Assembly (NCBI GenBank): GCA_965238005.1
Contig: OZ250165.1
Location: 896,001 to 960,000 of the forward strand
DNA: 64,000 bases
Source of the DNA: Longimicrobiales bacterium
GTDB taxonomy: Bacteria; Gemmatimonadota; Gemmatimonadetes; Longimicrobiales; Gaopeijiaceae
Reading direction: 5' to 3'
A program made the position numbers and the translations under genes. Positions 1 to 64,000 of the stretch are shown here, in pieces. Positions within the stretch are counted from its first letter, which is position 1; the number at the start of each line of letters is the position of its first letter. The notes below the pieces were generated by a model, which saw only the letters and a list, made by a program, of their open reading frames with translations, did no database searches and had not been told where the DNA came from.

Positions 1-1251
1 GAAACTCCGGCGGGTACGGCGCATGTGTTCTTGGCATCGTGGACTCCTCCTGTCTCCCTCACTACTGAGGTGTCCACCAAAGCGGGTCAACTCCAGATGG
101 ATGAGGCGATGGGAATGCCCTCCCAGATGTGGCAGGATTACATCGAGCACTCCACCTTCGACGATTACTGGAAGCGAATGGATCTCGCAGGCCATTTCGA
201 GAACATCGACTATCCGGCCCTTCACATCACCGGCTGGTTTGACGGGGACCAGGGGGGAGAGATGTTCTTTTATGAAGGTATGACCGCCGAGTCGCCGGCG
301 GCGGATCGCCAATGGCTCCTCCTCGGCCCGTGGACCCACGGCGGCACCCGCAACCCGAGGCTCGAGGTGGCTGACTTCTCGTTCGATAAAGAGGCCATTG
401 TCGATATGAAGGAACTGCACCTTCAGTGGTTCGACTACTGGCTGAAGGACAAGACCGACAACGGCATCGACAAAGAACCCAAGGTGAAGTACTACCTGAC
501 CGGCATAAACAAATGGCTGACTTCTCCGTCGTGGCCGCCCCCGCGGGTGAGCACGGAGAACTGGTACCTGCACAGTGGCGGAACGGCCAACACCATGGCC
601 GGTGACGGAGTGCTTTCGCGCGAACCGCCGGGATCCGAGACGCCCGACCGCTACATCTACAACCCGGAATTCCCGGTTCCAACGACTCCTGACAAGGCAT
701 TGTCGTGGACACACTCCGGGCAATCGTTGGACCAGCGTTTTGTCGAGCGACGCGACGACGTATTGGTCTACACGAGTGAGTTGCTGACCGAACCGGTGGC
801 CATTGCAGGCCGCATCAAGCTCGTGTTCTACGCGTCCAGTGACGCTCGTGATACCGATTTCATGGCGAAGCTGATTGACGTACACCCGGACGAGCGCGCC
901 GTGATGTTGGGACCGTATATCGGCGCAATCCGGGCTCGCTTCCGCGATTCGTTATCCGAGCCACGGCTGATGACGCCAGGCGAGATCTATCGGTTCGAAA
1001 TCGATTTGAGCCATGTCGGACACGTGTTCCAGCCCGGGCATCGTGTCCGCGTGGAAATCACGAGCAGCAACTTTCCACTCTATGCTCGGAACCCGAATAC
1101 CGGTGCACCGATCGGCACTACCACCGAGATGCGGCTCGCCCGGCAGACCATCTTTCACGACAGCGAGCACCCTTCCACGCTCATTCTGCCGGTGCTGCCG
1201 GCCGAAGTGTATCGCAATGCAGACCGCGCGAGTGGGAACCTTCAGAATTAG
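1..1251 (+). CDS. CocE/NonD family hydrolase (PepX_C-type C-terminal domain), 5'-truncated by the window edge
   Basis: Frame open from base 1. Motifs HITGWFD, LLLGPWTHG, VERRDDVLVYTS, DTDFMAKL, RVEITSSNFPLYARNPNTG. Confidence 0.9.
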   Translation, partial: ETPAGTAHVFLASWTPPVSLTTEVSTKAGQLQMDEAMGMPSQMWQDYIEHSTFDDYWKRMDLAGHFENIDYPALHITGWFDGDQGGEMFFYEGMTAESPAADRQWLLLGPWTHGGTRNPRLEVADFSFDKEAIVDMKELHLQWFDYWLKDKTDNGIDKEPKVKYYLTGINKWLTSPSWPPPRVSTENWYLHSGGTANTMAGDGVLSREPPGSETPDRYIYNPEFPVPTTPDKALSWTHSGQSLDQRFVERRDDVLVYTSELLTEPVAIAGRIKLVFYASSDARDTDFMAKLIDVHPDERAVMLGPYIGAIRARFRDSLSEPRLMTPGEIYRFEIDLSHVGHVFQPGHRVRVEITSSNFPLYARNPNTGAPIGTTTEMRLARQTIFHDSEHPSTLILPVLPAEVYRNADRASGNLQN

Positions 1252-1477
1252 TATGAAGGATGCTTCACCTTCCAGACGCTCCCCGGCGGGACGCTCGTTC
1301 CCAAAGACGAGATCCGAATCGAGCTGACACAAGACGGGGTCCCTACGGATGAGCCAGGAGGTGGGCCATGGACAGGTGGCCAGGTGTCGAAGCCTTCGTT
1401 GGGGAAGCGGCGGCAGCTGGAAAGCTGACTGAGGGTCAGCTCGCCAAATGGGTGCGAAGACACATCGGCCCACGCGC

Positions 1478-1640
1478 TCACCGTGGCGCACGACGCAGAT
1501 GGCGGTCGAAGAACGCCGCCGCCCGTCGCACGAAGTCGTATCGCGACGCCTCGGTCTGAATCGTGTGCGGCTCGACCGGATAGTACATCACCTCGAAATC
1601 CTTCTCGAGTTCGATCAGCTTCTGCACAAGCCGGGCGGCC
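1478..1640 (-). pseudogene. Orphan C-terminal fragment (~52 aa) of an S9 peptidase
   Basis: Minus strand reads ARLVQKLIELEKDFEVMYYPVEPHTIQTEASRYDFVRRAAAFFDRHLRRAPR*, the catalytic-His region. No start codon or upstream catalytic domain. Confidence 0.75.
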
Positions 1641-1877
1641 CTTGCGAAGGCTCTGGCGGATCGCTCAGTGCGTCAGGCGCGGGTCCGCCGCAGAAGCCCT
1701 AGACGCTAGCATCAGCGCAACTCCAATCGGTCCGTTTGACCGATCATCCAAGAAGTGAGCACCCCGGCCATAGCCACGCTATACCACTCGGCATATGTTT
1801 TCCTCCGGGTTCTCTTTTCATCCGAGGCAGACAAAGCACATTCCGCGATCACACCCAACTCCAACAGGATGTAGCGC

Positions 1878-3074
1878 ATGGCATTCGGAGTCATTGGAGA
1901 CGAGACAGTAGAAACGGACCAGGCAGAGAAAAAAATCGTCAAAGCCATCACCACGGAGACCATCGTTTCCTTGGTTATCGCCGGAGGCTTGTTTGGTGTC
2001 TTCGCGTCGATAATGGGTCTTGCCTACACACTCAAGACTATGATGGGGACGGCTCACGATCTCATACTGAACACCGTCTTCTTCCTGATGGGAGTCATCA
2101 TCATCGCGGGTGCCTTCACGTCAGTCATCTCCGAGTTCGGCATCGTGAGCATCGCCAACCGAATCCTGTCTCCGCTGATGAAGCCGCTCTTTGGACTACC
2201 CGGCGCGATTTCGGTCGGCGCTGTTGCCACCTATCTATCGGACAATCCCGCCGTCATGCCGTTGAGCGCCGATAAAGGGTTCCTGAAGTACTTCAAGAAA
2301 TGGCAAGTCACGACGTTGGTGAACTTGGGCACCGTCTTCGGCATGGGGCTCATCGTGACAACGTTCATGTTGGCTTTGTCATCAGATACTGAGTCGTTGG
2401 GGAGAGCAGTCCTGCTGGGTAACATCGGCGCGATTCTAGGGGGCGTTGTCAGCGTCAGGCTCATGGGGTACTTCGGAAAGAAGAAATACGGGAAAGACGA
2501 GGACGTAGTCTCCGGGGAGGTAGAAGGTTACGACATTTTTCGTTATCGAGAAGTCCGTCAAGGCAACGTCGCGCAGCGGGTCCTGCAAGCCATGCTCGAC
2601 GGCGGCGTCCATGGTGTCAAGACGGGTTTCGACATCATGCCCGGGGTCATCATCATCACCACCATGGTCATGATGCTCGCCTATGGACAACCGAGCGAGG
2701 GAGTGTATACCGGAGGTGCATATGAAGGGATCGCTTTCTTTCCTTGGATCGGAGGGAAACTGTCCTTCATCATCGAACCGCTGTTTGGGTTCTCCAATCC
2801 GGAAGCTATCGCGTTCCCGGTCACGTCTCTGGGATCGGTTGGCGCCGCAATTGCCATGGTTCCGCAGTTCCTGGAGAGCGGTATCATAGACGCCAAAGCC
2901 GTTTGTGTCTTTACCGCTATCGGCATCTGCAACGCAGGCTTCCTGAGTACTCATGTGGGCATGATGGACGGCATCAAGGAGCGGGACCTGACCAGCGTGG
3001 CCATCGCCACCCACTTCACCGGTGGTCTCTGCGCTGGAGTGATAGGGCACATGCTCTTCCTGCTTTTTGGGTGA
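1878..3074 (+). CDS. CD0519/CD1768-family polytopic membrane protein (putative transporter)
   Basis: Many TM segments. Motifs SPLMKPLFGLPGA, TYLSDNPA, YFKKWQ..LVNLGTVFGMGL, AIAFPVTSLGSVGAA, FLSTHVGMMD. Confidence 0.75.
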   Translation: MAFGVIGDETVETDQAEKKIVKAITTETIVSLVIAGGLFGVFASIMGLAYTLKTMMGTAHDLILNTVFFLMGVIIIAGAFTSVISEFGIVSIANRILSPLMKPLFGLPGAISVGAVATYLSDNPAVMPLSADKGFLKYFKKWQVTTLVNLGTVFGMGLIVTTFMLALSSDTESLGRAVLLGNIGAILGGVVSVRLMGYFGKKKYGKDEDVVSGEVEGYDIFRYREVRQGNVAQRVLQAMLDGGVHGVKTGFDIMPGVIIITTMVMMLAYGQPSEGVYTGGAYEGIAFFPWIGGKLSFIIEPLFGFSNPEAIAFPVTSLGSVGAAIAMVPQFLESGIIDAKAVCVFTAIGICNAGFLSTHVGMMDGIKERDLTSVAIATHFTGGLCAGVIGHMLFLLFG

Positions 3075-3163
3075 AGGGGGTAACCACTCTCGCCTTTCCC
3101 CTCCCCGCCCGACCACAACGCACTGACTTGAAGCCGGCCACATGATGGTCATCTTGGCTGGCC

Positions 3164-6100
3164 CTATTGCCACCACCACTGTCTCGGCAGGGCGCGCTGC
3201 CGGGGCCAAACCTCGTCCAGCGTGTCGGCGTCATAGAGGCGGCCATTCAGCATGACGAAGCGGATCGACTGCGTGTTTCGGATATCGAGCAGCGGATTCC
3301 GATCAAGGACCTGGAGGTCCGCCAATTTCCCCGTCTCCAACGAGCCCAGATCCTGATCGAGGCCCAGGGCGATGGCCCCATTGATCGTCGCGGAACGGAG
3401 GATCTCCCGGCTGGGGATATCACCCATGCCATGCATCTCCAGCTCCCAGTGATAGCCCAAGCCTTGGAGGTTGCCGTGCCCACCGATGGCCAACAACGCC
3501 CCTGCCTCGATCATCTTCCTGAGCCCCTCGGCGTCTTGCTTTAAGGTGAACTGGTTCTCCGCGTACCAGTTTCCTCGACGCAGTACTCGCCGATCGATCT
3601 CCTCGTGCGGGACGAACCGCCGAAGCTTGGGATCATCGTGGATGTTCCGCCGATAGTAAAAATAGTCTTCACCCTGGGCTGAGCTGGTGAGGGACGTGAT
3701 CAACGTGGCGGTGAAGGCGACCTTACTGGCCGCGACGACCGTCACGAGGTCCTTGTAGATCGGAAGGAAGGGCCATCCATGGCCGATCTCGTGATACCCG
3801 TCCCACACTTCGGTGAGATACTTGGCCATGTCCATGTCGGGATCGGTCACTGCGGTGACGCGCTTCTCCCGAGCGGCCATGATGATCCATTGTCGCACCT
3901 TCCGCTCGCCCGGGGAGTACTCCTTTATATAGTTCGTCCCGTAGAAGTCGTGATATCGGGCAATGAGGTTGCGCGCCTCCTCGAGGCTGGTGATGTTTTG
4001 GTCTCCGTGAAGCGCCGGACCCGTCGCGTACAGCCGCGGGCCGAACATCGCCCCCGTCTGCACCAGCTCCGCGTAGCCAAACGCATCCATACCTGTCGAG
4101 GGATCGCGGATCGTCGTGATTCCGTAGGCCACGTTCGCGTGGTACTCCCACTTGCTTGTACGCAGGAGATCCCATGTGCCGGCACCGACGTGCCCGTGGG
4201 CGTCGACATAGCCCGGCAGGATCGTCTTACCCCTGACATCGATCACCTCCGCCCCCTCAGGAATCGCCACCCGTCCAGAGGCACCGACAGCCGTGATCCG
4301 GTTATCGGTTACCACCAGATCACCATTCTCGATGACCTCGCTACCGTTCATCGTGATCAGTCGCGCGCCGCGGAACACCACGGTTCCTTGCGGTCGATCC
4401 TGGGGAACAACAAGCGTGACATCGAGCCGTCGCGCGGGGCTCCTTCCATCGTTCGCCCCATCGGCCGTAGAGGGTGCATCGATCGTGAAGAAAGATCGGC
4501 CGATCGAATAGTGGATGGTCTTTGCATCCCGGCTCCAGTCGGGGAAATGCGCCGCGATCGACGTGAGCTTGCGGAGGGGCACTCCAGACGCCGCCGGCGT
4601 CACGAGGTTGATGGTGGCTGCCGGCACACCGGGCATGGCAAAATGGTAGAGCTGCGGTCCGGGACCGCCCGTGGCAATGGCTTGGGCCCCATCGGGCGAG
4701 ATCCAGACATTCTGGGCGCCTGGAACCTTCACCTCCACCCGTCGGTCCTGACCATCCCAGCGCATCGAGACTAGCTCGACCGATCCGCTCCCGTCATTGG
4801 CCGCGACCCAGACGCGCGAGGTATCGCTGATGAACTGGGGCGTGGCAGTGCCCGGTGCGATGACCGTCGCCTCCCCACCATCGCTCGGCAGCCACACCAG
4901 ATCGCTCAGCTCGGCCCCGTCCCCCCGCAGCTGCTGCTGCCGCCCGCGGCGCCGGGCTACGATGCGGCGTCCGTCGGAGGAATAGGTTGGCGTGTCGTAG
5001 TGCGCACGACGGGTTGTGAGGCGTTTCGGCGGCTCCGGTGTGGACGATGTTGCCGAGACGCGGTATATGTCACCCCCTGGATTCTGCCCTTCGTTGGTCC
5101 AGGTCACATACGCGATGAACTGTCCATCAGGAGACCAGACAGGCCCATGTTCGCCTAACTCAGACGCTTCGCTGGTGAGGCGACGTGGCCGGCATGCGGA
5201 CCGGCTACCAGCTCCCGACTCGCAGCCGACGAGATCCATCACCCACAGTTTGTTGAGCGCCGTGAACACCAGACGGCGCCCGTCGGGCGATGGCCGCGCC
5301 CCCCGGATCTGACGTACCAGAAGCGTGCTGTCTTTCAGCGGATACTGGAAGCGCTCCAGCGGAGCGAGGCCCAGCTCGACATCGGCCGTAAAGGGAATCT
5401 TGGTGGCCAGCCCCCCCGGAATCGCGATTCGCCAGAAGCTGCCCTTGTTGTAGATGATGAGTGCCTGGCCATCAGGGGTAAACGCCGAGGCGGGCATGAG
5501 GTCACGCGACGTCCAACCCTCCTGCTCGTCCCGCTGCGCGTCCGCCACCAGCATCCGATCATCGCCGGTAGTGAGATCCACGAGCCGGAGCGCCTGGCCC
5601 GCCTCATGACGGGTGCCGTACACCAGCCAGCGGTTGTCGGGGCTGATGATGGGCCGCACCGCACCTCCACGCCTCCGCACGCGCGTCTCGGTCTTGCCGG
5701 TATGTCGGTCGTATACGACGATGGACCGACTACCGTAGCCTACGAGCGCTCCGGCCGCGGCGTAGACGTACCGGGGATCCGAGCCAAAGGCGGGTCCCGA
5801 GACAGACTTGCCTCCGGTCACCGGAAGAGGCGTCCCGGTCCCGCCCCTGAGGTCAAGGAGGACCAGCTCATAGGAATCGTATTCAGGATAGTGACGGACG
5901 GGAAAGGGTGTGCGCACGCGCGACGTCACACCAGCCCCGCGCAGTACGGCGATGTGCCCGTCGGGCGTCCACTCCGGTGATTGATAACGGGAATCATCAC
6001 CCTGCGTAATCATGCGCAGACTGTTCCCGTCGGCCGCACCGATCCAGACGTTATGGGCCCCGCCGCGATCACTCACGAAGACGATTTGCGCGCCGTCCGG

Positions 6101-6397
6101 AGAGAACCGCGGCTGCGCGTCGTAACTGAATCCGCTCGTAATACGCGTCGCCTTCCCCCCGGTGATCGGCAGCGTGTAGAGATCGCCCAACATCTCGAAG
6201 ACGATTGTGCGCCCGTCGGGCGACACGTCCAGATCCAGCCAGGTGCCCTCGTCTGTGGTGAAGCTGACCGTGCGCGTCGGCTCAAGGGGGAACCCCACGG
6301 GATCTGCCCGCTGCGCTTCACCGGCCACGGGTATGGCTACCAGGGCACAGACCAACAGTGCGACCATCAACATGCCCCGGTCGAGATATCGCTTCAT
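3164..6397 (-). CDS. Secreted amidohydrolase with N-terminal PD40/TolB-like beta-propellers
   Basis: Signal peptide, repeated SPDG motifs, GKTILPGYVDAHGH, ATINGA..LGLDQDLGSLETGKLADL. Confidence 0.9.
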   Translation of the reverse strand: MKRYLDRGMLMVALLVCALVAIPVAGEAQRADPVGFPLEPTRTVSFTTDEGTWLDLDVSPDGRTIVFEMLGDLYTLPITGGKATRITSGFSYDAQPRFSPDGAQIVFVSDRGGAHNVWIGAADGNSLRMITQGDDSRYQSPEWTPDGHIAVLRGAGVTSRVRTPFPVRHYPEYDSYELVLLDLRGGTGTPLPVTGGKSVSGPAFGSDPRYVYAAAGALVGYGSRSIVVYDRHTGKTETRVRRRGGAVRPIISPDNRWLVYGTRHEAGQALRLVDLTTGDDRMLVADAQRDEQEGWTSRDLMPASAFTPDGQALIIYNKGSFWRIAIPGGLATKIPFTADVELGLAPLERFQYPLKDSTLLVRQIRGARPSPDGRRLVFTALNKLWVMDLVGCESGAGSRSACRPRRLTSEASELGEHGPVWSPDGQFIAYVTWTNEGQNPGGDIYRVSATSSTPEPPKRLTTRRAHYDTPTYSSDGRRIVARRRGRQQQLRGDGAELSDLVWLPSDGGEATVIAPGTATPQFISDTSRVWVAANDGSGSVELVSMRWDGQDRRVEVKVPGAQNVWISPDGAQAIATGGPGPQLYHFAMPGVPAATINLVTPAASGVPLRKLTSIAAHFPDWSRDAKTIHYSIGRSFFTIDAPSTADGANDGRSPARRLDVTLVVPQDRPQGTVVFRGARLITMNGSEVIENGDLVVTDNRITAVGASGRVAIPEGAEVIDVRGKTILPGYVDAHGHVGAGTWDLLRTSKWEYHANVAYGITTIRDPSTGMDAFGYAELVQTGAMFGPRLYATGPALHGDQNITSLEEARNLIARYHDFYGTNYIKEYSPGERKVRQWIIMAAREKRVTAVTDPDMDMAKYLTEVWDGYHEIGHGWPFLPIYKDLVTVVAASKVAFTATLITSLTSSAQGEDYFYYRRNIHDDPKLRRFVPHEEIDRRVLRRGNWYAENQFTLKQDAEGLRKMIEAGALLAIGGHGNLQGLGYHWELEMHGMGDIPSREILRSATINGAIALGLDQDLGSLETGKLADLQVLDRNPLLDIRNTQSIRFVMLNGRLYDADTLDEVWPRQRALPRQWWWQ

Positions 6398-6427
6398 CTG
6401 GCCTACCCTCCCTCTTTACCTGTCGGG

Positions 6428-8323
6428 TTACGGACTTCTGCCAAGGATGCGCGTGTCGAGACTCACCAGCCCGGAGCGGAACCGTCTTCCCGGCTCCACC
6501 GGCCGAATGTCGGTGATTCGAAAGGTGAGCGTCCTTGGCGACGACACTCCTCCCGGGGCGAGCACTGCTCCGGAGAGCTGCGGGCTGAAATCCCACACGG
6601 CTCCGGTTCCGTTCTCGCCGTTATCCGTGTTCAGAATCTCTGCAATACCCAGCTGGGACTCGAGCCGGAGCACCCGAACCTTCACTGGAGCCACGACGGT
6701 TTCTTTCGAAGTATTCCGGAGCTGGGCCGTCAAGGTCAGCGTGCCCGTTGCCCGATCGAAGCTCTGGCGGGAGAGCTCCAGGCGCAGCGAGCTGCTGATG
6801 TCGTCCAGTCCCGCGAGATCGGGAGCCCCATTTCTTACCGCGGTGCCATCCACCGTCACTGACGTCGTCCAGAGCTGCATTACGCCTGTTCGACTGTCGC
6901 TCCAGACTGGATGAAAGGTGCCGTCCAGGTCGGCGGCTAATCCCCCCGTATCACCGCCGCCGATCAAATGTCGCGAGATCACGGCGCTCATCCCCTGGCC
7001 ACCCCGGACGATGATCGGCCACTCGGTTGTTGGCGAGTAGATGTCGTGGGCGACATCGGTGAGCGCCACACTCGCCGAGAAGGTCTCGCCCCCGTCGAGC
7101 GAGGCCGCACCCCGCACGATCCAACCAAGACCATCTCTGGCGTCGCGGGTGTCGTTCCAGGTCACCAGCACGACGCCATCGTTGTTCACGGCCACGACAG
7201 GGAGCAGATGATCAGACGCCGGCTCACCAGGCCCCGGATTTCGATCATCGTTGACGATCACTGGCCGCGACCAGGTCTTGCCCTTGTCCGTCGAATGGAT
7301 GAACTGCACCTGGCCTCGGCTATCCCCGCTGGCCGACGAGGCGGGGAATACCGCATAGAGCCGGTCCTTGAAGGCCTCGCTGCCTGGGTCGACCGCCATC
7401 TGGCCTTGCGGCCACGCGCCTGGTGTGCGGCTCAAGGCGACGGTGAAATCACCAATCTTGGACGCTTCCGAGAAGGTCTCTCCACCGTCGCTCGTGGTGA
7501 CCACGTAGGCCTCCATGTTGGGCCCGAGGAATGGCTGATACTCGTTGTCCCTCCCCCCGGAGGCCCGGCCTGGCTTGCCAAGCCCAAACCAGATGGCGAA
7601 CGTTCCGTCCTGCAGCACCGCACCCGTACCGAAGCCGAGGATGCTTGCCATCTCCGGGTAGAGCGCTTGCACCGGTCCGAGAAACGTGCTCCCGCCATCG
7701 AGCGACCGCCAGAGCTGTACCGCATAACGGGTTCCGACCGACGACGTAATGCCTGGGACGGCCAAATGGCCTGCGACATAGAGGCGGCCGGGATACTTGC
7801 CGTTCCGATCGATTCCGATGTACGGGCGGTCGGTGAACTCGAACCGCGACGCCTCCTTCCATGTGCGGCCCCCATCGGTCGACTTGTACACGACAGTATG
7901 CGCGCTAAAGCCCCAGCTAGTCCCGGGAATGACCGGAATCACGAGAATGACCACGTAGACGTCGTCTCCGAGCCCATAGACGACCGTGGGATCGGCCTGG
8001 GTCGTAGCCTCGGTGACCTGCAAAGTGAGGTCCCAGGTCTTGCCGCCATCGAACGTTACGTAGCAGTTCGTGTCCCGGTCCCGGTCGGGCTCCCTCGCCA
8101 GCACCTGGGAGCACGCGATCAGGCGACCGGGATGCCCCGGGTCGCTCGCGGCCAGAATCTCGTAATGCATCAAGTTCGGTTCCGCCTTGCTCACCTGCAC
8201 GGCGGGCCCGGCGGTGATCGACACCTTCGCGCGTCGGATACTTTGCCCCGAGGCCTGCTGGACGACACATCCCATGAATGCGCCGACGAGGATTACTCCA
8301 CTCACTCGCATCTTCGTCTCCAT
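6428..8323 (-). CDS. Secreted Asp-box/BNR-repeat (sialidase-fold) protein
   Basis: Asp boxes TFDGGKTW, STDGGRTW, SLDGGSTF, TSDGGETF, STDKGKTW, SLDGGETF; signal peptide. Alternative start ATG 8311 after GGAG. Confidence 0.8.
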   Translation of the reverse strand: METKMRVSGVILVGAFMGCVVQQASGQSIRRAKVSITAGPAVQVSKAEPNLMHYEILAASDPGHPGRLIACSQVLAREPDRDRDTNCYVTFDGGKTWDLTLQVTEATTQADPTVVYGLGDDVYVVILVIPVIPGTSWGFSAHTVVYKSTDGGRTWKEASRFEFTDRPYIGIDRNGKYPGRLYVAGHLAVPGITSSVGTRYAVQLWRSLDGGSTFLGPVQALYPEMASILGFGTGAVLQDGTFAIWFGLGKPGRASGGRDNEYQPFLGPNMEAYVVTTSDGGETFSEASKIGDFTVALSRTPGAWPQGQMAVDPGSEAFKDRLYAVFPASSASGDSRGQVQFIHSTDKGKTWSRPVIVNDDRNPGPGEPASDHLLPVVAVNNDGVVLVTWNDTRDARDGLGWIVRGAASLDGGETFSASVALTDVAHDIYSPTTEWPIIVRGGQGMSAVISRHLIGGGDTGGLAADLDGTFHPVWSDSRTGVMQLWTTSVTVDGTAVRNGAPDLAGLDDISSSLRLELSRQSFDRATGTLTLTAQLRNTSKETVVAPVKVRVLRLESQLGIAEILNTDNGENGTGAVWDFSPQLSGAVLAPGGVSSPRTLTFRITDIRPVEPGRRFRSGLVSLDTRILGRSP

Positions 8324-8340
8324 TTCGTTAAGGAATCCCC

Positions 8341-8505
8341 TCAGTTCCGGTTTGCCGGGGGTCGGCCGAGGACCTTCCCATCGAACTTGAGTAGCTCAAA
8401 CGCCGATCGCTGCCGCGGATCCGCCGCCTCCGCACGCGCGAGTCGGAAGCGCAGGACCTTTTCCCCGGTCGTGGCCCCGGTGCGAGCGCGCCCCCGGGCG
8501 CGGCC
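8341..8505 (-). pseudogene. C-terminal remnant of a paralog of the adjacent BNR protein
   Basis: With one G restored in a G-run it reads PGGALAPG-ATTGEKVLRFRLARAEAADPRQRSAFELLKFDGKVLGRPPANRN*, colinear with the neighbour's tail AVLAPGGVSSPRTLTFRITDIRPVEPGRRFRSGLVSLDTRILGRSP*. Confidence 0.55.
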
Positions 8506-8604
8506 AGAAAGGCGAGGGAATGGCAGGGAAGAGGCGATGGACAGAGCGCGTGAAGATGAGAAGTTCTCCCAGGGTGGAGCGTGGCCGGCTGGGGTTCGTG
8601 TCAT

Positions 8605-10857
8605 TCACCTCGGTCCCGACGGCAGATACGTCAAAAAGTGCCGCGCCATGAGCATGCGGACGTGCAGCGACGTGCCCTCCCCTTCGGAGATGCCGTGATT
8701 GCGATTCGGGTAGGTCATGTAATCGAACGTTTTTCCCAGCTCGACCAGCCGGTTGACGAGGAGCTCAACCCCTTGGAACAAGCAGTTCGTTTCTCCGGTG
8801 CCATGGATGATTAAGAGATGCCCGCGTAGTCCTTCCGCATAGTTGATCGGCGAGCTCAGTCGGTATCCTTCGGGATTCTCGGCGGGTGTGCCTAGATAGG
8901 TTCGTTGCCAGCCGTCATAGTACGTCTCGGGAACCGGCTTGGACGCGACGGCGACCCCGACCTTGAATAGGTCTCCCTGCCGGAACAGCGCGTTGAGCGT
9001 ATTCGATCCGCCGCCGCTCCAGCCCCAGATGCCGACCCGGGTCGAATCCACATACGGCCTCATTTGCGCCAGCCGCCGTATCCCTGCCGCCTGGTCTTGT
9101 ACCGCAAGTGGGCCCATCTCGCGAGCCCCCGCTCGTCGCCACGCGGTTCCCTTCGGCGCCGGCGTCCCACGATTGTCGATCGACATCACGAGGTAGCCAG
9201 CGTCGGCCATCGCCCGGTGGAACATCGGGCCCCCGCTGATGTTCCACGCATCTTCGACGGTGGTCCCCCCGTTCTCGCCGTAGATGTACACGATCACGGG
9301 ATACTTCTTCGTGGGGTCGAAATCACGCGGTTTGATCAGCCACGCGTCCATGACCACTCCGCCGCCGATGTCCAGCTTGAGGAATTCGGTCGGGCGAGGA
9401 ATCCAGGTCCTCCGTTTTTCTCGCAGCTCGGCGTTGGATTCAAGTACGCGTACTAGGCGATGCGACGGGAGCTCCACGAGCTCCGTCACGGGCGGTGAGT
9501 CGATCGTCGAGTAGGTGTGAAAGGCCCAGCGCCCGTCCGAAGAAAGCCGGTAGGAGTGCTGTCCCGGCTGATCCGCGGGAGTGACTCGATCCGCCTCTCC
9601 CGTTCCATCCGGCCGGACCTTATACAGATAGTTCTGTGTCGCATTATCGGGTGACGCAGAAAAATACAACCACTCGCCTTTCTGATCGCTCATGGGTTGC
9701 AAGTGGTCGTACGCTCCCCTCGTCAAGCGCGTCTCCTTCCCGTCACGCGAGATGGAGTAGATGTGGCTCCAACCATCCCGGTCCATGTCCACGTACATCC
9801 GGTCGCCGCGGATGACCGGTCGCTGGCGGCGGCCCCAGGGGGCCTCCTGGCGGTAGAGCCGCCTGACGGTCCCCGAGGCCGCGTTCGCGAGAAGAATGTC
9901 TCGCACGACGCTCCCGCGACTGTCCTGAACGATCATGACATGCTTCGAATCGTCCTCCCAGGACCATTCGAAGTTCCAACCCTCGGCTCCGTCCGAGTAC
10001 TCAGGGAGGGACAGCCAGCGGGTCTCGCCGCCCGTCGCGCTCACTATGCCCAGCCGATACGAACCGCCCGGCGCTCCCACACGGCTGTAATACACATAGC
10101 GAACCGTCGGAACGGCCGAGTCTGTATTGTTGAGAAGGGGGATCCTGGGCACTTTGCTGATGTCCGACTGAAGGTATGCGATCTGCTGACCGTCCGGGCT
10201 CCACCGCACACCGGGGGCTTGAGAAGCGCCTTGGACAACCACGAACACCCGCATTCCGTAGAATTTCAGAGAGTCGGCTTTGCCGTCCCTCGTGATCCGC
10301 GTAATCACTTTGGTTCGGACATCCTCTACGACTAGATCCGCGTCGCGCACGTAGGCCACGCGCTGGCCATCGGGTGAGAGGGTGGCGCTCGCCGACCACA
10401 CGCCGGAGGCCACCTGCCGGAGTGAACCTGTCGTGCGATCGAGCAACCAGAGATCGGCGAGGTCGATAGGACGGCCGACGACTGGGCGAGTGTTGGTCTT
10501 GAAGAGCACCCGCTCGGCGTTCTTCGACAGCTCGTACTGCCTGACTTCCAGCGGCTTTGAAGCACCCGGCGGCGTCACCTGCGCGATCGAGACGAAGACG
10601 GTGCGGTTGCCGCTGGAAGGCTCATAATGCACGATCTCCTGGCCAGTGCCTGATGCCGCCGGCTCTAGCACGAGGTAGCCAGAGCCGTCGGGCAACCAAT
10701 TGGCTCGAAAGCCTTTGGCTGTGAACTCGTTCTTCTCGTAGATCGCTCGCAAACGTGCCTCGAGTTCGGCGGGAACCTGTGCCGGAGCGGGCACGGCCGC
10801 CGAAACGAGGAGGAGGTAGGAGAGCAAGGGAGCTCTTGGGAAGCTCGAGGTGATCAT
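8605..10857 (-). CDS. S9B/DPP-IV-like serine hydrolase, duplicate copy A (750 aa)
   Basis: GGAGG RBS before ATG 10857, signal peptide, DPP-IV propeller, GWSGGG, HGTGETN, YPNRNH. Confidence 0.92.
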   Translation of the reverse strand: MITSSFPRAPLLSYLLLVSAAVPAPAQVPAELEARLRAIYEKNEFTAKGFRANWLPDGSGYLVLEPAASGTGQEIVHYEPSSGNRTVFVSIAQVTPPGASKPLEVRQYELSKNAERVLFKTNTRPVVGRPIDLADLWLLDRTTGSLRQVASGVWSASATLSPDGQRVAYVRDADLVVEDVRTKVITRITRDGKADSLKFYGMRVFVVVQGASQAPGVRWSPDGQQIAYLQSDISKVPRIPLLNNTDSAVPTVRYVYYSRVGAPGGSYRLGIVSATGGETRWLSLPEYSDGAEGWNFEWSWEDDSKHVMIVQDSRGSVVRDILLANAASGTVRRLYRQEAPWGRRQRPVIRGDRMYVDMDRDGWSHIYSISRDGKETRLTRGAYDHLQPMSDQKGEWLYFSASPDNATQNYLYKVRPDGTGEADRVTPADQPGQHSYRLSSDGRWAFHTYSTIDSPPVTELVELPSHRLVRVLESNAELREKRRTWIPRPTEFLKLDIGGGVVMDAWLIKPRDFDPTKKYPVIVYIYGENGGTTVEDAWNISGGPMFHRAMADAGYLVMSIDNRGTPAPKGTAWRRAGAREMGPLAVQDQAAGIRRLAQMRPYVDSTRVGIWGWSGGGSNTLNALFRQGDLFKVGVAVASKPVPETYYDGWQRTYLGTPAENPEGYRLSSPINYAEGLRGHLLIIHGTGETNCLFQGVELLVNRLVELGKTFDYMTYPNRNHGISEGEGTSLHVRMLMARHFLTYLPSGPR

Positions 10858-11012
10858 GACATAGCCTCCGGCAATTGCCTCGCGGATCACTGTCCGCCAG
10901 AAGGGAGATGTTCGAGGAAGTACCGCGCGATGAGTCGGCGTACGTGGGGGGTGGACCCGGGGCCTTCCCTCAGCCCCAGGGTGGAGTGTGGCCGGGCTGG
11001 GGTTCGTGTCAT

Positions 11013-13262
11013 TCACCTCGGTCCCGACGGCAGATACGTCAAAAAGTGCCGCGCCATGCGCATGCGGACGTGCAGCGACGTGCCCTCCCCTTCGGAGATG
11101 CCGTGATTGCGATTCGGGTAGGTCATGTAATCGAACGTTTTTCCCAGCTCGACCAGCCGGTTGACGAGGAGCTCAACCCCTTGGAACAAGCAGTTCGTGT
11201 CTCCGGTGCCATGGATGATTAGGAGATGCCCGCGCAGTCCTTCCGCATAGTTGATCGGCGAGCTCAGTCGGTATCCTTCGGGATTCTCGGCGGGTGTGCC
11301 TAGATAGGTTCGTTGCCAGCTGTCATAGTACGTCCTGGGAACCGGCTTGGACGCGACGGCGACCCCGACCTTGAATAGGTCTCCCTGCCGGAACAGCGCG
11401 TTGAGCGTATTCGATCCGCCGCCGCTCCAGCCCCAGATGCCGACCCGGGTCGAATCCACATACGGCCTCATTTGCGCCAGCCGCCGTATCCCTGCCGCCT
11501 GGTCTTGTACCGCAAGTGGGCCCATCTCGCGAGCCCCCGCTCGTCGCCACGCGGTTCCCTTCGGCGCCGGCGTCCCACGATTGTCGATCGACATCACGAG
11601 GTAGCCAGCGTCGGCCATCGCCCGGTGGAACATCGGGCCCCCGCTGATGTTCCACGCATCTTCGACGGTGGTCCCCCCGTTCTCGCCGTAGATGTACACG
11701 ATCACGGGATACTTCTTCGTGGGGTCGAAATCACGCGGTTTGATCAGCCACGCGTCCATGACCACTCCGCCGCCGATGTCCAGCTTGAGGAATTCGGTCG
11801 GGCGAGGAATCCAGGTCCTCCGTTTTTCTCGCAGCTCGGCGTTGGATTCAAGTACGCGTACTAGGCGATGCGACGGGAGCTCCACGAGCTCCGTCACGGG
11901 CGGTGAGTCGATCGTCGAGTAGGTGTGAAAGGCCCAGCGCCCGTCCGAAGAAAGCCGGTAGGAGTGCTGTCCCGGCTGATCCGCGGGAGTGACTCGATCC
12001 GCCTCTCCCGTTCCATCCGGCCGGACCTTATACAGATAGTTCTGTGTCGCATTATCGGGTGACGCAGAAAAATACAACCACTCGCCTTTCTGATCGCTCA
12101 TGGGTTGCAAGTGGTCGTACGCTCCCTTCGTCAAGCGCGTCTCCTTCCCGTCACGCGAGATGGAGTAGATGTGGCTCCAACCATCCCGGTCCATGTCCAC
12201 GTACATCCGGTCGCCGCGGATGACCGGTCGCTGGCCGCGGCCCCAGGGGGCCTCCTGGCGGTAGAGTCGCCTGACGGTCCCCGTGGCCGCGTTCGCGAGA
12301 AGAATGTCTCGCACGACGCTCCCGCGACTGTCCTGAACGATCATGAGATGCTTCGAATCGTCCTCCCAGGACCATCCGAAGCTATAACCGGTGACTCCGT
12401 CCGAGTACTCAGGGAGGGACAGCCAGCGGGTCTCGCCGCCCGTCGCGCTCACTATGCCCAGCCGATACGACTCGCCGGGCGCTCCCACACGGCTGTAATA
12501 CACATAGCGAACCGTCGGAACGGCCGAGTCTGTATTGTTGAGAAGGGGGATCCTGGGCACTTTGCTGATGTCCGACTGAACGTATGCGATCTGCTGACCG
12601 TCCGGGCTCCACCGCACACCGGGGGCTTGAGAAGCGCCTTCGCCCACGAACACCCGCATTCCGTAGAATTTCAGAGAGTCGGCCTGACCGTCCCTCGTGA
12701 TCCGCGTAGTCACCTCGGTTCGGACATCCTCTACGACTAGATCCGCGTCGCGCACGTAGGCCACGCGCTGGCCATCGGGTGAGAGGGTGGCGCTCGCTGA
12801 CCACACGCCGGAGGCCACCTGCCGGAGTGAACCTGTCGTGCGATCGAGCAACCAGAGATCGGCGAGGTCGATAGGACGGCCGACGACCGGGCGAGTGTTG
12901 GTCTTGAAAAGCACCCGCTCGGCGTTCTTCGACAGCTCGTACTGCCTGACTTCCAGCGGCTTTGAAGCACCCGGCGGCGTCACCTGCGCGATCGAGACGA
13001 AGACGGTGCGGTTGCCGCTGGAAGGCTCATAATGCACGATCTCCTGGCCAGTGCCTGATGCCGCCGGCTCTAGCACGAGGTAGCCAGAGCCGTTGGGCAA
13101 CCAATTGGCTCGAAAGCCTTTGGCTGTGAACTCGTTCTTCTCGTAGATCGCTCGCAAACGTGCCTCGAGTTCGGCGGGAACCTGTGCCGGAGCGGGCACG
13201 GCCGCCGAAACGAGGAGGAGGTAGGAGAGCAGGGGAGCTCTTGGGAAGCTCGAGGTGATCAT
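11013..13262 (-). CDS. S9B/DPP-IV-like serine hydrolase, duplicate copy B (749 aa)
   Basis: GGAGG RBS before ATG 13262, GWSGGG, HGTGDTN, YPNRNH. Confidence 0.92.
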   Translation of the reverse strand: MITSSFPRAPLLSYLLLVSAAVPAPAQVPAELEARLRAIYEKNEFTAKGFRANWLPNGSGYLVLEPAASGTGQEIVHYEPSSGNRTVFVSIAQVTPPGASKPLEVRQYELSKNAERVLFKTNTRPVVGRPIDLADLWLLDRTTGSLRQVASGVWSASATLSPDGQRVAYVRDADLVVEDVRTEVTTRITRDGQADSLKFYGMRVFVGEGASQAPGVRWSPDGQQIAYVQSDISKVPRIPLLNNTDSAVPTVRYVYYSRVGAPGESYRLGIVSATGGETRWLSLPEYSDGVTGYSFGWSWEDDSKHLMIVQDSRGSVVRDILLANAATGTVRRLYRQEAPWGRGQRPVIRGDRMYVDMDRDGWSHIYSISRDGKETRLTKGAYDHLQPMSDQKGEWLYFSASPDNATQNYLYKVRPDGTGEADRVTPADQPGQHSYRLSSDGRWAFHTYSTIDSPPVTELVELPSHRLVRVLESNAELREKRRTWIPRPTEFLKLDIGGGVVMDAWLIKPRDFDPTKKYPVIVYIYGENGGTTVEDAWNISGGPMFHRAMADAGYLVMSIDNRGTPAPKGTAWRRAGAREMGPLAVQDQAAGIRRLAQMRPYVDSTRVGIWGWSGGGSNTLNALFRQGDLFKVGVAVASKPVPRTYYDSWQRTYLGTPAENPEGYRLSSPINYAEGLRGHLLIIHGTGDTNCLFQGVELLVNRLVELGKTFDYMTYPNRNHGISEGEGTSLHVRMRMARHFLTYLPSGPR

Positions 13263-13291
13263 GACATAGCCTCCGGCAATCGCTTCGCGGA

Positions 13292-15586
13292 TCACTGTCC
13301 GCCAGGAGGGAGATGTTCGAGGAAGTACCGCGCGATGAGTCGGCGTACGTGGGGGGTGGACCCGGGGCCTTCCCTCAGCCCATGGTTGCGATCGGGGTAC
13401 ACCATGTAGTCGAACGGCTTGCCGAGCTCGACCAGACGATTTACCAGATGCTCGACGTGCTGGAGATGGGTATTCGTCTCTCCCGAGCCGTGCATGATGA
13501 GTAGGCGCCCCTTCAACCCCTCGGCGAAATTAAGGGGGTCCGCCAGGCGGTAGCCCTCGGGATTATCCTCCCGGGTCCTCATGTACCGTTCCTGGAACCC
13601 TGCACTGTACAGATCGGGCCGCGGCTTCGGGGCGACCGCGACGCCCACGTGATACTGGTCCGGCTTGCGAAAGAGTGCGTTCAACGTGTTGGTCCCGCCC
13701 GCGCTCCAGCCCCAGATCCCCACCCGCGAGAGGTCGACGTACGGCCGCGTGCGCCCCAGCTCGCGCAGGCCGGCCGCCTGCTCTTCGGTCGACAGCGGCC
13801 CCATGCTGGGGAAGATAGCCCGGCGCCAGGCCGCACCCTTGGGCGCCGGCGTACCCTGGTTGTCCCACGACACCACCAGATACCCCTCGTCCGCGATTGC
13901 CTGATGGAAGAGGTGATTGCCCTGCTGGGCACCCCAAGCGTTCTCCACCACGGCGTCCGCCGGCTCGGCGTAGATGAAGACGATCACAGGGTATTTCTTG
14001 CCCGCATCGAAGTCCCGGGGCTTGATCATCAGCGCGTCCATCACGATACCGTTGCCGATGTCCAGCGTGAAGAACTCGGTCGGGTTTATGAACCACGCTT
14101 TCATCTTCTCGCGAAGCGCCGCATTGTCCTCCAGCACGCGCACGACGCGGTGGGAGGGGAGCTCGACGAGGTCGGTCACCGGCGGCGTGTCGAAGGTCGA
14201 ATAGCTATGGAAGGCGTACCGACCGTTGGGCGACGGAACATACTGGTGGAACCCCGAGGCCGTCGCCGGCGTCACCCGTTCGGCCTTTCCGCTGCCGTCC
14301 AACGGGACGCGATAGAGATGGGACTCAGTGGCATTGTCGGGCGAGGCGTGATAGTAGAACCAGCCTCCCGTCTCGTCGACCATGCCGATGGGACGCCCGC
14401 GGCCGGCGGTTTGGATATCGTGCGGCCCGGGCGTCAGCAGCGTCTGCGTCTTGCCGTCACGCGACAGGAGAAATGCGTGCCGCCAGCCGTCTCGCTCGCT
14501 GATCAGCAGGAACCTCTTGCCATCGCGTAGCGGCTCGAGCGTGAGACGCACCCACGCCGAGTCGCTTTCGTGGTACATCGGGGTGACCGCACTGGTCCGT
14601 ACGTTCACGTAGAAAGCGCTGAACACGTCCCGTCCCCGAGATTGCTGCTCCAGCAGCAGCTCGTCGGAACTACCTGCCCAACTCGCGCTGAGGTAATACG
14701 TACCCGGTTTTCCCGGAACGGCGATCCACTGGGTCGGGCCGCCATCCGCGTTCACCACGCCCACCCGTGTCGTCGCGATTGGGGTGCCCACCTTGGCGTA
14801 ACGGGTGTCTCTCACCACCGGATACGTTGCCTCAGTAAATTTGACGATCGGGAACCTCCCGACGCTCCGTTGGTCTCGCTGCGTGTAAGCGACCTTCTGC
14901 CCGTCAGGACTCCAGTAACCAGTATTCGTGACGCTATCCGGTAGCGCATCCCGCGTGAGCACCACGTGTCGCTCAGTGTCGAGATCGTACACGTACAGGT
15001 TGCCCCCCCTCACGTAGAGGAGGTGCCGCCCATCGGGGGAAAGACCCCCCGACAGATCCCCAGACCCGCTACACGACTCGGCGTCGGAGACGAGCTTCCG
15101 AAGGGTGTGTGCCCTGCGGTCCAGCAGCCAGCAATCGCCCCCAGTGCCACCCCCGGGCAGCGGGCGGGTGTTCGAACGAAAGAGCATGCGCCCTCCGTCG
15201 GCCGAGAGGGCATAATCTTCGATGGTGAGCGGCTGGGAGGTACCCGCCGGCACAAGATCCGAAGCCGACACGAGTGTGCTGCGCTCTCCCGTCGCGGCAT
15301 CGTACTGCACTAGCTCTCTTGACCGGTCTGCGCCGAGCTCGAGGGCCAGGTAACCGGAGCCATCTGGGAGCCACCGCAAGTCAACCAAACGCCCCCGAGG
15401 CATGATCTGTTCGGCCTCGAGCTCATTCGTCGTATAAAGGGAATGGATCCGCGCTTCCAACGCCGCCGGCAGCTCCGCGCTACGCACGGCCTGCCGCGTG
15501 GCGGCGTCTGGCCCGCAACCAGCAACGACAGCACACAGCGCCAGCGTGGTCACGGTCACCGTGGACTTGTGGACATCGGTGGTCAT
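13292..15586 (-). CDS. S9B/DPP-IV-like serine hydrolase C, predicted lipoprotein
   Basis: GGAGG RBS before ATG 15586, lipobox VAGC, GWSAGG, HGSGETN, YPDRNH. Confidence 0.9.
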   Translation of the reverse strand: MTTDVHKSTVTVTTLALCAVVAGCGPDAATRQAVRSAELPAALEARIHSLYTTNELEAEQIMPRGRLVDLRWLPDGSGYLALELGADRSRELVQYDAATGERSTLVSASDLVPAGTSQPLTIEDYALSADGGRMLFRSNTRPLPGGGTGGDCWLLDRRAHTLRKLVSDAESCSGSGDLSGGLSPDGRHLLYVRGGNLYVYDLDTERHVVLTRDALPDSVTNTGYWSPDGQKVAYTQRDQRSVGRFPIVKFTEATYPVVRDTRYAKVGTPIATTRVGVVNADGGPTQWIAVPGKPGTYYLSASWAGSSDELLLEQQSRGRDVFSAFYVNVRTSAVTPMYHESDSAWVRLTLEPLRDGKRFLLISERDGWRHAFLLSRDGKTQTLLTPGPHDIQTAGRGRPIGMVDETGGWFYYHASPDNATESHLYRVPLDGSGKAERVTPATASGFHQYVPSPNGRYAFHSYSTFDTPPVTDLVELPSHRVVRVLEDNAALREKMKAWFINPTEFFTLDIGNGIVMDALMIKPRDFDAGKKYPVIVFIYAEPADAVVENAWGAQQGNHLFHQAIADEGYLVVSWDNQGTPAPKGAAWRRAIFPSMGPLSTEEQAAGLRELGRTRPYVDLSRVGIWGWSAGGTNTLNALFRKPDQYHVGVAVAPKPRPDLYSAGFQERYMRTREDNPEGYRLADPLNFAEGLKGRLLIMHGSGETNTHLQHVEHLVNRLVELGKPFDYMVYPDRNHGLREGPGSTPHVRRLIARYFLEHLPPGGQ

Positions 15587-15816
15587 CTCGCCTCCAGAGA
15601 AATTGGTCTCCTGGATATGCGCCCCGAAATCTGAACCGGTTTCGGGGCCGCTCCTCATAGTGACACGTCATCTGCGCATCCGCCACCCGGCCGAGCTCCA
15701 GGAGGTCCTGAGCCTCCAGTAGCAAGGAGCGATTCTCCACATTGAAGCGGGCCCGGAAGGACTCACTACGAAATCTGGGGCGGCGGACGAGCTCTTGGTG
15801 GAGCCGGGTCAAGAGG

Positions 15817-16040
15817 TCACCCGCGGTCCCGATGGTGCCCCCAGGTGAGGCGGGTCCTCTCCTTGGTCTCCGTATCCACGGCCTAGATGGATCCGTGCTA
15901 GGCGTTGGCCTCCCGATCCATACGGGTCACCACGAAGGCCACCCGTCGTCCATCGGGATGGATCTGGGGCTCCCGAACCTCTTGGATTGCGAACAGATTC
16001 TCCGGCCTGACGGCGACGGAACTGCCCGGTCCAGATTCCG
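15817..16040 (-). pseudogene. N-terminal remnant of an S9C/acylaminoacyl-peptidase-like gene
   Basis: Reads VRPENLFAIQEVREPQIHPDGRRVAFVVTRMDREANA*HGSI*AVDTETKERTRLTWG. In-frame TAGs at 15898-15900 and 15883-15885 fall where Y and W are expected; homology then stops. Confidence 0.7.
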
Positions 16041-16101
16041 GCTGCAACGCCTTGAGCTATGGCTACCATGTAGAGTGGAACGTACGCGATCCGAGAGCGA
16101 T

Positions 16102-16125
16102 CCTTCCTTTGCACCTTCCTTTGCA
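16102..16125. repeat. Perfect 12-bp tandem repeat (ccttcctttgca x2) in the divergent intergenic region
   Basis: Directly visible in the sequence. Confidence 0.8.
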
Positions 16126-16263
16126 TCCAATTGCGTTCCCGTTCGGTCGAGGCGATTCTTGAGATCCATGGGTCTCGATTTCGGATGGCGCGCTCTCCAT
16201 AAACGGCGATGAGTGACAGAATTCGGGCACCTTCAAGGATCTCTGAGGCTCGAGGGGAGAACG

Positions 16264-18648
16264 ATGAATCGAAACAAGAGTTCCTGGTGGACCTGGCTCG
16301 CCATGGCATTCGTGCTCGTTCCCGTAGCGGCGGGAGCGCAGGGGACGCGCGCCGACTACCAGCGCGCCGAGCAGTTCCTGTCGCCGAACGTCGACGAGCT
16401 GGTGCTGAACGAGAGCGTCAATCCGGAATGGATCGGCGAGAGCGATCGGTTCTGGTACCGACGGCAGCTGCCTGACGGCAAGCTATTCCTCGTCGTCGAC
16501 GCCGATCGCGCGACCCGAGAGCCCGCATTCGATCACGGGCGACTGGCGAGCGCCCTGTCGCAGGCCACCGGCACAACGTTCGAGGCCGACAACTTGCCCT
16601 TCGAGACGTTCGAGCTCGGCGAGGAAGTTCGGCTGGGCGGCGACGCCCGCGGCTCGATCGAGCTGACGGCTGACGAGCTTGCGTACCGCTGCGATCTACA
16701 GAGCTACGCCTGCGAGCCAGCCGAAGGACGGCGCGGGGAACGCGGCGGCGGACGGGGCGGAGCCGGCTTCGGCGGCCAACCAAGACTCGACCGCCCCTCC
16801 CCCGACGGCAAGTGGGTGGCATTCCACCGCGATCACAACCTCTGGGTCCGCTCCACCGAGTCGGGAGAAGAGATCCAACTCAGCGACGACGGCGAGGCGG
16901 CCAACGACTACATGGAGTCGCTGCCGTCGCCGCGCAACATGGTGGCGGCACAGACCGAGCACGTCGAGATGCCGGTCGCGGCGACCTGGTCGCCGGACTC
17001 CCGCAAGATCATCTCGTACCGGCTCGACCGCCGTTCGGCGCGGACCTTCACGGTGGTCCAAGCGGTGCCAGAGAACCAGGTGAGGCCGATCTCCTACACC
17101 TACCACTACGCCCTGCCGGGCGAGGTGGGCATCACCCACGCCGAGCCGGTCGTCTTCGACGTCTACAAGAGGATCAAGGTCGCGGTCGAGACGCCGCCAG
17201 TCGACCTCCTCTACTACCCGCTGCTGCTCGATGACCGCGAAGGCCCGCGCTTCACCTGGTTCGAAGACGGCGAGCGCTTCTATTTCCGACGCCAGGAGCG
17301 CGGCTACCAGATGAGCGAGATCGTTGAGGTCGATGCGGCGACGGGGAAGACGCGCGCCCTCGTTCACGAGCGGCTCGAGCCACACATCAATAGCTGGAGC
17401 CACGTCTGGCGCGTGCTCGGCGACGGCGCCGAGGTGCTGTGGTCCTCCGAACGCGACGGCTGGAACCACCTCTACCTCTACGACGGCGTGACGGGAGAGG
17501 TGAAGCGGCAGCTGACGAGCGGCAAGTGGGTCGTCCGGGATCTGGCCCGCGTCGACGAGGAGTCTCGCGCTGTCTACTTCATGGCCGGCGGCCGCGAGGC
17601 CGGCCGCGATCCCTATCTCCGGCACCTTTACCGGGTAGGCATGGACGGCGGCGAGGTCACCCTTCTGACCCCGGAGAACGCCGAGCACGCGGTAGACTTC
17701 TCGTTCAGCGGGCGCTTTTTCGTCGACACCTACTCGCGCGCCGACACCGTGCCCGTCTCGGTGCTGCGCCGCAGCGACGACGGCGAGGTCGTCATGGAGC
17801 TCGAGAAGGCCGACATCGAGCGCCTCCTGGCGACCGGGTGGAAGTGGCCGGAGCCCTTCAAGGGGAAGGCGCGTGACGGGCAAACCGACATCTACGGCAT
17901 CATCTGGCGGCCGTCGAACCTCGATCCGTCCCAGAAGTACCCCGTTGTCGAGCTGATCTACACCGGTCCGCACGGCTCCTTCGTGCCCAAGACCTTCCGC
18001 GCGTACCGCAACATGTCGCAGGCGATCGCCGAACTGGGCTTCATCTCGGTTCAAATCGACGGCCTGGGCACGAACCATCGAGGGAAGGAGTTCGGCGACT
18101 TCTCCTACGAGAACCTCGGCGACAGCGGCATCCCCGACCACATCGCTCTGATGCGACGGATGGCCGAGGAATATCCCTACATCGACCTCGACCGAGTCGG
18201 CATCTGGGGCGGTTCGGCCGGCGGCTACGGCTCGACGCACGCCATCTTGATGCATCCGGACTTCTACAAGGTCGCGGTCTCGACCTCCGGCAATCACGAC
18301 CACCGGATGGACAAGGCGAGCTGGAACGAGATGTGGATGGGGTTCCCGCTCGGCGACCACTACATCCAGCAGAGCAACGTAACCAACGCCCACAGGCTCG
18401 AGGGCAAGCTGTTCCTGGCCCACGGCGAGCTCGACGACAACGTGCCGGTCTCGTCGACCCTGCAGGTCGTCGATGCCCTCATCAAGGCGAACAAGGACTT
18501 CGACCTGCTGATCATGCCGGGTCGCTTCCACGGCCTGGGCGGCCCGTACTTCGACCGCAAGCGTTGGGACTATTTCGTCGAGCACCTGCTCGGGGTCGAG
18601 CCGCCCGCCGGATACGAGATCGGCGCCGGCAACGGCGCCTCGCGGTGA
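16264..18648 (+). CDS. S9B/DPP-IV-like serine hydrolase D
   Basis: GAGGGGAG RBS, signal peptide (AGA-Q), YTGP, GGSAGG, HGELDDNV, PGRFH. Confidence 0.92.
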   Translation: MNRNKSSWWTWLAMAFVLVPVAAGAQGTRADYQRAEQFLSPNVDELVLNESVNPEWIGESDRFWYRRQLPDGKLFLVVDADRATREPAFDHGRLASALSQATGTTFEADNLPFETFELGEEVRLGGDARGSIELTADELAYRCDLQSYACEPAEGRRGERGGGRGGAGFGGQPRLDRPSPDGKWVAFHRDHNLWVRSTESGEEIQLSDDGEAANDYMESLPSPRNMVAAQTEHVEMPVAATWSPDSRKIISYRLDRRSARTFTVVQAVPENQVRPISYTYHYALPGEVGITHAEPVVFDVYKRIKVAVETPPVDLLYYPLLLDDREGPRFTWFEDGERFYFRRQERGYQMSEIVEVDAATGKTRALVHERLEPHINSWSHVWRVLGDGAEVLWSSERDGWNHLYLYDGVTGEVKRQLTSGKWVVRDLARVDEESRAVYFMAGGREAGRDPYLRHLYRVGMDGGEVTLLTPENAEHAVDFSFSGRFFVDTYSRADTVPVSVLRRSDDGEVVMELEKADIERLLATGWKWPEPFKGKARDGQTDIYGIIWRPSNLDPSQKYPVVELIYTGPHGSFVPKTFRAYRNMSQAIAELGFISVQIDGLGTNHRGKEFGDFSYENLGDSGIPDHIALMRRMAEEYPYIDLDRVGIWGGSAGGYGSTHAILMHPDFYKVAVSTSGNHDHRMDKASWNEMWMGFPLGDHYIQQSNVTNAHRLEGKLFLAHGELDDNVPVSSTLQVVDALIKANKDFDLLIMPGRFHGLGGPYFDRKRWDYFVEHLLGVEPPAGYEIGAGNGASR

Positions 18649-18677
18649 GCCCTCGTTGCGGCCTTGGGTTCAGCACG

Positions 18678-20972
18678 TCAGTTCATTGTCATCTTCACCC
18701 TCGGCCCGGGAGGCATGAACCTGTGTAAGAAGTCGGTTCGCAGGTTGTACAAGTGATCCTGCGTATTTCGACCTACTCTCAATCCATGGTTGCGGTTGGG
18801 ATATACCATCATGCTGAACTGCTTCTCGTGGGCGACTAATTCATTGACCAGAGATTCAAAACTCTGGTAATGCACGTTCGAGTCTCCGCTACCGTGAATG
18901 ATGAGCAAATTGCCTTCGAGGCGATGTGCCCAGGTTATCGGCGAGCCGTTTTCGTAGCCCTCCATATTCTCGTCGATGAGTCCCATAAAACGTTCTTGAT
19001 AGCCGGGATGGTAAAACCGCTGGTGGCTCACAAACGAGGACGGCATGGCGAGCTTGTACAGATCCGGGTACCGAAAGATGAGATTGAGGCTCATCTGGCC
19101 TCCACCGCTGTGTCCGTAGATCCCGACTCTTTCGGGGTCCAAGTATGGGGTGGTGGCGAGGATCTCCGTTGTGGCGGCGGCGTGGTCCTTGGCCGCTAAG
19201 ATTCCGAGCTGACGGTGAATACTCTTGCGCCAAATGCGACTTCTGGGAGCCGAGGTACCCCGAGGGTCGACACTCATCACAACGTATCCCTGCTGCGTGA
19301 GCATCAGATGCCACAGGTATCTCGTGCCGGCCCATGAGTCCAACACGGTCTGTCCGGCAGGCTCTCCGTAGATGTAAAAAAACAGCGGATACTTCTGTTG
19401 TGGATCAAAATCCGGTGGCTTGATGGTAAACGCGTCCAACTCCAATCCGTCCCCAATATCCACGCGGAAAAATTCCGTGGGACTCTTCTCGAGCTCGGCC
19501 AACTTTTGGCGAAGGTCGGTGTTGTCCTCGAGCACCCTCGCGGAGCGGTGATCCGGAATGCGAATCAGATCGACCTCCGGCGGGGTGTCTTTCGTCGAGA
19601 AGGTGTGGATGGCCCAATTGAAATCAGGCGACACCTGATAGCCATGGGTGCCGGGGGATTCCATCGGAGTGATCCGTTCGGAAGTCCCGCTACCGTCCAG
19701 CGGTACCCGGAACAAGAAACGCTGTGTCGCGTTGTCCGGCGACGCCATGTAGTAGAGCCACCCTTCTTCTTCATCTATTCCCTGAATCACGATGACGTCG
19801 AACGGGCCCGGCGTGAGCAAACCCAACTCCTGCCCCGTGCGTGAGTACAAGTACACGTGCGACCACCCGTCACGTTCACTCACAAACGTGAACTTCTCAC
19901 CACCGTCGAGCCAATAGATGTTGTTCGGCTCGACCCAGGCGCTGTCTGTTTCGACGAGGATCGACCGGACGGCACCCTCTGGAACATCCGCCAGCAACAC
20001 CCGCAGAGTGTTCTGACGTCGGTTCATGATTTGCAACACCAATTCACTGGAACTGGCCGCCCAATCCATCCGCCACAGATAGTCTTCGTGAGGATCTGCC
20101 GGTAGATCCAACCAGCTCGTCTCTCCTCCGCCGGAGGCGACAACGCCCACCCGGAACGAGGCCATCTTCTGTCCCACTTTTACATAGGGAAACGATACGA
20201 TCTCAGGATAGAGGGTCTCGGTGTTGTTGATCATGTAGAAGTCCGGAACGTCGCTCCAGTCCGACTGCACATAAACGACGAGTTTGCCGTCCGGACTCCA
20301 GGCGTATCCACCCTTGCCCGCAATCAGGTCTCCGTATCGCCTGTTGAGCATGGAATTGCTGGCGGATTTGATTCTCCCGTTGAACAGCCGCTCCGCCCCG
20401 TCCGTCGTCAACCGGATGATCTCGAATGACGTAAGGTCTTCCACATAGATGTCATTGTCTTTGACGTAACTGACGCGACGCCCCTCCGGGGAGAACCTGG
20501 CAGTCTGCAACGATTGGGGGGCCGCATCGCGTCCAAGCTTGTGCCAGTTCCATCCCAGGAGGTCGAGGACCCAGTAGTCCTGTGCTGCACTGCCTCGGAC
20601 CACCTGTTTGAGATTGGTGGATATGAGAAGTTTGGATCCGTTAGGGGACCAGGAATAACTCTCGATCTCCATCGGTGATGACTCGCCCGGCAGGATCAGT
20701 CTCCACGCCGGAACCGCCACCACCTTCGCGCCGGTCTCCGCGTCGTACCTCACCACATCTCTCGCGCCGTCGTTAGTATCCGATGCTTCCAAAAGGGTGT
20801 AACTGGCCCCACCCGCCGACCACACCACGGGCCCGAATGACTTGGCCCGGAACCCTGAACTCAAGATTCTCTCTACGGTCAGCAGTGAAGAGTCGTCTTG
20901 CTGAGCAAGGGCCGGAAAACGTGGCACTGCCAGAACGGTTATTGCCAGTACCGTTATTGCCAGATTTCTCAT
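18678..20972 (-). CDS. S9B/DPP-IV-like serine hydrolase E
   Basis: GGAGG RBS before ATG 20972, YGEP, GHSGGG, HGSGDSNVH, YPNRNH. The signal peptide contains a 15-bp duplication (LAITV x2). Confidence 0.92.
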   Translation of the reverse strand: MRNLAITVLAITVLAVPRFPALAQQDDSSLLTVERILSSGFRAKSFGPVVWSAGGASYTLLEASDTNDGARDVVRYDAETGAKVVAVPAWRLILPGESSPMEIESYSWSPNGSKLLISTNLKQVVRGSAAQDYWVLDLLGWNWHKLGRDAAPQSLQTARFSPEGRRVSYVKDNDIYVEDLTSFEIIRLTTDGAERLFNGRIKSASNSMLNRRYGDLIAGKGGYAWSPDGKLVVYVQSDWSDVPDFYMINNTETLYPEIVSFPYVKVGQKMASFRVGVVASGGGETSWLDLPADPHEDYLWRMDWAASSSELVLQIMNRRQNTLRVLLADVPEGAVRSILVETDSAWVEPNNIYWLDGGEKFTFVSERDGWSHVYLYSRTGQELGLLTPGPFDVIVIQGIDEEEGWLYYMASPDNATQRFLFRVPLDGSGTSERITPMESPGTHGYQVSPDFNWAIHTFSTKDTPPEVDLIRIPDHRSARVLEDNTDLRQKLAELEKSPTEFFRVDIGDGLELDAFTIKPPDFDPQQKYPLFFYIYGEPAGQTVLDSWAGTRYLWHLMLTQQGYVVMSVDPRGTSAPRSRIWRKSIHRQLGILAAKDHAAATTEILATTPYLDPERVGIYGHSGGGQMSLNLIFRYPDLYKLAMPSSFVSHQRFYHPGYQERFMGLIDENMEGYENGSPITWAHRLEGNLLIIHGSGDSNVHYQSFESLVNELVAHEKQFSMMVYPNRNHGLRVGRNTQDHLYNLRTDFLHRFMPPGPRVKMTMN

Positions 20973-21025
20973 TCTGTCCTCCATGTTGTCAGCCGAGCAG
21001 TCGAATTCGGACCTAGCGCAACGCC

Positions 21026-23362
21026 TCACTCCAATGCGCTCGCAGCCTCGCGAATCATCGTGATGTCGGCGACGAAGATGCTGCGACCGTGTGTGCCTAT
21101 GACGAGTTCTGGATCCCGCGGATGAACTACCAGATCGTAAACGGCTGCCGTGGGCAGATCGGCACAAAGCGAGTGCCAGGTGGCACCGCCATCGACACTC
21201 GCGTACACGCCAAGGTCGGTACCCACGTAGAGAATCCGTGCATCGGTGGGATCTTCAGCGATGACGTTTATCGGTTCGGATGGCATATTCGCCGCGATCG
21301 ACACCCAGGATTCGCCGAAATCAGTCGAGCGATATACGTACTTTTCGAAGTCGTCGTCGCGGTACCCTGTGAAGGACACATACACGGTACGAAGATCGTA
21401 CCGTGACGCCGCTACTCGGCTCACCCACTTCTCCGGCAAGCCACCATCGATCCTGGCCCAGGTTGCACCGTCGTCGCGCGTTACGTGGATGTAACCGTCA
21501 TCCGCTCCGGTGTAGAGCAGGCCTCGGCGCAAAGGCGATTCGGATACCGTCGTCAGAGTTCCGAAGGGAACGTTGCCCTGGGTCGATGGCTGGCTCGTGA
21601 GATCCGGACTGATGGCGCTCCAAGAGTCGCCGCGGTCCAACGACTTGAAGAGGATGTTCGCACCGTAATAGAGGGTCCGAGGATCGTAGTACGAAATGAA
21701 GAACGGCGTCATCCAATTCGAGCGGAGCGCGGGTTGGCCTTCCTCCGCCTGCGGCCGGATTCGGGGTGCCGTGTCCGCAGCCATTTCCTTCCGTCGCAGG
21801 TCTCCAAACTGATGCTCGTAATAGATCACGTCGGGATTGGTCGGATCGCGGTAGGTGAAGTAGGAATCCCCACCACCCCACCGGTCGAGATAGACATGCC
21901 TCCAAGGATCGTCAACGTCCCACTCGACGACGTGGGTGCTCGGGCCCCAGAGCGCCGCGTCGTCTTGTGTGCCGCCGTAAATATTGTACGGCCACTCCAT
22001 ATCCACCGAGACCGCGTAGAACTCACCGATCGGCAGGTTATTGAGGTGAAGCCACGACTCCCCTCGGTCGTAGGAGACGTGGAGACCTCCGTCGTTACCG
22101 AGGATCATATGATCGGGGTCTTGCGGATTGATCCAAAGCTCGTGCTGGTCGAGGTGAAGCACGCGGGAGCCGTGCGGTAAGAGGTGCACCAGCGTGCCCT
22201 CTATCTGCCGGTACGTCCTGCCGCCGTTCTCCGACGCCCAGAACCGGTTGCCAGGTACGTACACCACGTCCTCGTTGTCCGGTGCGATCTTGATGATGCA
22301 GAAGTCGTAGCCCGCCGGGACGCGCTCCTCGTTCACCTTCCTCCACGTGGCCCCGCGGTCGTCGGAACGATAGACCTCACCGCCGATCCTTCTCGGTCCC
22401 CGTTCATCCCGGGTAGTGTCCGGATCGGGGAGGTGGTTGTCGAGAAGTGCGTACACCACGTTCGGGTTCGACGGCGCAACGTCAATAGCGATACGACCCA
22501 CGCCCTCACCTGTGGGGAAACCGTTGGTGAGCTTCTCCCATGAGTTACCACCGTCGGTCGTCTTGTAGATGCCGCTCCCCTCCCCGCTCGCCGTATGCCC
22601 CCAGGCCTTTCTCGTCCGTTGCCACGCCGTGGCGTAGAGGGTGTTGGGATCGGAGGGATCCATGACGAGATCCACAACGCCGACACGATCGCTTATGTAG
22701 AGGATTTTTTCCCAGGTGTCTCCACCGTCGACGGTCTTGTAGAGACCTCTTTCCTCGTTGAACGTGTAGAGGTGACCGATCGCCGCGACGTACACGATGT
22801 CGGGGTCGCGCGGGTGGATCAGTACTTGTCCGATGTGGTGCGTGTCCGCGAGCCCCATGTGCTGCCACGTTTCACCGGCGTCGACGGACTTGAACACACC
22901 GGTTCCCGCATAGGAGCTGCGGGCCATGAGCACTTCACCAGTTCCGACCCAGACGACGTTCGGGTCCGACTCCGCCACAGCCACGTCGCCGATCGCAAAC
23001 GTCGACTGCTTCTCGAAGATCGGCGTCCACGTCGTGCCGTTGGTCACCGTCTTCCAGAGGTTCCCCGATCCCACTCCGACATAGAACGTGGAGGTCTCAC
23101 CGGCAGGTACGGCTATGCTTTCGATCCGACCCCCCTGCTTTTGCGGTCCGACTGCCCGCCATTCGAGATCGGCGAAGGGTGATTCGCGTTCCATTCGCTG
23201 GTGCTGCTCCCAGGAGCGCAGCCGAGTCGTTACATCGGTTGGGTTCTCACGACCGCGAAGTGTCTGACGCGAAGCGTCGATTTGATCGGCCGAGAGAGGG
23301 ACGGACAGAAGCGCGAGCGCGGCCATTACCAAGAACGTCGTTGCTGAGCTTCTCAATTTCAT
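21026..23362 (-). CDS. VPS10/sortilin-like BNR beta-propeller (glycosyl-hydrolase-like) secreted protein
   Basis: GGAGG RBS, WRAVGP..GGRI, VWVGTGE, many SxDxGxTW boxes, LVIGTHGRSI. Confidence 0.88.
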   Translation of the reverse strand: MKLRSSATTFLVMAALALLSVPLSADQIDASRQTLRGRENPTDVTTRLRSWEQHQRMERESPFADLEWRAVGPQKQGGRIESIAVPAGETSTFYVGVGSGNLWKTVTNGTTWTPIFEKQSTFAIGDVAVAESDPNVVWVGTGEVLMARSSYAGTGVFKSVDAGETWQHMGLADTHHIGQVLIHPRDPDIVYVAAIGHLYTFNEERGLYKTVDGGDTWEKILYISDRVGVVDLVMDPSDPNTLYATAWQRTRKAWGHTASGEGSGIYKTTDGGNSWEKLTNGFPTGEGVGRIAIDVAPSNPNVVYALLDNHLPDPDTTRDERGPRRIGGEVYRSDDRGATWRKVNEERVPAGYDFCIIKIAPDNEDVVYVPGNRFWASENGGRTYRQIEGTLVHLLPHGSRVLHLDQHELWINPQDPDHMILGNDGGLHVSYDRGESWLHLNNLPIGEFYAVSVDMEWPYNIYGGTQDDAALWGPSTHVVEWDVDDPWRHVYLDRWGGGDSYFTYRDPTNPDVIYYEHQFGDLRRKEMAADTAPRIRPQAEEGQPALRSNWMTPFFISYYDPRTLYYGANILFKSLDRGDSWSAISPDLTSQPSTQGNVPFGTLTTVSESPLRRGLLYTGADDGYIHVTRDDGATWARIDGGLPEKWVSRVAASRYDLRTVYVSFTGYRDDDFEKYVYRSTDFGESWVSIAANMPSEPINVIAEDPTDARILYVGTDLGVYASVDGGATWHSLCADLPTAAVYDLVVHPRDPELVIGTHGRSIFVADITMIREAASALE

Positions 23363-23420
23363 CCTCCATGATGTTCGCGCTCGGGGGGACAGATTCCTCA
23401 GGGATTCAGGGAGCACCAAC

Positions 23421-25157
23421 TCAACCACCGAGATCGGGACGTCTTCGATAGAAACCCGCCGTGTCCTGGTACGCCTTCGCCAAAGCGAGGAGCTTTTCCT
23501 CACCGTAGACGGCGCCGACAAACGCAATGCCGGTGGGAGTGCCCTGCCCCGTGAAGCCGTTGGGAACCGCAACGACCGGGTGACCCGTCATGCTGGTGAG
23601 CGGATTGATCGATCGATACGGCGCAACGAGGACATCGATCCCGTCCATCGCCTCGGCTACCTCTTGCATGAGAAGCATCCGAATGCGATTTGCCTGGAGG
23701 TACTCGACCGCCGGCACTAGCTGTGAGACACGAAGCTCTCCGCGGTGGTTTTGCCTCCGCAGGCCCACGTCCTGGCGTGTGTGTGTGAATTCTTGGAAGC
23801 CTGCCGCCCGCTCAACGTATTCGATGAAATAAATGAGACGGTTTTGGGGGATCTCCACAGCTTGGAGTGGCAAGCCCATCGACCGGAGGGTATCCAGTAC
23901 CGCCTTGGCGTTCGCTGTATCCTCCGCACGTTGCTGCGGACGCTGGGTGCGCCGACCAAGGTCGTCCAAGCGCTGTTCATCAAACGCCGACTCGAAGTAC
24001 CCAACGCGAAGAGTTCCTATATCCAGGTTTGCGTCCCAGTTGAATGGCACGTCGCGCGGCACCGCGAGGTCTTTACCGTCCGGCCCTGCAATGGCGTGCA
24101 AAACGACTGCACAGTCTTCGGCCATGCGACACATCGGCCCGATCTTGTCGAGGCTGTAGCCCGCGGCCATGGCTCCATACCGACTCACGCGTCCAAACGT
24201 CGGTCTCAGTCCCACGACACCGCATCGCACCGAGGGCGAGAGAATGGATCCTCCGGTGTCGGTCCCTATGCCGAAGCCGACGAGGCCCGCAGCCGTCGCC
24301 GAGCCTGAGCCCGCTGACGAGCCGCTCGAGCCTTGCTGCGGGTCCCATGGGTTGTTGGTGCGACCGCCAAACCAGGTATCTCCAAAGGCCAGCTCACCGG
24401 TAGTCAGCTTCGCAACTAGAATCGCGCCCGCTTCGTCCAGACGCTCCACGACGGTGGCGTCGTAGTCGAAGACCTGATTCTCGAACTGCGCCGCACCCCA
24501 CGTCGTTCGGTATCCTGCGACGGAGATGATGTCTTTGACTCCCCAAGGAATACCGTGCAGCGGACCACGGTACCGACCTGCTGCAATTTCGGCGTCGGCC
24601 TGTGCGGCCTGCTCCCGGGCCCGGCGTTCGGTGAGCGTTACCACGCAGTTCAACGTCCCGTTGTAACGCTTGAGCCGATTCAAATACATCTCCGTCAGCT
24701 CGCTCGGCGCGACCTGACGCGACTCGATTAACTGCGCGAGCCGAGTCACGGGCCAAAACGCCACCTCCTCGAGTCGTGACGGACGGGTCTCGGCTGGTAT
24801 ATCGCTCAGCACGAGCGACCCCTCGCTTCGATCGGCGGCCGTTCCCGGTACGACGGGATTGAAGTAAAAAGGCGGTGGCACGCTGTTGTCGAGGTGAGTT
24901 TCTCTGATTTCCTCAATAGTTTCGAGACTCTCGCGTACACCTTCGACCATCATCTCGAGTTCTTCCTGGTTGAAATCCAGGCCGGCGACTTGCGAAGCGG
25001 CCTTCACCATCTCGAGCGTGATTGTCTGATCCTGGGTCTCGTGGACCTTTGCCCACAGCGCGCCCGGCATGAGTGTGGACGACAAGCCGATGCCGGAGAA
25101 ATACCCAAGAAAGCGACGCCGTGATTGAGGATGGTCTCGAACGGTTTCGGTATTCAT
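23421..25157 (-). CDS. Amidase-signature family amidase with Tat signal
   Basis: SRRRFL twin-arginine motif, GPLHGIPWGVKD, GSSGSSAG, GTDTGGSI. Confidence 0.92.
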   Translation of the reverse strand: MNTETVRDHPQSRRRFLGYFSGIGLSSTLMPGALWAKVHETQDQTITLEMVKAASQVAGLDFNQEELEMMVEGVRESLETIEEIRETHLDNSVPPPFYFNPVVPGTAADRSEGSLVLSDIPAETRPSRLEEVAFWPVTRLAQLIESRQVAPSELTEMYLNRLKRYNGTLNCVVTLTERRAREQAAQADAEIAAGRYRGPLHGIPWGVKDIISVAGYRTTWGAAQFENQVFDYDATVVERLDEAGAILVAKLTTGELAFGDTWFGGRTNNPWDPQQGSSGSSAGSGSATAAGLVGFGIGTDTGGSILSPSVRCGVVGLRPTFGRVSRYGAMAAGYSLDKIGPMCRMAEDCAVVLHAIAGPDGKDLAVPRDVPFNWDANLDIGTLRVGYFESAFDEQRLDDLGRRTQRPQQRAEDTANAKAVLDTLRSMGLPLQAVEIPQNRLIYFIEYVERAAGFQEFTHTRQDVGLRRQNHRGELRVSQLVPAVEYLQANRIRMLLMQEVAEAMDGIDVLVAPYRSINPLTSMTGHPVVAVPNGFTGQGTPTGIAFVGAVYGEEKLLALAKAYQDTAGFYRRRPDLGG

Positions 25158-25598
25158 GGTTCCTCCGTTGCGGTTCGTTGTGTCTCTCTACTGGCTCCAG
25201 CCAAGAAAAACCCGCGCCTCCTTCGACGACGACGCGCGAGCCCATCCAGCGCTCAACCGTCTCGCCAAGACGGGGTCGAGCGGGTCGCGCTCCTAGGGAG
25301 CCCCGGAGTGCGTGGGCGCAAAATACTCGGCGCACAGCGGTGCGGCAATCCTGAGCTGGAGGCCGCTCACTCCCCCCCTCAGTTACGAGGACCCAAGGAT
25401 TCGGGCCATCTCGCGGAAAGAGAACCCTGTCAGACGCTTACAAGCACGTTCTGAGCGCTTTCGGGCTTTATTCGGTTTCCTGGGGGCCTTCCCGTGGCAG
25501 GCGTTTGCCGCGCTGAGGGCAAGGCCAGTCCACTCTTACCGACTCCTCTACCGCTGTTGCCATGAGCCATCTCCTCCACCATGAGGAGCTGCACACAT

Positions 25599-25627
25599 TT
25601 GACAAGCGCAAGTATCTCCAGCAAACT
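25599..25627 (+). promoter_or_regulatory. Possible sigma70-type promoter for the FG-GAP gene
   Basis: Perfect TTGACA, 17-nt spacer, weak -10 (CAAACT). Confidence 0.25.
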
Positions 25628-25779
25628 GGCCATTGTTCTGCAAGAGGCGGGGAACGTGAAGAAGTCAATGTTTAAGAAGGCCTGGGGGCGGATCATGTCG
25701 ACGCCCCAATCGCTTCTGCCAACCTCGTGAAACCCTCGCATCCCCAGGAGATGTGCCGATGCTGAAAGGGACGAGCATT

Positions 25780-27252
25780 ATGAAAACGACCCTTTACATC
25801 GCCGCTGTTCTTCCGCCGATGGGAATCATGAGCTTGCTTGGGTGTGTCTCTGAGGCGGCGTCCGCAGCCGATGCCGCCGTACCTCCATGTCCGGAGGACG
25901 AGTCGACCCCCTGCTGGTCAGTTATGATGGTGGGGGGTGTCGAGGGGTCCCCGACTGTCTGTGACCTCGACGGCGATGGACGTCTCGAAGCGCTGGTTCC
26001 CATATCGGTGTTCGACCAGCCCGATAAAAGTTATCTGATCGCGCTCGACGCTATAACTGGAAGCGTTCTTTGGCAATCCGCGATGGGGGGCGCCAGTTAC
26101 TCGTATCCGTACTGTGTCGATGTCAACGGCGATGGCGTTGAGGACCTCCTTGTCGGGGGCCGAACCATGGACGTGACCGCGTTGTCCGGGGTGGACGGCG
26201 AGCGCCTCTGGTCACTCGCCCAGACCTATCCGGACGAGTTTCCCGGAAACCTCTCGTCTGGCAACACGTCCTCTGTCGCAGGAGCCTCGATCGAGGCCCA
26301 GACCCTGTTTGTCTCCGCGGGAGGTTCCCACAGCGACGCCCCCGGCCGACTGCTCGCATTGCGACCGGATGGGTCGTTGTTGCAAACCTGGTTCGAGCCC
26401 GCGAACCAACCGGTTTACTCGAGCCCCGCCGTCGTGCGGCTTTTTACCGGCGAGTTACTCGTTGCGGTCGGCTCCGGGGGGGAGAAGTCCCCGGGAAGCC
26501 TCCATTGGTTGCAATTCGACGAGTCCACCGACCGCTTTTCGTACCGCGCCGGGATTGCGTCTGCCTGTCTGGAGGGGGGATTCATCTCCTCGCCTTTTTG
26601 GGGCGACCTAACCGGGGACGCTCTTCCGGAGTTGGTGGGTACCGATTTTTGTGGTGGGGTCCACGCGGTCTCAATCGATGGATCTAGGCTGTGGAGCTAT
26701 GCGGACGAAGTCTTGTATGCTACCGCGAATCCGCTGTTGGCGGATCTCACCGGCGACGGAACGTTCGACGTCGTCGCCGCTTTCCATTCGTTTAACTTCA
26801 GTCTTCCCGAAACCTGGGAACCGGTCGCAAGCGCAGTGGTCGCTCTCGATGGATTGACCGGAGATCTGCTATGGCGGACGGAGCTGTCCACAATCGTGTT
26901 CGCCTCGCCCATCTCGGCCGACTTTGACCTCGATGGCGTAGAGGATGTCTGGATCGTGGGCACCGGGCTCCCCGACCAGGAGAACGAATTTACTGTGCTC
27001 TCGGGCACCTCGGGCGAACTCCTTTATACGAAGGTTGGGGGAGGCGGCTTTGGAACCCCGGTTCTTGGCGACTTCGACCGTAACGGTAGTATAGATGTGT
27101 TGTTTACGGAGATGGAGAGTGTGAGGGACCCCTTGGGGCCGGGCCGCATCCTTCGAATGGAGTTCGCGGACCGTCCGTATACACCGACGGCGTCGTTCAG
27201 CGGCTTTCGCGGGGTGCCGGTTCACAGTGGCCATCGGCCATCCCCCCCTTAG
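25780..27252 (+). CDS. FG-GAP/VCBS-repeat beta-propeller lipoprotein
   Basis: Lipobox LLGC, repeated DxDGDG Ca-binding motifs (DLDGDG, DVNGDG, DLTGDA, DLTGDG, DFDLDG, DFDRNG), ALDxxTG..LW PQQ-like repeats. Start uncertain (25753/25759/25780). Confidence 0.75.
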   Translation: MKTTLYIAAVLPPMGIMSLLGCVSEAASAADAAVPPCPEDESTPCWSVMMVGGVEGSPTVCDLDGDGRLEALVPISVFDQPDKSYLIALDAITGSVLWQSAMGGASYSYPYCVDVNGDGVEDLLVGGRTMDVTALSGVDGERLWSLAQTYPDEFPGNLSSGNTSSVAGASIEAQTLFVSAGGSHSDAPGRLLALRPDGSLLQTWFEPANQPVYSSPAVVRLFTGELLVAVGSGGEKSPGSLHWLQFDESTDRFSYRAGIASACLEGGFISSPFWGDLTGDALPELVGTDFCGGVHAVSIDGSRLWSYADEVLYATANPLLADLTGDGTFDVVAAFHSFNFSLPETWEPVASAVVALDGLTGDLLWRTELSTIVFASPISADFDLDGVEDVWIVGTGLPDQENEFTVLSGTSGELLYTKVGGGGFGTPVLGDFDRNGSIDVLFTEMESVRDPLGPGRILRMEFADRPYTPTASFSGFRGVPVHSGHRPSPP

Positions 27253-27275
27253 GCTGGCGCTGCCCCTCGGTCAGT

Positions 27276-27467
27276 GTGATTGATGGAACCCCGGCCAACG
27301 ACACGCGCACCGGCCTGGCCGAATGGAGTCAGATCCCTGTCTCCGCGATCGAGAGGATCGAGGTTCTTCGTGGCTCGGCGTCGGTGGTCTATGGCGATGC
27401 AGCGCTCGGTGCCGTGGTACACGTCGTGACCCGCGGTGGATCGAGACCAGCCTTGGCCGGTTCCTGA
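27276..27467 (+). pseudogene. TonB-dependent receptor plug-domain fragment
   Basis: IDGTP...IPVSAIERIEVLRGSASVVYGDAALGAVVHVVTR is the plug C-terminal signature; no barrel follows. Confidence 0.8.
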
Positions 27468-27487
27468 CGGATTAGGCTCGAGGCTGC

Positions 27488-28959
27488 CTACGAGGCATAG
27501 TCCTCCAAAATCAGTTGCGCCCGGTTCTCTTCGGAGACGCGCTGGCGGTACGGGCGAGCCGCGAACCAGAATCCGATCCCCGTGGCGCTGAGCGCCCCGA
27601 GGATCAGCCATTCAAGAGGCCAGACGAGTACGCTCGGACTGTTAGGAATGAGCATCACGGCCAGGATAAACAGCGAGCCGGCGGCCGCCACGTAGGCAAG
27701 CGCGTTACCGCCGGGCATCCTGTACGGACGTTCCATGTGTGGGAACTTCTTGCGCAGTTGGACGAGCGAGAGCGCCACCCCCAGGAACGCCAGCGCGATA
27801 CAAAACGAGCCGACGTCGACAAACGCGATGATCGCCCCTCGCCCGAGGCACGCGGAGAGGAACGTTACCAGACCGCTGAACAGGACCGCATTTGCGGGGG
27901 TCCCGTATCGAGGATGGGTCTGGCCGAACGATTCGTGGATGATGTGGGCGCGCCCTAGAGAAAAGAGCACACGGGAGCCCGCCAGGAAGAAGCCGTTCCA
28001 ACTCGTGAGCAGGCCGATCAACCCGGCGACGAGCACGAGGTTGACAAGCAGCCGGGACTCGAACGCCGACTCGAACGCCGCGGCTGTGGGCAGGTCTTCG
28101 CCCACGATGCTCCGCCAGGGCGCCGTCATACCTGCTCCGAGGATGATCGCAATATAGAAAATCGTCGAGCCGACGATGGCGAGGATGACGTAAAGGCCGA
28201 GCCGATGGAGGGGCGAGTTTTCTCGGCGCTCCTCGGCCGCCTGGGGAATCGTGTCGAAGCCGACGTACCAGAATGGAACGTCACGAAGACGGCGAGCATG
28301 CCCCCCAGGGCGCCCCTCAGGCCGCTACTCCCGGGAGATCTGTCCCCGAAATAGGGGGCCAGGTTGCCGATCTCGCCGCTGGCGATGCCCGAGACTACAA
28401 AAAAGACGGCGCAGAGCAGGAAAAGGGCCGTCAGCGCGATCTGGACCCGCAAGGCGATCGCCACGCCGAAATAGTTGATCGCGGTGATGAAGCCAGTAAA
28501 GAAGAGGGCCAGCAGTAGGTGCGATGCGTAGACCGTCGAGTCCGCGATCTCGTAGAGCGGAAGAACGTCGATCTGCGGGACCAAGAACGAGAGGACCAAC
28601 CCTACCGAAATGGCTTCGAATGCCGAGACGGACAGATAGCCGAAAGCCAAGAACCATCCGATGACGAAGGCCCTGGAGGTGTCATAGGCCTTATAGGCGT
28701 ATGCCACCTCTCCGCCGGTCACCGGAAGCATGGGTGTGACCTCGGCGTAACAGAGCCCGATGACCAGCATGAGCGTGCCGCCCAGCGTAAACGCAAGCAT
28801 CGCCCCGACCGGGCCGGCTTGCTCGAACCAGCCGCCCAAGGCGGTGATCCAACCGACGCCGATGATCGAGCCGAAAGCGAGCGCGAAAAAACCGAAGCCG
28901 CTGATCGCCCGTTTCAGCTCCGGGCGCGCGGTGGATACCTCTGTGGAATCGGTGGGCAT
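27488..28959 (-). pseudogene. APC-family amino acid permease with a single 1-bp-deletion frameshift near 28280
   Basis: FGSIIGVGW and YAEVTPMLPVTGGE. Restoring one base gives VFVT(V)PFWYVGFDTIPQAAEE, which runs in frame into ORF 27488-28129. Confidence 0.85.
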
Positions 28960-29332
28960 GAAACCCTGCTCAATGCTCCCGGCAACGTCGTCATGTCCGC
29001 GGACCGGGGTGACGACGGGAGGAGGTCCTCGGAAAGAACGATCATGTCGGCCAGCTTGCCCGGCTCGAGTCCGAAGTAACCGGGCTAGCTCCGGCAAGGA
29101 TAGTAGCCCCAGGGGCCACCCAAACTCCACTCTTGGGGGGAATTAGTCAGGAGATGATTGAGCGCATCCGCGTGACTATTCCTAAAGGGCCGGCTGGCCA
29201 CCGTGGACGAGATCGACTGGATTGCGGAAAAGCTCCGATACCCCGACGGAGGATTGATTTGAGAGAGTGGTTGCTCTATACCTTCGGCGATGCCCGCTGG
29301 TCTGAAATTGCCACCTTCGATGTGAGGTTCGT

Positions 29333-30625
29333 ATGTGCCGAGCCAAGAGTGAGTCGCACATTGTAGTCGCGATGTCTGCCATGCTGTCCCTGGGCGCCGT
29401 CCTGATGACAGGCTGCACCGGTCCCGACGCCGGTAGCGAGGCGGCTGTGACCGTGTTCGAAGGCGCTCGCCTCATCGTCGGGGACGGAAGCGCACCGATC
29501 GAGGACGCGGTGTTCGTCGTCGAGAGCGACCGCTTCACGCACGCGGGGCGAAGGGCGGATGTAGAGATTCCGGGAGGCGCCACCCGCGTCGATCTCAGCG
29601 GCAAGACCGTCATGCCGGCGATCGTGAACGCCCACATCCACCTGGCGTCCACACGGGACGAACGGGTCGATCAGCTCCAGCACATGGCGTACTACGGGGC
29701 CGGCGTGGTCGTGAGCCTGGGCCTGGACAGCGGCGACGTGCCATTCGAGATGCGGGACGAGGCGGTGCCCCACGGGGCCCGGTCACGCACCGCGGGGCGC
29801 GGGATCACCTCCCCGGAACCTGGGCGGTCGGAAGTCCCCTTCTGGGTCACGAGCGAGGCGGAGGCGCGGACCGCCGTGCAGGAGCTGGCCGCTCAGGAGG
29901 TGGACCTGGTCAAGATCTGGGTCGACGATCGCAGCGGCCGCTACGAGAAGCTCTCCCCGGCATTATACGGCGCGGTCATCGACGAGGCCCACAGGCACAG
30001 TCTTCGTGTCACGGCTCACGTGTACACCCTGGAGGACGCGAAGGGGCTTCTCCGGGCGGGGCTCGACGCGTTCGCCCACGGGGTGCGCGACCTTGACGCT
30101 GACGATGAGCTCATGGCGCTCTGGAGCGAGCGCCCCGACGTGGTCCTGGTTCCGAACCTCCCCAATCCGGGGGTGGCGGTAGATCTCGGCTGGCTGAGCG
30201 GGACGGTCCCCCCCGACGAGTTGCAAGAGATGCAGGAGGCGCAGAGGGATCGGCCGGCGGCCCAGGAGTCCTTCGGCATCCAGGCCCGTAACCTGGATAG
30301 GTTCAACCAAGCGGGAGTGAGGATTGCGTTCGGCACGGACGGGAGCACGCCGTGGAGCACCCATCTCGAGATGGAGGACATGGTGAGGTCCGGAATGACC
30401 CCCGCCGAGGTCATCGTCGCGGCAACGCGCAACTCAGCCGAGCTGATGCAGCTAACGGACGTCGGCACGGTGGCGGTGGGCAAGAGCGCAGACTTCATCG
30501 TCCTGGATGCGAACCCCCTTGAGGACATCAAGAACACGAGGCGGATCTCCGCGGTCTATCTCCGCGGCATTGCGGTCGACCGGGACGCGCTAGGAGCGCG
30601 CTTCAGCGGCGGGCCGTCCCCCTAA
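29333..30625 (+). CDS. Amidohydrolase family lipoprotein
   Basis: Lipobox MTGC, GKTVMPAIVNAHIH, KIW, TAHV, FAHG, FGTD, GKSADFIVLDANPL. Confidence 0.88.
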   Translation: MCRAKSESHIVVAMSAMLSLGAVLMTGCTGPDAGSEAAVTVFEGARLIVGDGSAPIEDAVFVVESDRFTHAGRRADVEIPGGATRVDLSGKTVMPAIVNAHIHLASTRDERVDQLQHMAYYGAGVVVSLGLDSGDVPFEMRDEAVPHGARSRTAGRGITSPEPGRSEVPFWVTSEAEARTAVQELAAQEVDLVKIWVDDRSGRYEKLSPALYGAVIDEAHRHSLRVTAHVYTLEDAKGLLRAGLDAFAHGVRDLDADDELMALWSERPDVVLVPNLPNPGVAVDLGWLSGTVPPDELQEMQEAQRDRPAAQESFGIQARNLDRFNQAGVRIAFGTDGSTPWSTHLEMEDMVRSGMTPAEVIVAATRNSAELMQLTDVGTVAVGKSADFIVLDANPLEDIKNTRRISAVYLRGIAVDRDALGARFSGGPSP

Positions 30626-30734
30626 CGGACGACTCAATACTGCTACGATCCCGTTACCGCCGGGTCACACGTCCATGAGCGGCTACGATCGGACTGTGCC
30701 CATCATGCAGCATCACCACGTCCGGGAGGCTGAA

Positions 30735-33344
30735 ATGAAGCGAGAGGGGCATCAAGGAGGTCGACGTACGTCGTCCCAGACAGCTGGCCCCATCCTGGAA
30801 GGAGTGAAGCTGTTCGTATGCTTGCTGCTCATCGTAGGCCCAGTCTCGGCGCAGGAGTGGTCCGAATATCCGGATCCGTTCCGGGGGGGCTACCCTTCCA
30901 TGGACGGGAGCAGCGGCGGCGGCAAGATGTATATGGAAGGCTACTTTCCACCCCCCGTGACGGCATCGCCGACCTATCCTTCCTGGTCGCCCGACGGTGA
31001 GTCGCTGGCGTTCGCGTATCAGGGACGGATCTGGGTCGTTTCCGTCGAGGGCGGAATAGCGCGTCAGTTGACGACCGGGCCGGGGTATCACTCCCAGCCG
31101 AGCTGGTCGCCGGACGGCCGCTACGTGGCCTATGCGGCCGATGTAGATAGGAATTTCGACATCTACGTCCTGGACCGAGAGGCCGGCGAATCACGACGGA
31201 TCACGAATCATCCACACCTCGACCTCCGTCCCCGGTGGTCGCCGGACGGGTCCCGGATTCTGTTCACGACCTCCCGGGACGGGACGTTCGACCTCTGGGC
31301 CTACGACGTGGAGAGAGGTGTTGCCGAGCCTGTCGTAGCTGATTCCAACCAGCATGACATGGCGGGCGACTGGATCGGGGAGGGAGGAGACCTGGTCTTC
31401 GTCTCGAAGCGAGGCGAGGCCGCGCTGGGCTCCGGCTCCCTGTGGCGGTGGAGTGCATCGAGCCGGCAGGCGGAACTGCTTCTCCGCGTGGAGACCAACT
31501 ACCAGGCCGCGCCGGTCGTCGCCCCCCACGGCGGATCGGTCGCATACATCACCGATGCGTCGGGGAACAACGATCTGTATCTGGTGCCGAGCGAGAAGGC
31601 GGCGAGGGGGATCCAGCCGGTGCGCCTGACTCATACGAAGACCGACGAGTACTTTCCCGCCTGGTCACCGGACGGCGAGCAGCTGGTATACGCGCGCAAC
31701 GGCGGGACGCCGGATCAGGTGAGAACGGCAGATCGGGGGATGGGCTTTTCCCTTTACACTGTCTCGAGGGGCGGGGGCGAGCCCCGGCGGGTGCGCATCG
31801 AAGATTACGCGTGGTCGGTGCCGTCCGGGAAGGTCCGGGTCCGCGTGAGCGATTCGAACGGGGGGCTACTCCCGTCCCGCATCTATCTCCGGGGGGCCGA
31901 CGGACGTAGCTACTTTCCGGACGGTAGTTATCCGAGAGTCGTAAGCGTGACGGAGGACTACTACTTCCACACGGACGGAAGCTTCTCGGCAACGCTACCT
32001 GTGGGTGAGGCCAAGCTCGAAGTGTGGCGCGGCTTCGAGTACGAGCCCGTCTTCCCGACTGTCGAGGTGCAAGCCGGGGAGTGGACGACGGTCGAGGTCG
32101 AGTTGAGCCGTTGGATCGACATGGCCGCGAACGGGTCGTACTCCGGCGACAACCACATCCATCCGAACTACGGTGGCCATTACTTCATCACGCCGATGGA
32201 TCTGAGGAACAAAGCCCAGGCCGAGGATCTGAACGTGGCGAACGGAATGATCGCCAACTACTGGGGAAACAGCAGAGTAGAAGACCTGGAACACTTCCTT
32301 GGACATCCACACCCGCACACGGGTCCGCGAACGGTCGTCTACTACAACGAAGAATACCGTCCGAGCTTTTTCGCCCATCTGTCCCTGCTCAACCTGACGA
32401 AGCTCATCACTCCGTTCTACATCGGCTACGAGGGTACCGCGCATCACGAGCTCTATCCCGACAATGCAACGGTCCTCCGGCATGTCCACAGTCAGGGAGG
32501 TATCGGCGGCTACGTCCATCCGTTCGGCCTCAGCCACCGCGATCCGGACACCGCAGGCGTCGGCTCGGCCCGCGAGCTTCCTGTGGACGCCATTCTGGGG
32601 CTCGCGGACTTCGTCGATGTGGCCTGCATATGGAGCGACGAGCTCGGGACCGCCGAGGTGTGGTATCGGCTGCTGAATACGGGGTCCAGGATTCCTGCGA
32701 CGGCTGGGACAGATGCGATGACGGACATCTGGCGGCATCCCGCCGTCGGGACGACGCGGTCGTACGTCTATACCGGGGAAGAGGAGCTGGACTACGACAG
32801 TTGGGCCGACGCCATGGCGAAGGGCCGCGCGTTCGTGACCAGCGGACCGATCCTGTCCCTGGACGTCTCGGGCAAGGGAATGGGCGAGGAGTTGCGCGTA
32901 TCGAAGGGCGATCTACTGGAGGTTACAGCTACGGCCCGTGCCATATTTGCCATGCACCGCCTGGAGATCATCCAGAACGGCGAGATCATTCACACGGTGG
33001 AGGCGACTGGTGCGAAGAAGACGATCGAGGCGGAGCTGCAGATTCCCGTCGAGTCCAGCGGCTGGATCGCTGTGCGGGTTCTCGGTCCGACCCAGCACGG
33101 GGTCATGGATAGCTACCTCTTCGCGCACACGAACCCCGTGTATGTGATCGCCGACGGTGAACCGATCCGTTCAAGGAAAGATGCCGCTTTCTTCGTCCGG
33201 TGGATCGACGAAGCCCTGGAAGATCTGAGGAGCATGGATCGCTGGGACGATCCGGCGCACAAGCAGGAAGTCATCTCCACCTTCGAACTGGGACGACGGC
33301 TGTATCAAGACCAGATCGAGGACCTGGGTACTCACGAACGGTAG
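30735..33344 (+). CDS. PD40 propeller plus CehA/McbA-family (PHP-like) metallohydrolase
   Basis: WSPDG repeats, SGDNHIHPNYGG, NEEYR, GYVHP, WYRLLNTG.RIPATAGTD, AHTNPVYV. GGGAGG RBS before ATG 30735. Confidence 0.8.
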   Translation: MKREGHQGGRRTSSQTAGPILEGVKLFVCLLLIVGPVSAQEWSEYPDPFRGGYPSMDGSSGGGKMYMEGYFPPPVTASPTYPSWSPDGESLAFAYQGRIWVVSVEGGIARQLTTGPGYHSQPSWSPDGRYVAYAADVDRNFDIYVLDREAGESRRITNHPHLDLRPRWSPDGSRILFTTSRDGTFDLWAYDVERGVAEPVVADSNQHDMAGDWIGEGGDLVFVSKRGEAALGSGSLWRWSASSRQAELLLRVETNYQAAPVVAPHGGSVAYITDASGNNDLYLVPSEKAARGIQPVRLTHTKTDEYFPAWSPDGEQLVYARNGGTPDQVRTADRGMGFSLYTVSRGGGEPRRVRIEDYAWSVPSGKVRVRVSDSNGGLLPSRIYLRGADGRSYFPDGSYPRVVSVTEDYYFHTDGSFSATLPVGEAKLEVWRGFEYEPVFPTVEVQAGEWTTVEVELSRWIDMAANGSYSGDNHIHPNYGGHYFITPMDLRNKAQAEDLNVANGMIANYWGNSRVEDLEHFLGHPHPHTGPRTVVYYNEEYRPSFFAHLSLLNLTKLITPFYIGYEGTAHHELYPDNATVLRHVHSQGGIGGYVHPFGLSHRDPDTAGVGSARELPVDAILGLADFVDVACIWSDELGTAEVWYRLLNTGSRIPATAGTDAMTDIWRHPAVGTTRSYVYTGEEELDYDSWADAMAKGRAFVTSGPILSLDVSGKGMGEELRVSKGDLLEVTATARAIFAMHRLEIIQNGEIIHTVEATGAKKTIEAELQIPVESSGWIAVRVLGPTQHGVMDSYLFAHTNPVYVIADGEPIRSRKDAAFFVRWIDEALEDLRSMDRWDDPAHKQEVISTFELGRRLYQDQIEDLGTHER

Positions 33345-33584
33345 CCGTGCTGTGCTAACCACCGAGGGACAGGCCCGATCTCCGACGGCCGCACCGTGCT
33401 CCTCCTCTCTCCCCTCCAGCTGCTGGCTCCCGGCTTCCGGACTTGGCGGCCCGGTTTCCCTCGATAGCGTGCGGCGGGTACGGCTGCGCCGGGGTGCGCG
33501 CTGGCGATCGGCGGCTATCTTAACGCAGCATCGCGATAAGCGGCGATCGCCGCCCGACCTCGACCTCGCTGCCCGGGGGATATC

Positions 33585-34835
33585 ATGAACCGAATCGCTG
33601 TGATCGCAGCCGCCCTGGTGGTTGTTCCCGGGGGACTCCTGGCTCAGGACCCGCACCTCGAGCGCGCCCGAAGAATTCTCTCGGAGGTCCCACTCATCGA
33701 CGGACACAACGACCTTCCGGGCGCGATCCGCGACGCGGCCACGGGGGGCCTGGGGGATGTGGCCGCGTACGATCTCCGCTCGACCACCGAGGGCGACACC
33801 GATTTGGCACGGTTGCGCCGGGGAATGGTGGGCGCCCAGTTCTGGTCGGTGCACGTCAACGTCAACTCGACCAATCCCGCGCGACAACAACTCGAGCAGA
33901 TCGACATCGCGCTCCGCACCATCGAGCGATATCCGGACCTGCTGGAACTGGCCACCACAGCTTCGGACATCGAAGCGGCCTTCGGCCGGGGAAGGATCGC
34001 GTCCCTGTTGGGGATCGAGGGCGGCCACGTCATCGAGAATTCGCTGGGTGCCCTGCGGGGGTTCTTCCACTTGGGAGTACGCTACATGACGCTCGCCCAT
34101 TTCGAGAACACCGACTGGGCGGATTCGGCGACGGACGAGGTGGTGAACGACGGCCTCTCTTCCTTCGGCGAGGAGGTCGTGCGCGAGATGAACCGCATGG
34201 GCATGCTCGTGGACATCTCGCATGTGTCGCCGGCGACGATGAGTGACGCCCTCAACGTGGCTGAAGCGCCGGTCATCTTCTCGCACGCCGGCGCTCGGGC
34301 GTTGACCGACCATGTGCGCAATGTGCCCGACTCGATTCTGGCCCGCCTGCCGGAAAACGGCGGCCTGGTCATGCAAGTGTTTTATCCGCCCTACGTTTCC
34401 GAAGCGTACCGGCAGTACGATGAGCGCGCGCAGCGGGAGGTCCAGGTGAGTATCGGAGAGCGCTTCGGGAACGACCAGGAGCGTATCGAGCGCGAACTCG
34501 CGGCGTGGCGAGCGGCCAACCCACCGCCCAGCACGACGGTGGCCGACGTTGCGGATCACATCGAGCACATCCGCGACGTGGCCGGCATCGACCACGTCGG
34601 CATGGGCAGTGACTTCGATGGCATCCCGACCTACGTGGAGGGGCTCGAAGACGTGTCGACGTACCCGGTGCTCTTCGCCGAGCTGTCACGCCGAGGGTGG
34701 TCGGATGAGGACATGAAGAAACTGGCGGGCGAGAATCTGTTGCGGGTGATGCGGGAGGCCGAGGCGGCGGCGCGGAGGCTTCAGCGCGAACGCCAGCCGT
34801 CGACGCGTACGATGCAAGAGAATCGAATCCCGTAG
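33585..34835 (+). CDS. Membrane dipeptidase (peptidase M19)
   Basis: IDGHNDLP, GAQFWSV, GIEGGH, VDISH, FSH, GSDFDG. Confidence 0.95.
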   Translation: MNRIAVIAAALVVVPGGLLAQDPHLERARRILSEVPLIDGHNDLPGAIRDAATGGLGDVAAYDLRSTTEGDTDLARLRRGMVGAQFWSVHVNVNSTNPARQQLEQIDIALRTIERYPDLLELATTASDIEAAFGRGRIASLLGIEGGHVIENSLGALRGFFHLGVRYMTLAHFENTDWADSATDEVVNDGLSSFGEEVVREMNRMGMLVDISHVSPATMSDALNVAEAPVIFSHAGARALTDHVRNVPDSILARLPENGGLVMQVFYPPYVSEAYRQYDERAQREVQVSIGERFGNDQERIERELAAWRAANPPPSTTVADVADHIEHIRDVAGIDHVGMGSDFDGIPTYVEGLEDVSTYPVLFAELSRRGWSDEDMKKLAGENLLRVMREAEAAARRLQRERQPSTRTMQENRIP

Positions 34836-34993
34836 CTATCGAAGCTGCGTCCTGCCGGGTAAAGCGCTACGTGGTTGTTCCTACGTATACTCACGATGTA
34901 AAGATACGTCCACTCTCCGAAGAGCAACTCGGTGCGCCGCGACGTTCTCAGATGTCAGTGAAGGAGTATCGGAACCTCCGACCACGCCACAAT

Positions 34994-35350
34994 CTAGGTC
35001 GTGACCCCTCGCGCCAGGGATCGGCATTTTAAAGACGCTTTCCGAGTCGATATCGTCTCAAAGAGGTCCCCTACCGTGCGGCCCACCCACACCACTCTGA
35101 ACCTGCCGCCCGTGAAGTCGTTGATTCTGTGGCATGCCGCGCACACTTGCCGGAACCTCGTCTCGCCCCGAGAGGCTTGCCGCGCCGTGAATACTCCGTC
35201 CAATACTGAGCTGCCAGCAGGCGTAGCAGCCTCCGGCTGCCACGAATCGGGAGAAGGGGCAGTAGTCTCCGGCTGCTGGACCGAGCCGCATGCCGCCAGG
35301 ACCAGAGCCCAGACCAGCGCCGGCACGACCGCAGCTAGAGAACACCTCAA
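34994..35350 (-). pseudogene. C-terminally truncated class I cytochrome c lipoprotein
   Basis: Lipobox LAAC, DGVFTARQASRG, CAACH, W.GRTVGDLFETIST. The usual MP (axial Met) and C-terminal helix are absent; homology ends near 35045. Confidence 0.65.
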
Positions 35351-35482
35351 TTTCCACCAGCCACTGCAGGCCCTTCCGTATTCGAGACACGGGGATCGAT
35401 GAGGAACTCCCGGAGGAAATATGGGGGGAACCCTGTCCCGCGAACTGTCGCCGTCAGCACCCCCGCGACGAACTGCTTCCGA

Positions 35483-37600
35483 TCACGGGAGCCGCAATGC
35501 CACCAGTGCTCCGGGCGTCCTTCCACCGGTCTGCACCACGATGTACTGATCCCCTTGGTGCATGTACGTCATCATGCCGTATTGGCCTGCGGCGGGCAGA
35601 TCGATGGTCGCCAGGCGCTCACCGGTCAGCTTGTCCACCGCATGGAGACGCGGCTCACCACCCCCGCCTTCTGCAGTGACGAGCAGCGTCCTCGTGACCA
35701 TCGTGATGGCTTTCGAGGTCTGGCCGGTATTAGGCAGGTCCACCCCCTGAAGCGCCGGATGGTTCGTGATTCGCTCGGGCGTGTCCCCATTGGGGATCCA
35801 CCAGAGGTGCTCCCCCGTGTTCATGTCGATGGCCGTGATCCGTCCGTAGGGGGGCTTGTGGATCGGAAGGCCTTGAGGGCCCCCGAAGTCTCCACGATCG
35901 AGCACGGCATACTCGGAGTATGTAGTGCCCGTGGTCATGATGTCGTCGGGAGCGTCGATGTCTCGGCCAGGGACGAGCCTCTCGGATCTGCACCCCTTGT
36001 TGGACGACACATAGAGGATTCCGGTCTCCGGATCTGCGGACGTCGGACCCGTGATATTGGTCGCACCTGAAGGGCAACTGACAAACGAGCGTAGGCCGGA
36101 CGGATGGCCTACCTGGATCGGTGGGTTGAAGATGGGTCCGATCCGGTAGTTCTGAATGATTTCCAGTGCCTGTTGACGAAGCTCCGGCGTGAAATCGATC
36201 AGGTCGCTCTCAGTGAGCCCTTGCTCTTCGTACGCCAGAGGCCACGTGGGAAAGGGCTGGGTGAGAGACAATTGTTCGCCGGGCACCTCGGACCGAGGCA
36301 CCGAAAGTTCATCGATGGCCCAAATCGGCTCACCGGTTTCCCGGTTGAACGTGAATGCCCAGCCTTGCTTGGTGGTCTGAACCACGATCGGCGTCGGCTC
36401 TCCGTCCACTGTGACGTCCAGCAGGACAGGGGCCGTGGGATTGTCAAAATTCCAGATGTCGTGATGAACCGTCTGGAAATGCCACACCCGTTCTCCGGTC
36501 TGGACGTCGAGGGCGATGACACTCGTGCCGAAGAGGTTGTCTCCCGGGCGGAAGCCGCCATAAAAGTCTATCGTGGGCGGGTTGGTGGGAATATATACGA
36601 GGCCCCGCTCGGGGTCGGCCGACATGGGGGCCCACGACGAGACGTCCCCAGCGGTCAGCCATGAGCCGTTCTCCCAGGTGTCGTGGCCGAATTCGCCAGG
36701 CCTCGGGATGACATGGAATTTCCACAGGAACTCACCGGTTCGGGCATCGTAGCCCATGATGTCGCCGGGGACGTTCTCGACTCGTGTCTGGTAGTAACCC
36801 TGTTCGTGGGAATTGCCGACCACTATCACGTCGTTCACGACGATGGGCGGCGCCGAACTGGTGATCATCCCTATTTGGCGAGGAATTCCCGCATAATGGT
36901 CGAACGGCTGGCCGAGCTCCTCAAAGGGAAGCCAGTCCCTCACAAGATCTTCCAAGGGATCCACGACCCCGGTCTCGGGAAAGCCCTCTACCGGTACAGG
37001 CCTCCCGAATCCCTCCAACGGCTGGCCGGTCTTGGCGTCTAGCGCGTGGAGGAAGAAGCCGGGAGTCGTGATGTAGACCACCCCGCGGCCATCGACCTCG
37101 GCGTAAGTAACTCCCTTTCCATAGTTCTGCCGCATGGAGCGCTCAAACCGCAATGTGTTGGGCTCCCGGAAGATCCAAAGAGTTTCACCCGTAGCGGGAT
37201 CGATGGCGACCACCTGCCTCCGCTCGCTGGCCACCGTGTAAAGCATGCCGTCGACGAAGCTTGGCGTGGACTTGAATGCGTAGTCCACCGTGGGGCCAAA
37301 GTTGTCCGCCCGCCAGATCCATGCGACCTCCAGATCCTCGAAGTTGCTGGCGTCGATCTGGTCCAGGGGCGAATAACGCGTATGGGCCGCGTCCCCGCCC
37401 AGATAGCGCCACTCTCCGTTCTCAGTCCCGGGTCCACCCTGCGCGACGAGGGAAGCCGGTGCCACCATCAAGAGGCCGAACGCCAAGGTGAGAGACAAAC
37501 CCTTCGCACTCCGTCTGAGCCGCTGCGGGTTACCTCTGGACCTCTCCCTTTCGTTCCTCATCAGATCAGAAGGGACCATATGCTCAAGAGTTACTCTCAA
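35483..37600 (-). CDS. PQQ-dependent dehydrogenase (glucose/quinate/shikimate-like, no N-terminal TM anchor)
   Basis: RYSPLDQID, GYDARTGEFLWKF, SADPERGLVYIP, WHFQTVHHDIWNFD, KPPYGRITAIDMNTG. Start uncertain. Confidence 0.9.
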   Translation of the reverse strand: MRVTLEHMVPSDLMRNERERSRGNPQRLRRSAKGLSLTLAFGLLMVAPASLVAQGGPGTENGEWRYLGGDAAHTRYSPLDQIDASNFEDLEVAWIWRADNFGPTVDYAFKSTPSFVDGMLYTVASERRQVVAIDPATGETLWIFREPNTLRFERSMRQNYGKGVTYAEVDGRGVVYITTPGFFLHALDAKTGQPLEGFGRPVPVEGFPETGVVDPLEDLVRDWLPFEELGQPFDHYAGIPRQIGMITSSAPPIVVNDVIVVGNSHEQGYYQTRVENVPGDIMGYDARTGEFLWKFHVIPRPGEFGHDTWENGSWLTAGDVSSWAPMSADPERGLVYIPTNPPTIDFYGGFRPGDNLFGTSVIALDVQTGERVWHFQTVHHDIWNFDNPTAPVLLDVTVDGEPTPIVVQTTKQGWAFTFNRETGEPIWAIDELSVPRSEVPGEQLSLTQPFPTWPLAYEEQGLTESDLIDFTPELRQQALEIIQNYRIGPIFNPPIQVGHPSGLRSFVSCPSGATNITGPTSADPETGILYVSSNKGCRSERLVPGRDIDAPDDIMTTGTTYSEYAVLDRGDFGGPQGLPIHKPPYGRITAIDMNTGEHLWWIPNGDTPERITNHPALQGVDLPNTGQTSKAITMVTRTLLVTAEGGGGEPRLHAVDKLTGERLATIDLPAAGQYGMMTYMHQGDQYIVVQTGGRTPGALVALRLP

Positions 37601-37697
37601 GTATTATCCTCAGGAAAATGACACGAGAAAGCCCTCAGAGCCCCTCAAAGCGGGGCGGTGAAAACAAGCAGGGCGCACATGGAATAGCCGCTCGCCC

Positions 37698-40154
37698 TCA
37701 GGGATGAGCGCCCGTCTCCGCCTCCCCGGCGATCCGCTCATAGATCGCCTGGGCTTCCTGGACGGCGGCCCGGAATCGCTCGCGTTCGGCGGGGGTGCGC
37801 CACTCGGCGCGTCCGTCGACCCGGCGCCACAGCGCCGCCACGCCGTCGGCCAGGAACCGCGCGTCCTCGGCCGACGTCCATTGACGGCCGTCTCGCCGGA
37901 CGTAAACCGGGCTGGTGTGCGCGAATGCATGGGTGTCCGTCACGTAACGTGAGGAGGGACCGAGCACGCGGGCCGCGATCCATCCGCCCCGGGGGACGCT
38001 GACCACCCCCTCGAACTCGACGCGCAACGGATCGGAGCCATTGACGCTCCGCACGACCTCTCCGTTGACGACGATCTCGAGGCGGTCCATGGGTGCGATG
38101 GACACTGCCTCGGCGCGTACGGACAGCTCCGGGACATCCGTGGAAGCCAGATCGATCTCGTCCCCGGGCTCGTGGCCCGCGACATCGAGGAAGAGAAGTG
38201 GGCCCGTGGATCCGAAGGTGTGCTGGGCCCGGATTCCCTCCATCCAGGTCTGCAGGCTGAGCGGGCCCTCGATGTGGACGTATGTGCGGTCCGTTCCTGG
38301 CGGTGGATCACGCCAGACGTCGGAGAAGTTGTCCGTGCCCCCGGTGGCCGCAATGCGGAGACCGGCGTTAAGCATGCGGTAATAGAGCTCCGTGGAGGCG
38401 ATCTCGTCCGAGGGCAACGCAGCCACGTCGTAGAAGTCCCCCTTGCCCAGCGCCACGTTGACCGGAATCAGCGAGCGGGCCAGATCTTCCGGTGCGGTGA
38501 CGTCGTTGCTGTAGGGATGGAGGAAGCCGGCGATCCCCCCCTGGGAGTGTGCGCCGTCGATGTAGGGAAGATCCAGCTCCGGCTGAGAGTAGGCGGTGCT
38601 TCCCGAGCCCGCCGTGAAGGGGAGCACATACTGCCCGATACCGATGAGGGCCACGTGACCCATGCCACCGCGATACTCCTCGCCGTACTGGAGGATGTGC
38701 AGCCCGGTGGAGAGGGGGTGCGGCTCGCCCGTCAGGTCTCCCCAACGGCCCATGAGACGAGTGCCGTCCATGTGAATCAGCGAGTTGGTGATGTGCAGGT
38801 CCTCGGCAACCAGCTGGCGATAGAACGCCTCGTGAGTCAGCCCGAACCTCCCCTGATGCCGGTCGTGGACGTGGGTGTCACCCGAGTACCAGCCACGGCC
38901 CGGCATGTCCACGAGTCGGGTCAGGCGGAGCGTGGCGGTCTCGACTCCACCTTCAGGCACATCGAGCGTGACTGCCGCGGGCTGATATTCGTGCCCCTTG
39001 AGCGCTTCGACCTTGGTGCGGCCGGCGGGCACCTCGACCTCGAACTCGCCGACCGTGTGGAAGTAATGGGTCTCGGTGGCGGCGATCACCCGGTGGAAGC
39101 CTCCGTCGGGGGTGTAGCCCCGCCCGTCGCTTCCCTCCAGGTAGATGCGGGCCGGGGTCGGGCTCCCGTCCGGGGCGAGAACCCGTATACGCACGCGGCC
39201 CGCGGGGTAGCGCGGGCTTCGTGTACGGATGGGCACCTGTCGCCAAGAGCTGGGCGGGCCTCCTCCCTTAGCGACGGTGTAGAGGATCGTAGGGCCTCCC
39301 GCATTCGAGACGAAGGCGAAGCGCTCGCCGTCGGGACTGGATGCAGGGGAATAGTGGTGATGGGGGTCGATGGTGAGGGCCATCGTGGTCCCCCCCGAAG
39401 CGGGGATGATCCGTACGTGGTTCACGCCTCCCTCCTCGGAGACGAACAGGAAAGCGCGGCCATCCGGCGTCCATTCCGGCTTCATGCGGTAGGCGGTCTC
39501 CTCGTGGTGGACCATCCTTGGAGGCCCATCGGGCAGGGCCTTCACCATGAGACCGCCGGTCCCCAATCGTCCGCGGACCGGCGCCACATAGGCGAGCTCG
39601 CGGCCGTCCGGTGAAACTGCCGGATTGATCCCGGCCACCACCTCGTCGTTGGCACCGCTGGCCAGATCGTGACGGAAGATGCGGAAGCCGCCCGCGCGCG
39701 CCGTAACGAAGTAGATCGCGTCTCCGTTCCTACCCCATACGGGCTGAACGTCCACGGCCGGATCGCTGGCGATCCGCTCCACGGGCCCGCCTTCGGCGCT
39801 CACCAGGCCCAGGTCCAGATTGCCGTCGGCGTCGAGGGAGAGCGCCAGCCGGGTCCCGTCCGGACTCCACGCAGGCTCGAAGTGGTATGCCGGTCCCCTG
39901 GTGAGAGCCACCGCCTCACCGCCGTCGGCCGGGACCTTCCAGATGTCACCCCTCATGGAGAAGGCGATCCAACGACCGTCGGGACTCCATGCCGGGTCGA
40001 GAGGGCCTGTGGACACGCCCGGGAGCATGTGTCGCTCCACGCGGTCGGAGTGACCATAACGGCTCGGACCGGCGTGGCCCACGGACACCACGAGCGCGAA
40101 AATGAGCAGTCCCAAGGCGGCCGCGATCAGACGAGCTCTCAGAGTCATTCTCAT
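37698..40154 (-). CDS. Second PD40 plus CehA/McbA-family metallohydrolase
   Basis: WSPDG repeats, WYSGDTHVH, GEEYRG, GFLHP, YYRMLNAG..ATGGTD, AHTSPVYV. Confidence 0.8.
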   Translation of the reverse strand: MRMTLRARLIAAALGLLIFALVVSVGHAGPSRYGHSDRVERHMLPGVSTGPLDPAWSPDGRWIAFSMRGDIWKVPADGGEAVALTRGPAYHFEPAWSPDGTRLALSLDADGNLDLGLVSAEGGPVERIASDPAVDVQPVWGRNGDAIYFVTARAGGFRIFRHDLASGANDEVVAGINPAVSPDGRELAYVAPVRGRLGTGGLMVKALPDGPPRMVHHEETAYRMKPEWTPDGRAFLFVSEEGGVNHVRIIPASGGTTMALTIDPHHHYSPASSPDGERFAFVSNAGGPTILYTVAKGGGPPSSWRQVPIRTRSPRYPAGRVRIRVLAPDGSPTPARIYLEGSDGRGYTPDGGFHRVIAATETHYFHTVGEFEVEVPAGRTKVEALKGHEYQPAAVTLDVPEGGVETATLRLTRLVDMPGRGWYSGDTHVHDRHQGRFGLTHEAFYRQLVAEDLHITNSLIHMDGTRLMGRWGDLTGEPHPLSTGLHILQYGEEYRGGMGHVALIGIGQYVLPFTAGSGSTAYSQPELDLPYIDGAHSQGGIAGFLHPYSNDVTAPEDLARSLIPVNVALGKGDFYDVAALPSDEIASTELYYRMLNAGLRIAATGGTDNFSDVWRDPPPGTDRTYVHIEGPLSLQTWMEGIRAQHTFGSTGPLLFLDVAGHEPGDEIDLASTDVPELSVRAEAVSIAPMDRLEIVVNGEVVRSVNGSDPLRVEFEGVVSVPRGGWIAARVLGPSSRYVTDTHAFAHTSPVYVRRDGRQWTSAEDARFLADGVAALWRRVDGRAEWRTPAERERFRAAVQEAQAIYERIAGEAETGAHP

Positions 40155-40271
40155 AGCCTGCTCCGGGGCTGGGAGTTGCGGAAGGCTCGGGACACGGTAT
40201 CCCTTCCTCGTAGGAGTTTAGGCGTATACTCGCGTGGCGAGCCGCGCCGAACAAGCCTGAATCGCTGCGGG

Positions 40272-40438
40272 CTCCCCGCCGATCACCACGGTCGTGTTCG
40301 GGCGGGGCGGGGCGCCCGTTCCATCGATCACTGTGGCGCCGATCAGCGCGATAGTGTTTTGGGCCCCCGGCGCTTACCGGCGCGAGCGCCATGAGTGCAG
40401 TCAGAACGAGTGGAGTGACATTCCACCTTGTGCCCCAA
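40272..40438 (-). pseudogene. N-terminal remnant of an amidohydrolase
   Basis: After removing an extra G from a G-run it reads PLVLTALMALAPVSAG-AQNTIALIGATVIDGTGAPPRPNTTVVIGG (signal peptide plus first beta strands), then homology stops. Confidence 0.65.
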
Positions 40439-40535
40439 AAAACTCCCCGGGCGTCATGAGAGGCGCGCTCACTGGCCGACGCACGGATCGGCCGGTACCT
40501 TCCCCAAAAATAACCCAGCGTCGAAGGAGACCAAG

Positions 40536-42134
40536 ATGCAGCGAGTCATGCAATTGGCCTTGATGGTAATGGTTGCTTTGATGGCCGTCCCCAAGGTGGC
40601 CACCACTCAGCAAGAGGAGGTGACGCCGGCCCCGGACCGAGCTGAGGGCGAAGGCCCGTTTGATCGGCTGGTGATCCGCGGGGCGATCGTCATCGATGGC
40701 ACGGGCGGGCCGCCCCGTGGACCGGTGGACATCGTCATCGAGAACAATCGCATCGCGCTCATCGTGGGCGTCGGGGCACCGGAAGTACCGATTGGCTCGA
40801 CGGGGCGACCGGAACCCGGCACGAAGGAGATCGACGCGGAGGGCATGTACGTACTGCCCGGTTTCGTGGATCTGCACCTCCACACCGGTGGGGTCCCGAA
40901 AGCGCCTGATGCCGAGTACGCCTACAAGCTGTGGATGGCCCATGGCGTAACGACTGGGCGCGGCGTGTCGTTTGGCGGGGTCGACTGGTCGCTCAAAGAG
41001 AAAGAGCGGAGCGCAGCGAACGCGATCACCGCCCCGCGGATGTGGGTATATCAGCGCCCTGGGCAGGGTTGGGACGGCGGTCCGATCAGAACCCCGGACG
41101 ACGCGCGAGCGTGGGTGCGATGGGCGGCCGACAAGGGCATCGACGGACTCAAGCTGGGCTCGCATCCCCCGGCGATCATGGCCGCCCTTCTCGACGAGGC
41201 GAAGAAGCATCAGTTGGGATCCACCGCCCACCTCGGGCAAACCGGTGTGGCCCAGATGAACGCAATCGATGCTGGGCGACTCGGGCTGGGTTCGGTCACG
41301 CACTACTACGGGCTCTTCGAGGCGCTCTACGACGACCACGACGTCCAACCGTGGCCTTCAGACATGAACTACGCGAACGAGCAACACCGCTTCGGCCAGG
41401 TGGCACGCCAGTGGAACATGATCCACCCGCCCGGCGGCGACGAGTGGCGCGCGTTGCTCGAGGAGCTGCTCGATCTGGACGTTACCCTCGACCCGACGAT
41501 GACCGCCTATATTGCCACCCGCGACGTGATGCGCGCGCGCACTGCCGATTGGCACGAGCAGTACACACTCCCATCGCTATGGGACTTTTATGAACCGAGC
41601 CGCACGAATCACGGCTCCTACTACTACCGCTGGACGTCCACCGATGAGGTGGCGTGGCGGAACTTCTATCGCGTTTGGATGCAGTTACTGGACGACTACA
41701 AGGACATGGGTGGTCGGGTGACCGTGAGCTCGGATGCCGGGTACACGTACAACCTGATGGGATTCTCAACGATCGAAGAGATGGAATTGCTAGAGGAAGC
41801 CGGATTTCATTCGTTGGAGGTCCTCCGCGGTGCGACCATGCATGGTGCAGAGACGCTGATGAAGCCCACCGGTAAGCCGATCGACTTCGGGATCGTCCGC
41901 GAAGGATTTCTTGCGGACCTCGTGTTGGTGGACGAGAATCCGATTGAGGACTTGAAGGTCCTTTACGGAACGGGAGTCGTGCGCCTCAACGACTCGACCG
42001 GTCAGGCCGAGCGCCGCGGCGGCATCATTTACACCATCAAGGACGGGATTGTCTACGACGCGAAGGCACTACTCGCGGACGTGGCTCGCATGGTGGAAAT
42101 GCAGAAACGCGAGAGGGGCATCGCCCTACCATAG
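40536..42134 (+). CDS. Secreted amidohydrolase
   Basis: AAGGAG RBS, VIDGTGGPP, GMYVLPGFVDLHLH, TAHL, THYYG, SSDAG, LADLVLVDENP. Confidence 0.88.
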   Translation: MQRVMQLALMVMVALMAVPKVATTQQEEVTPAPDRAEGEGPFDRLVIRGAIVIDGTGGPPRGPVDIVIENNRIALIVGVGAPEVPIGSTGRPEPGTKEIDAEGMYVLPGFVDLHLHTGGVPKAPDAEYAYKLWMAHGVTTGRGVSFGGVDWSLKEKERSAANAITAPRMWVYQRPGQGWDGGPIRTPDDARAWVRWAADKGIDGLKLGSHPPAIMAALLDEAKKHQLGSTAHLGQTGVAQMNAIDAGRLGLGSVTHYYGLFEALYDDHDVQPWPSDMNYANEQHRFGQVARQWNMIHPPGGDEWRALLEELLDLDVTLDPTMTAYIATRDVMRARTADWHEQYTLPSLWDFYEPSRTNHGSYYYRWTSTDEVAWRNFYRVWMQLLDDYKDMGGRVTVSSDAGYTYNLMGFSTIEEMELLEEAGFHSLEVLRGATMHGAETLMKPTGKPIDFGIVREGFLADLVLVDENPIEDLKVLYGTGVVRLNDSTGQAERRGGIIYTIKDGIVYDAKALLADVARMVEMQKRERGIALP

Positions 42135-42229
42135 GCGGGCTGGTGGATATGCCTGACACGAGCGCCGTGAGTCGGAGTTGAGTGTTGGCATTCTTGCGGT
42201 TGAACAGAAACCCGACAGCAGGAACGCTC

Positions 42230-45200
42230 ATGAACCGATCGAGGAGCACAGGACTCATCCTCTTGGTCGCATATAGCGTTTGCTTTCACAGCGCTGCAAC
42301 CGCACAAGCACCCGACCGGGAGACGATCTCGAAGGCCGTGGCCGGCCTAGGGCTTCGGAGCATCGGGCCCGCGGTCATGGGCGGGCGCATCGCGGACATC
42401 GCCGTACACCCACGAAATCGCAGCACCTGGTACGTGGCCGCGGGATCGGGAGGACTGTGGAAGACGACGAATGCCGGCATCACCTGGACGCCGGTCTTCG
42501 ACGAACAGCCGTCATATTCGATCGGTGCGGTCACCGTCGATCCCAGCAACCCCGATGTCGTGTGGGTCGGAACCGGTGAGAACGTGAGCGGCCGCCATGT
42601 GGGTTGGGGAGACGGCGTGTATCGAAGCCGCGATGGAGGGCGTACCTGGCAGCGGATGGGGCTCGAGACATCGGAGCATATCGGAAAGATTCTGGTCGAC
42701 CCGCGCGATGGCGACGTGGTCTTCGTCGCGGCCGAGGGGCCGCTCTGGTCGGCAGGTGGTGAGCGCGGTCTCTACAAGACGACCGACGGAGGCGCTACGT
42801 GGACCGCAGTGGTCGAGATCGACGAGAACACCGGCGTTACTGATGTCGAGTTCGATCCCTCGAATCCCGACGTGTTGTACGCGGCCGCGTATCAACGGCG
42901 GCGTCACATATGGTCGCTCCTCGCCGGAGGCCCGGAGTCCGGCATCTACAAGTCCACCGATGGGGGCGAGAGTTGGCGGCGTATTGACGTGGGCCTACCG
43001 AAGGGCGACATGGGGAAGATCGGTCTCGCGGTGACCGCCGCGGACCCAGACGTGGTCTACGCCACCATCGAAGCAAACGACGAAGAGCGGGGCTTCTACC
43101 GATCTCTGGACAAGGGAGAGAGCTGGGAGCGTCGTAATTCCTACATCTCGGGTGGAACCGGTCCACACTACTACCAAGAGATCGAAGCCTCACCGCAAGA
43201 CCCCGGTCTCGTGTATCAGATGGATGTCTTTCTCCACGTCACGCGGGATGGAGGCGCGAGCTTCGACAACCTGGGCACGGGACGCGAAAAGCATAGCGAC
43301 AACCACGCGATGTGGATCGACCCGGACAACGGGAACCACCTCCTCGTGGGAACCGATGCCGGTCTCTCTGAGACGTTCGACGAGGGTACGAAATGGCGTC
43401 ATTTCCCGAACCTTCCCCTTTCCCAGTTCTACAAGCTCGCCCTCGATAACTCGGTACCGTTTTACAACGTGCTCGGTGGGGCGCAGGACGAGGGCACGCT
43501 GCTCGGACCAACGCGCACGATGAACGTGGAGGGGGTGCGCAACCGCGACTGGTACGCCCCCATGGGTGCTGACGGTTATGGCGTCGCCTTCGACCCGGAA
43601 GATCCGAACACGCTCTACCTGGAGACCCAGCAGGGGAACTTGTACCGGGTCGACCGGCGAAGCGAGGAGGCGCTGGACATTCAGCCCCAGCCCGCTCCCG
43701 GCGACCCGGCCGAGCGCTGGAATTGGGACGCACCGATCCTCGTGAGCCCGCACGCGGCGAGCCGGCTCTACTTCGGTTCGCAGCGGCTCTGGCGGAGCGA
43801 CGATCGGGGAAATTCGTGGACTCCGATCAGCGATGACCTCACGCGTAACCAAAACCGCTACGAGCTCGAGTTGATGGGACGCGTGTGGAGTGTGGACGCC
43901 CTCTACGACAACGGTGCGATGTCGAAGTACGCCACGATCACCGCCATCTCGGAATCGCCGGTCACCGAGGGTGTGCTCTATGTCGGCTCCGATGACGGAC
44001 TGATACACCTGAGCGAAGACGGAGGGCAGAGCTGGACCGCCGCCCAGAGTCTCCCCGCGGTTCCGGAGCTTTCCTTTATTAACGATGTCGAGGCCTCTCA
44101 GCACGAAGCCGGGACGGTCTTTGCCATCGCGGATGCGCACAAGACCGGCGACTTCAGCCCCTACGTCTTCGAGAGCGCTGACCGGGGTCGCACCTGGCGC
44201 TCGATCAGCGGCGATCTTCCCGCGGGCACCATCGTATGGGCCCTGCAGCAAGACCACGAGAACCCTGATCTGCTCTTCATCGCCGCGGAGTTCGGGCTCT
44301 ACTTCACACCGAATCGCAGAACGAACTGGTTCAAACTGAGCGGCGCCCCCACGATCGCGTTTCGTGACCTCGAGCTCCAACGGAGGGTTGGGGACCTGGT
44401 CGGCGCAACCTTCGGACGGGGGTTCTACGTTTTGGACGATTACTCGCCGCTCCGCGACATCGCGGCCGGAGCCCTAGCTGGGAGCTACCTCTTTCCCGTG
44501 CGCGATGTCTGGTGGTACGTCGCCAACGTTCCCATGCTAGCGCGAGGCAAGCCCACGCTCGGCAGCACCGACTATACGGCGCCCAATCCTCCGTTCGGAG
44601 CGACCTTCACGTACTACCTGAGTGAAGTCCCCTCGACAGAGCGTGAAGCACGTCGCACCACCGAGCGTGAGCGGCGCGAGCGGGGGGAAGACCTGTCGTT
44701 CCCCGGCTACGAGCGTCTCATGCGGGAGGCGATGGAGGGAAAGCCGCGCGTGCTCGTGATAGTGCGTGATGAGCAGGGAGAGCCCGTGCGCTGGGTCGAG
44801 GGACCAGCCGAAGTTGGATTACACCGTGTGAGTTGGGATCTCCGCGGGCCTCCCCCGGACCCGGTGGATCTGACTACGCCTGGGTTCGTGCCACCCTGGA
44901 TAGACGCACCGCAGGGCCCGCTCGTTGCGCCGGGGTCTTACGGAGCCGAGTTAACTCTCCTCACGAGTGCCGGCGTGCAGTCGCTCGGAACCCCTCGAGC
45001 GTTCGAGGTGAAACCCCTGCCCACTGCTCCTCCCGGCACGGACTTCAACATCGTGGTTGCGTTCCAACGCGAGGCCGGTGAGCTGATGCGACGCGTGGCC
45101 GGTGCCGGCGAAGAGATCGGACGGGTGCAGGACCAGCTCCGACACATGAGAGCGGCCTTGCTCGAGACGCCCCGCGCAGACCCGGCCCTCTTCGCTCGTC

Positions 45201-45505
45201 TCGACGCGCTCGGTGCGAGGTTGGACAACTTGCGCACCAGGCTCTCGGAAGACCGGGTTCGTGCGGGGCTCAACGAGACGAGCGTGCCCTCGATCAGCAA
45301 TCGCGTGGAGCGGGTCGTGAATGGGCATTGGAATACCCGGCAGACACCGACAGCGACGCACAGACGGAATCTCGAGATCGCCCGCGACGAGTTCGAGGAG
45401 CTACGCCGGGATCTGTCCGCCCTGATTGAAACTGACCTGTCGCAGCTGGAAGCGGAGCTCGAGGCGGCGGGGGCGCCGTGGACGCCGGGGCTGAGTCTTC
45501 AGTAG
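42230..45505 (+). CDS. VPS10/BNR glycosyl-hydrolase-like protein with C-terminal helical extension
   Basis: RSIGPAVMGGRIADI, VWVGTGEN, repeated SxDGGxTW, TFGRGFYVLDD, YTAPNPP. Confidence 0.88.
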   Translation: MNRSRSTGLILLVAYSVCFHSAATAQAPDRETISKAVAGLGLRSIGPAVMGGRIADIAVHPRNRSTWYVAAGSGGLWKTTNAGITWTPVFDEQPSYSIGAVTVDPSNPDVVWVGTGENVSGRHVGWGDGVYRSRDGGRTWQRMGLETSEHIGKILVDPRDGDVVFVAAEGPLWSAGGERGLYKTTDGGATWTAVVEIDENTGVTDVEFDPSNPDVLYAAAYQRRRHIWSLLAGGPESGIYKSTDGGESWRRIDVGLPKGDMGKIGLAVTAADPDVVYATIEANDEERGFYRSLDKGESWERRNSYISGGTGPHYYQEIEASPQDPGLVYQMDVFLHVTRDGGASFDNLGTGREKHSDNHAMWIDPDNGNHLLVGTDAGLSETFDEGTKWRHFPNLPLSQFYKLALDNSVPFYNVLGGAQDEGTLLGPTRTMNVEGVRNRDWYAPMGADGYGVAFDPEDPNTLYLETQQGNLYRVDRRSEEALDIQPQPAPGDPAERWNWDAPILVSPHAASRLYFGSQRLWRSDDRGNSWTPISDDLTRNQNRYELELMGRVWSVDALYDNGAMSKYATITAISESPVTEGVLYVGSDDGLIHLSEDGGQSWTAAQSLPAVPELSFINDVEASQHEAGTVFAIADAHKTGDFSPYVFESADRGRTWRSISGDLPAGTIVWALQQDHENPDLLFIAAEFGLYFTPNRRTNWFKLSGAPTIAFRDLELQRRVGDLVGATFGRGFYVLDDYSPLRDIAAGALAGSYLFPVRDVWWYVANVPMLARGKPTLGSTDYTAPNPPFGATFTYYLSEVPSTEREARRTTERERRERGEDLSFPGYERLMREAMEGKPRVLVIVRDEQGEPVRWVEGPAEVGLHRVSWDLRGPPPDPVDLTTPGFVPPWIDAPQGPLVAPGSYGAELTLLTSAGVQSLGTPRAFEVKPLPTAPPGTDFNIVVAFQREAGELMRRVAGAGEEIGRVQDQLRHMRAALLETPRADPALFARLDALGARLDNLRTRLSEDRVRAGLNETSVPSISNRVERVVNGHWNTRQTPTATHRRNLEIARDEFEELRRDLSALIETDLSQLEAELEAAGAPWTPGLSLQ

Positions 45506-45596
45506 GTGATCGAATCCGAGCTCGGTCTGGGGTGGGGCGCGGGTGGGGGTCAGGGGAGGAGGCCGGCTGGGAAGATCGAGTCTTTGACACCCGGCT

Positions 45597-45818
45597 TCAG
45601 GCATCTCCTTCGTGCACCCTCAAAGCCTGATCCAACAGCGCCTCGAGCTCCTCGTCGGTGAAGTTGTCCAGGTCCGTTTGGCGCTCCGCCAGCACGATAC
45701 GCTGTTCGGCGCCACAAGTGAAGACGAGAACGGACGAGCCCGCCTCCACCCGGGGTCCACGCCTCAGCACCCAGACCTTCCCATCCCTACGGTCGGTCCA
45801 ACTCCTGGTGCGTTCCAT
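45597..45818 (-). CDS. Small hypothetical protein (73 aa), WTD..G..W...LVF...DEELEALLD pattern
   Basis: Compact ORF downstream of the cyclase gene. The pattern resembles small hypothetical proteins I associate with Gemmatimonadota. Confidence 0.6.
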   Translation of the reverse strand: MERTRSWTDRRDGKVWVLRRGPRVEAGSSVLVFTCGAEQRIVLAERQTDLDNFTDEELEALLDQALRVHEGDA

Positions 45819-45822
45819 CTCA

Positions 45823-45946
45823 TCACTCCCGCGCCTCGTCCAGCAGCGCCTCGAGTTCGGTTTCGCTCAGTCCCTGCCTGACTGAGACGTTTGTGAGACC
45901 AACGACCTCCGAGTTGGCCAGATCCAGGATGTACAGTCACCCTCAT
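45823..45946 (-). pseudogene. Frameshifted ~40-aa ORF ending LSETELEALLDEARE*
   Basis: Strong RBS before ATG 45946. The ATG-to-stop span is 124 bp (one extra base, probably in a GGG run). It shares the ELEALLD motif with the next ORF. Confidence 0.45.
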
Positions 45947-45962
45947 TCCCTCTCCCTCTCGC

Positions 45963-48900
45963 TCAGGCCGATCCGGCGAAAGCAGGGGGATCGGCGCCCA
46001 CCTCAGTGAACTGCACGCGGGTCTTTTCCAGCTCCTTCGTGCACCCAAGCCATGCGAAGGTCGCATGGACTGTGCGGAGCTCTCGAAGCGCTCCCTCGTG
46101 GTCTCCGATTTCGGCAAGGCGCCCGGCGAATATTCGCCGAAGTCGCGTGGCGTCCCACCTCATCGGGATAGCGTCGAGCTCGTCTGCGGCGTGGCGGAGG
46201 AGAGCGGCACCCTGTTCGCTGTCGCCGTCCAGCCAGGCTATCAGGGCGTCGCAAGCATCCGCCCAGGCCAGCCCGAGTCGATGTCCCACCGGTGCCGACA
46301 GGGTTCGCAGCCGGTCTCTGATCTGCTTGGCCCGTCCCAGGTCGCGAGACTCTATGTAGGCCTCGCCGACGAGCGGGAGGAGCCGATGGATGCTCCACGT
46401 GCCATAGCCACTCCGATCAGCGATGGCCAAGCCAGCCTCCCCGACACGGATTGCCTTCTCCCATTCATCGACTGCGAGGTGATACGCCACCCGCCCTATG
46501 TGAGCCGGAACGACCGTGTGGACGTCCACGAACTGTCGTCGGCCTGCGGCCTTGCCCGCCTGCGACACCTCCCAAGCCTCATCGGTCAGCTCTTTGGCCC
46601 GCTCGATATCACCGCGGCCGATATAGATGAGGGAAAGCCATACCAGGAGTCGTGGCAGGAGCGTCCTCTGATGGAGAGAGCGAGCGAGATTTATTGCCGA
46701 CTCTCCATGCTTAATGCCGGCATCCCAATCTCCGAAGCAGTACGCGTGCTCGATGGCGAGCTCGGCCGTCCAAAGCCGTAGCACCGGTGAGCCGACCTTC
46801 TCGGCGATCACGCTCAATTCCTTTGTGCGATCTGCGATCTCCCGAGTGTTGCCTCTCATTCCCTCCATTACGCCTATCGCCCAGTGGCTCCAAAAGACAA
46901 CACCTGGATCGCCACACTCCTCCGCAAGGGGCAGTGCCTCGTCGCTGTGGTGCCTGACCTGGTCATAGGCCCCCTGCCACAGATGCAGGCGGGCCAATGA
47001 GCTGTGTGCGCGGGCGAGCAGGGGCACGTCGCCATGTTTCTTCGCGATCTGTAACGATTCCTCAGCGGCCTGACGTGCTTCGGATCCCTGTCCCGCCTGC
47101 TGGTAGCAGAGGCTCGATGCCAGGTCGATGCGAGCAATCATCAGCTCGGCGCCTGCCGATCGAGCCACCGCTAGCCCCTTCTGGAACGCCTCTTGCGCCT
47201 CCTCAAGCCGGTCAGCCCAGAAAAGGGATAGCCCCATCTGGCGATGGGTGCCGGCCACATTCGGCTTATCGCCCGTGGTCTCGGCGTCCGAAAGGGCCCG
47301 CCTCCAGAGCTTGATGCTCACTTCATAGTTCCCCAACCGTGTCTCGGCTCTGGCCAGGCTCCTGACGACGTCCGTCACGTGAACGCGCTCATCGATCTCC
47401 TCGCTAGTTGTTCCGGAGTGATGCTGGTCGATTCGGGAGAGAGCCTCCCACAGATGTTTTGCGGCCTCGCGGTTGGCGTGTCGCAATACGGCGTCTCGGC
47501 CGGCGAGGGCTAGATAGCGAACCGCCTTTGCGCCGGCGGAACCACCTCCGGCCCGTGCAAAGTGGTGGGCGAGCTCGGAGGCGTGACTATCCGCGCGACC
47601 CCCGTAGTGTCGCTCGAGCGCACTTGCCACATGGCCATGCGATGAGCGCCGTTTCGCCAGCGAGAGCTCGGAAAGAATCGTCTCTCTGATCAGCGGGTGA
47701 CTGAAGTCGTAAACAACGGACTGATCCACCTGGGCCTCAACCAAGATCTGGTGCTGCCGAAGATCGTCCAGAGCCTGCACGAGCTCGGCCTCCCCTAAAT
47801 CGCACACGGACCCTAGGACGTCGTGTGGAGCTCGGGTACCGAGTACCGATGCGTAGTCGGCTACTTCCCGGGCGCTCGGCGTCAGCCGCTCAACTCGGAG
47901 GAGCACGTCATCCCGCACTGTTCTCGGGAGCTGGAGTTGTTCAACGTCCCATCCACCCCACCGTTCGCCAGCCATGAACAGGTGCCCGTCCTCGATCAGG
48001 GTCCGGAGCGTGCCCTCGAGGAACAATGGGTTGCCGGCGGTCCAGGAAAAGAGCCTGGCGGCAAACTGGCGGACGGCCTGATCCTCCGTGTCGAAGGTTC
48101 CTCGGACGAGATCCTCCGTGTGTTGAGCGGTAAGGGGGCGGAGCTCCATCACCGTGGCCACATTGATTCTGACGAGCGACCGCTCTGCCGCTCGCAGGGA
48201 GCGGTGTCGCTCTGGCTGCGTATCGCTGTACTGACAGATGAGGAGGATCGAAGAGTCGGCCGTTTGGCGCGCGAGAAAGTGAAGACACTCGATCGACGTC
48301 TCGTCCGCCCACTGGAGATCCTCGAGGATGACAAGCAAAGGCTGATGCTCAGCGAGGCGCGAAAGAAGGGTAGCGAGGCGAGCAAAAAGTCGCGCCTCGA
48401 GTTCGGTCGGATCTGCGTACTGGAGGCTGGGATCCGAGGGGCGAGGTCCCAGGGTGGGAAAGAGGCTATAGAGGAGACTCTCATCCCCCATAAGTGTCGC
48501 TCGGAGTGAGGGGTCAATGCCACGAAGGATGGGGAGGAAGGCGTCTGAGAGTGGAGCGAATGAGATGGCTCGCTCCGCAGGGTACGCTCGACCGAGAGTA
48601 ATCAGCCAGCCCCTCTCGCGAGCGTGCTCCGCCACAGCCTCCGCGAGACGGGACTTGCCAACGCCGCGATCGCCGCTGATGAAGACCGCTCCGCCCCTTC
48701 CTGCCTCGACATCATCCAGGAGGGAGCGGAGCACTTCCATTTCCGCCTCGCGGCCTGTGAGAGGTAGTGGACGCGGGAGCACCCTGGCCTCTCGAACTCG
48801 GTGGACCGGTTGCTGTCGTATCCTGTCCAGATGGGCTTGCAGAGATCGTGGTAACGCGGGCTCCCTGACAGTGTCGGGCCCGGTGCCGTGCTCCGTCAGC

Positions 48901-49424
48901 TCAGTCGGTCGAGGGACTTCAATGCCCTCGGCGAGAATGGCGTAGATGTCGACGGCATCCGGGACGTTCTTCAACTCGTAGGAGCCCAGTCAAACGGCTG
49001 TCAGCTCCGGGTGGTTCCTGATCTCTTCGGCGATCTTCCCGGAGATCAGGATCCCACCAGGGATGGACAGGTCTTCGATTCGTGCAGCAATGTTGACTGC
49101 ATCGCCGTAGGCTCCCTGTTCGTCATAGGCGATATCACCCAGGTGAAGGCCGACACGAACAGGGAGCTTCGGGGGAGACTGGAGCTCACGTTGGATCTCG
49201 ATTGAAGCCGTTACGCCCTCAACTGCGCTCCGGAAGATGCTCAGGCTTCCGTCGCCGAAGTATTGGAGTAGCTCACCACCTAGCCTAGGAAGTGTCTTCT
49301 CCAGGACCTGGCGATGTCTTTTCCGTGCCGCCAAGCCAGCTTTCTCATCCTTCGCGATGAGTGCTGTGTAGCCGACCAAATCGGTGAACATTACGGCGGC
49401 GAGGTGCCGAGTGAGTTCCGTCAT
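45963..49424 (-). pseudogene. Class III nucleotide cyclase-AAA (STAND)-TPR protein interrupted by one in-frame TGA
   Basis: AVMFTDLVGYT, QYFGDG, YGDAVNIAARIE, then TAV*LGSYELKNV (TGA at 48990-48992), Walker A GDRGVGKS, Walker B VILEDLQWAD, AGNPLFL, FSHPLIRE and helical repeats. 1154 codons in one frame. Confidence 0.85.
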
Positions 49425-49470
49425 GAGTAGAAGAGGTCGTCGCTGGGCGAGACACTTTGATAACGGGACA

Positions 49471-49745
49471 CTAGAACGCGAGCCCCGACCCGAAGTAGAG
49501 CGCCGAGCGTCCCTCGCTCCTCGCGATGGAGATCCGAAAGGTGGTCGAGCGGGTCACCGGGGCGATCCAGATCCCGCCCCCGAGGGAGTATGCCACTCGT
49601 CCGAAGGGAGACCGTCCGCGAACACGCGCCCTGCGTCCGCAAACCCCAAGATGCCGCATTCGGCGGGAAAGAAGAAGAAGAAATGCGCGAGGAAGAGCCT
49701 CAGCCCTGACCGCGAGCGTCGGGTTACCTCCGCTCGGCGACATTG
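49471..49745 (-). pseudogene. Decayed C-terminal fragment of a BamA/TamA (Omp85)-like outer-membrane barrel
   Basis: Pieces SPSGGNPTLAVRA / LRLFLAHFFFFFPAECGILGFADAGRVFADGLPSDEWHT / SLGGGIWIAPV...LYFGSGLAF* in alternating frames, ending in terminal Phe. Confidence 0.65.
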
Positions 49746-49976
49746 GGTCTGATCCACCTCGTAGAAGCTGGACGATGCCGTTCGACTGGTTTCGTTTCCC
49801 AGCTCATAGAAGTCGGGACACTACGCCGGCGCTCAAGGGTGCGGCCTGGCGCTATCTCATGTTCAAGGTGAGGGCACCCCAGAACCCATGCAAGGGAATC
49901 CCCACCTCTGGCCCCCCCACCTTCGACGTTTGTAGCTTCCGATCGCTCTGAACAGGCTCGCGAATACGGAGAACCC

Positions 49977-51323
49977 ATGCGCTTGGTGATCGTAGTGGGC
50001 GGCGGTGAGGTCGGTTTCCACCTCGCCGAACGCCTGTCAGAAGAGACTCAGGACGTCGTGCTGATCGACTCCAGCGCCGAACGCGCCGAGGATGTCGGGA
50101 ATCGGCTCGACATCATGACGGTCGTCGGCAACGGGGCGTCCCTGTCCGCTCTCGAAGAGGCGGGGATAGGCAACGCCAAGATGCTCCTCGCGGTTACGAG
50201 CGTCGATGAAGTGAACCTCATCGCGAGCCTCGCCGCGCGGCGGCTCGGCGTCGAGTACATCGCCGCCCGCATCTCGAGCCCGGAGTACTATCAGCGCAGC
50301 GGTGTGCTCTCCGGCGACGCGCTCGGCATCGACCTCATGATCAACCCCGAGCGCGAGTGCGCCCGGGAGACAGTCGAGCTCATCAGCAGCGAGGTCGCGA
50401 CCGACGTCGCCTCCTTTGCGGGAGGGCGCGTGCGCTTGATCGGTCTCAAGGTCAGAGAGGGTGCGACCGTCGCGGGCAAGTCGTTGAAGCAGCTGGGCGC
50501 CGAGCTCCCTGACCATCATTACGTCACTGCCGCGATTCAGCGGGACAACCAGACCGTTATTCCAGGCGCCGATGATACGATCGAGGTGGGAGACCACATC
50601 TACCTGCTCTCCCCCGAGGGCGAGCTCGAGGACATTCCTAAGCTGGCCGGCTACGAGCCGTTCAAGCTCCAGCGAGCGATGATCGCCGGAGGCAGTCAGG
50701 AGGGCCTTCACATCGCGGAGTCGCTCGCGCAGAACGGCGTCGAGGCGACGATCATCGAGCGCGACCGCAAGCGTTGTCTCGAGCTCGCCGAGGCGCTGCC
50801 CAAGGCGCTCGTTCTGAACGGCGACGCCACCGACCTGGAGCTCCTGGAGATGGAGGGTGTGGCGGGCATGGATGCCTTCGTCGCGAGCACGGGCAACGAT
50901 GAGACGAATCTGCTGACCAGCCTGCTCGCCAAGACCGTTGGCGCCCGCAAGGTGGTGACGCTCATCGACGACTTTTCTTACCTGCAGCTGATTCCGCGCC
51001 TGGACATCGACGCATCGGTGTCACCGCGTCTATCCACCGTCAATGCGATCCTTCGGGACGTGCGCGGGGAGCGCATCACCAGCGTCGCGACGTTGAAGGG
51101 CATCGACGCCGAAGCGATCGAGTTCACTGTAGCGGCAGGATCGGAGATCGTCGGTACACAGTTGCGTGACGTCCACTTTCCGCACGGCAGCATCGTCGGA
51201 ATGCTGGTCCGTGGCGACCAGGTGATCGTGCCCCAGGGAGACACCGAATTCCGTGCTGGCGACATCGTGATCGTGCTCGCACTGCCGACCTGCATTCGCG
51301 ACATCGACAAGCTGTTTGCCTGA
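49977..51323 (+). CDS. trkA: Trk potassium uptake system NAD-binding subunit
   Basis: Two RCK (TrkA_N/TrkA_C) repeats, GGGEVG, DEVNL, INPE, GDATD. Confidence 0.95.
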   Translation: MRLVIVVGGGEVGFHLAERLSEETQDVVLIDSSAERAEDVGNRLDIMTVVGNGASLSALEEAGIGNAKMLLAVTSVDEVNLIASLAARRLGVEYIAARISSPEYYQRSGVLSGDALGIDLMINPERECARETVELISSEVATDVASFAGGRVRLIGLKVREGATVAGKSLKQLGAELPDHHYVTAAIQRDNQTVIPGADDTIEVGDHIYLLSPEGELEDIPKLAGYEPFKLQRAMIAGGSQEGLHIAESLAQNGVEATIIERDRKRCLELAEALPKALVLNGDATDLELLEMEGVAGMDAFVASTGNDETNLLTSLLAKTVGARKVVTLIDDFSYLQLIPRLDIDASVSPRLSTVNAILRDVRGERITSVATLKGIDAEAIEFTVAAGSEIVGTQLRDVHFPHGSIVGMLVRGDQVIVPQGDTEFRAGDIVIVLALPTCIRDIDKLFA

Positions 51324-52825
51324 TGTCCATCCGGCACCTCGTCAACATCGTCGGCCTGCTCCTCGTCTTCGTTTCGATATCGATGGTGGCCACCGGGCTG
51401 GGTGCCTTGTTCTACGAGGACGGAGCCGCCTTCGCGCTCTTCGCCTCCGCAGGCATCACGCTCGTGATAGGCTCCATCGCCTACAGCTTCACGAAGTTCG
51501 AGGGCGAGCTCACGGCCCGTGAGGGCTACGCGATCGTCACCTTCGCGTGGACTGCGATGGCGGTGTCCGGCGCTCTGCCCTACCTGATCTCCGGCACCGT
51601 TGACGGCATCGTGCCCGCGATCTTCGAAGCGATGTCCGGTTTCACGACGACCGGTGCCACCGTGTTCGCCGACGTGGAGGCGCTTCCGGAGGGCATCCTC
51701 TTGTGGCGCTCGGTCACGCACTGGCTGGGCGGCATGGGGATCATCGTGCTGGCCATCGCGATCCTGCCGTATATAGGCGTGGGTGGTATGCAGCTCTTTC
51801 GGGCCGAGGTGCCCGGACCCACCCCCGAGCGTCTACGACCCCGCATCACGCAAACCGCGAAGCTGCTCTGGGGTGTGTACGTGGGGCTCACGGGCGTGCA
51901 GATCGTGCTGTATCTGCTCGGCGGGATGTCACTGTTCGACGCCGTGAACCACGCGTTCGCGACCCTCGCTACCGGGGGCTTCTCGACCAAGAGCGCCTCG
52001 ATCGCCGGCTTCGATTCGGCCTACATCCACTACGTCACGATCATCTTCATGTACGTCGCCGGGGTGAACTTCGCGCTTCACTTCCGGGCCGCCGGAGGAC
52101 GCCTCGAGTACTTCAGGGATCAGGAGTGGCGGTTCTTCACCATGGTGATCGTGGGGGCCGGCCTCTTCCTCATGGTCAGCAACTTGATGGCCGGTACCTA
52201 CGAGCTCACCATGGGCGGGGTGGAGCGCGCGTTCCGTCACGGCATGTTCCAGTCGGTGGCGATAACGACCACGACCGGCTTCGTCTCCGCCGACTTCGAG
52301 ATGTGGGCCCCGGCGGCTCAGGGGCTGCTCGTCACGCTCATGTTCGTGGGCGGCATGGCCGGGTCGACGGGTGGTGGGATGAAGGCGGTCCGGGTGCTCG
52401 TGTTACTCAGGCACACGGCCAATGAGATCCGAAAGCATTTGCACCCGAGGGCGATCCTGATGGTCCGCGTCGGGAGACGCGCCGTGCGAGAGGACGTCCT
52501 GCTCAACATCCTCGGGTTCGTGAGCCTCTACGTGATCCTGGTGCTCTTCGGCGGCATGCTTCTGACCTTCTTCGGCATGGATATCCTCACCGCCGTGGGC
52601 GCCAGTGCCGCGTCGGTCGGAAACATCGGCCCTGGACTCGGTGCTGTGGGCGCGACGGACAACTACGGGTGGATCGCCGACCCGGGGCTGGCCGTGATCA
52701 CCTTCCTCATGCTGGTGGGTCGCCTGGAGATCTACACGGTGTTGCTGCTCTTCCACCCCGACACGTGGAAGCGACAGCACGCCCGGGGCCCGAGCGACGT
52801 ACAGGTCGTACGCCCCTGGAAGTAG
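51323..52825 (+). CDS. trkH: Trk potassium uptake membrane subunit
   Basis: [50 protein letters not shown]. Overlaps the trkA stop. Confidence 0.95.
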
Positions 52826-52918
52826 GTTATCCCTACCACTTGGGTACTCCGCCACGGAGCTCCGGCAGTGGAAGGTGGTGCGGCTCGAGAACGACTACAT
52901 CGAGGTCTTCGTGCTGCC

Positions 52919-54061
52919 CTAGAAGATGTTGGCCTCCACGGCTAGACCCTCTCCGAAGCGCCCGTGTCGGAACGCGCTCACGTCTACCGTATGGGCCTCT
53001 CCGTCGGCGATGAGCTCCGACACGGCCAAGCCCGTCGCTGGGGCGTGCATGATCCCATGGCCGGAGAAGCCACAGGCGTCGATCCAGGCCCAATCTCCGG
53101 GGTTGCGGCCGATGATCGGGCTGTTGTCGGGGGACACCGCGTAGTATCCCCACCAGCTCCCTTTCCGGTCCACCGCGAGCTCCTCCCACCAGGGATAGCG
53201 AGGCACCCCCGTGAGCAGAACGTGCTCCAACCAGTCCCAGTCCATTCCCTCCGTGAATCCGCACTCCTGATCCAGGTCGTCGAGGCCAAAGAGGACGCGG
53301 TTCCCCTCGCTTCGGAGGTACACGCCCGTGGTCAGGTCGATGGTCAGAGGATAGGTGCGCGGGTCCTCGATCGGAGGGCTCAGAAAGATCTGGATGCGCT
53401 TGGGTCCTACCGGCACCTCGAGGCCGGCGAGCGCGCCCATCTCAGCCGACCACGCTCCTGCGGCGTTGACGACATGCCCGCAGCGAAAGGCGCTATCGCC
53501 GCACCGGACTACCCAACCGGCCTCATCACGCTCGATCTCGGTGATGGGGGAGCTGAGCCGGTACTCCACACCCAGACCCTTTCCCATAGAGACCCACGCG
53601 TGCGTCGCCATGTGAGGATCGACGACGCCGTCCCATGGCCCGTAGGTGGCTCCCGCCAGGCCCTCGGTCTCGAAGCTCACGTAGCGCTGCGCCTCGATGG
53701 GATCGAGGACCTCTACCGGGGCGCCCATGCTCCTCTGCAGCTCGACGGACTCGAGGTGTCGCTCCCACTTCTCGTGGGGCACGAGAAGGAGGTATCCGAT
53801 GTCACGATACCCCACGTCGTGACCGTGCCGCTCAATGAACTCCCGGTAGACTGGGAGGGAGTACATGGACAGCCGGATGTTGGCCTCGGTGGTGAACTGC
53901 ACCCGCACACCGGCGGCGCTCCTCCCGGTGGAGCCCATGGCCGGAGCGACTTCCTTTTCGAGGACGATCACGCTCAGGCCCCGGGAGGCCAGGTGCCAGG
54001 CGGAGGAGGCCCCGACGATTCCGGCGCCGATGACGACGACGTCCGCTATCGTGTCGCTCAA
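52919..54061 (-). CDS. FAD-dependent oxidoreductase (sarcosine oxidase beta/DAO family)
   Basis: GAGIVG, STGRSAAGVR, SPDNSPIIG, GFSGHGIMHAP. TTG start. Confidence 0.9.
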   Translation of the reverse strand: MSDTIADVVVIGAGIVGASSAWHLASRGLSVIVLEKEVAPAMGSTGRSAAGVRVQFTTEANIRLSMYSLPVYREFIERHGHDVGYRDIGYLLLVPHEKWERHLESVELQRSMGAPVEVLDPIEAQRYVSFETEGLAGATYGPWDGVVDPHMATHAWVSMGKGLGVEYRLSSPITEIERDEAGWVVRCGDSAFRCGHVVNAAGAWSAEMGALAGLEVPVGPKRIQIFLSPPIEDPRTYPLTIDLTTGVYLRSEGNRVLFGLDDLDQECGFTEGMDWDWLEHVLLTGVPRYPWWEELAVDRKGSWWGYYAVSPDNSPIIGRNPGDWAWIDACGFSGHGIMHAPATGLAVSELIADGEAHTVDVSAFRHGRFGEGLAVEANIF

Positions 54062-54095
54062 CGGGTTCCGAGGAGCCTACTCCCCGCCCCCCCGA

Positions 54096-55193
54096 TTACC
54101 GGCCGTCGTTCCTCTCGTACCTCACGAGTTGCTGGGGTCCGACCTCCGCGCCATAGATGATGCCGTTGGCGTCGACCGCGACGCCCTCGGCCGCGCTCGT
54201 GGCCTGGGGCTCCGCTACGGGATCCGGAATGAAGTACAGAACCTGGCCCGTTATGGCGTTGCCGACCCGGATACCGCGCCGCCAACCGGGATTGCTGGTC
54301 GGGCTCGACTCGGAGTCGGCGCCGTAGAGGAGGTCGTTGTCATCGATGTAGATGCCGCTCAGGCGGCCGAACTGGTACCACTCGTCGATGAAGTGGCCTT
54401 CCTGGTCGAAGATCTGGATGCGCGCGTTCCCGCGATCGGCTACGAAGAGGCGTCCCCGGGAGTCGAAGGCCAGGCCGTGCGGCGTCCGGAAGTCGCCCGG
54501 CGCCGCGCCGATTCTGCCCCAGGACTCGAGGAAGTTGCCCTCCGAGTCGAACTTGGCGATCCGGGACGTGGTGTTCGCGTTCGCATTGGCGCTTTGACCA
54601 TCGTGTCCGTCGGCCACGTAGATGTCGCCGTTAGGCGCCGTGATGACGTCGCTCGGCTGATCGAGGAGGGCGCCCTTGCCGTCACCGGCGACGCCGGGCG
54701 TGCCCAGCGTCATGAGGAGCTCGCCTGTCGGGCTGAACTTCATGACGGTGTGTCCCTTGCCGGCCTCGCCCGGGTACTGCTCAAGCTCTTCGGCATTGGC
54801 CGCGCGGGCGTCCGTGATCCACACGTTGCCGTCGTCGTCCACATGGATCCCATGGGGCCAGAGGATCATCCCCCCGCCGAAGCTCGTGATGAGGTTTCCG
54901 TCGGTGTCGTACTTGAGGATGGGATCGGCGGTCGATCCGGCACAGCTGTTGGCCCCGCACCGATCCGCGACCCAGATCGAGGTGCCGTCCGGGTCGATGT
55001 CGACCGCGCTGGTCGAGCCCCACTCCCGTCCATCCGGCAGCACGAAGTAGTCGTTGATGGTGGTATACGGATTGGGGTGGTGGTTGGTGGGCTCGGTCAC
55101 GGGCTGCGCGGACGCAGGCACCACTCCTCCGAGCAGGACGATGGCCGCGAAGGTGGCGGTCGACGCGGGCTGGGCGAAACGTCGGTGCGACAT
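54096..55193 (-). CDS. Secreted NHL-repeat protein, peptidyl-alpha-hydroxyglycine alpha-amidating lyase (PAL)-like
   Basis: Signal peptide, WPHGIHVD, YVADGH, RTPHGLAFD, VADRGNARIQIFD. Confidence 0.8.
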   Translation of the reverse strand: MSHRRFAQPASTATFAAIVLLGGVVPASAQPVTEPTNHHPNPYTTINDYFVLPDGREWGSTSAVDIDPDGTSIWVADRCGANSCAGSTADPILKYDTDGNLITSFGGGMILWPHGIHVDDDGNVWITDARAANAEELEQYPGEAGKGHTVMKFSPTGELLMTLGTPGVAGDGKGALLDQPSDVITAPNGDIYVADGHDGQSANANANTTSRIAKFDSEGNFLESWGRIGAAPGDFRTPHGLAFDSRGRLFVADRGNARIQIFDQEGHFIDEWYQFGRLSGIYIDDNDLLYGADSESSPTSNPGWRRGIRVGNAITGQVLYFIPDPVAEPQATSAAEGVAVDANGIIYGAEVGPQQLVRYERNDGR

Positions 55194-55376
55194 AGCTCTA
55201 CTCCCTGATTACCGGACCTAGGAAATCCATCACTAGCGGGGTCGACGTGGCCACCAAGATGCATCTCACTGGTACGGAGCCACAAGCATGGCACCACCCG
55301 GCCCGACTGACTACCATCTCCCTTCGACTGTGCAGGACACGGCACGTACGAGAACCACCCTAGTCAGGAGGTCCCC

Positions 55377-58043
55377 ATGCACCGGGCAGCAACCCCGCTC
55401 CTCAGTATCTGCGCGTTCGTCTTCTTCCTCGCCACTCCGACAACGGCATACGCCCAAGGGGGTCGGGACGGAGATGACGCTCCAAGTGGTCCGCCGCCGT
55501 CCATCGAGGACAAGACGGAGGGCATGCAGAAGATCGATGGCTTCATGCCGCTCTACTGGGAGGAGTCCGCCGGCAGGATCTGGATGGAGATCTCCCGGTG
55601 GGACACCGATCTGATGCACATGGCCGGGGTCGGCGCCGGGTTGGGCTCCAACGACCTCGGCATCGACCGGGGGTCAGGCGGCAACTCCCGCGCCGTGCGC
55701 TTCCACCGGGTGGGCCCCAAGGTCCTGATGGTTCAACCCAACTACCGCTTCCGTGCATTGTCGACCAACCCCAGCGAGGTGGAGGCCGTAGAGGATGCTT
55801 TTGCCCCCGCTACGCTCTATGGCTTCACGGTCGCCGCCGTGACGGGCGAGCGGGTCCTCGTGGATGCCACCGACTTCTTGATACGGGACGTCGACAACGT
55901 CGGGCGGAGGATGCGGCCCGGCACGTACCGGGTCGACCCCGGCCGGAGCGCCATCTACATACCCATGACCATGGGCTTCCCGGAGAACACCGAGATCGAG
56001 GTCTCGCTGACCTTCGCGCTGCAGCCGGGCGGGCCGAGTCGTGGCGGCGGATTCGGAGGAGGAGGCGACGCCGATGGCTTCCAAGGCGTGGGTGACGTCG
56101 CCGCCAGCGCCGAGGCGCCCACGATCCGTGTCCATCACTCTTTCATCAAGCTCCCGGAGCTCGGCACCTACCAGCCCCGCTTGTCCGATCCGCGGGCCGG
56201 GTTCGGCGGCTTGACCTACCAGGACTACTCGGCACCGCTGGGCGAGCCCATGACGAAGCGCTTCGTCCGCCGGCACCGCCTGCAGAAGCGGAATCCATCG
56301 CAGGCGGTGAGCGAGCCCGTGGAGCCCATCGTCTACTACCTCGACCCCGGGACGCCAGAGCCGATTCGCTCCGCGCTGCTGGAGGGAGCCGCTTGGTGGG
56401 ATCAAGCTTTCCAGGAGGCGGGCTTCCGCAACGGCTTCCGTGTGGAGCTCCGGCCTACGGGGATCAGCTCACACGACGTCCGCTACAACGTGATCAACTG
56501 GGTGCACCGGTCGACGCGGGGTTGGAGCTCGGGAGGGTCGGTCACGGACCCCCGCACGGGCGAGATCCTCAAAGGGAGGGTGACGCTCGGATCGCTCCGC
56601 ATCCGTCAGGACTACATGATCGCCGAGGGGCTGTTGGCCCCCTACGAGAATGGCGACGAGACGCCGCCCGAGCTCGCCGAGTGGGCTCTAGCCCGTATCA
56701 GTCAGCTCAGCGCCCACGAGGTGGGCCACACCCTGGGCCTCGGACACAACTACTACAACAGCGAGGCGGGCCGGATCTCTGTGATGGACTATCCCCATCC
56801 CCTCGTGACGCTGGAAGACGGGCGCCTCGACTACTCCGGCGTGTACGAAGCCGAGATCGGCGAGTGGGACAAGGTGGCAATCGCTTACGGATATTCGGTC
56901 TACGCGGACGAGGCCGAGGCACCCCAGGCGCTCCGGAAGATTCTGAACGACGCCTGGGCTCGTGACATCCGTTACCTCTCCAATCAGGACATGTCGGCGA
57001 ACGCGCGGGTCGATCAGTGGGCCAACGGTATGGATCCGAGCGCCGACCTCTACGGCATCATGGAGGTGCGCCGCTTCGCCCTCGATCGATTCGGTGAGCG
57101 CGCCATCAAGAAGGACAGGCCCATGGCCACCATGGAGGAGGTTCTGGTCCCGCTCTACATGCACCACCGCTACCAGGTGAGTTCGACGGCCTCTGCGGTG
57201 GGCGGCCTGCACTACATCTACGCCTTCCGCGGTGACGGACGTACTCCGGTGGAGCTCGTGCCCGCAACGGACCAGCGCGCGGCGATCCAGTCCCTGTTGG
57301 CGACCCTGGACCCGTCGGCTCTCGCCATCCCCCGGAGTGTGCTCGCCTCCTTGCCGCCCCGTCCGTCGGGCTACGGCCGCACCAGAGAGCTGTTCCCCCG
57401 ATACACGGGCGTCATGTTCGACGCGATCTCTCCGGCGGTCGTGGCGTCCGACCACACTATCTCTGAGCTCCTGCAGCCCGACCGGGCCGCGCGACTGGTG
57501 GAACAGCACGCCCTCGATCCGTCTCTGCCCGGTCTCGAGGACGTGATCACAGGGTTGCTCGGGACCACCGCGGCCGACGCCGGGGACTCTCCCTACGAGG
57601 CCGAGATACGGAGGGCCGTGCGCCGAGTTGCGATCGATCGACTGATGGCCCTCGCGGGTGGGGCTTCCATGCCCCAGGTCAGAGCTCTCGCGAACGCTTA
57701 TTTGGAGCGGGCGCGCTATCGGATCGATGAGCGGAGCGAAGGGGTGGCGAGCGGTAGCGGCCCTGTCGACCCCCAGCTCGCGAGTGATCGTCTGATCGCC
57801 CTCGACATCGGCCGGTTCCTCGATCGACCCGGAGAGTCCTACGGCTTGCAGTCGGCTCCGGGCGCGCCGCCGGGGGCCCCGATCGGAATGCCGGCGATGG
57901 ACTTCCTCGGTAGCTCAGCGTCGGCCGGTTGGGGTCTGACTCGGCCAGGGCGAACCTGGCAGGCCAGCGGTCCGAGCGGCCTCCCGTTCGGGGTGGGTTG
58001 GCTCGACCAGGTGGAGCCGTACTGTTCGCATGAAGGATGGTAG
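55377..58043 (+). CDS. Zinc-dependent metalloprotease (DUF5117/DUF4953 metzincin)
   Basis: HEVGHTLGLGHN, Met-turn SVMDYP, DPRTGEIL, signal peptide, AGGAGG RBS. Confidence 0.9.
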   Translation: MHRAATPLLSICAFVFFLATPTTAYAQGGRDGDDAPSGPPPSIEDKTEGMQKIDGFMPLYWEESAGRIWMEISRWDTDLMHMAGVGAGLGSNDLGIDRGSGGNSRAVRFHRVGPKVLMVQPNYRFRALSTNPSEVEAVEDAFAPATLYGFTVAAVTGERVLVDATDFLIRDVDNVGRRMRPGTYRVDPGRSAIYIPMTMGFPENTEIEVSLTFALQPGGPSRGGGFGGGGDADGFQGVGDVAASAEAPTIRVHHSFIKLPELGTYQPRLSDPRAGFGGLTYQDYSAPLGEPMTKRFVRRHRLQKRNPSQAVSEPVEPIVYYLDPGTPEPIRSALLEGAAWWDQAFQEAGFRNGFRVELRPTGISSHDVRYNVINWVHRSTRGWSSGGSVTDPRTGEILKGRVTLGSLRIRQDYMIAEGLLAPYENGDETPPELAEWALARISQLSAHEVGHTLGLGHNYYNSEAGRISVMDYPHPLVTLEDGRLDYSGVYEAEIGEWDKVAIAYGYSVYADEAEAPQALRKILNDAWARDIRYLSNQDMSANARVDQWANGMDPSADLYGIMEVRRFALDRFGERAIKKDRPMATMEEVLVPLYMHHRYQVSSTASAVGGLHYIYAFRGDGRTPVELVPATDQRAAIQSLLATLDPSALAIPRSVLASLPPRPSGYGRTRELFPRYTGVMFDAISPAVVASDHTISELLQPDRAARLVEQHALDPSLPGLEDVITGLLGTTAADAGDSPYEAEIRRAVRRVAIDRLMALAGGASMPQVRALANAYLERARYRIDERSEGVASGSGPVDPQLASDRLIALDIGRFLDRPGESYGLQSAPGAPPGAPIGMPAMDFLGSSASAGWGLTRPGRTWQASGPSGLPFGVGWLDQVEPYCSHEGW

Positions 58044-58078
58044 ACAGTGCGCGTGCCTCTCGACCTGAAAGACCCGTA

Positions 58079-58171
58079 ATGACCGAGAATCAAGCAAAGA
58101 AGCTTTCCGCATTGACGGTGCTGCTCGTGGTAGGCTGCACGAGCTACAAATGGCCGGGGCCCGAGCCGTGA
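58079..58171 (+). pseudogene. 30-aa ORF consisting of a lipoprotein signal peptide (remnant or mini-lipoprotein)
   Basis: MTENQAKKLSALTVLLVVGCTSYKWPGPEP*, lipobox VVGC. Confidence 0.4.
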
Positions 58172-58243
58172 CCCTCGAGCAGTTCTCTTCGGATGTTCCG
58201 AAGGAGGGGTTGGGTCTAACCCCCCTGACGTCGTCCTGACCAG

Positions 58244-58765
58244 TTGCACCTCCCCATCCGGAGACGGCTCATCCTCACCGACGATCAGACTCCCGGACCG
58301 CCCGAGATTCGCGTCGACGGGCTCGCGCTCCGCTTCGGGGGAGTGACGGCTCTCGACGACGTCACCCTGACGCTTCGTCGTGGCCCCCTTCAGGCGCTGA
58401 TCGGTCCCAACGGTGCGGGCAAGACAAGCCTCCTCAACTGTCTGTGTGGGCTGTACCGACCCCAGGAGGGCACGATCACGCTCACGGACGGTCAGGGCCG
58501 GGCGCATCGTATCGACCGCCTCGCACCGCACCGGATCGCCAGGCTGGGGATCGCCCGTACGTTCCAAAACATCGAGCTATTCAAGCACATGACGGTGCTG
58601 GAGAACCTGATGCTCGGCCGGCACGTCCACATGGGAGGCAGCGTCCTGAGTTGCGGTCTCTACTGGGGGCGCCAGCAGGCGCGGGAGATCGAGCATCGGG
58701 AGGAGGTGGAGCGGATCATCGACTTTCTGGAGCTCCAGTCCATGAGGCGAAGCCGTGTGGGCAAG
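58244..58765 (+). pseudogene. Truncated LivG-like ABC ATPase
   Basis: FGGVTAL, GPNGAGKT, ARTFQNIELF. Homology stops at MRRSRVG, before the signature motif and Walker B. No permease genes nearby. Confidence 0.8.
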
Positions 58766-58849
58766 GGCGATGTTGGCGACCACCCACAAACTAGACGTAG
58801 AAGCCGATCTGAGTGGACAGGCAGAACGTGGCGATGGAGCCCGACACTA

Positions 58850-58935
58850 TGAGCGACGCGACGGCACATTCTTGATCGAGAACGGCCGGATCAGTCGCCC
58901 GGTGACCAACTTCCGCTTCAGCCGATCCATGGTGT
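58850..58935 (+). pseudogene. TldD/PmbA-family C-terminal fragment
   Basis: RDGTFLIENGRISRPVTNFRF matches the conserved TldD/PmbA C-terminal segment. Confidence 0.6.
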
Positions 58936-59004
58936 TAGAGTGCGTGCCGGAGTCCCGGCGGTCGTGACAGACCGGTCGGGGTTTAACGTTTAGATTCCTC
59001 CGCC

Positions 59005-60957
59005 ATGATCTCCGTCTCAAATCTCGAGAAGTCGTTCGGCGACCGGACGCTGTTCACCCGTGCGTCCTTTCAGCTCAACCCGGGGGAGCGTCATGGTCTC
59101 GTGGGCGCCAACGGCTCCGGCAAGACCACGCTCCTCAACATCCTGAGCGGCGACCTGGAGGCCAGTGACGGCACGGTCTCGATCCCCAAGCGCCTGCGAA
59201 TGGGGGTCCTCCGCCAGGACCAGTTCCTCTACGAGGATCAGGAGATTCTCGAGGTCACCCTCATGGGTAACCCGGAGCTGTGGGATGCCATGGTGGAGAG
59301 GGAGGCCTTGTTGGCCAAGGCCGAGGAGCACTTCGACGCGGACCGGTTCTCAGAGCTGGAGGAGACCGTACAAAGGCACGACGGATACACTGCCGAGGCG
59401 CGGGCCGCCACGATTCTGGAGGGCCTGGGCCTACCGGCGAACGTCCATCGCGCCCGGCTTTCTACGCTGTCCGGCGGGTTCAAGCTTCGGGTCCTCCTCG
59501 CTCAGGTACTGGCAAGCTCCCCCGACGTGCTTCTTCTCGACGAGCCGACCAACCACCTCGACATCATCTCCATTCGCTGGCTCGAGACGTTCCTGCGCGA
59601 CTTCGCCGGGCCGGCGGTGGTCATCTCGCACGATCACCGATTCCTGGACAACGTAACGACGCACATCCTGGATGTGGACTACGAGACGGTGCTGCTCTAT
59701 CACGGGAACTACAGCGCCTTTCTGGAGGCGAAGCAGTCGGAGCGGGTGCGCAGGGAGAAGGATATCGTGGCCCGGGAGCGGGAGATCGCTCATCACCAGA
59801 AGTTCGTGGACCGGTTTCGGGCGAAGGCGAGCAAGGCTCGGCAGGCACAGAGCAAGGTCCGCATGATTGAGAAGAAAGCGGAGGCCCTCGAGGAGCTGCC
59901 GCAGAGCTCGCGGCGCTACCCCATCTTCCGATTCGAGCAGACGCGCGACAGCGGAAAGGAAGTCCTCAAGCTCAAGGACATCCACAAGGCGTTCGGGGAT
60001 AACGCGGTGCTCCACGGCGTGGACCTCCTCGTGAACCGGGGCGACCGGCTGGCCATAATGGGCCCTAACGGCATCGGCAAATCCACCCTCCTGAAGATCG
60101 TCATGGGCGAGCTGGCGCCCGATGACGGGGAGGTCGTATGGGGGTACGAGACCCATCCGGGCTACTTCGCCCAGGACCACCACGAGCAGTTTGAGTCCCC
60201 GACGCGCACGGCGGAGGAGTGGGTCTGGGATTTCTGCCCGGACAAGGATATCGGCTATGTACGGGGTCGGATGGGGCTGATGCTCTTCTCGGGCGACGAC
60301 GGGAAGAAGCGGCTGAGTGCGCTCTCCGGAGGGGAGGCCGCGCGCCTGGTTTTCAGCAAGTTGGCCATCGAGCGGCCGAACGTCCTGGTGTTGGACGAGC
60401 CGACCAATCACCTGGATCTCGAGTCCATCGAAGCGCTCGTCGAGGGACTCCGCGCCTTCCCGGGAACGCTCCTGCTGGTCTCGCACGATCGCTGGTTCGT
60501 GAGCCAGCTGGCCACCCGCGTCGTGGAGATCAAGCCCGACGACATCGTCGACTATCTGGGCACGTACGAGGAGTATGTGCACTTCTGCGGCGACGACCAT
60601 CTGGACGCCGACCGGGTGATTCTCAAGGCCAAGCGTGAGAAGCGGAAGATGGCAAAGGCGGACGCGGCCGACGCTTCGATCAACGGGAGCGGTGGCCGGA
60701 AGTCGAAGACGGAGAAGAGCCGGATCCAGAAGAGCCGGATCCAGAAGAGCCTCGACGCCCTGATAGCTCGCATCGAGACAGCCGAAGCCCGTGTCCAGGA
60801 AATCGACGAGCTCTTTTGCCGCCCCGACTACTACGAGCAGACTCCGCCTGACGACGTGAGGGCGCTGGAAGACGAGCGGTCCCGCCTGCAGGGTGACGTG
60901 GCCGATCTCTTAGCCGAGTGGGAGAGGACCGAGGGGGAGATGGGCACGCTGGAGTAG
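59005..60957 (+). CDS. ABC-F family ATPase with C-terminal coiled-coil domain
   Basis: Two NBDs (GANGSGKT/LSGG/LLLDEPTNHLD and GPNGIGKS/LSGGE/VLDEPTNHLD), inter-domain linker FRAKASKARQAQS, no TM segments. Confidence 0.93.
   Translation: MISVSNLEKSFGDRTLFTRASFQLNPGERHGLVGANGSGKTTLLNILSGDLEASDGTVSIPKRLRMGVLRQDQFLYEDQEILEVTLMGNPELWDAMVEREALLAKAEEHFDADRFSELEETVQRHDGYTAEARAATILEGLGLPANVHRARLSTLSGGFKLRVLLAQVLASSPDVLLLDEPTNHLDIISIRWLETFLRDFAGPAVVISHDHRFLDNVTTHILDVDYETVLLYHGNYSAFLEAKQSERVRREKDIVAREREIAHHQKFVDRFRAKASKARQAQSKVRMIEKKAEALEELPQSSRRYPIFRFEQTRDSGKEVLKLKDIHKAFGDNAVLHGVDLLVNRGDRLAIMGPNGIGKSTLLKIVMGELAPDDGEVVWGYETHPGYFAQDHHEQFESPTRTAEEWVWDFCPDKDIGYVRGRMGLMLFSGDDGKKRLSALSGGEAARLVFSKLAIERPNVLVLDEPTNHLDLESIEALVEGLRAFPGTLLLVSHDRWFVSQLATRVVEIKPDDIVDYLGTYEEYVHFCGDDHLDADRVILKAKREKRKMAKADAADASINGSGGRKSKTEKSRIQKSRIQKSLDALIARIETAEARVQEIDELFCRPDYYEQTPPDDVRALEDERSRLQGDVADLLAEWERTEGEMGTLE
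60713..60751 (+). repeat. In-frame 15-bp tandem repeat (agaagagccggatcc x2.6; KSRIQ)
   Basis: Directly visible within the ABC-F C-terminal linker. Confidence 0.85.
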
Positions 60958-61196
60958 GCCGGCGGATCAGCCGGTGCCGACTCCGAGCGCAGCGGTCGGA
61001 CTCGGCGGACACCGAGAGGGAACTAGGGCCGTGGGATTGTGTTTTCTCACATCCGGCCCCCTATTTGCCGGTGGTTCGGCAGCCCCTTCTGAGGAGAGAC
61101 GAGCGTGATGAGGCGAGGACGCCTGACATGGCTTTCGGCGCCGGTGGTTGTATCCGGGCCGGTCACCGTCAACGCTCCTCCCGATCCGGTCGGAAG

Positions 61197-61751
61197 TTGA
61201 TCCGAGAGACTTGGCCGTGGTGGGTCGGTGGTCCGCTGATCGGTCTGGTGGTTCCGGTGGTCTACCTGTACGGAGGGAGGAAGTGGGGCGTCTCGTCGAC
61301 CCTCCGCCATCTGTGTGCTGCCACCGTTCCCGCCGGACTCGAGTACTTCCGCTACGACTGGAGGTCCCGGGGCGGATGGCAGCTCCTCATGGCCCTGGGC
61401 ACGGTACTCGGCGCAGCGATTGCCAGCGCCTTCCTCGCGTCGCCCGATCCCGTCCTGCCCATCTCGGAGCGTACCTGGGCCGCACTCTCGGAGCTGGGGC
61501 TTCAGGACCGGAAGGGCTTGGTGCCCCTGTCGCTCTTTTCGTGGGGCGGCCTCACCACCCGAGCGGGATTCCTCCTGATCGTCGTCGGCGGATTCCTGGT
61601 GGGCTTCGGCACCCGCTACGCGAACGGCTGCACCTCCGGCCACGCGATCTCGGGACTTTCGAACCTCCAGCGCTCGTCTCTGGCGGCTGTGGTCGGATTC
61701 TTCGTGGGCGGTCTCATCGTCACGCATTTTCTTCTTCCGCTGATCCTCTGA
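61197..61751 (+). CDS. YeeE/YedE family sulfur-compound (thiosulfate) transporter component
   Basis: WPWWVGGPLIG, GVSSTLRHLCA, GFGTRYANGCTSGH. Start uncertain (TTG 61197 or ATG 61128). Confidence 0.88.
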   Translation: MIRETWPWWVGGPLIGLVVPVVYLYGGRKWGVSSTLRHLCAATVPAGLEYFRYDWRSRGGWQLLMALGTVLGAAIASAFLASPDPVLPISERTWAALSELGLQDRKGLVPLSLFSWGGLTTRAGFLLIVVGGFLVGFGTRYANGCTSGHAISGLSNLQRSSLAAVVGFFVGGLIVTHFLLPLIL

Positions 61752-61754
61752 CCG

Positions 61755-62204
61755 ATGACCGAGCAGACGCTGAACCGACACGAGCCCGGGTGGCCGTACC
61801 TCCTGCTGGGCGTCTACCTGGGAGTGGTCTTTCTCAAGACCGAGGCGGTCTCCTGGTTCAGGATCCAGGAGATGTTCCGCTTTCACGCCTTCCACATGTA
61901 TGGGATCATCGGTGGGGCGGTGTCGGTCGGGGCCCTGGGTGTCTTCCTGATCAAGCGGGCCGGTGCCCGGACCCTGACGGGACGGCCCATCGTCTTCCCG
62001 ACCCCCGAGGACACCCGACCTGGGCCACAGCACTGGATCGGTGGTACGATCTTCGGTCTCGGGTGGGGCCTGCTGGGCGCCTGTCCCGGTCCGATCTACG
62101 CACTCATCGGTGCCGGCGTCTGGGTGATGGTAGTGGGGCTGCTAGCGGCGATGGCGGGTGCCTGGGTATACGGGTTCCTACGACCCCGACTTCCCCACAG
62201 CTGA
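61755..62204 (+). CDS. YeeE/YedE (DUF6691-like) partner membrane protein
   Basis: SWFRIQEMFRF..FHMYG, FGLGWGLLGACPGP. Confidence 0.88.
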   Translation: MTEQTLNRHEPGWPYLLLGVYLGVVFLKTEAVSWFRIQEMFRFHAFHMYGIIGGAVSVGALGVFLIKRAGARTLTGRPIVFPTPEDTRPGPQHWIGGTIFGLGWGLLGACPGPIYALIGAGVWVMVVGLLAAMAGAWVYGFLRPRLPHS

Positions 62205-62206
62205 CT

Positions 62207-63604
62207 TCACCGGCTCCCGCCGCCCGCCCCTACCGACCTCGGGAGCCGCACCAGCGCCATGCCGTCACTCTCCTCTACGGTGGTCCCGAATTCGGCCGAC
62301 CGCTCGATTAGGTCCCGAACGATCTTGCGGCCCAGCTCTCCGGTGGCCGGCAGTGGCCTGCCTCGGACCGAGGGCGGCTCGCCGAAGCCGAGCGTGACCG
62401 GTAGCAGACGTAGCTCGACGAGCTCTCCGCGCCGGAAGGACGGCATGGCGATAGCCCCCTCCCAAATCTCGGGATCGGCCGGGAAGCTGCGGGTGTCGCC
62501 CTGGTACCGCTCGTAGTTGAACGCGGCCACGCCGGCTGTGGGATTCAGGTCGTACCGGGCGTAGTTCTCGGCCGGGAGACGCAGCAGCGTCTCGTTCTGG
62601 AAGATGAAGTCCCCGAGGCTGTAGAGAATCGGCTTCCCGTTGTAGATCTCCACGCCCCGCAGAACGTGGGGACCATGGCCCACCATGACGTCCGCACCGG
62701 CGTCGATCACGGCGTGGGCGAACTCGATGACGAAGTCCGCGGGGATTGTCCGGTCCACGCCGCCCTCGTGGGCGTGGATCGACACTACGACGTAGTCGGC
62801 CAGTGCCTTGGCATTCCGGACGACCTCCGTGATCGCCGCGACGTCGTCAGGATCGGGTGCCGTGTGGGTGCCGGCCTCGCTCCCCACCTCGAACCGGTTC
62901 CCGAAGACCGTGAACCCGTCGCCGCTCTCTGGCACGCGGACCCCGGCATTGTTGAGCCCCTCTCGCAGTCCCTCCAGCTGGTCCCGCGTCACAACGCGCC
63001 AGCGCTCGTGCCTCAGGGGGTTCAGTCCTGGACGCCCCACGGTAGCCGCCCCCGGCAGCCCCGCCACGGAGTGCGCCGTGAAGGTCGAGGCGAGGGAGAT
63101 CAGGGCGACCCGACCGTCGGCCGTCTCCAAGAACTTCGCTTCGCGGGCTTCGTTGAGATCTTCGCCGGACCCGGCACCCACGAGACCGGCGGCTCGGGCG
63201 TACTGCCGCGTGAGGCGCGCCCCAAGGGGCCCGTAATCCCCGGTGTGGTTGTTCGCGTACGATACCATGTCGAAGCCGGCCCACACGAGCTCCTTCGCCA
63301 TCTCGGGAGCGGCGCGCATCCACGTGCCTCCACTCTGGTAGGCCGGGTACGGCTCGTAGTCGTGGAGAAGCACCTCCAGGTTTGTAAAGGCAAAGTCGCC
63401 GCTTCGCAGGAGCTCGATCATCTCCAGATAGCCCGGTTCCACGTACGGGGAGAGGGAGCGGGTGATGATGGCGTCGCCGGTGAGCGCCATGGTCATGATC
63501 CCGTCGCCGGGAGCAGGCGGGTAGGGAATGGGGGACTGTCCAGAAACTCCAGAAAGTGCCAACAGGGCGAGGGAGATGGCGAACAGTGCTGATCGAGCGC
63601 GCAT
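62207..63604 (-). CDS. CapA-family metallophosphatase-like protein, secreted
   Basis: TGD, FTNLE, ANNHTGDYG, SIHAHE, GHGPHVLRGVEIY, YSLGDF. GAGG RBS before ATG 63604. Confidence 0.9.
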   Translation of the reverse strand: MRARSALFAISLALLALSGVSGQSPIPYPPAPGDGIMTMALTGDAIITRSLSPYVEPGYLEMIELLRSGDFAFTNLEVLLHDYEPYPAYQSGGTWMRAAPEMAKELVWAGFDMVSYANNHTGDYGPLGARLTRQYARAAGLVGAGSGEDLNEAREAKFLETADGRVALISLASTFTAHSVAGLPGAATVGRPGLNPLRHERWRVVTRDQLEGLREGLNNAGVRVPESGDGFTVFGNRFEVGSEAGTHTAPDPDDVAAITEVVRNAKALADYVVVSIHAHEGGVDRTIPADFVIEFAHAVIDAGADVMVGHGPHVLRGVEIYNGKPILYSLGDFIFQNETLLRLPAENYARYDLNPTAGVAAFNYERYQGDTRSFPADPEIWEGAIAMPSFRRGELVELRLLPVTLGFGEPPSVRGRPLPATGELGRKIVRDLIERSAEFGTTVEESDGMALVRLPRSVGAGGGSR

Positions 63605-63864
63605 GGTAACCTCGGGGCTAGTGTGGTGTCCCAGAAGTGTCTCGGCCATTGACCTCGCTGCGCTCGATCGTCTCGCGGTCAACTCGGCGCTCACGACGAG
63701 CATAAAGGTCGCTCGGCTCGAGCACCGATGCATCCGGCCCTGCGGCGTTCCTCCTCCTCCAAATTCCGTGACGTCCGCGTCCGCGAGCGAGGCCTGTGGA
63801 GCGTAGAATAGGGTCTTGGTGGGGCCTGAGCGAACGGACTGGGCAGCGGGAGGCTGAGCGACCC

Positions 63865-64000
63865 TCAATGGCCGGTCACGATTCGGATCCCCTCCGCCGT
63901 CGTGGTATAACCGAACCGATCCCGGACCTGTCCCGTGGGATCCACGAGGACGACGGTATCTCCGCCGTTGTTGAGGTTCAGCGGCAGGCCGCGCCGCAGG
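63865..64000 (-). CDS. 3' end of a gene with a lamin-tail-domain-like C-terminus (partial)
   Basis: LRRGLPLNLNNGGDTVVLVDPTGQVRDRFGY...GH*. LNNxGDxVxLxD is typical of lamin tail domains. Confidence 0.6.
   Translation of the reverse strand, partial: LRRGLPLNLNNGGDTVVLVDPTGQVRDRFGYTTTAEGIRIVTGH

Follow-up and report, generated by a model that had tools for sequence, protein, structure and literature searches.

Five S9B peptidases of DPP4 architecture without the Glu-Glu amine anchor in a Longimicrobiales bacterium

Five genes, here called A to E, lie together in a 64,000-nucleotide stretch of a Longimicrobiales genome (the window) and encode proteins with the architecture of dipeptidyl peptidase 4 (DPP4; MEROPS family S9B) in which the acidic residues that hold the substrate N-terminus have been lost. 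They probably are active, exported peptidases from four old subfamilies that no longer place the cut two residues from a free N-terminus, a reading whose probability we put at about 0.65. DPP4 clamps the N-terminal ammonium of its substrate by Glu205 and Glu206, on a helix of blade 4, together with Asp663. Since A-E are without this pocket, they should cleave peptides without a two-residue register fixed by the free N-terminus, and the missing Glu-Glu anchor makes it unlikely that they are classical X-Pro dipeptidyl peptidases.

Results

Five probably exported S9B proteins

DPPIV_N and Peptidase_S9 domains were found in all five open reading frames, between 8605 and 21167 (Pfam; E-values 2e-47 to 7e-70 and 9e-34 to 1e-41, respectively; Table 1). 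The frame of A stays open upstream of its MITSS ATG as far as a GTG at 11016, and that of C is open further out, from an ATG at 15658. Judged by their N-termini, the products look like exported proteins: C has a lipobox-like sequence (...LCAVVAGC), and the other four have signal-peptide-like ones.

Table 1. Positions in the window of the five genes and of their diagnostic motifs
Feature	Positions	Strand	Description
Gene A	8605..10857	-	A/B-type S9B peptidase, 750 aa, ATG reading MITSS; tandem twin of B; DPPIV_N 3.7e-47, Peptidase_S9 4.9e-37 (Pfam)
A, segment FYGMRVFVVVQGASQ	10219..10263	-	Replaces Glu-Glu helix (alignments)
A, acid motif GTGETNC	8782..8802	-	Glu at catalytic Asp position
A, nucleophile motif GWSGGG	9007..9024	-	
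Gene B	11013..13262	-	A/B-type S9B peptidase, 749 aa from ATG; DPPIV_N 2.2e-47, Peptidase_S9 1e-39 (Pfam)
B, segment FYGMRVFVGEGASQ	12627..12668	-	Replaces Glu-Glu helix (alignments)
B, nucleophile motif GWSGGG	11415-11432	-	Equivalent of A motif
Gene C	13292..15586	-	GETNTH-clade S9B peptidase; helix deleted, catalytic acid Glu (Pfam)
C, VTNTGYWSPDG	14900..14932	-	Glu-Glu helix deletion site (alignments)
C, acid motif GSGETNT	13469..13489	-	Glu at catalytic Asp position
C, nucleophile motif GWSAGG	13694-13711		Equivalent of A motif
Gene D	16264..18648	+	D-type S9B peptidase, 794 aa from ATG (Pfam)
D, loop NDYMESLPSPRNMVAAQTEH	16903..16962	+	Short predicted helix PRNMVAA, then Glu232-His233
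D, nucleophile motif GGSAGG	18208-18225		Equivalent of A motif
Gene E	18678..20972	-	E-type S9B peptidase, 764 aa; DPPIV_N 6.9e-70 (Pfam); canonical S1 pocket, replaced loop
E, loop NGRIKSASNSMLNRRYGD	20328..20381	-	Predicted short helix RRYGDL, residues 211-216
E, nucleophile motif GHSGGG	19098-19115		Equivalent of A motif

Loss of the Glu-Glu helix

An earlier note on this DNA had described five DPP4-like enzymes without the Glu-Glu anchor, and this description holds: all of the strings that it quoted are present, they fall opposite the Glu-Glu helix of solved DPP4s and of the two DWVYEEEF paralogs in the same genome, and the Glu-Glu pair is absent from the aligned segment of all five proteins in both HMMER and MAFFT alignments. 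The deletion that it had reported in C is equally real, a gap of 15 residues opposite the helix of P. gingivalis DPP4 (5olj; HMMER) that coincides exactly with "vlngatdwvyeeefg". In D, Glu232-His233 is aligned to Glu208-Glu209 of PmDAP IV, and Glu232 also to Glu205 of prolyl tripeptidyl aminopeptidase (PTP); the B segment holds a single Glu (VGEG). For E, HMMER places Arg211/Arg212 opposite the Glu residues and MAFFT places Ser207/Met208 there, and position-by-position equivalence within the replaced loops is uncertain. Another acidic side chain may reach the amine site, the candidates being Glu232 of D, the VGEG Glu of B and Asp215 of E.

The segment had also been called hypervariable. This is true among the 19 S9B paralogs of the genome, where it has a mean pair identity of 0.10, compared with 0.38 for windows of equal width, of which just 0.3% show lower conservation. 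Across 94 canonical homologs the same segment reaches 0.89, with 98.9% of windows less conserved, which places most of the variation between old subfamilies. Inside the subfamilies without the pair, its conservation ranks at the 13th (E-type), 4th (C-type) and 21st (D-type) percentile.

Active-site residues of the subfamilies

Each of A-E carries the catalytic Ser nucleophile and His, the oxyanion Tyr, an equivalent of Asn710 and a catalytic acid. In B, D and E this acid is Asp; A and C have Glu instead, the C motif "gsgetnthlq" being aligned by HMMER with "gsaddnvhlq" of 5olj. Among 144 sampled sequences (40 canonical, 20 E-type, 40 C-type, 4 A/B-type and 40 D-type), Ser630, His740, Tyr547 and Asn710 are invariant in all five groups. 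Position 663 provides the third acid of the amine pocket. Canonical sequences have Asp there (40/40), in contrast to His in the E-type (19/20), Asn in the C-type (36/40), Tyr in the A/B-type (4/4) and Lys in the D-type (40/40), and none of A-E has Asp at this position.

Subfamily-specific invariant sets span positions 631, 656, 659, 662, 663, 666, 708, 709 and 711, among them Lys656, Glu708 and Thr711 (each 40/40) in the C-type and Asp662 (40/40) in the D-type. E retains the canonical S1 pocket (Val656, Gln659, Tyr662, Tyr666, Val711), the pocket is remodelled in C and A/B (Lys656, Pro659, Phe/Trp666, Thr/Cys711), and in D it is polar (Asp662, Lys663). The residue following the nucleophile is, as previously noted, Gly (A, B, E) or Ala (C, D). 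Its use as a mark of enzymes without the pair fails, since Gly is also found in the two canonical paralogs, both with GWSGGG, and in 40/40 sampled canonical homologs; in PmDAP IV the residue is given as Asn614 (PMC5807507).

Four old subfamilies

A-E fall into four subfamilies, with 24-50% identity between them, which belong to old, uncharacterised branches of S9B. Three of the four are conserved across phyla, each with its own version of the segment, and identity within subfamilies is 47-67% across several phyla. Among the matches listed for B, GETNTH is exact in 113 of 120 homologs and the canonical form occurs in one. NGxxKxCNxSM is common to 20 E-type sequences, followed by a variable and often basic loop tail, and the D-type motifs (LPSP..M..GTE) are conserved in 119 sequences. 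The aligned pair reads Glu-Asp in 36 of these 119 and Glu-Glu in another 13, and the D-type family may thus still anchor the N-terminus, D itself having Glu-His. A and B are a lineage-specific tandem pair, an offshoot of the C type. The Ser-His-Glu clade to which C belongs is a notable one among these S9B variants.

The two A/B copies are 97% identical, with 34 of 760 codons differing and, as the earlier note had observed, a single indel, one codon long and inside the segment. VGEG stands in B, in the sister-species ortholog L001/P0270 and in P0271, which makes the VVVQ form of A the derived one; codon 700 is GAA in A vs GAC in B. Non-synonymous or indel codons cluster near the active-site motifs (7 of 22 within 56 of 760 residues; post-hoc binomial p 0.0007 when codons are counted and 0.013 for events, 5/20). 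The dN/dS ratio is 0.55 for A-B and 0.6-1.5 for other recent pairs, compared with 0.48 for a neighbouring BNR gene vs its ortholog and 0.67 for the C ortholog; relaxed constraint is also compatible with such high ratios between close copies.

Models and solved relatives

The best sequence matches with solved structures are bacterial DPP4s (4.1e-98 for E with 5olj, 5.5e-78 for C, and 4.7e-74 for B with 2ecf). The AF2 models of E and D are confident. That of E (mean pLDDT 91.3) has DPP4 structures as its top matches in Foldseek, with TM 0.86/0.94 for 5olj. For D (mean pLDDT 90.3) the top match is 2z3z (E 1.4e-51, TM 0.66/0.80, 24% identity), and the predicted fold of D is thus closest to PTP.

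Discussion

A-E share the two-domain architecture and fold of the bacterial DPP4s from P. gingivalis (5olj), B. thetaiotaomicron (7y4f), S. maltophilia (2ecf) and P. mexicana (DAP IV, 5yp1), together with their Ser, His, oxyanion Tyr and Asn710 and, in E, the S1 residues seen in the canonical paralogs. Unlike these enzymes, they are without the Glu-Glu helix motif and Asp663, A and C have Glu for the catalytic Asp, and S1 is remodelled in all but E. The double-Glu helix has been described as essential to exopeptidase action, and loss of Asp663, as in FAP with Ala657, as favouring endopeptidase activity (PMC5807507). FAP retains its Glu203-Glu204 pair, and A-E lack the pair as well as Asp663. 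PTP-A (2d5l/2z3z) and B. thetaiotaomicron BT3254 are likewise described as S9B enzymes without the double Glu that are not dipeptidyl peptidases, and a Bacteroides S9B homolog of this kind is reported to be a prolyl tri-aminopeptidase (bioRxiv 10.1101/2022.07.25.501481). PTP is more distant than DPP4 from A, B, C and E. D differs from PTP in having Lys for the second anchor, Glu636, and Asp662/Trp666 for the Tyr-Tyr proline pocket.

If A-E are indeed active peptidases, E would cleave after Pro or Ala with a different N-terminal register or none. C and A/B, with their remodelled S1, would have an S2 side opened by the deleted or replaced helix, and D, with one Glu kept and a polar S1, may still be an exopeptidase in another register that is not proline-specific. 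Their role may be peptide breakdown in the periplasm or outside the cell for amino-acid nutrition.

The earlier note had proposed that A-E are one diversifying set which uses the former Glu-Glu loop as a specificity cassette for substrates that are N-blocked, acidic or non-peptide amides or esters. Its label of non-canonical S9B hydrolases fits, with fold and catalytic residues intact and the anchor missing, but the cassette itself appears unlikely. Among the 19 paralogs conservation is lowest in this segment, which is also below average within the E-, C- and D-type subfamilies, and the E-type tail, the A/B indel and the clustered A-B changes agree with the proposal; simple relaxation after loss of the pair, however, explains low conservation equally well, and the A-B dN/dS is unexceptional beside the BNR and C comparisons. 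A-E are moreover spread over four old subfamilies, the subfamily-defining parts of the segment (the C-type deletion, LPSP..M..GTE, NGxxKxCNxSM) are kept across phyla, and the loop is not the sole changed element, many other active-site positions changing along with it. It is also doubtful that A-E remain N-terminal di- or tripeptidyl exopeptidases that anchor the amine by other residues, as PTP does with Glu205 and Glu636. Several features of D speak for it, with Glu232 aligned to PTP Glu205 and PmDAP IV Glu208, PTP as its best structural match and an acidic pair in 49/119 sequences of its type, and BT3254 is described as requiring a free N-terminus despite having no double Glu. Against this, D has Lys at the Glu636 position (Asp663 in DPP4), where E, C and A/B have His, Ser or Tyr, C is without any helix, and the D-type has Asp for Tyr662, which in DPP4 also contacts the substrate.

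Hydrolysis of non-peptide esters or amides, in an esterase, lactonase or polyester-hydrolase role, is quite improbable. Glu serves as catalytic acid in some esterases and lipases, as in A and C, and the catalytic domain weakly matches BD-FAE, DLH, esterase and lactonase models; these matches lie far under the family cut-offs and reflect the common alpha/beta-hydrolase fold. Peptides are favoured as substrates by the eight-bladed DPPIV_N propeller and by the peptidase and amino-acid genes nearby. Very hard to credit is the idea of decaying or non-enzymatic duplicates, either relaxed paralogs nearing loss or counterparts of DPP6 and DPP10, which have the S9B fold, have departed from DPP4 function, are among the solved relatives of E and are described as without peptidase activity. 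Near-identical duplicates are numerous and dN/dS is high (0.55-1.5) between recent copies, but all five reading frames are intact, the nucleophile Ser is retained, the catalytic residues are invariant within subfamilies, and the subfamilies are conserved across phyla. RNA libraries from two studies yielded assembled contigs that overlie parts of A-E, a weak indication of transcription.

The preferred reading, of peptidases released from the dipeptide register, is set in an unusual genomic background. Rather than the undescribed system that had been suggested, A-E are a paralog cluster inside a genome-wide expansion: the 4.84-Mb genome holds 19 strong PF00930 paralogs, two of them with canonical DWVYEEEF, compared with 12 in a genome of the same genus and 0-5 in 29 further relatives, and S9B has multiplied in the genus bearing A-E, the family being unusually expanded in this bacterium. 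Near-identical duplicates are frequent, and E has an identical copy at genome position 1531224-1533714. In the window, A-E have among their neighbours genes for an amidase, amidohydrolases and an amino-acid permease, together with an S15 PepX fragment, and the second copy of C adjoins an M24 aminopeptidase P.

Five adjacent S9B genes without the Glu-Glu anchor

The five neighbouring DPP4-like genes of the window (A to E, with A and B a tandem pair) have the layout of the S9B/DPP4 family, an N-terminal DPPIV_N β-propeller (PF00930, E 2e-47 to 7e-70) followed by a Peptidase_S9 α/β-hydrolase domain (PF00326, E 9e-34 to 1e-41), all matches lying above the Pfam cut-off. Identity to A is 97% for B, 50% for C, 37% for E and 25% for D. 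Judged by eye, the N-termini of A, B, D and E resemble Sec signal peptides and that of C (VAGC) a lipobox. An NCBIfam search of A-E gave no equivalog at cut-off, the best matches, Dpp5 and lasso-peptide isopeptidase, falling far below theirs, and the ESM Atlas with C as query returned only generic "S9 family peptidase" and "prolyl tripeptidyl peptidase family" clusters.

Positions of the five S9B open reading frames in the window
ORF	Position	Strand	Likely start
A	8605-11016	-	ATG 10857
B	11013-13295	-	ATG 13262
C	13292-15658	-	ATG 15586
D	16213-18648	+	ATG 16264
E	18678-21167	-	ATG 20972

The double-Glu helix of DPP4 (Glu205/Glu206, blade 4), which anchors the substrate N-terminus, is described in an excerpt of PMC5807507 as essential for exopeptidase activity. 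An earlier note on this DNA had reported its loss from all five proteins; the segment strings that it quoted are all present at the locus in A-E, and HMMER alignment with solved DPP4s and MAFFT alignment with the genome's canonical paralogs, which carry a DWVYEEEF helix, agree that the anchor is absent. In these alignments C has the pair deleted, A, B and E have it replaced, and D reads Glu-His instead. The 15-residue gap of C matches exactly 'vlngatdwvyeeefg' of PgDPP4 (HMMER). Thr-Glu232-His233 of D lies opposite Asp-Glu208-Glu209 of PmDAP IV and the Glu of 'HQREFG' in prolyl tripeptidyl peptidase, so that D keeps one Glu.

A joint alignment of 144 sequences was read at the human DPP4 active-site positions given in an excerpt of bioRxiv 10.1101/2022.07.25.501481. 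Ser630, His740, Tyr547 and Asn710 are invariant in every group, and the equivalent of Asp663 is gone wherever the Glu-Glu pair is gone. The assignment of human DPP4 position numbers to alignment motifs is in part our assumption.

Residues at human DPP4 active-site positions in the canonical group and the four subfamilies of A-E
Group	631	656	659	662	663	666	708	709	711
Canonical	G	V	Q	Y	D	Y	D	D	V
E-type	G	V	Q	Y	H	Y	D	S	V
C-type	G	K	P	Y	N	F	E	T	T
A/B-type	G	K	P	Y	Y	W	D or E	T	C
D-type	A	N/C	H/N	D	K	W	D	E	V

Asp663 keeps the N-terminus pocket of DPP4 acidic. All 40 canonical homologs sampled have it; in its place A and B have Tyr, C has Ser, D Lys and E His. At S1 positions 656/659/662/666/711, E shares V,Q,Y,Y,V with the canonical paralogs; the residues are K,P,Y,W,C for A and B, K,P,Y,F,T for C and N,H,D,W,V for D. 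E alone of the five keeps the residues of the hydrophobic proline S1 pocket of DPP4. The catalytic triad of the S9B/DPP4 family has the order Ser, Asp, His. Its Ser and His align in all five proteins; the acid is Asp in three of them (B, D, E) and Glu in the other two (A, C). The five proteins probably act as S9B peptidases without using the DPP4 amine clamp any longer.

After the nucleophile comes Gly (A, B, E) or Ala (C, D), never Tyr, as the earlier note had it. The family's nucleophile motif GWSYGG does not occur in A-E: A and B read GWSGGG, C reads GWSAGG, D GGSAGG and E GHSGGG. Gly is also found here in both canonical paralogs and in 40/40 sampled canonical homologs, and PmDAP IV, a true DPP4, has Asn614 at this position according to an excerpt of PMC5807507. 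Since both DWVYEEEF paralogs read GWSGGG, Gly after Ser is uncoupled from the loss of Glu-Glu, and GWSYGG does not discriminate DPP4 membership.

Structural models and the closest characterised enzymes

Models were obtained for D and E. The model of E (mean pLDDT 91.3) has a short helix, 211-216 (RRYGDL), in the replaced loop, a block with pLDDT 75-80, and its best structural match is PgDPP4 (5olj, TM 0.86/0.94), which places E nearer to DPP4 than to prolyl tripeptidyl aminopeptidase (PTP). In D, modelled at a mean pLDDT of 90.3, Gln-Thr-Glu232-His233 follows a short helix, PRNMVAA, that is predicted with confidence. The closest fold to D is PTP, which accounts for the top five Foldseek matches (E 1.4e-51 for 2z3z to 1.1e-49; TM 0.79-0.80 normalised to the target). 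PTP anchors its substrate with Glu205 and Glu636; D has Glu at the former and Lys at the latter position, and A, B, C and E have neither. For C, no solved structure is nearer than the canonical DPP4s. Among characterised enzymes, PTP/BT3254 is the closest precedent.

A Gly/Arg-rich stretch of D, RGERGGGRGGAGFGG, at window position 16746 is modelled with pLDDT below 50. In a contig of DNA run X2 it is longer by a 15-nt insertion, a difference between strains in the length of a disordered linker.

Variability of the segment

The variability of the segment opposite the Glu-Glu helix was expressed as mean pair identity and compared with same-width windows along the protein. The earlier note had called this segment hypervariable. 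Within the subfamilies the segment is not uniquely variable, and its constraint is below average once the Glu-Glu function is lost. These data fit relaxation and tuning alike and do not separate the two.

Conservation of the segment (mean pair identity) relative to windows of equal width
Group	Segment	Window mean	Windows less conserved
94 canonical homologs	0.89	0.68	98.9%
19 paralogs of the genome	0.10	0.38	0.3%
E-type	0.41	0.55	13%
C-type	0.12	0.55	4%
D-type	0.29	0.46	21%

Among 124 representatives of 50%-identity clusters (at least 650 aa, taken from the 150 sequences listed as nearest B), Glu-Glu is present in the segment of 110 and absent from 14. Within this genome, 17 of the 19 S9B paralogs are without the motif.

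The tandem genes A and B differ in 34 of 760 codons, 12 synonymously and 22 by a non-synonymous change or indel, and codon alignment placed their sole indel in the segment, in agreement with the earlier note. The VVVQ of A is derived, as B, the sister-species protein P0270 (locus L001) and a second A/B-loop protein, P0271, all have VGEG. The catalytic acid alternates, with Glu in A and P0270 and Asp in B and P0271. Compared with the sister-species ortholog, A and B each carry about 10 derived replacements at the sites where they differ. Seven of the 22 non-synonymous or indel codons fall within 56 of the 760 residues, near active-site motifs (segment, S1 helix and acid motif); with windows picked post hoc, this clustering has a binomial p of 0.0007 by codons and 0.013 by events (5/20).

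In the sister species, D-C-B are arranged in the same way and there is just one A/B gene, which indicates that the tandem duplication is recent and genome-specific. About 1.1 kb between that gene and a BNR gene (L001:8354-9442) has no counterpart in the window. Exceptional positive selection on A and B was considered and rejected: their NG86 dN/dS of 0.55 lies inside the range of 0.28-0.67 obtained against the L001 orthologs, so that the divergence is unexceptional, with 0.6-1.5 for other recent paralog pairs. A cassette or mutagenesis mechanism of programmed loop hypervariation was likewise unsupported, the A/B difference being one complex 3-nt indel with neighbouring substitutions, of which the A form is derived. 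Assembled contigs of public runs gave no usable evidence of loop polymorphism: those of two DNA runs have a 3-nt-shorter form of the A loop, which may be the B copy aligned on A, and in DNA run X2 the E loop falls between two contigs.

Four subfamilies rather than one diversifying set

The earlier note had interpreted A-E as a single diversifying set built on a loop cassette. The homologs do not bear this out: A-E fall in four established subfamilies, each with its own fixed set of residues at the specificity positions. Among the 120 E homologs listed, 93 are canonical, 20 sequences including E have the loop NGxxKxCNxSM followed by a variable, often basic tail, and a third type is marked by a short deletion form, DGDW-G. 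Among the 120 B homologs listed, the A/B loop occurs only in P0270 (97%) and P0271 (84%), one sequence is canonical, and 113 have the exact acid motif GETNTH, a group to which C belongs. As a rule, these GETNTH homologs also lack the Glu-Glu helix (SNGRAVWSPDG-like) and carry the S1 helix PQPHLYNAWFQEIYMR. Source names of B homologs include Aminicenantaceae, Tepidisphaeraceae, Bacteroidales and Nealsonbacteria. Loci L009 and L010, listed at 62-63% identity to B, were left out of the A/B-family comparison, being C-type with stops in the extracted sequence. D homologs, of which 119 of the 120 listed were aligned with D, share the motifs YDY..LPSP..M..QGTE, GHSAGG, GNHDHRMDKAxWNExWMG and HGDxDENVP; the pair aligned with Glu-His of D is Glu-Asp in 36/119 and Glu-Glu in 13/119.

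The GETNTH clade combines deletion of the anchoring helix, replacement of the catalytic Asp by Glu and Lys at S1 position 656. Its records are labelled Gemmatimonadota, Aminicenantes, Planctomycetes and Bacteroidales, and in this genome it comprises C and seven further paralogs, with A/B as an offshoot. At about 10 of 28 Gemmatimonadota-type loci with a C-type gene, a D-type gene is adjacent on the same strand, which may be a recurrent pairing in Longimicrobiales/Gemmatimonadota genomes, these genomes being related and the loci not independent. A C-type gene is followed by a same-strand D-type gene (33-55% identical to D) at L007, L010, L011, L017, L018, L021, L023 and L025, and the two lie farther apart at L012 and L022.

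A genus-specific expansion

A PF00930 search found 19 strong paralogs in the single-contig 4.84-Mb genome, only two of which carry DWVYEEEF (C1:3232355-3234667 and C1:315601-318210, in whole-genome coordinates). In the paralog tree, three copies fall in a D clade, four in an E clade and ten, among them A, B and C, in a clade without Glu-Glu; the canonical pair makes up the rest. An S9-rich genome is expected for Gemmatimonadota, as an excerpt of a preprint (10.1101/2024.09.22.614393) ranks this phylum first for S9 homolog density (about 19 per genome across four genomes). At E <= 1e-20, PF00930 matches numbered 19 in this genome, 12 in a genome of the same genus and 0-5 in 29 other relatives, counts that are not exact copy numbers, with no more than 46 candidates scored in many genomes. 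The multiplication of S9B genes here is a genus-specific expansion.

Many of the copies are near-identical. A gene-sized copy of E at C1:1531224-1533714 (L031:6304-8718) is 100% identical over 2,491 bp; it is flanked by Mutator/IS256-family transposase genes, one intact and one split, and lies beside genes for an alpha/beta hydrolase and an AMP-binding enzyme. A copy of C at C1:1647861-1650335 (L032:6363-8735) is 98.7% identical, with a gene for an M24 aminopeptidase P (AMP_N and Peptidase_M24, a proline-specific peptidase type) directly downstream. A second S9B cluster, C1:3232355-3240562 (L033), has a canonical DWVYEEEF gene that precedes two Glu-Glu-less copies about 95% identical to each other, with two small ORFs without a Pfam match between and beside them and a DUF885 gene at the end.

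Interpretation and significance

A-E are members of four established, uncharacterised subfamilies within a genus-specific expansion. The earlier note was correct about the sequences, whereas its interpretation finds support only in part: A-E probably do without the DPP4 amine clamp, but they are not a single diversifying system built on a loop cassette. The most notable element is the GETNTH clade with its predicted Ser-His-Glu triad. In a literature search, which was not exhaustive, we found no account of S9B clades without Glu-Glu except prolyl tripeptidyl peptidase/BT3254, nor of a Ser-Glu-His triad in the prolyl oligopeptidase family or of the GETNTH clade. A bolder reading, which we regard as unlikely at roughly one chance in five, would make this clade a new S9 class of post-acidic/non-prolyl endo- or oligopeptidases with Ser-His-Glu, and the burst of 19 paralogs an adaptive tuning of a peptide-harvesting repertoire; recent tuning is suggested by near-identical copies that differ at positions lining the active site.

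Entire conserved branches of S9B have no acidic residue of the amine-binding pocket, and one large branch has Glu as the catalytic acid. Characterising these branches would correct many annotations, widen the known specificities of the S9B fold and reveal how Gemmatimonadota use S9 peptidases. For this, the cluster provides a compact test set, with four subfamilies next to one another, canonical paralogs elsewhere in the genome and a natural Asp/Glu contrast between B and A.

Neighbourhood and transcription

The region of A-E is contained in two DNA runs from two studies. Contigs of RNA libraries from two further studies match parts of A-E at 95-99% identity, and given possible DNA carry-over in them, transcription is only hinted at.

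Exported hydrolases and amino-acid genes are plentiful in the window; the neighbours include an S15 PepX fragment, PD40-amidohydrolase fusions, BNR/sortilin proteins, an amidase, a split amino-acid permease and a Met-zincin. The permease (27488-29130, minus strand) is divided between two ORFs in different frames, 28126-29130 covering profile positions 5-206 and 27488-28129 covering 277-422; either the gene is frameshifted or the assembly is in error. An amidohydrolase gene at window 40626-42110 is 92% identical to genome positions 4494980-4496464, and the DUF4953 Met-zincin gene at window 56223-58041 is 81.5% identical to 722594-724412.
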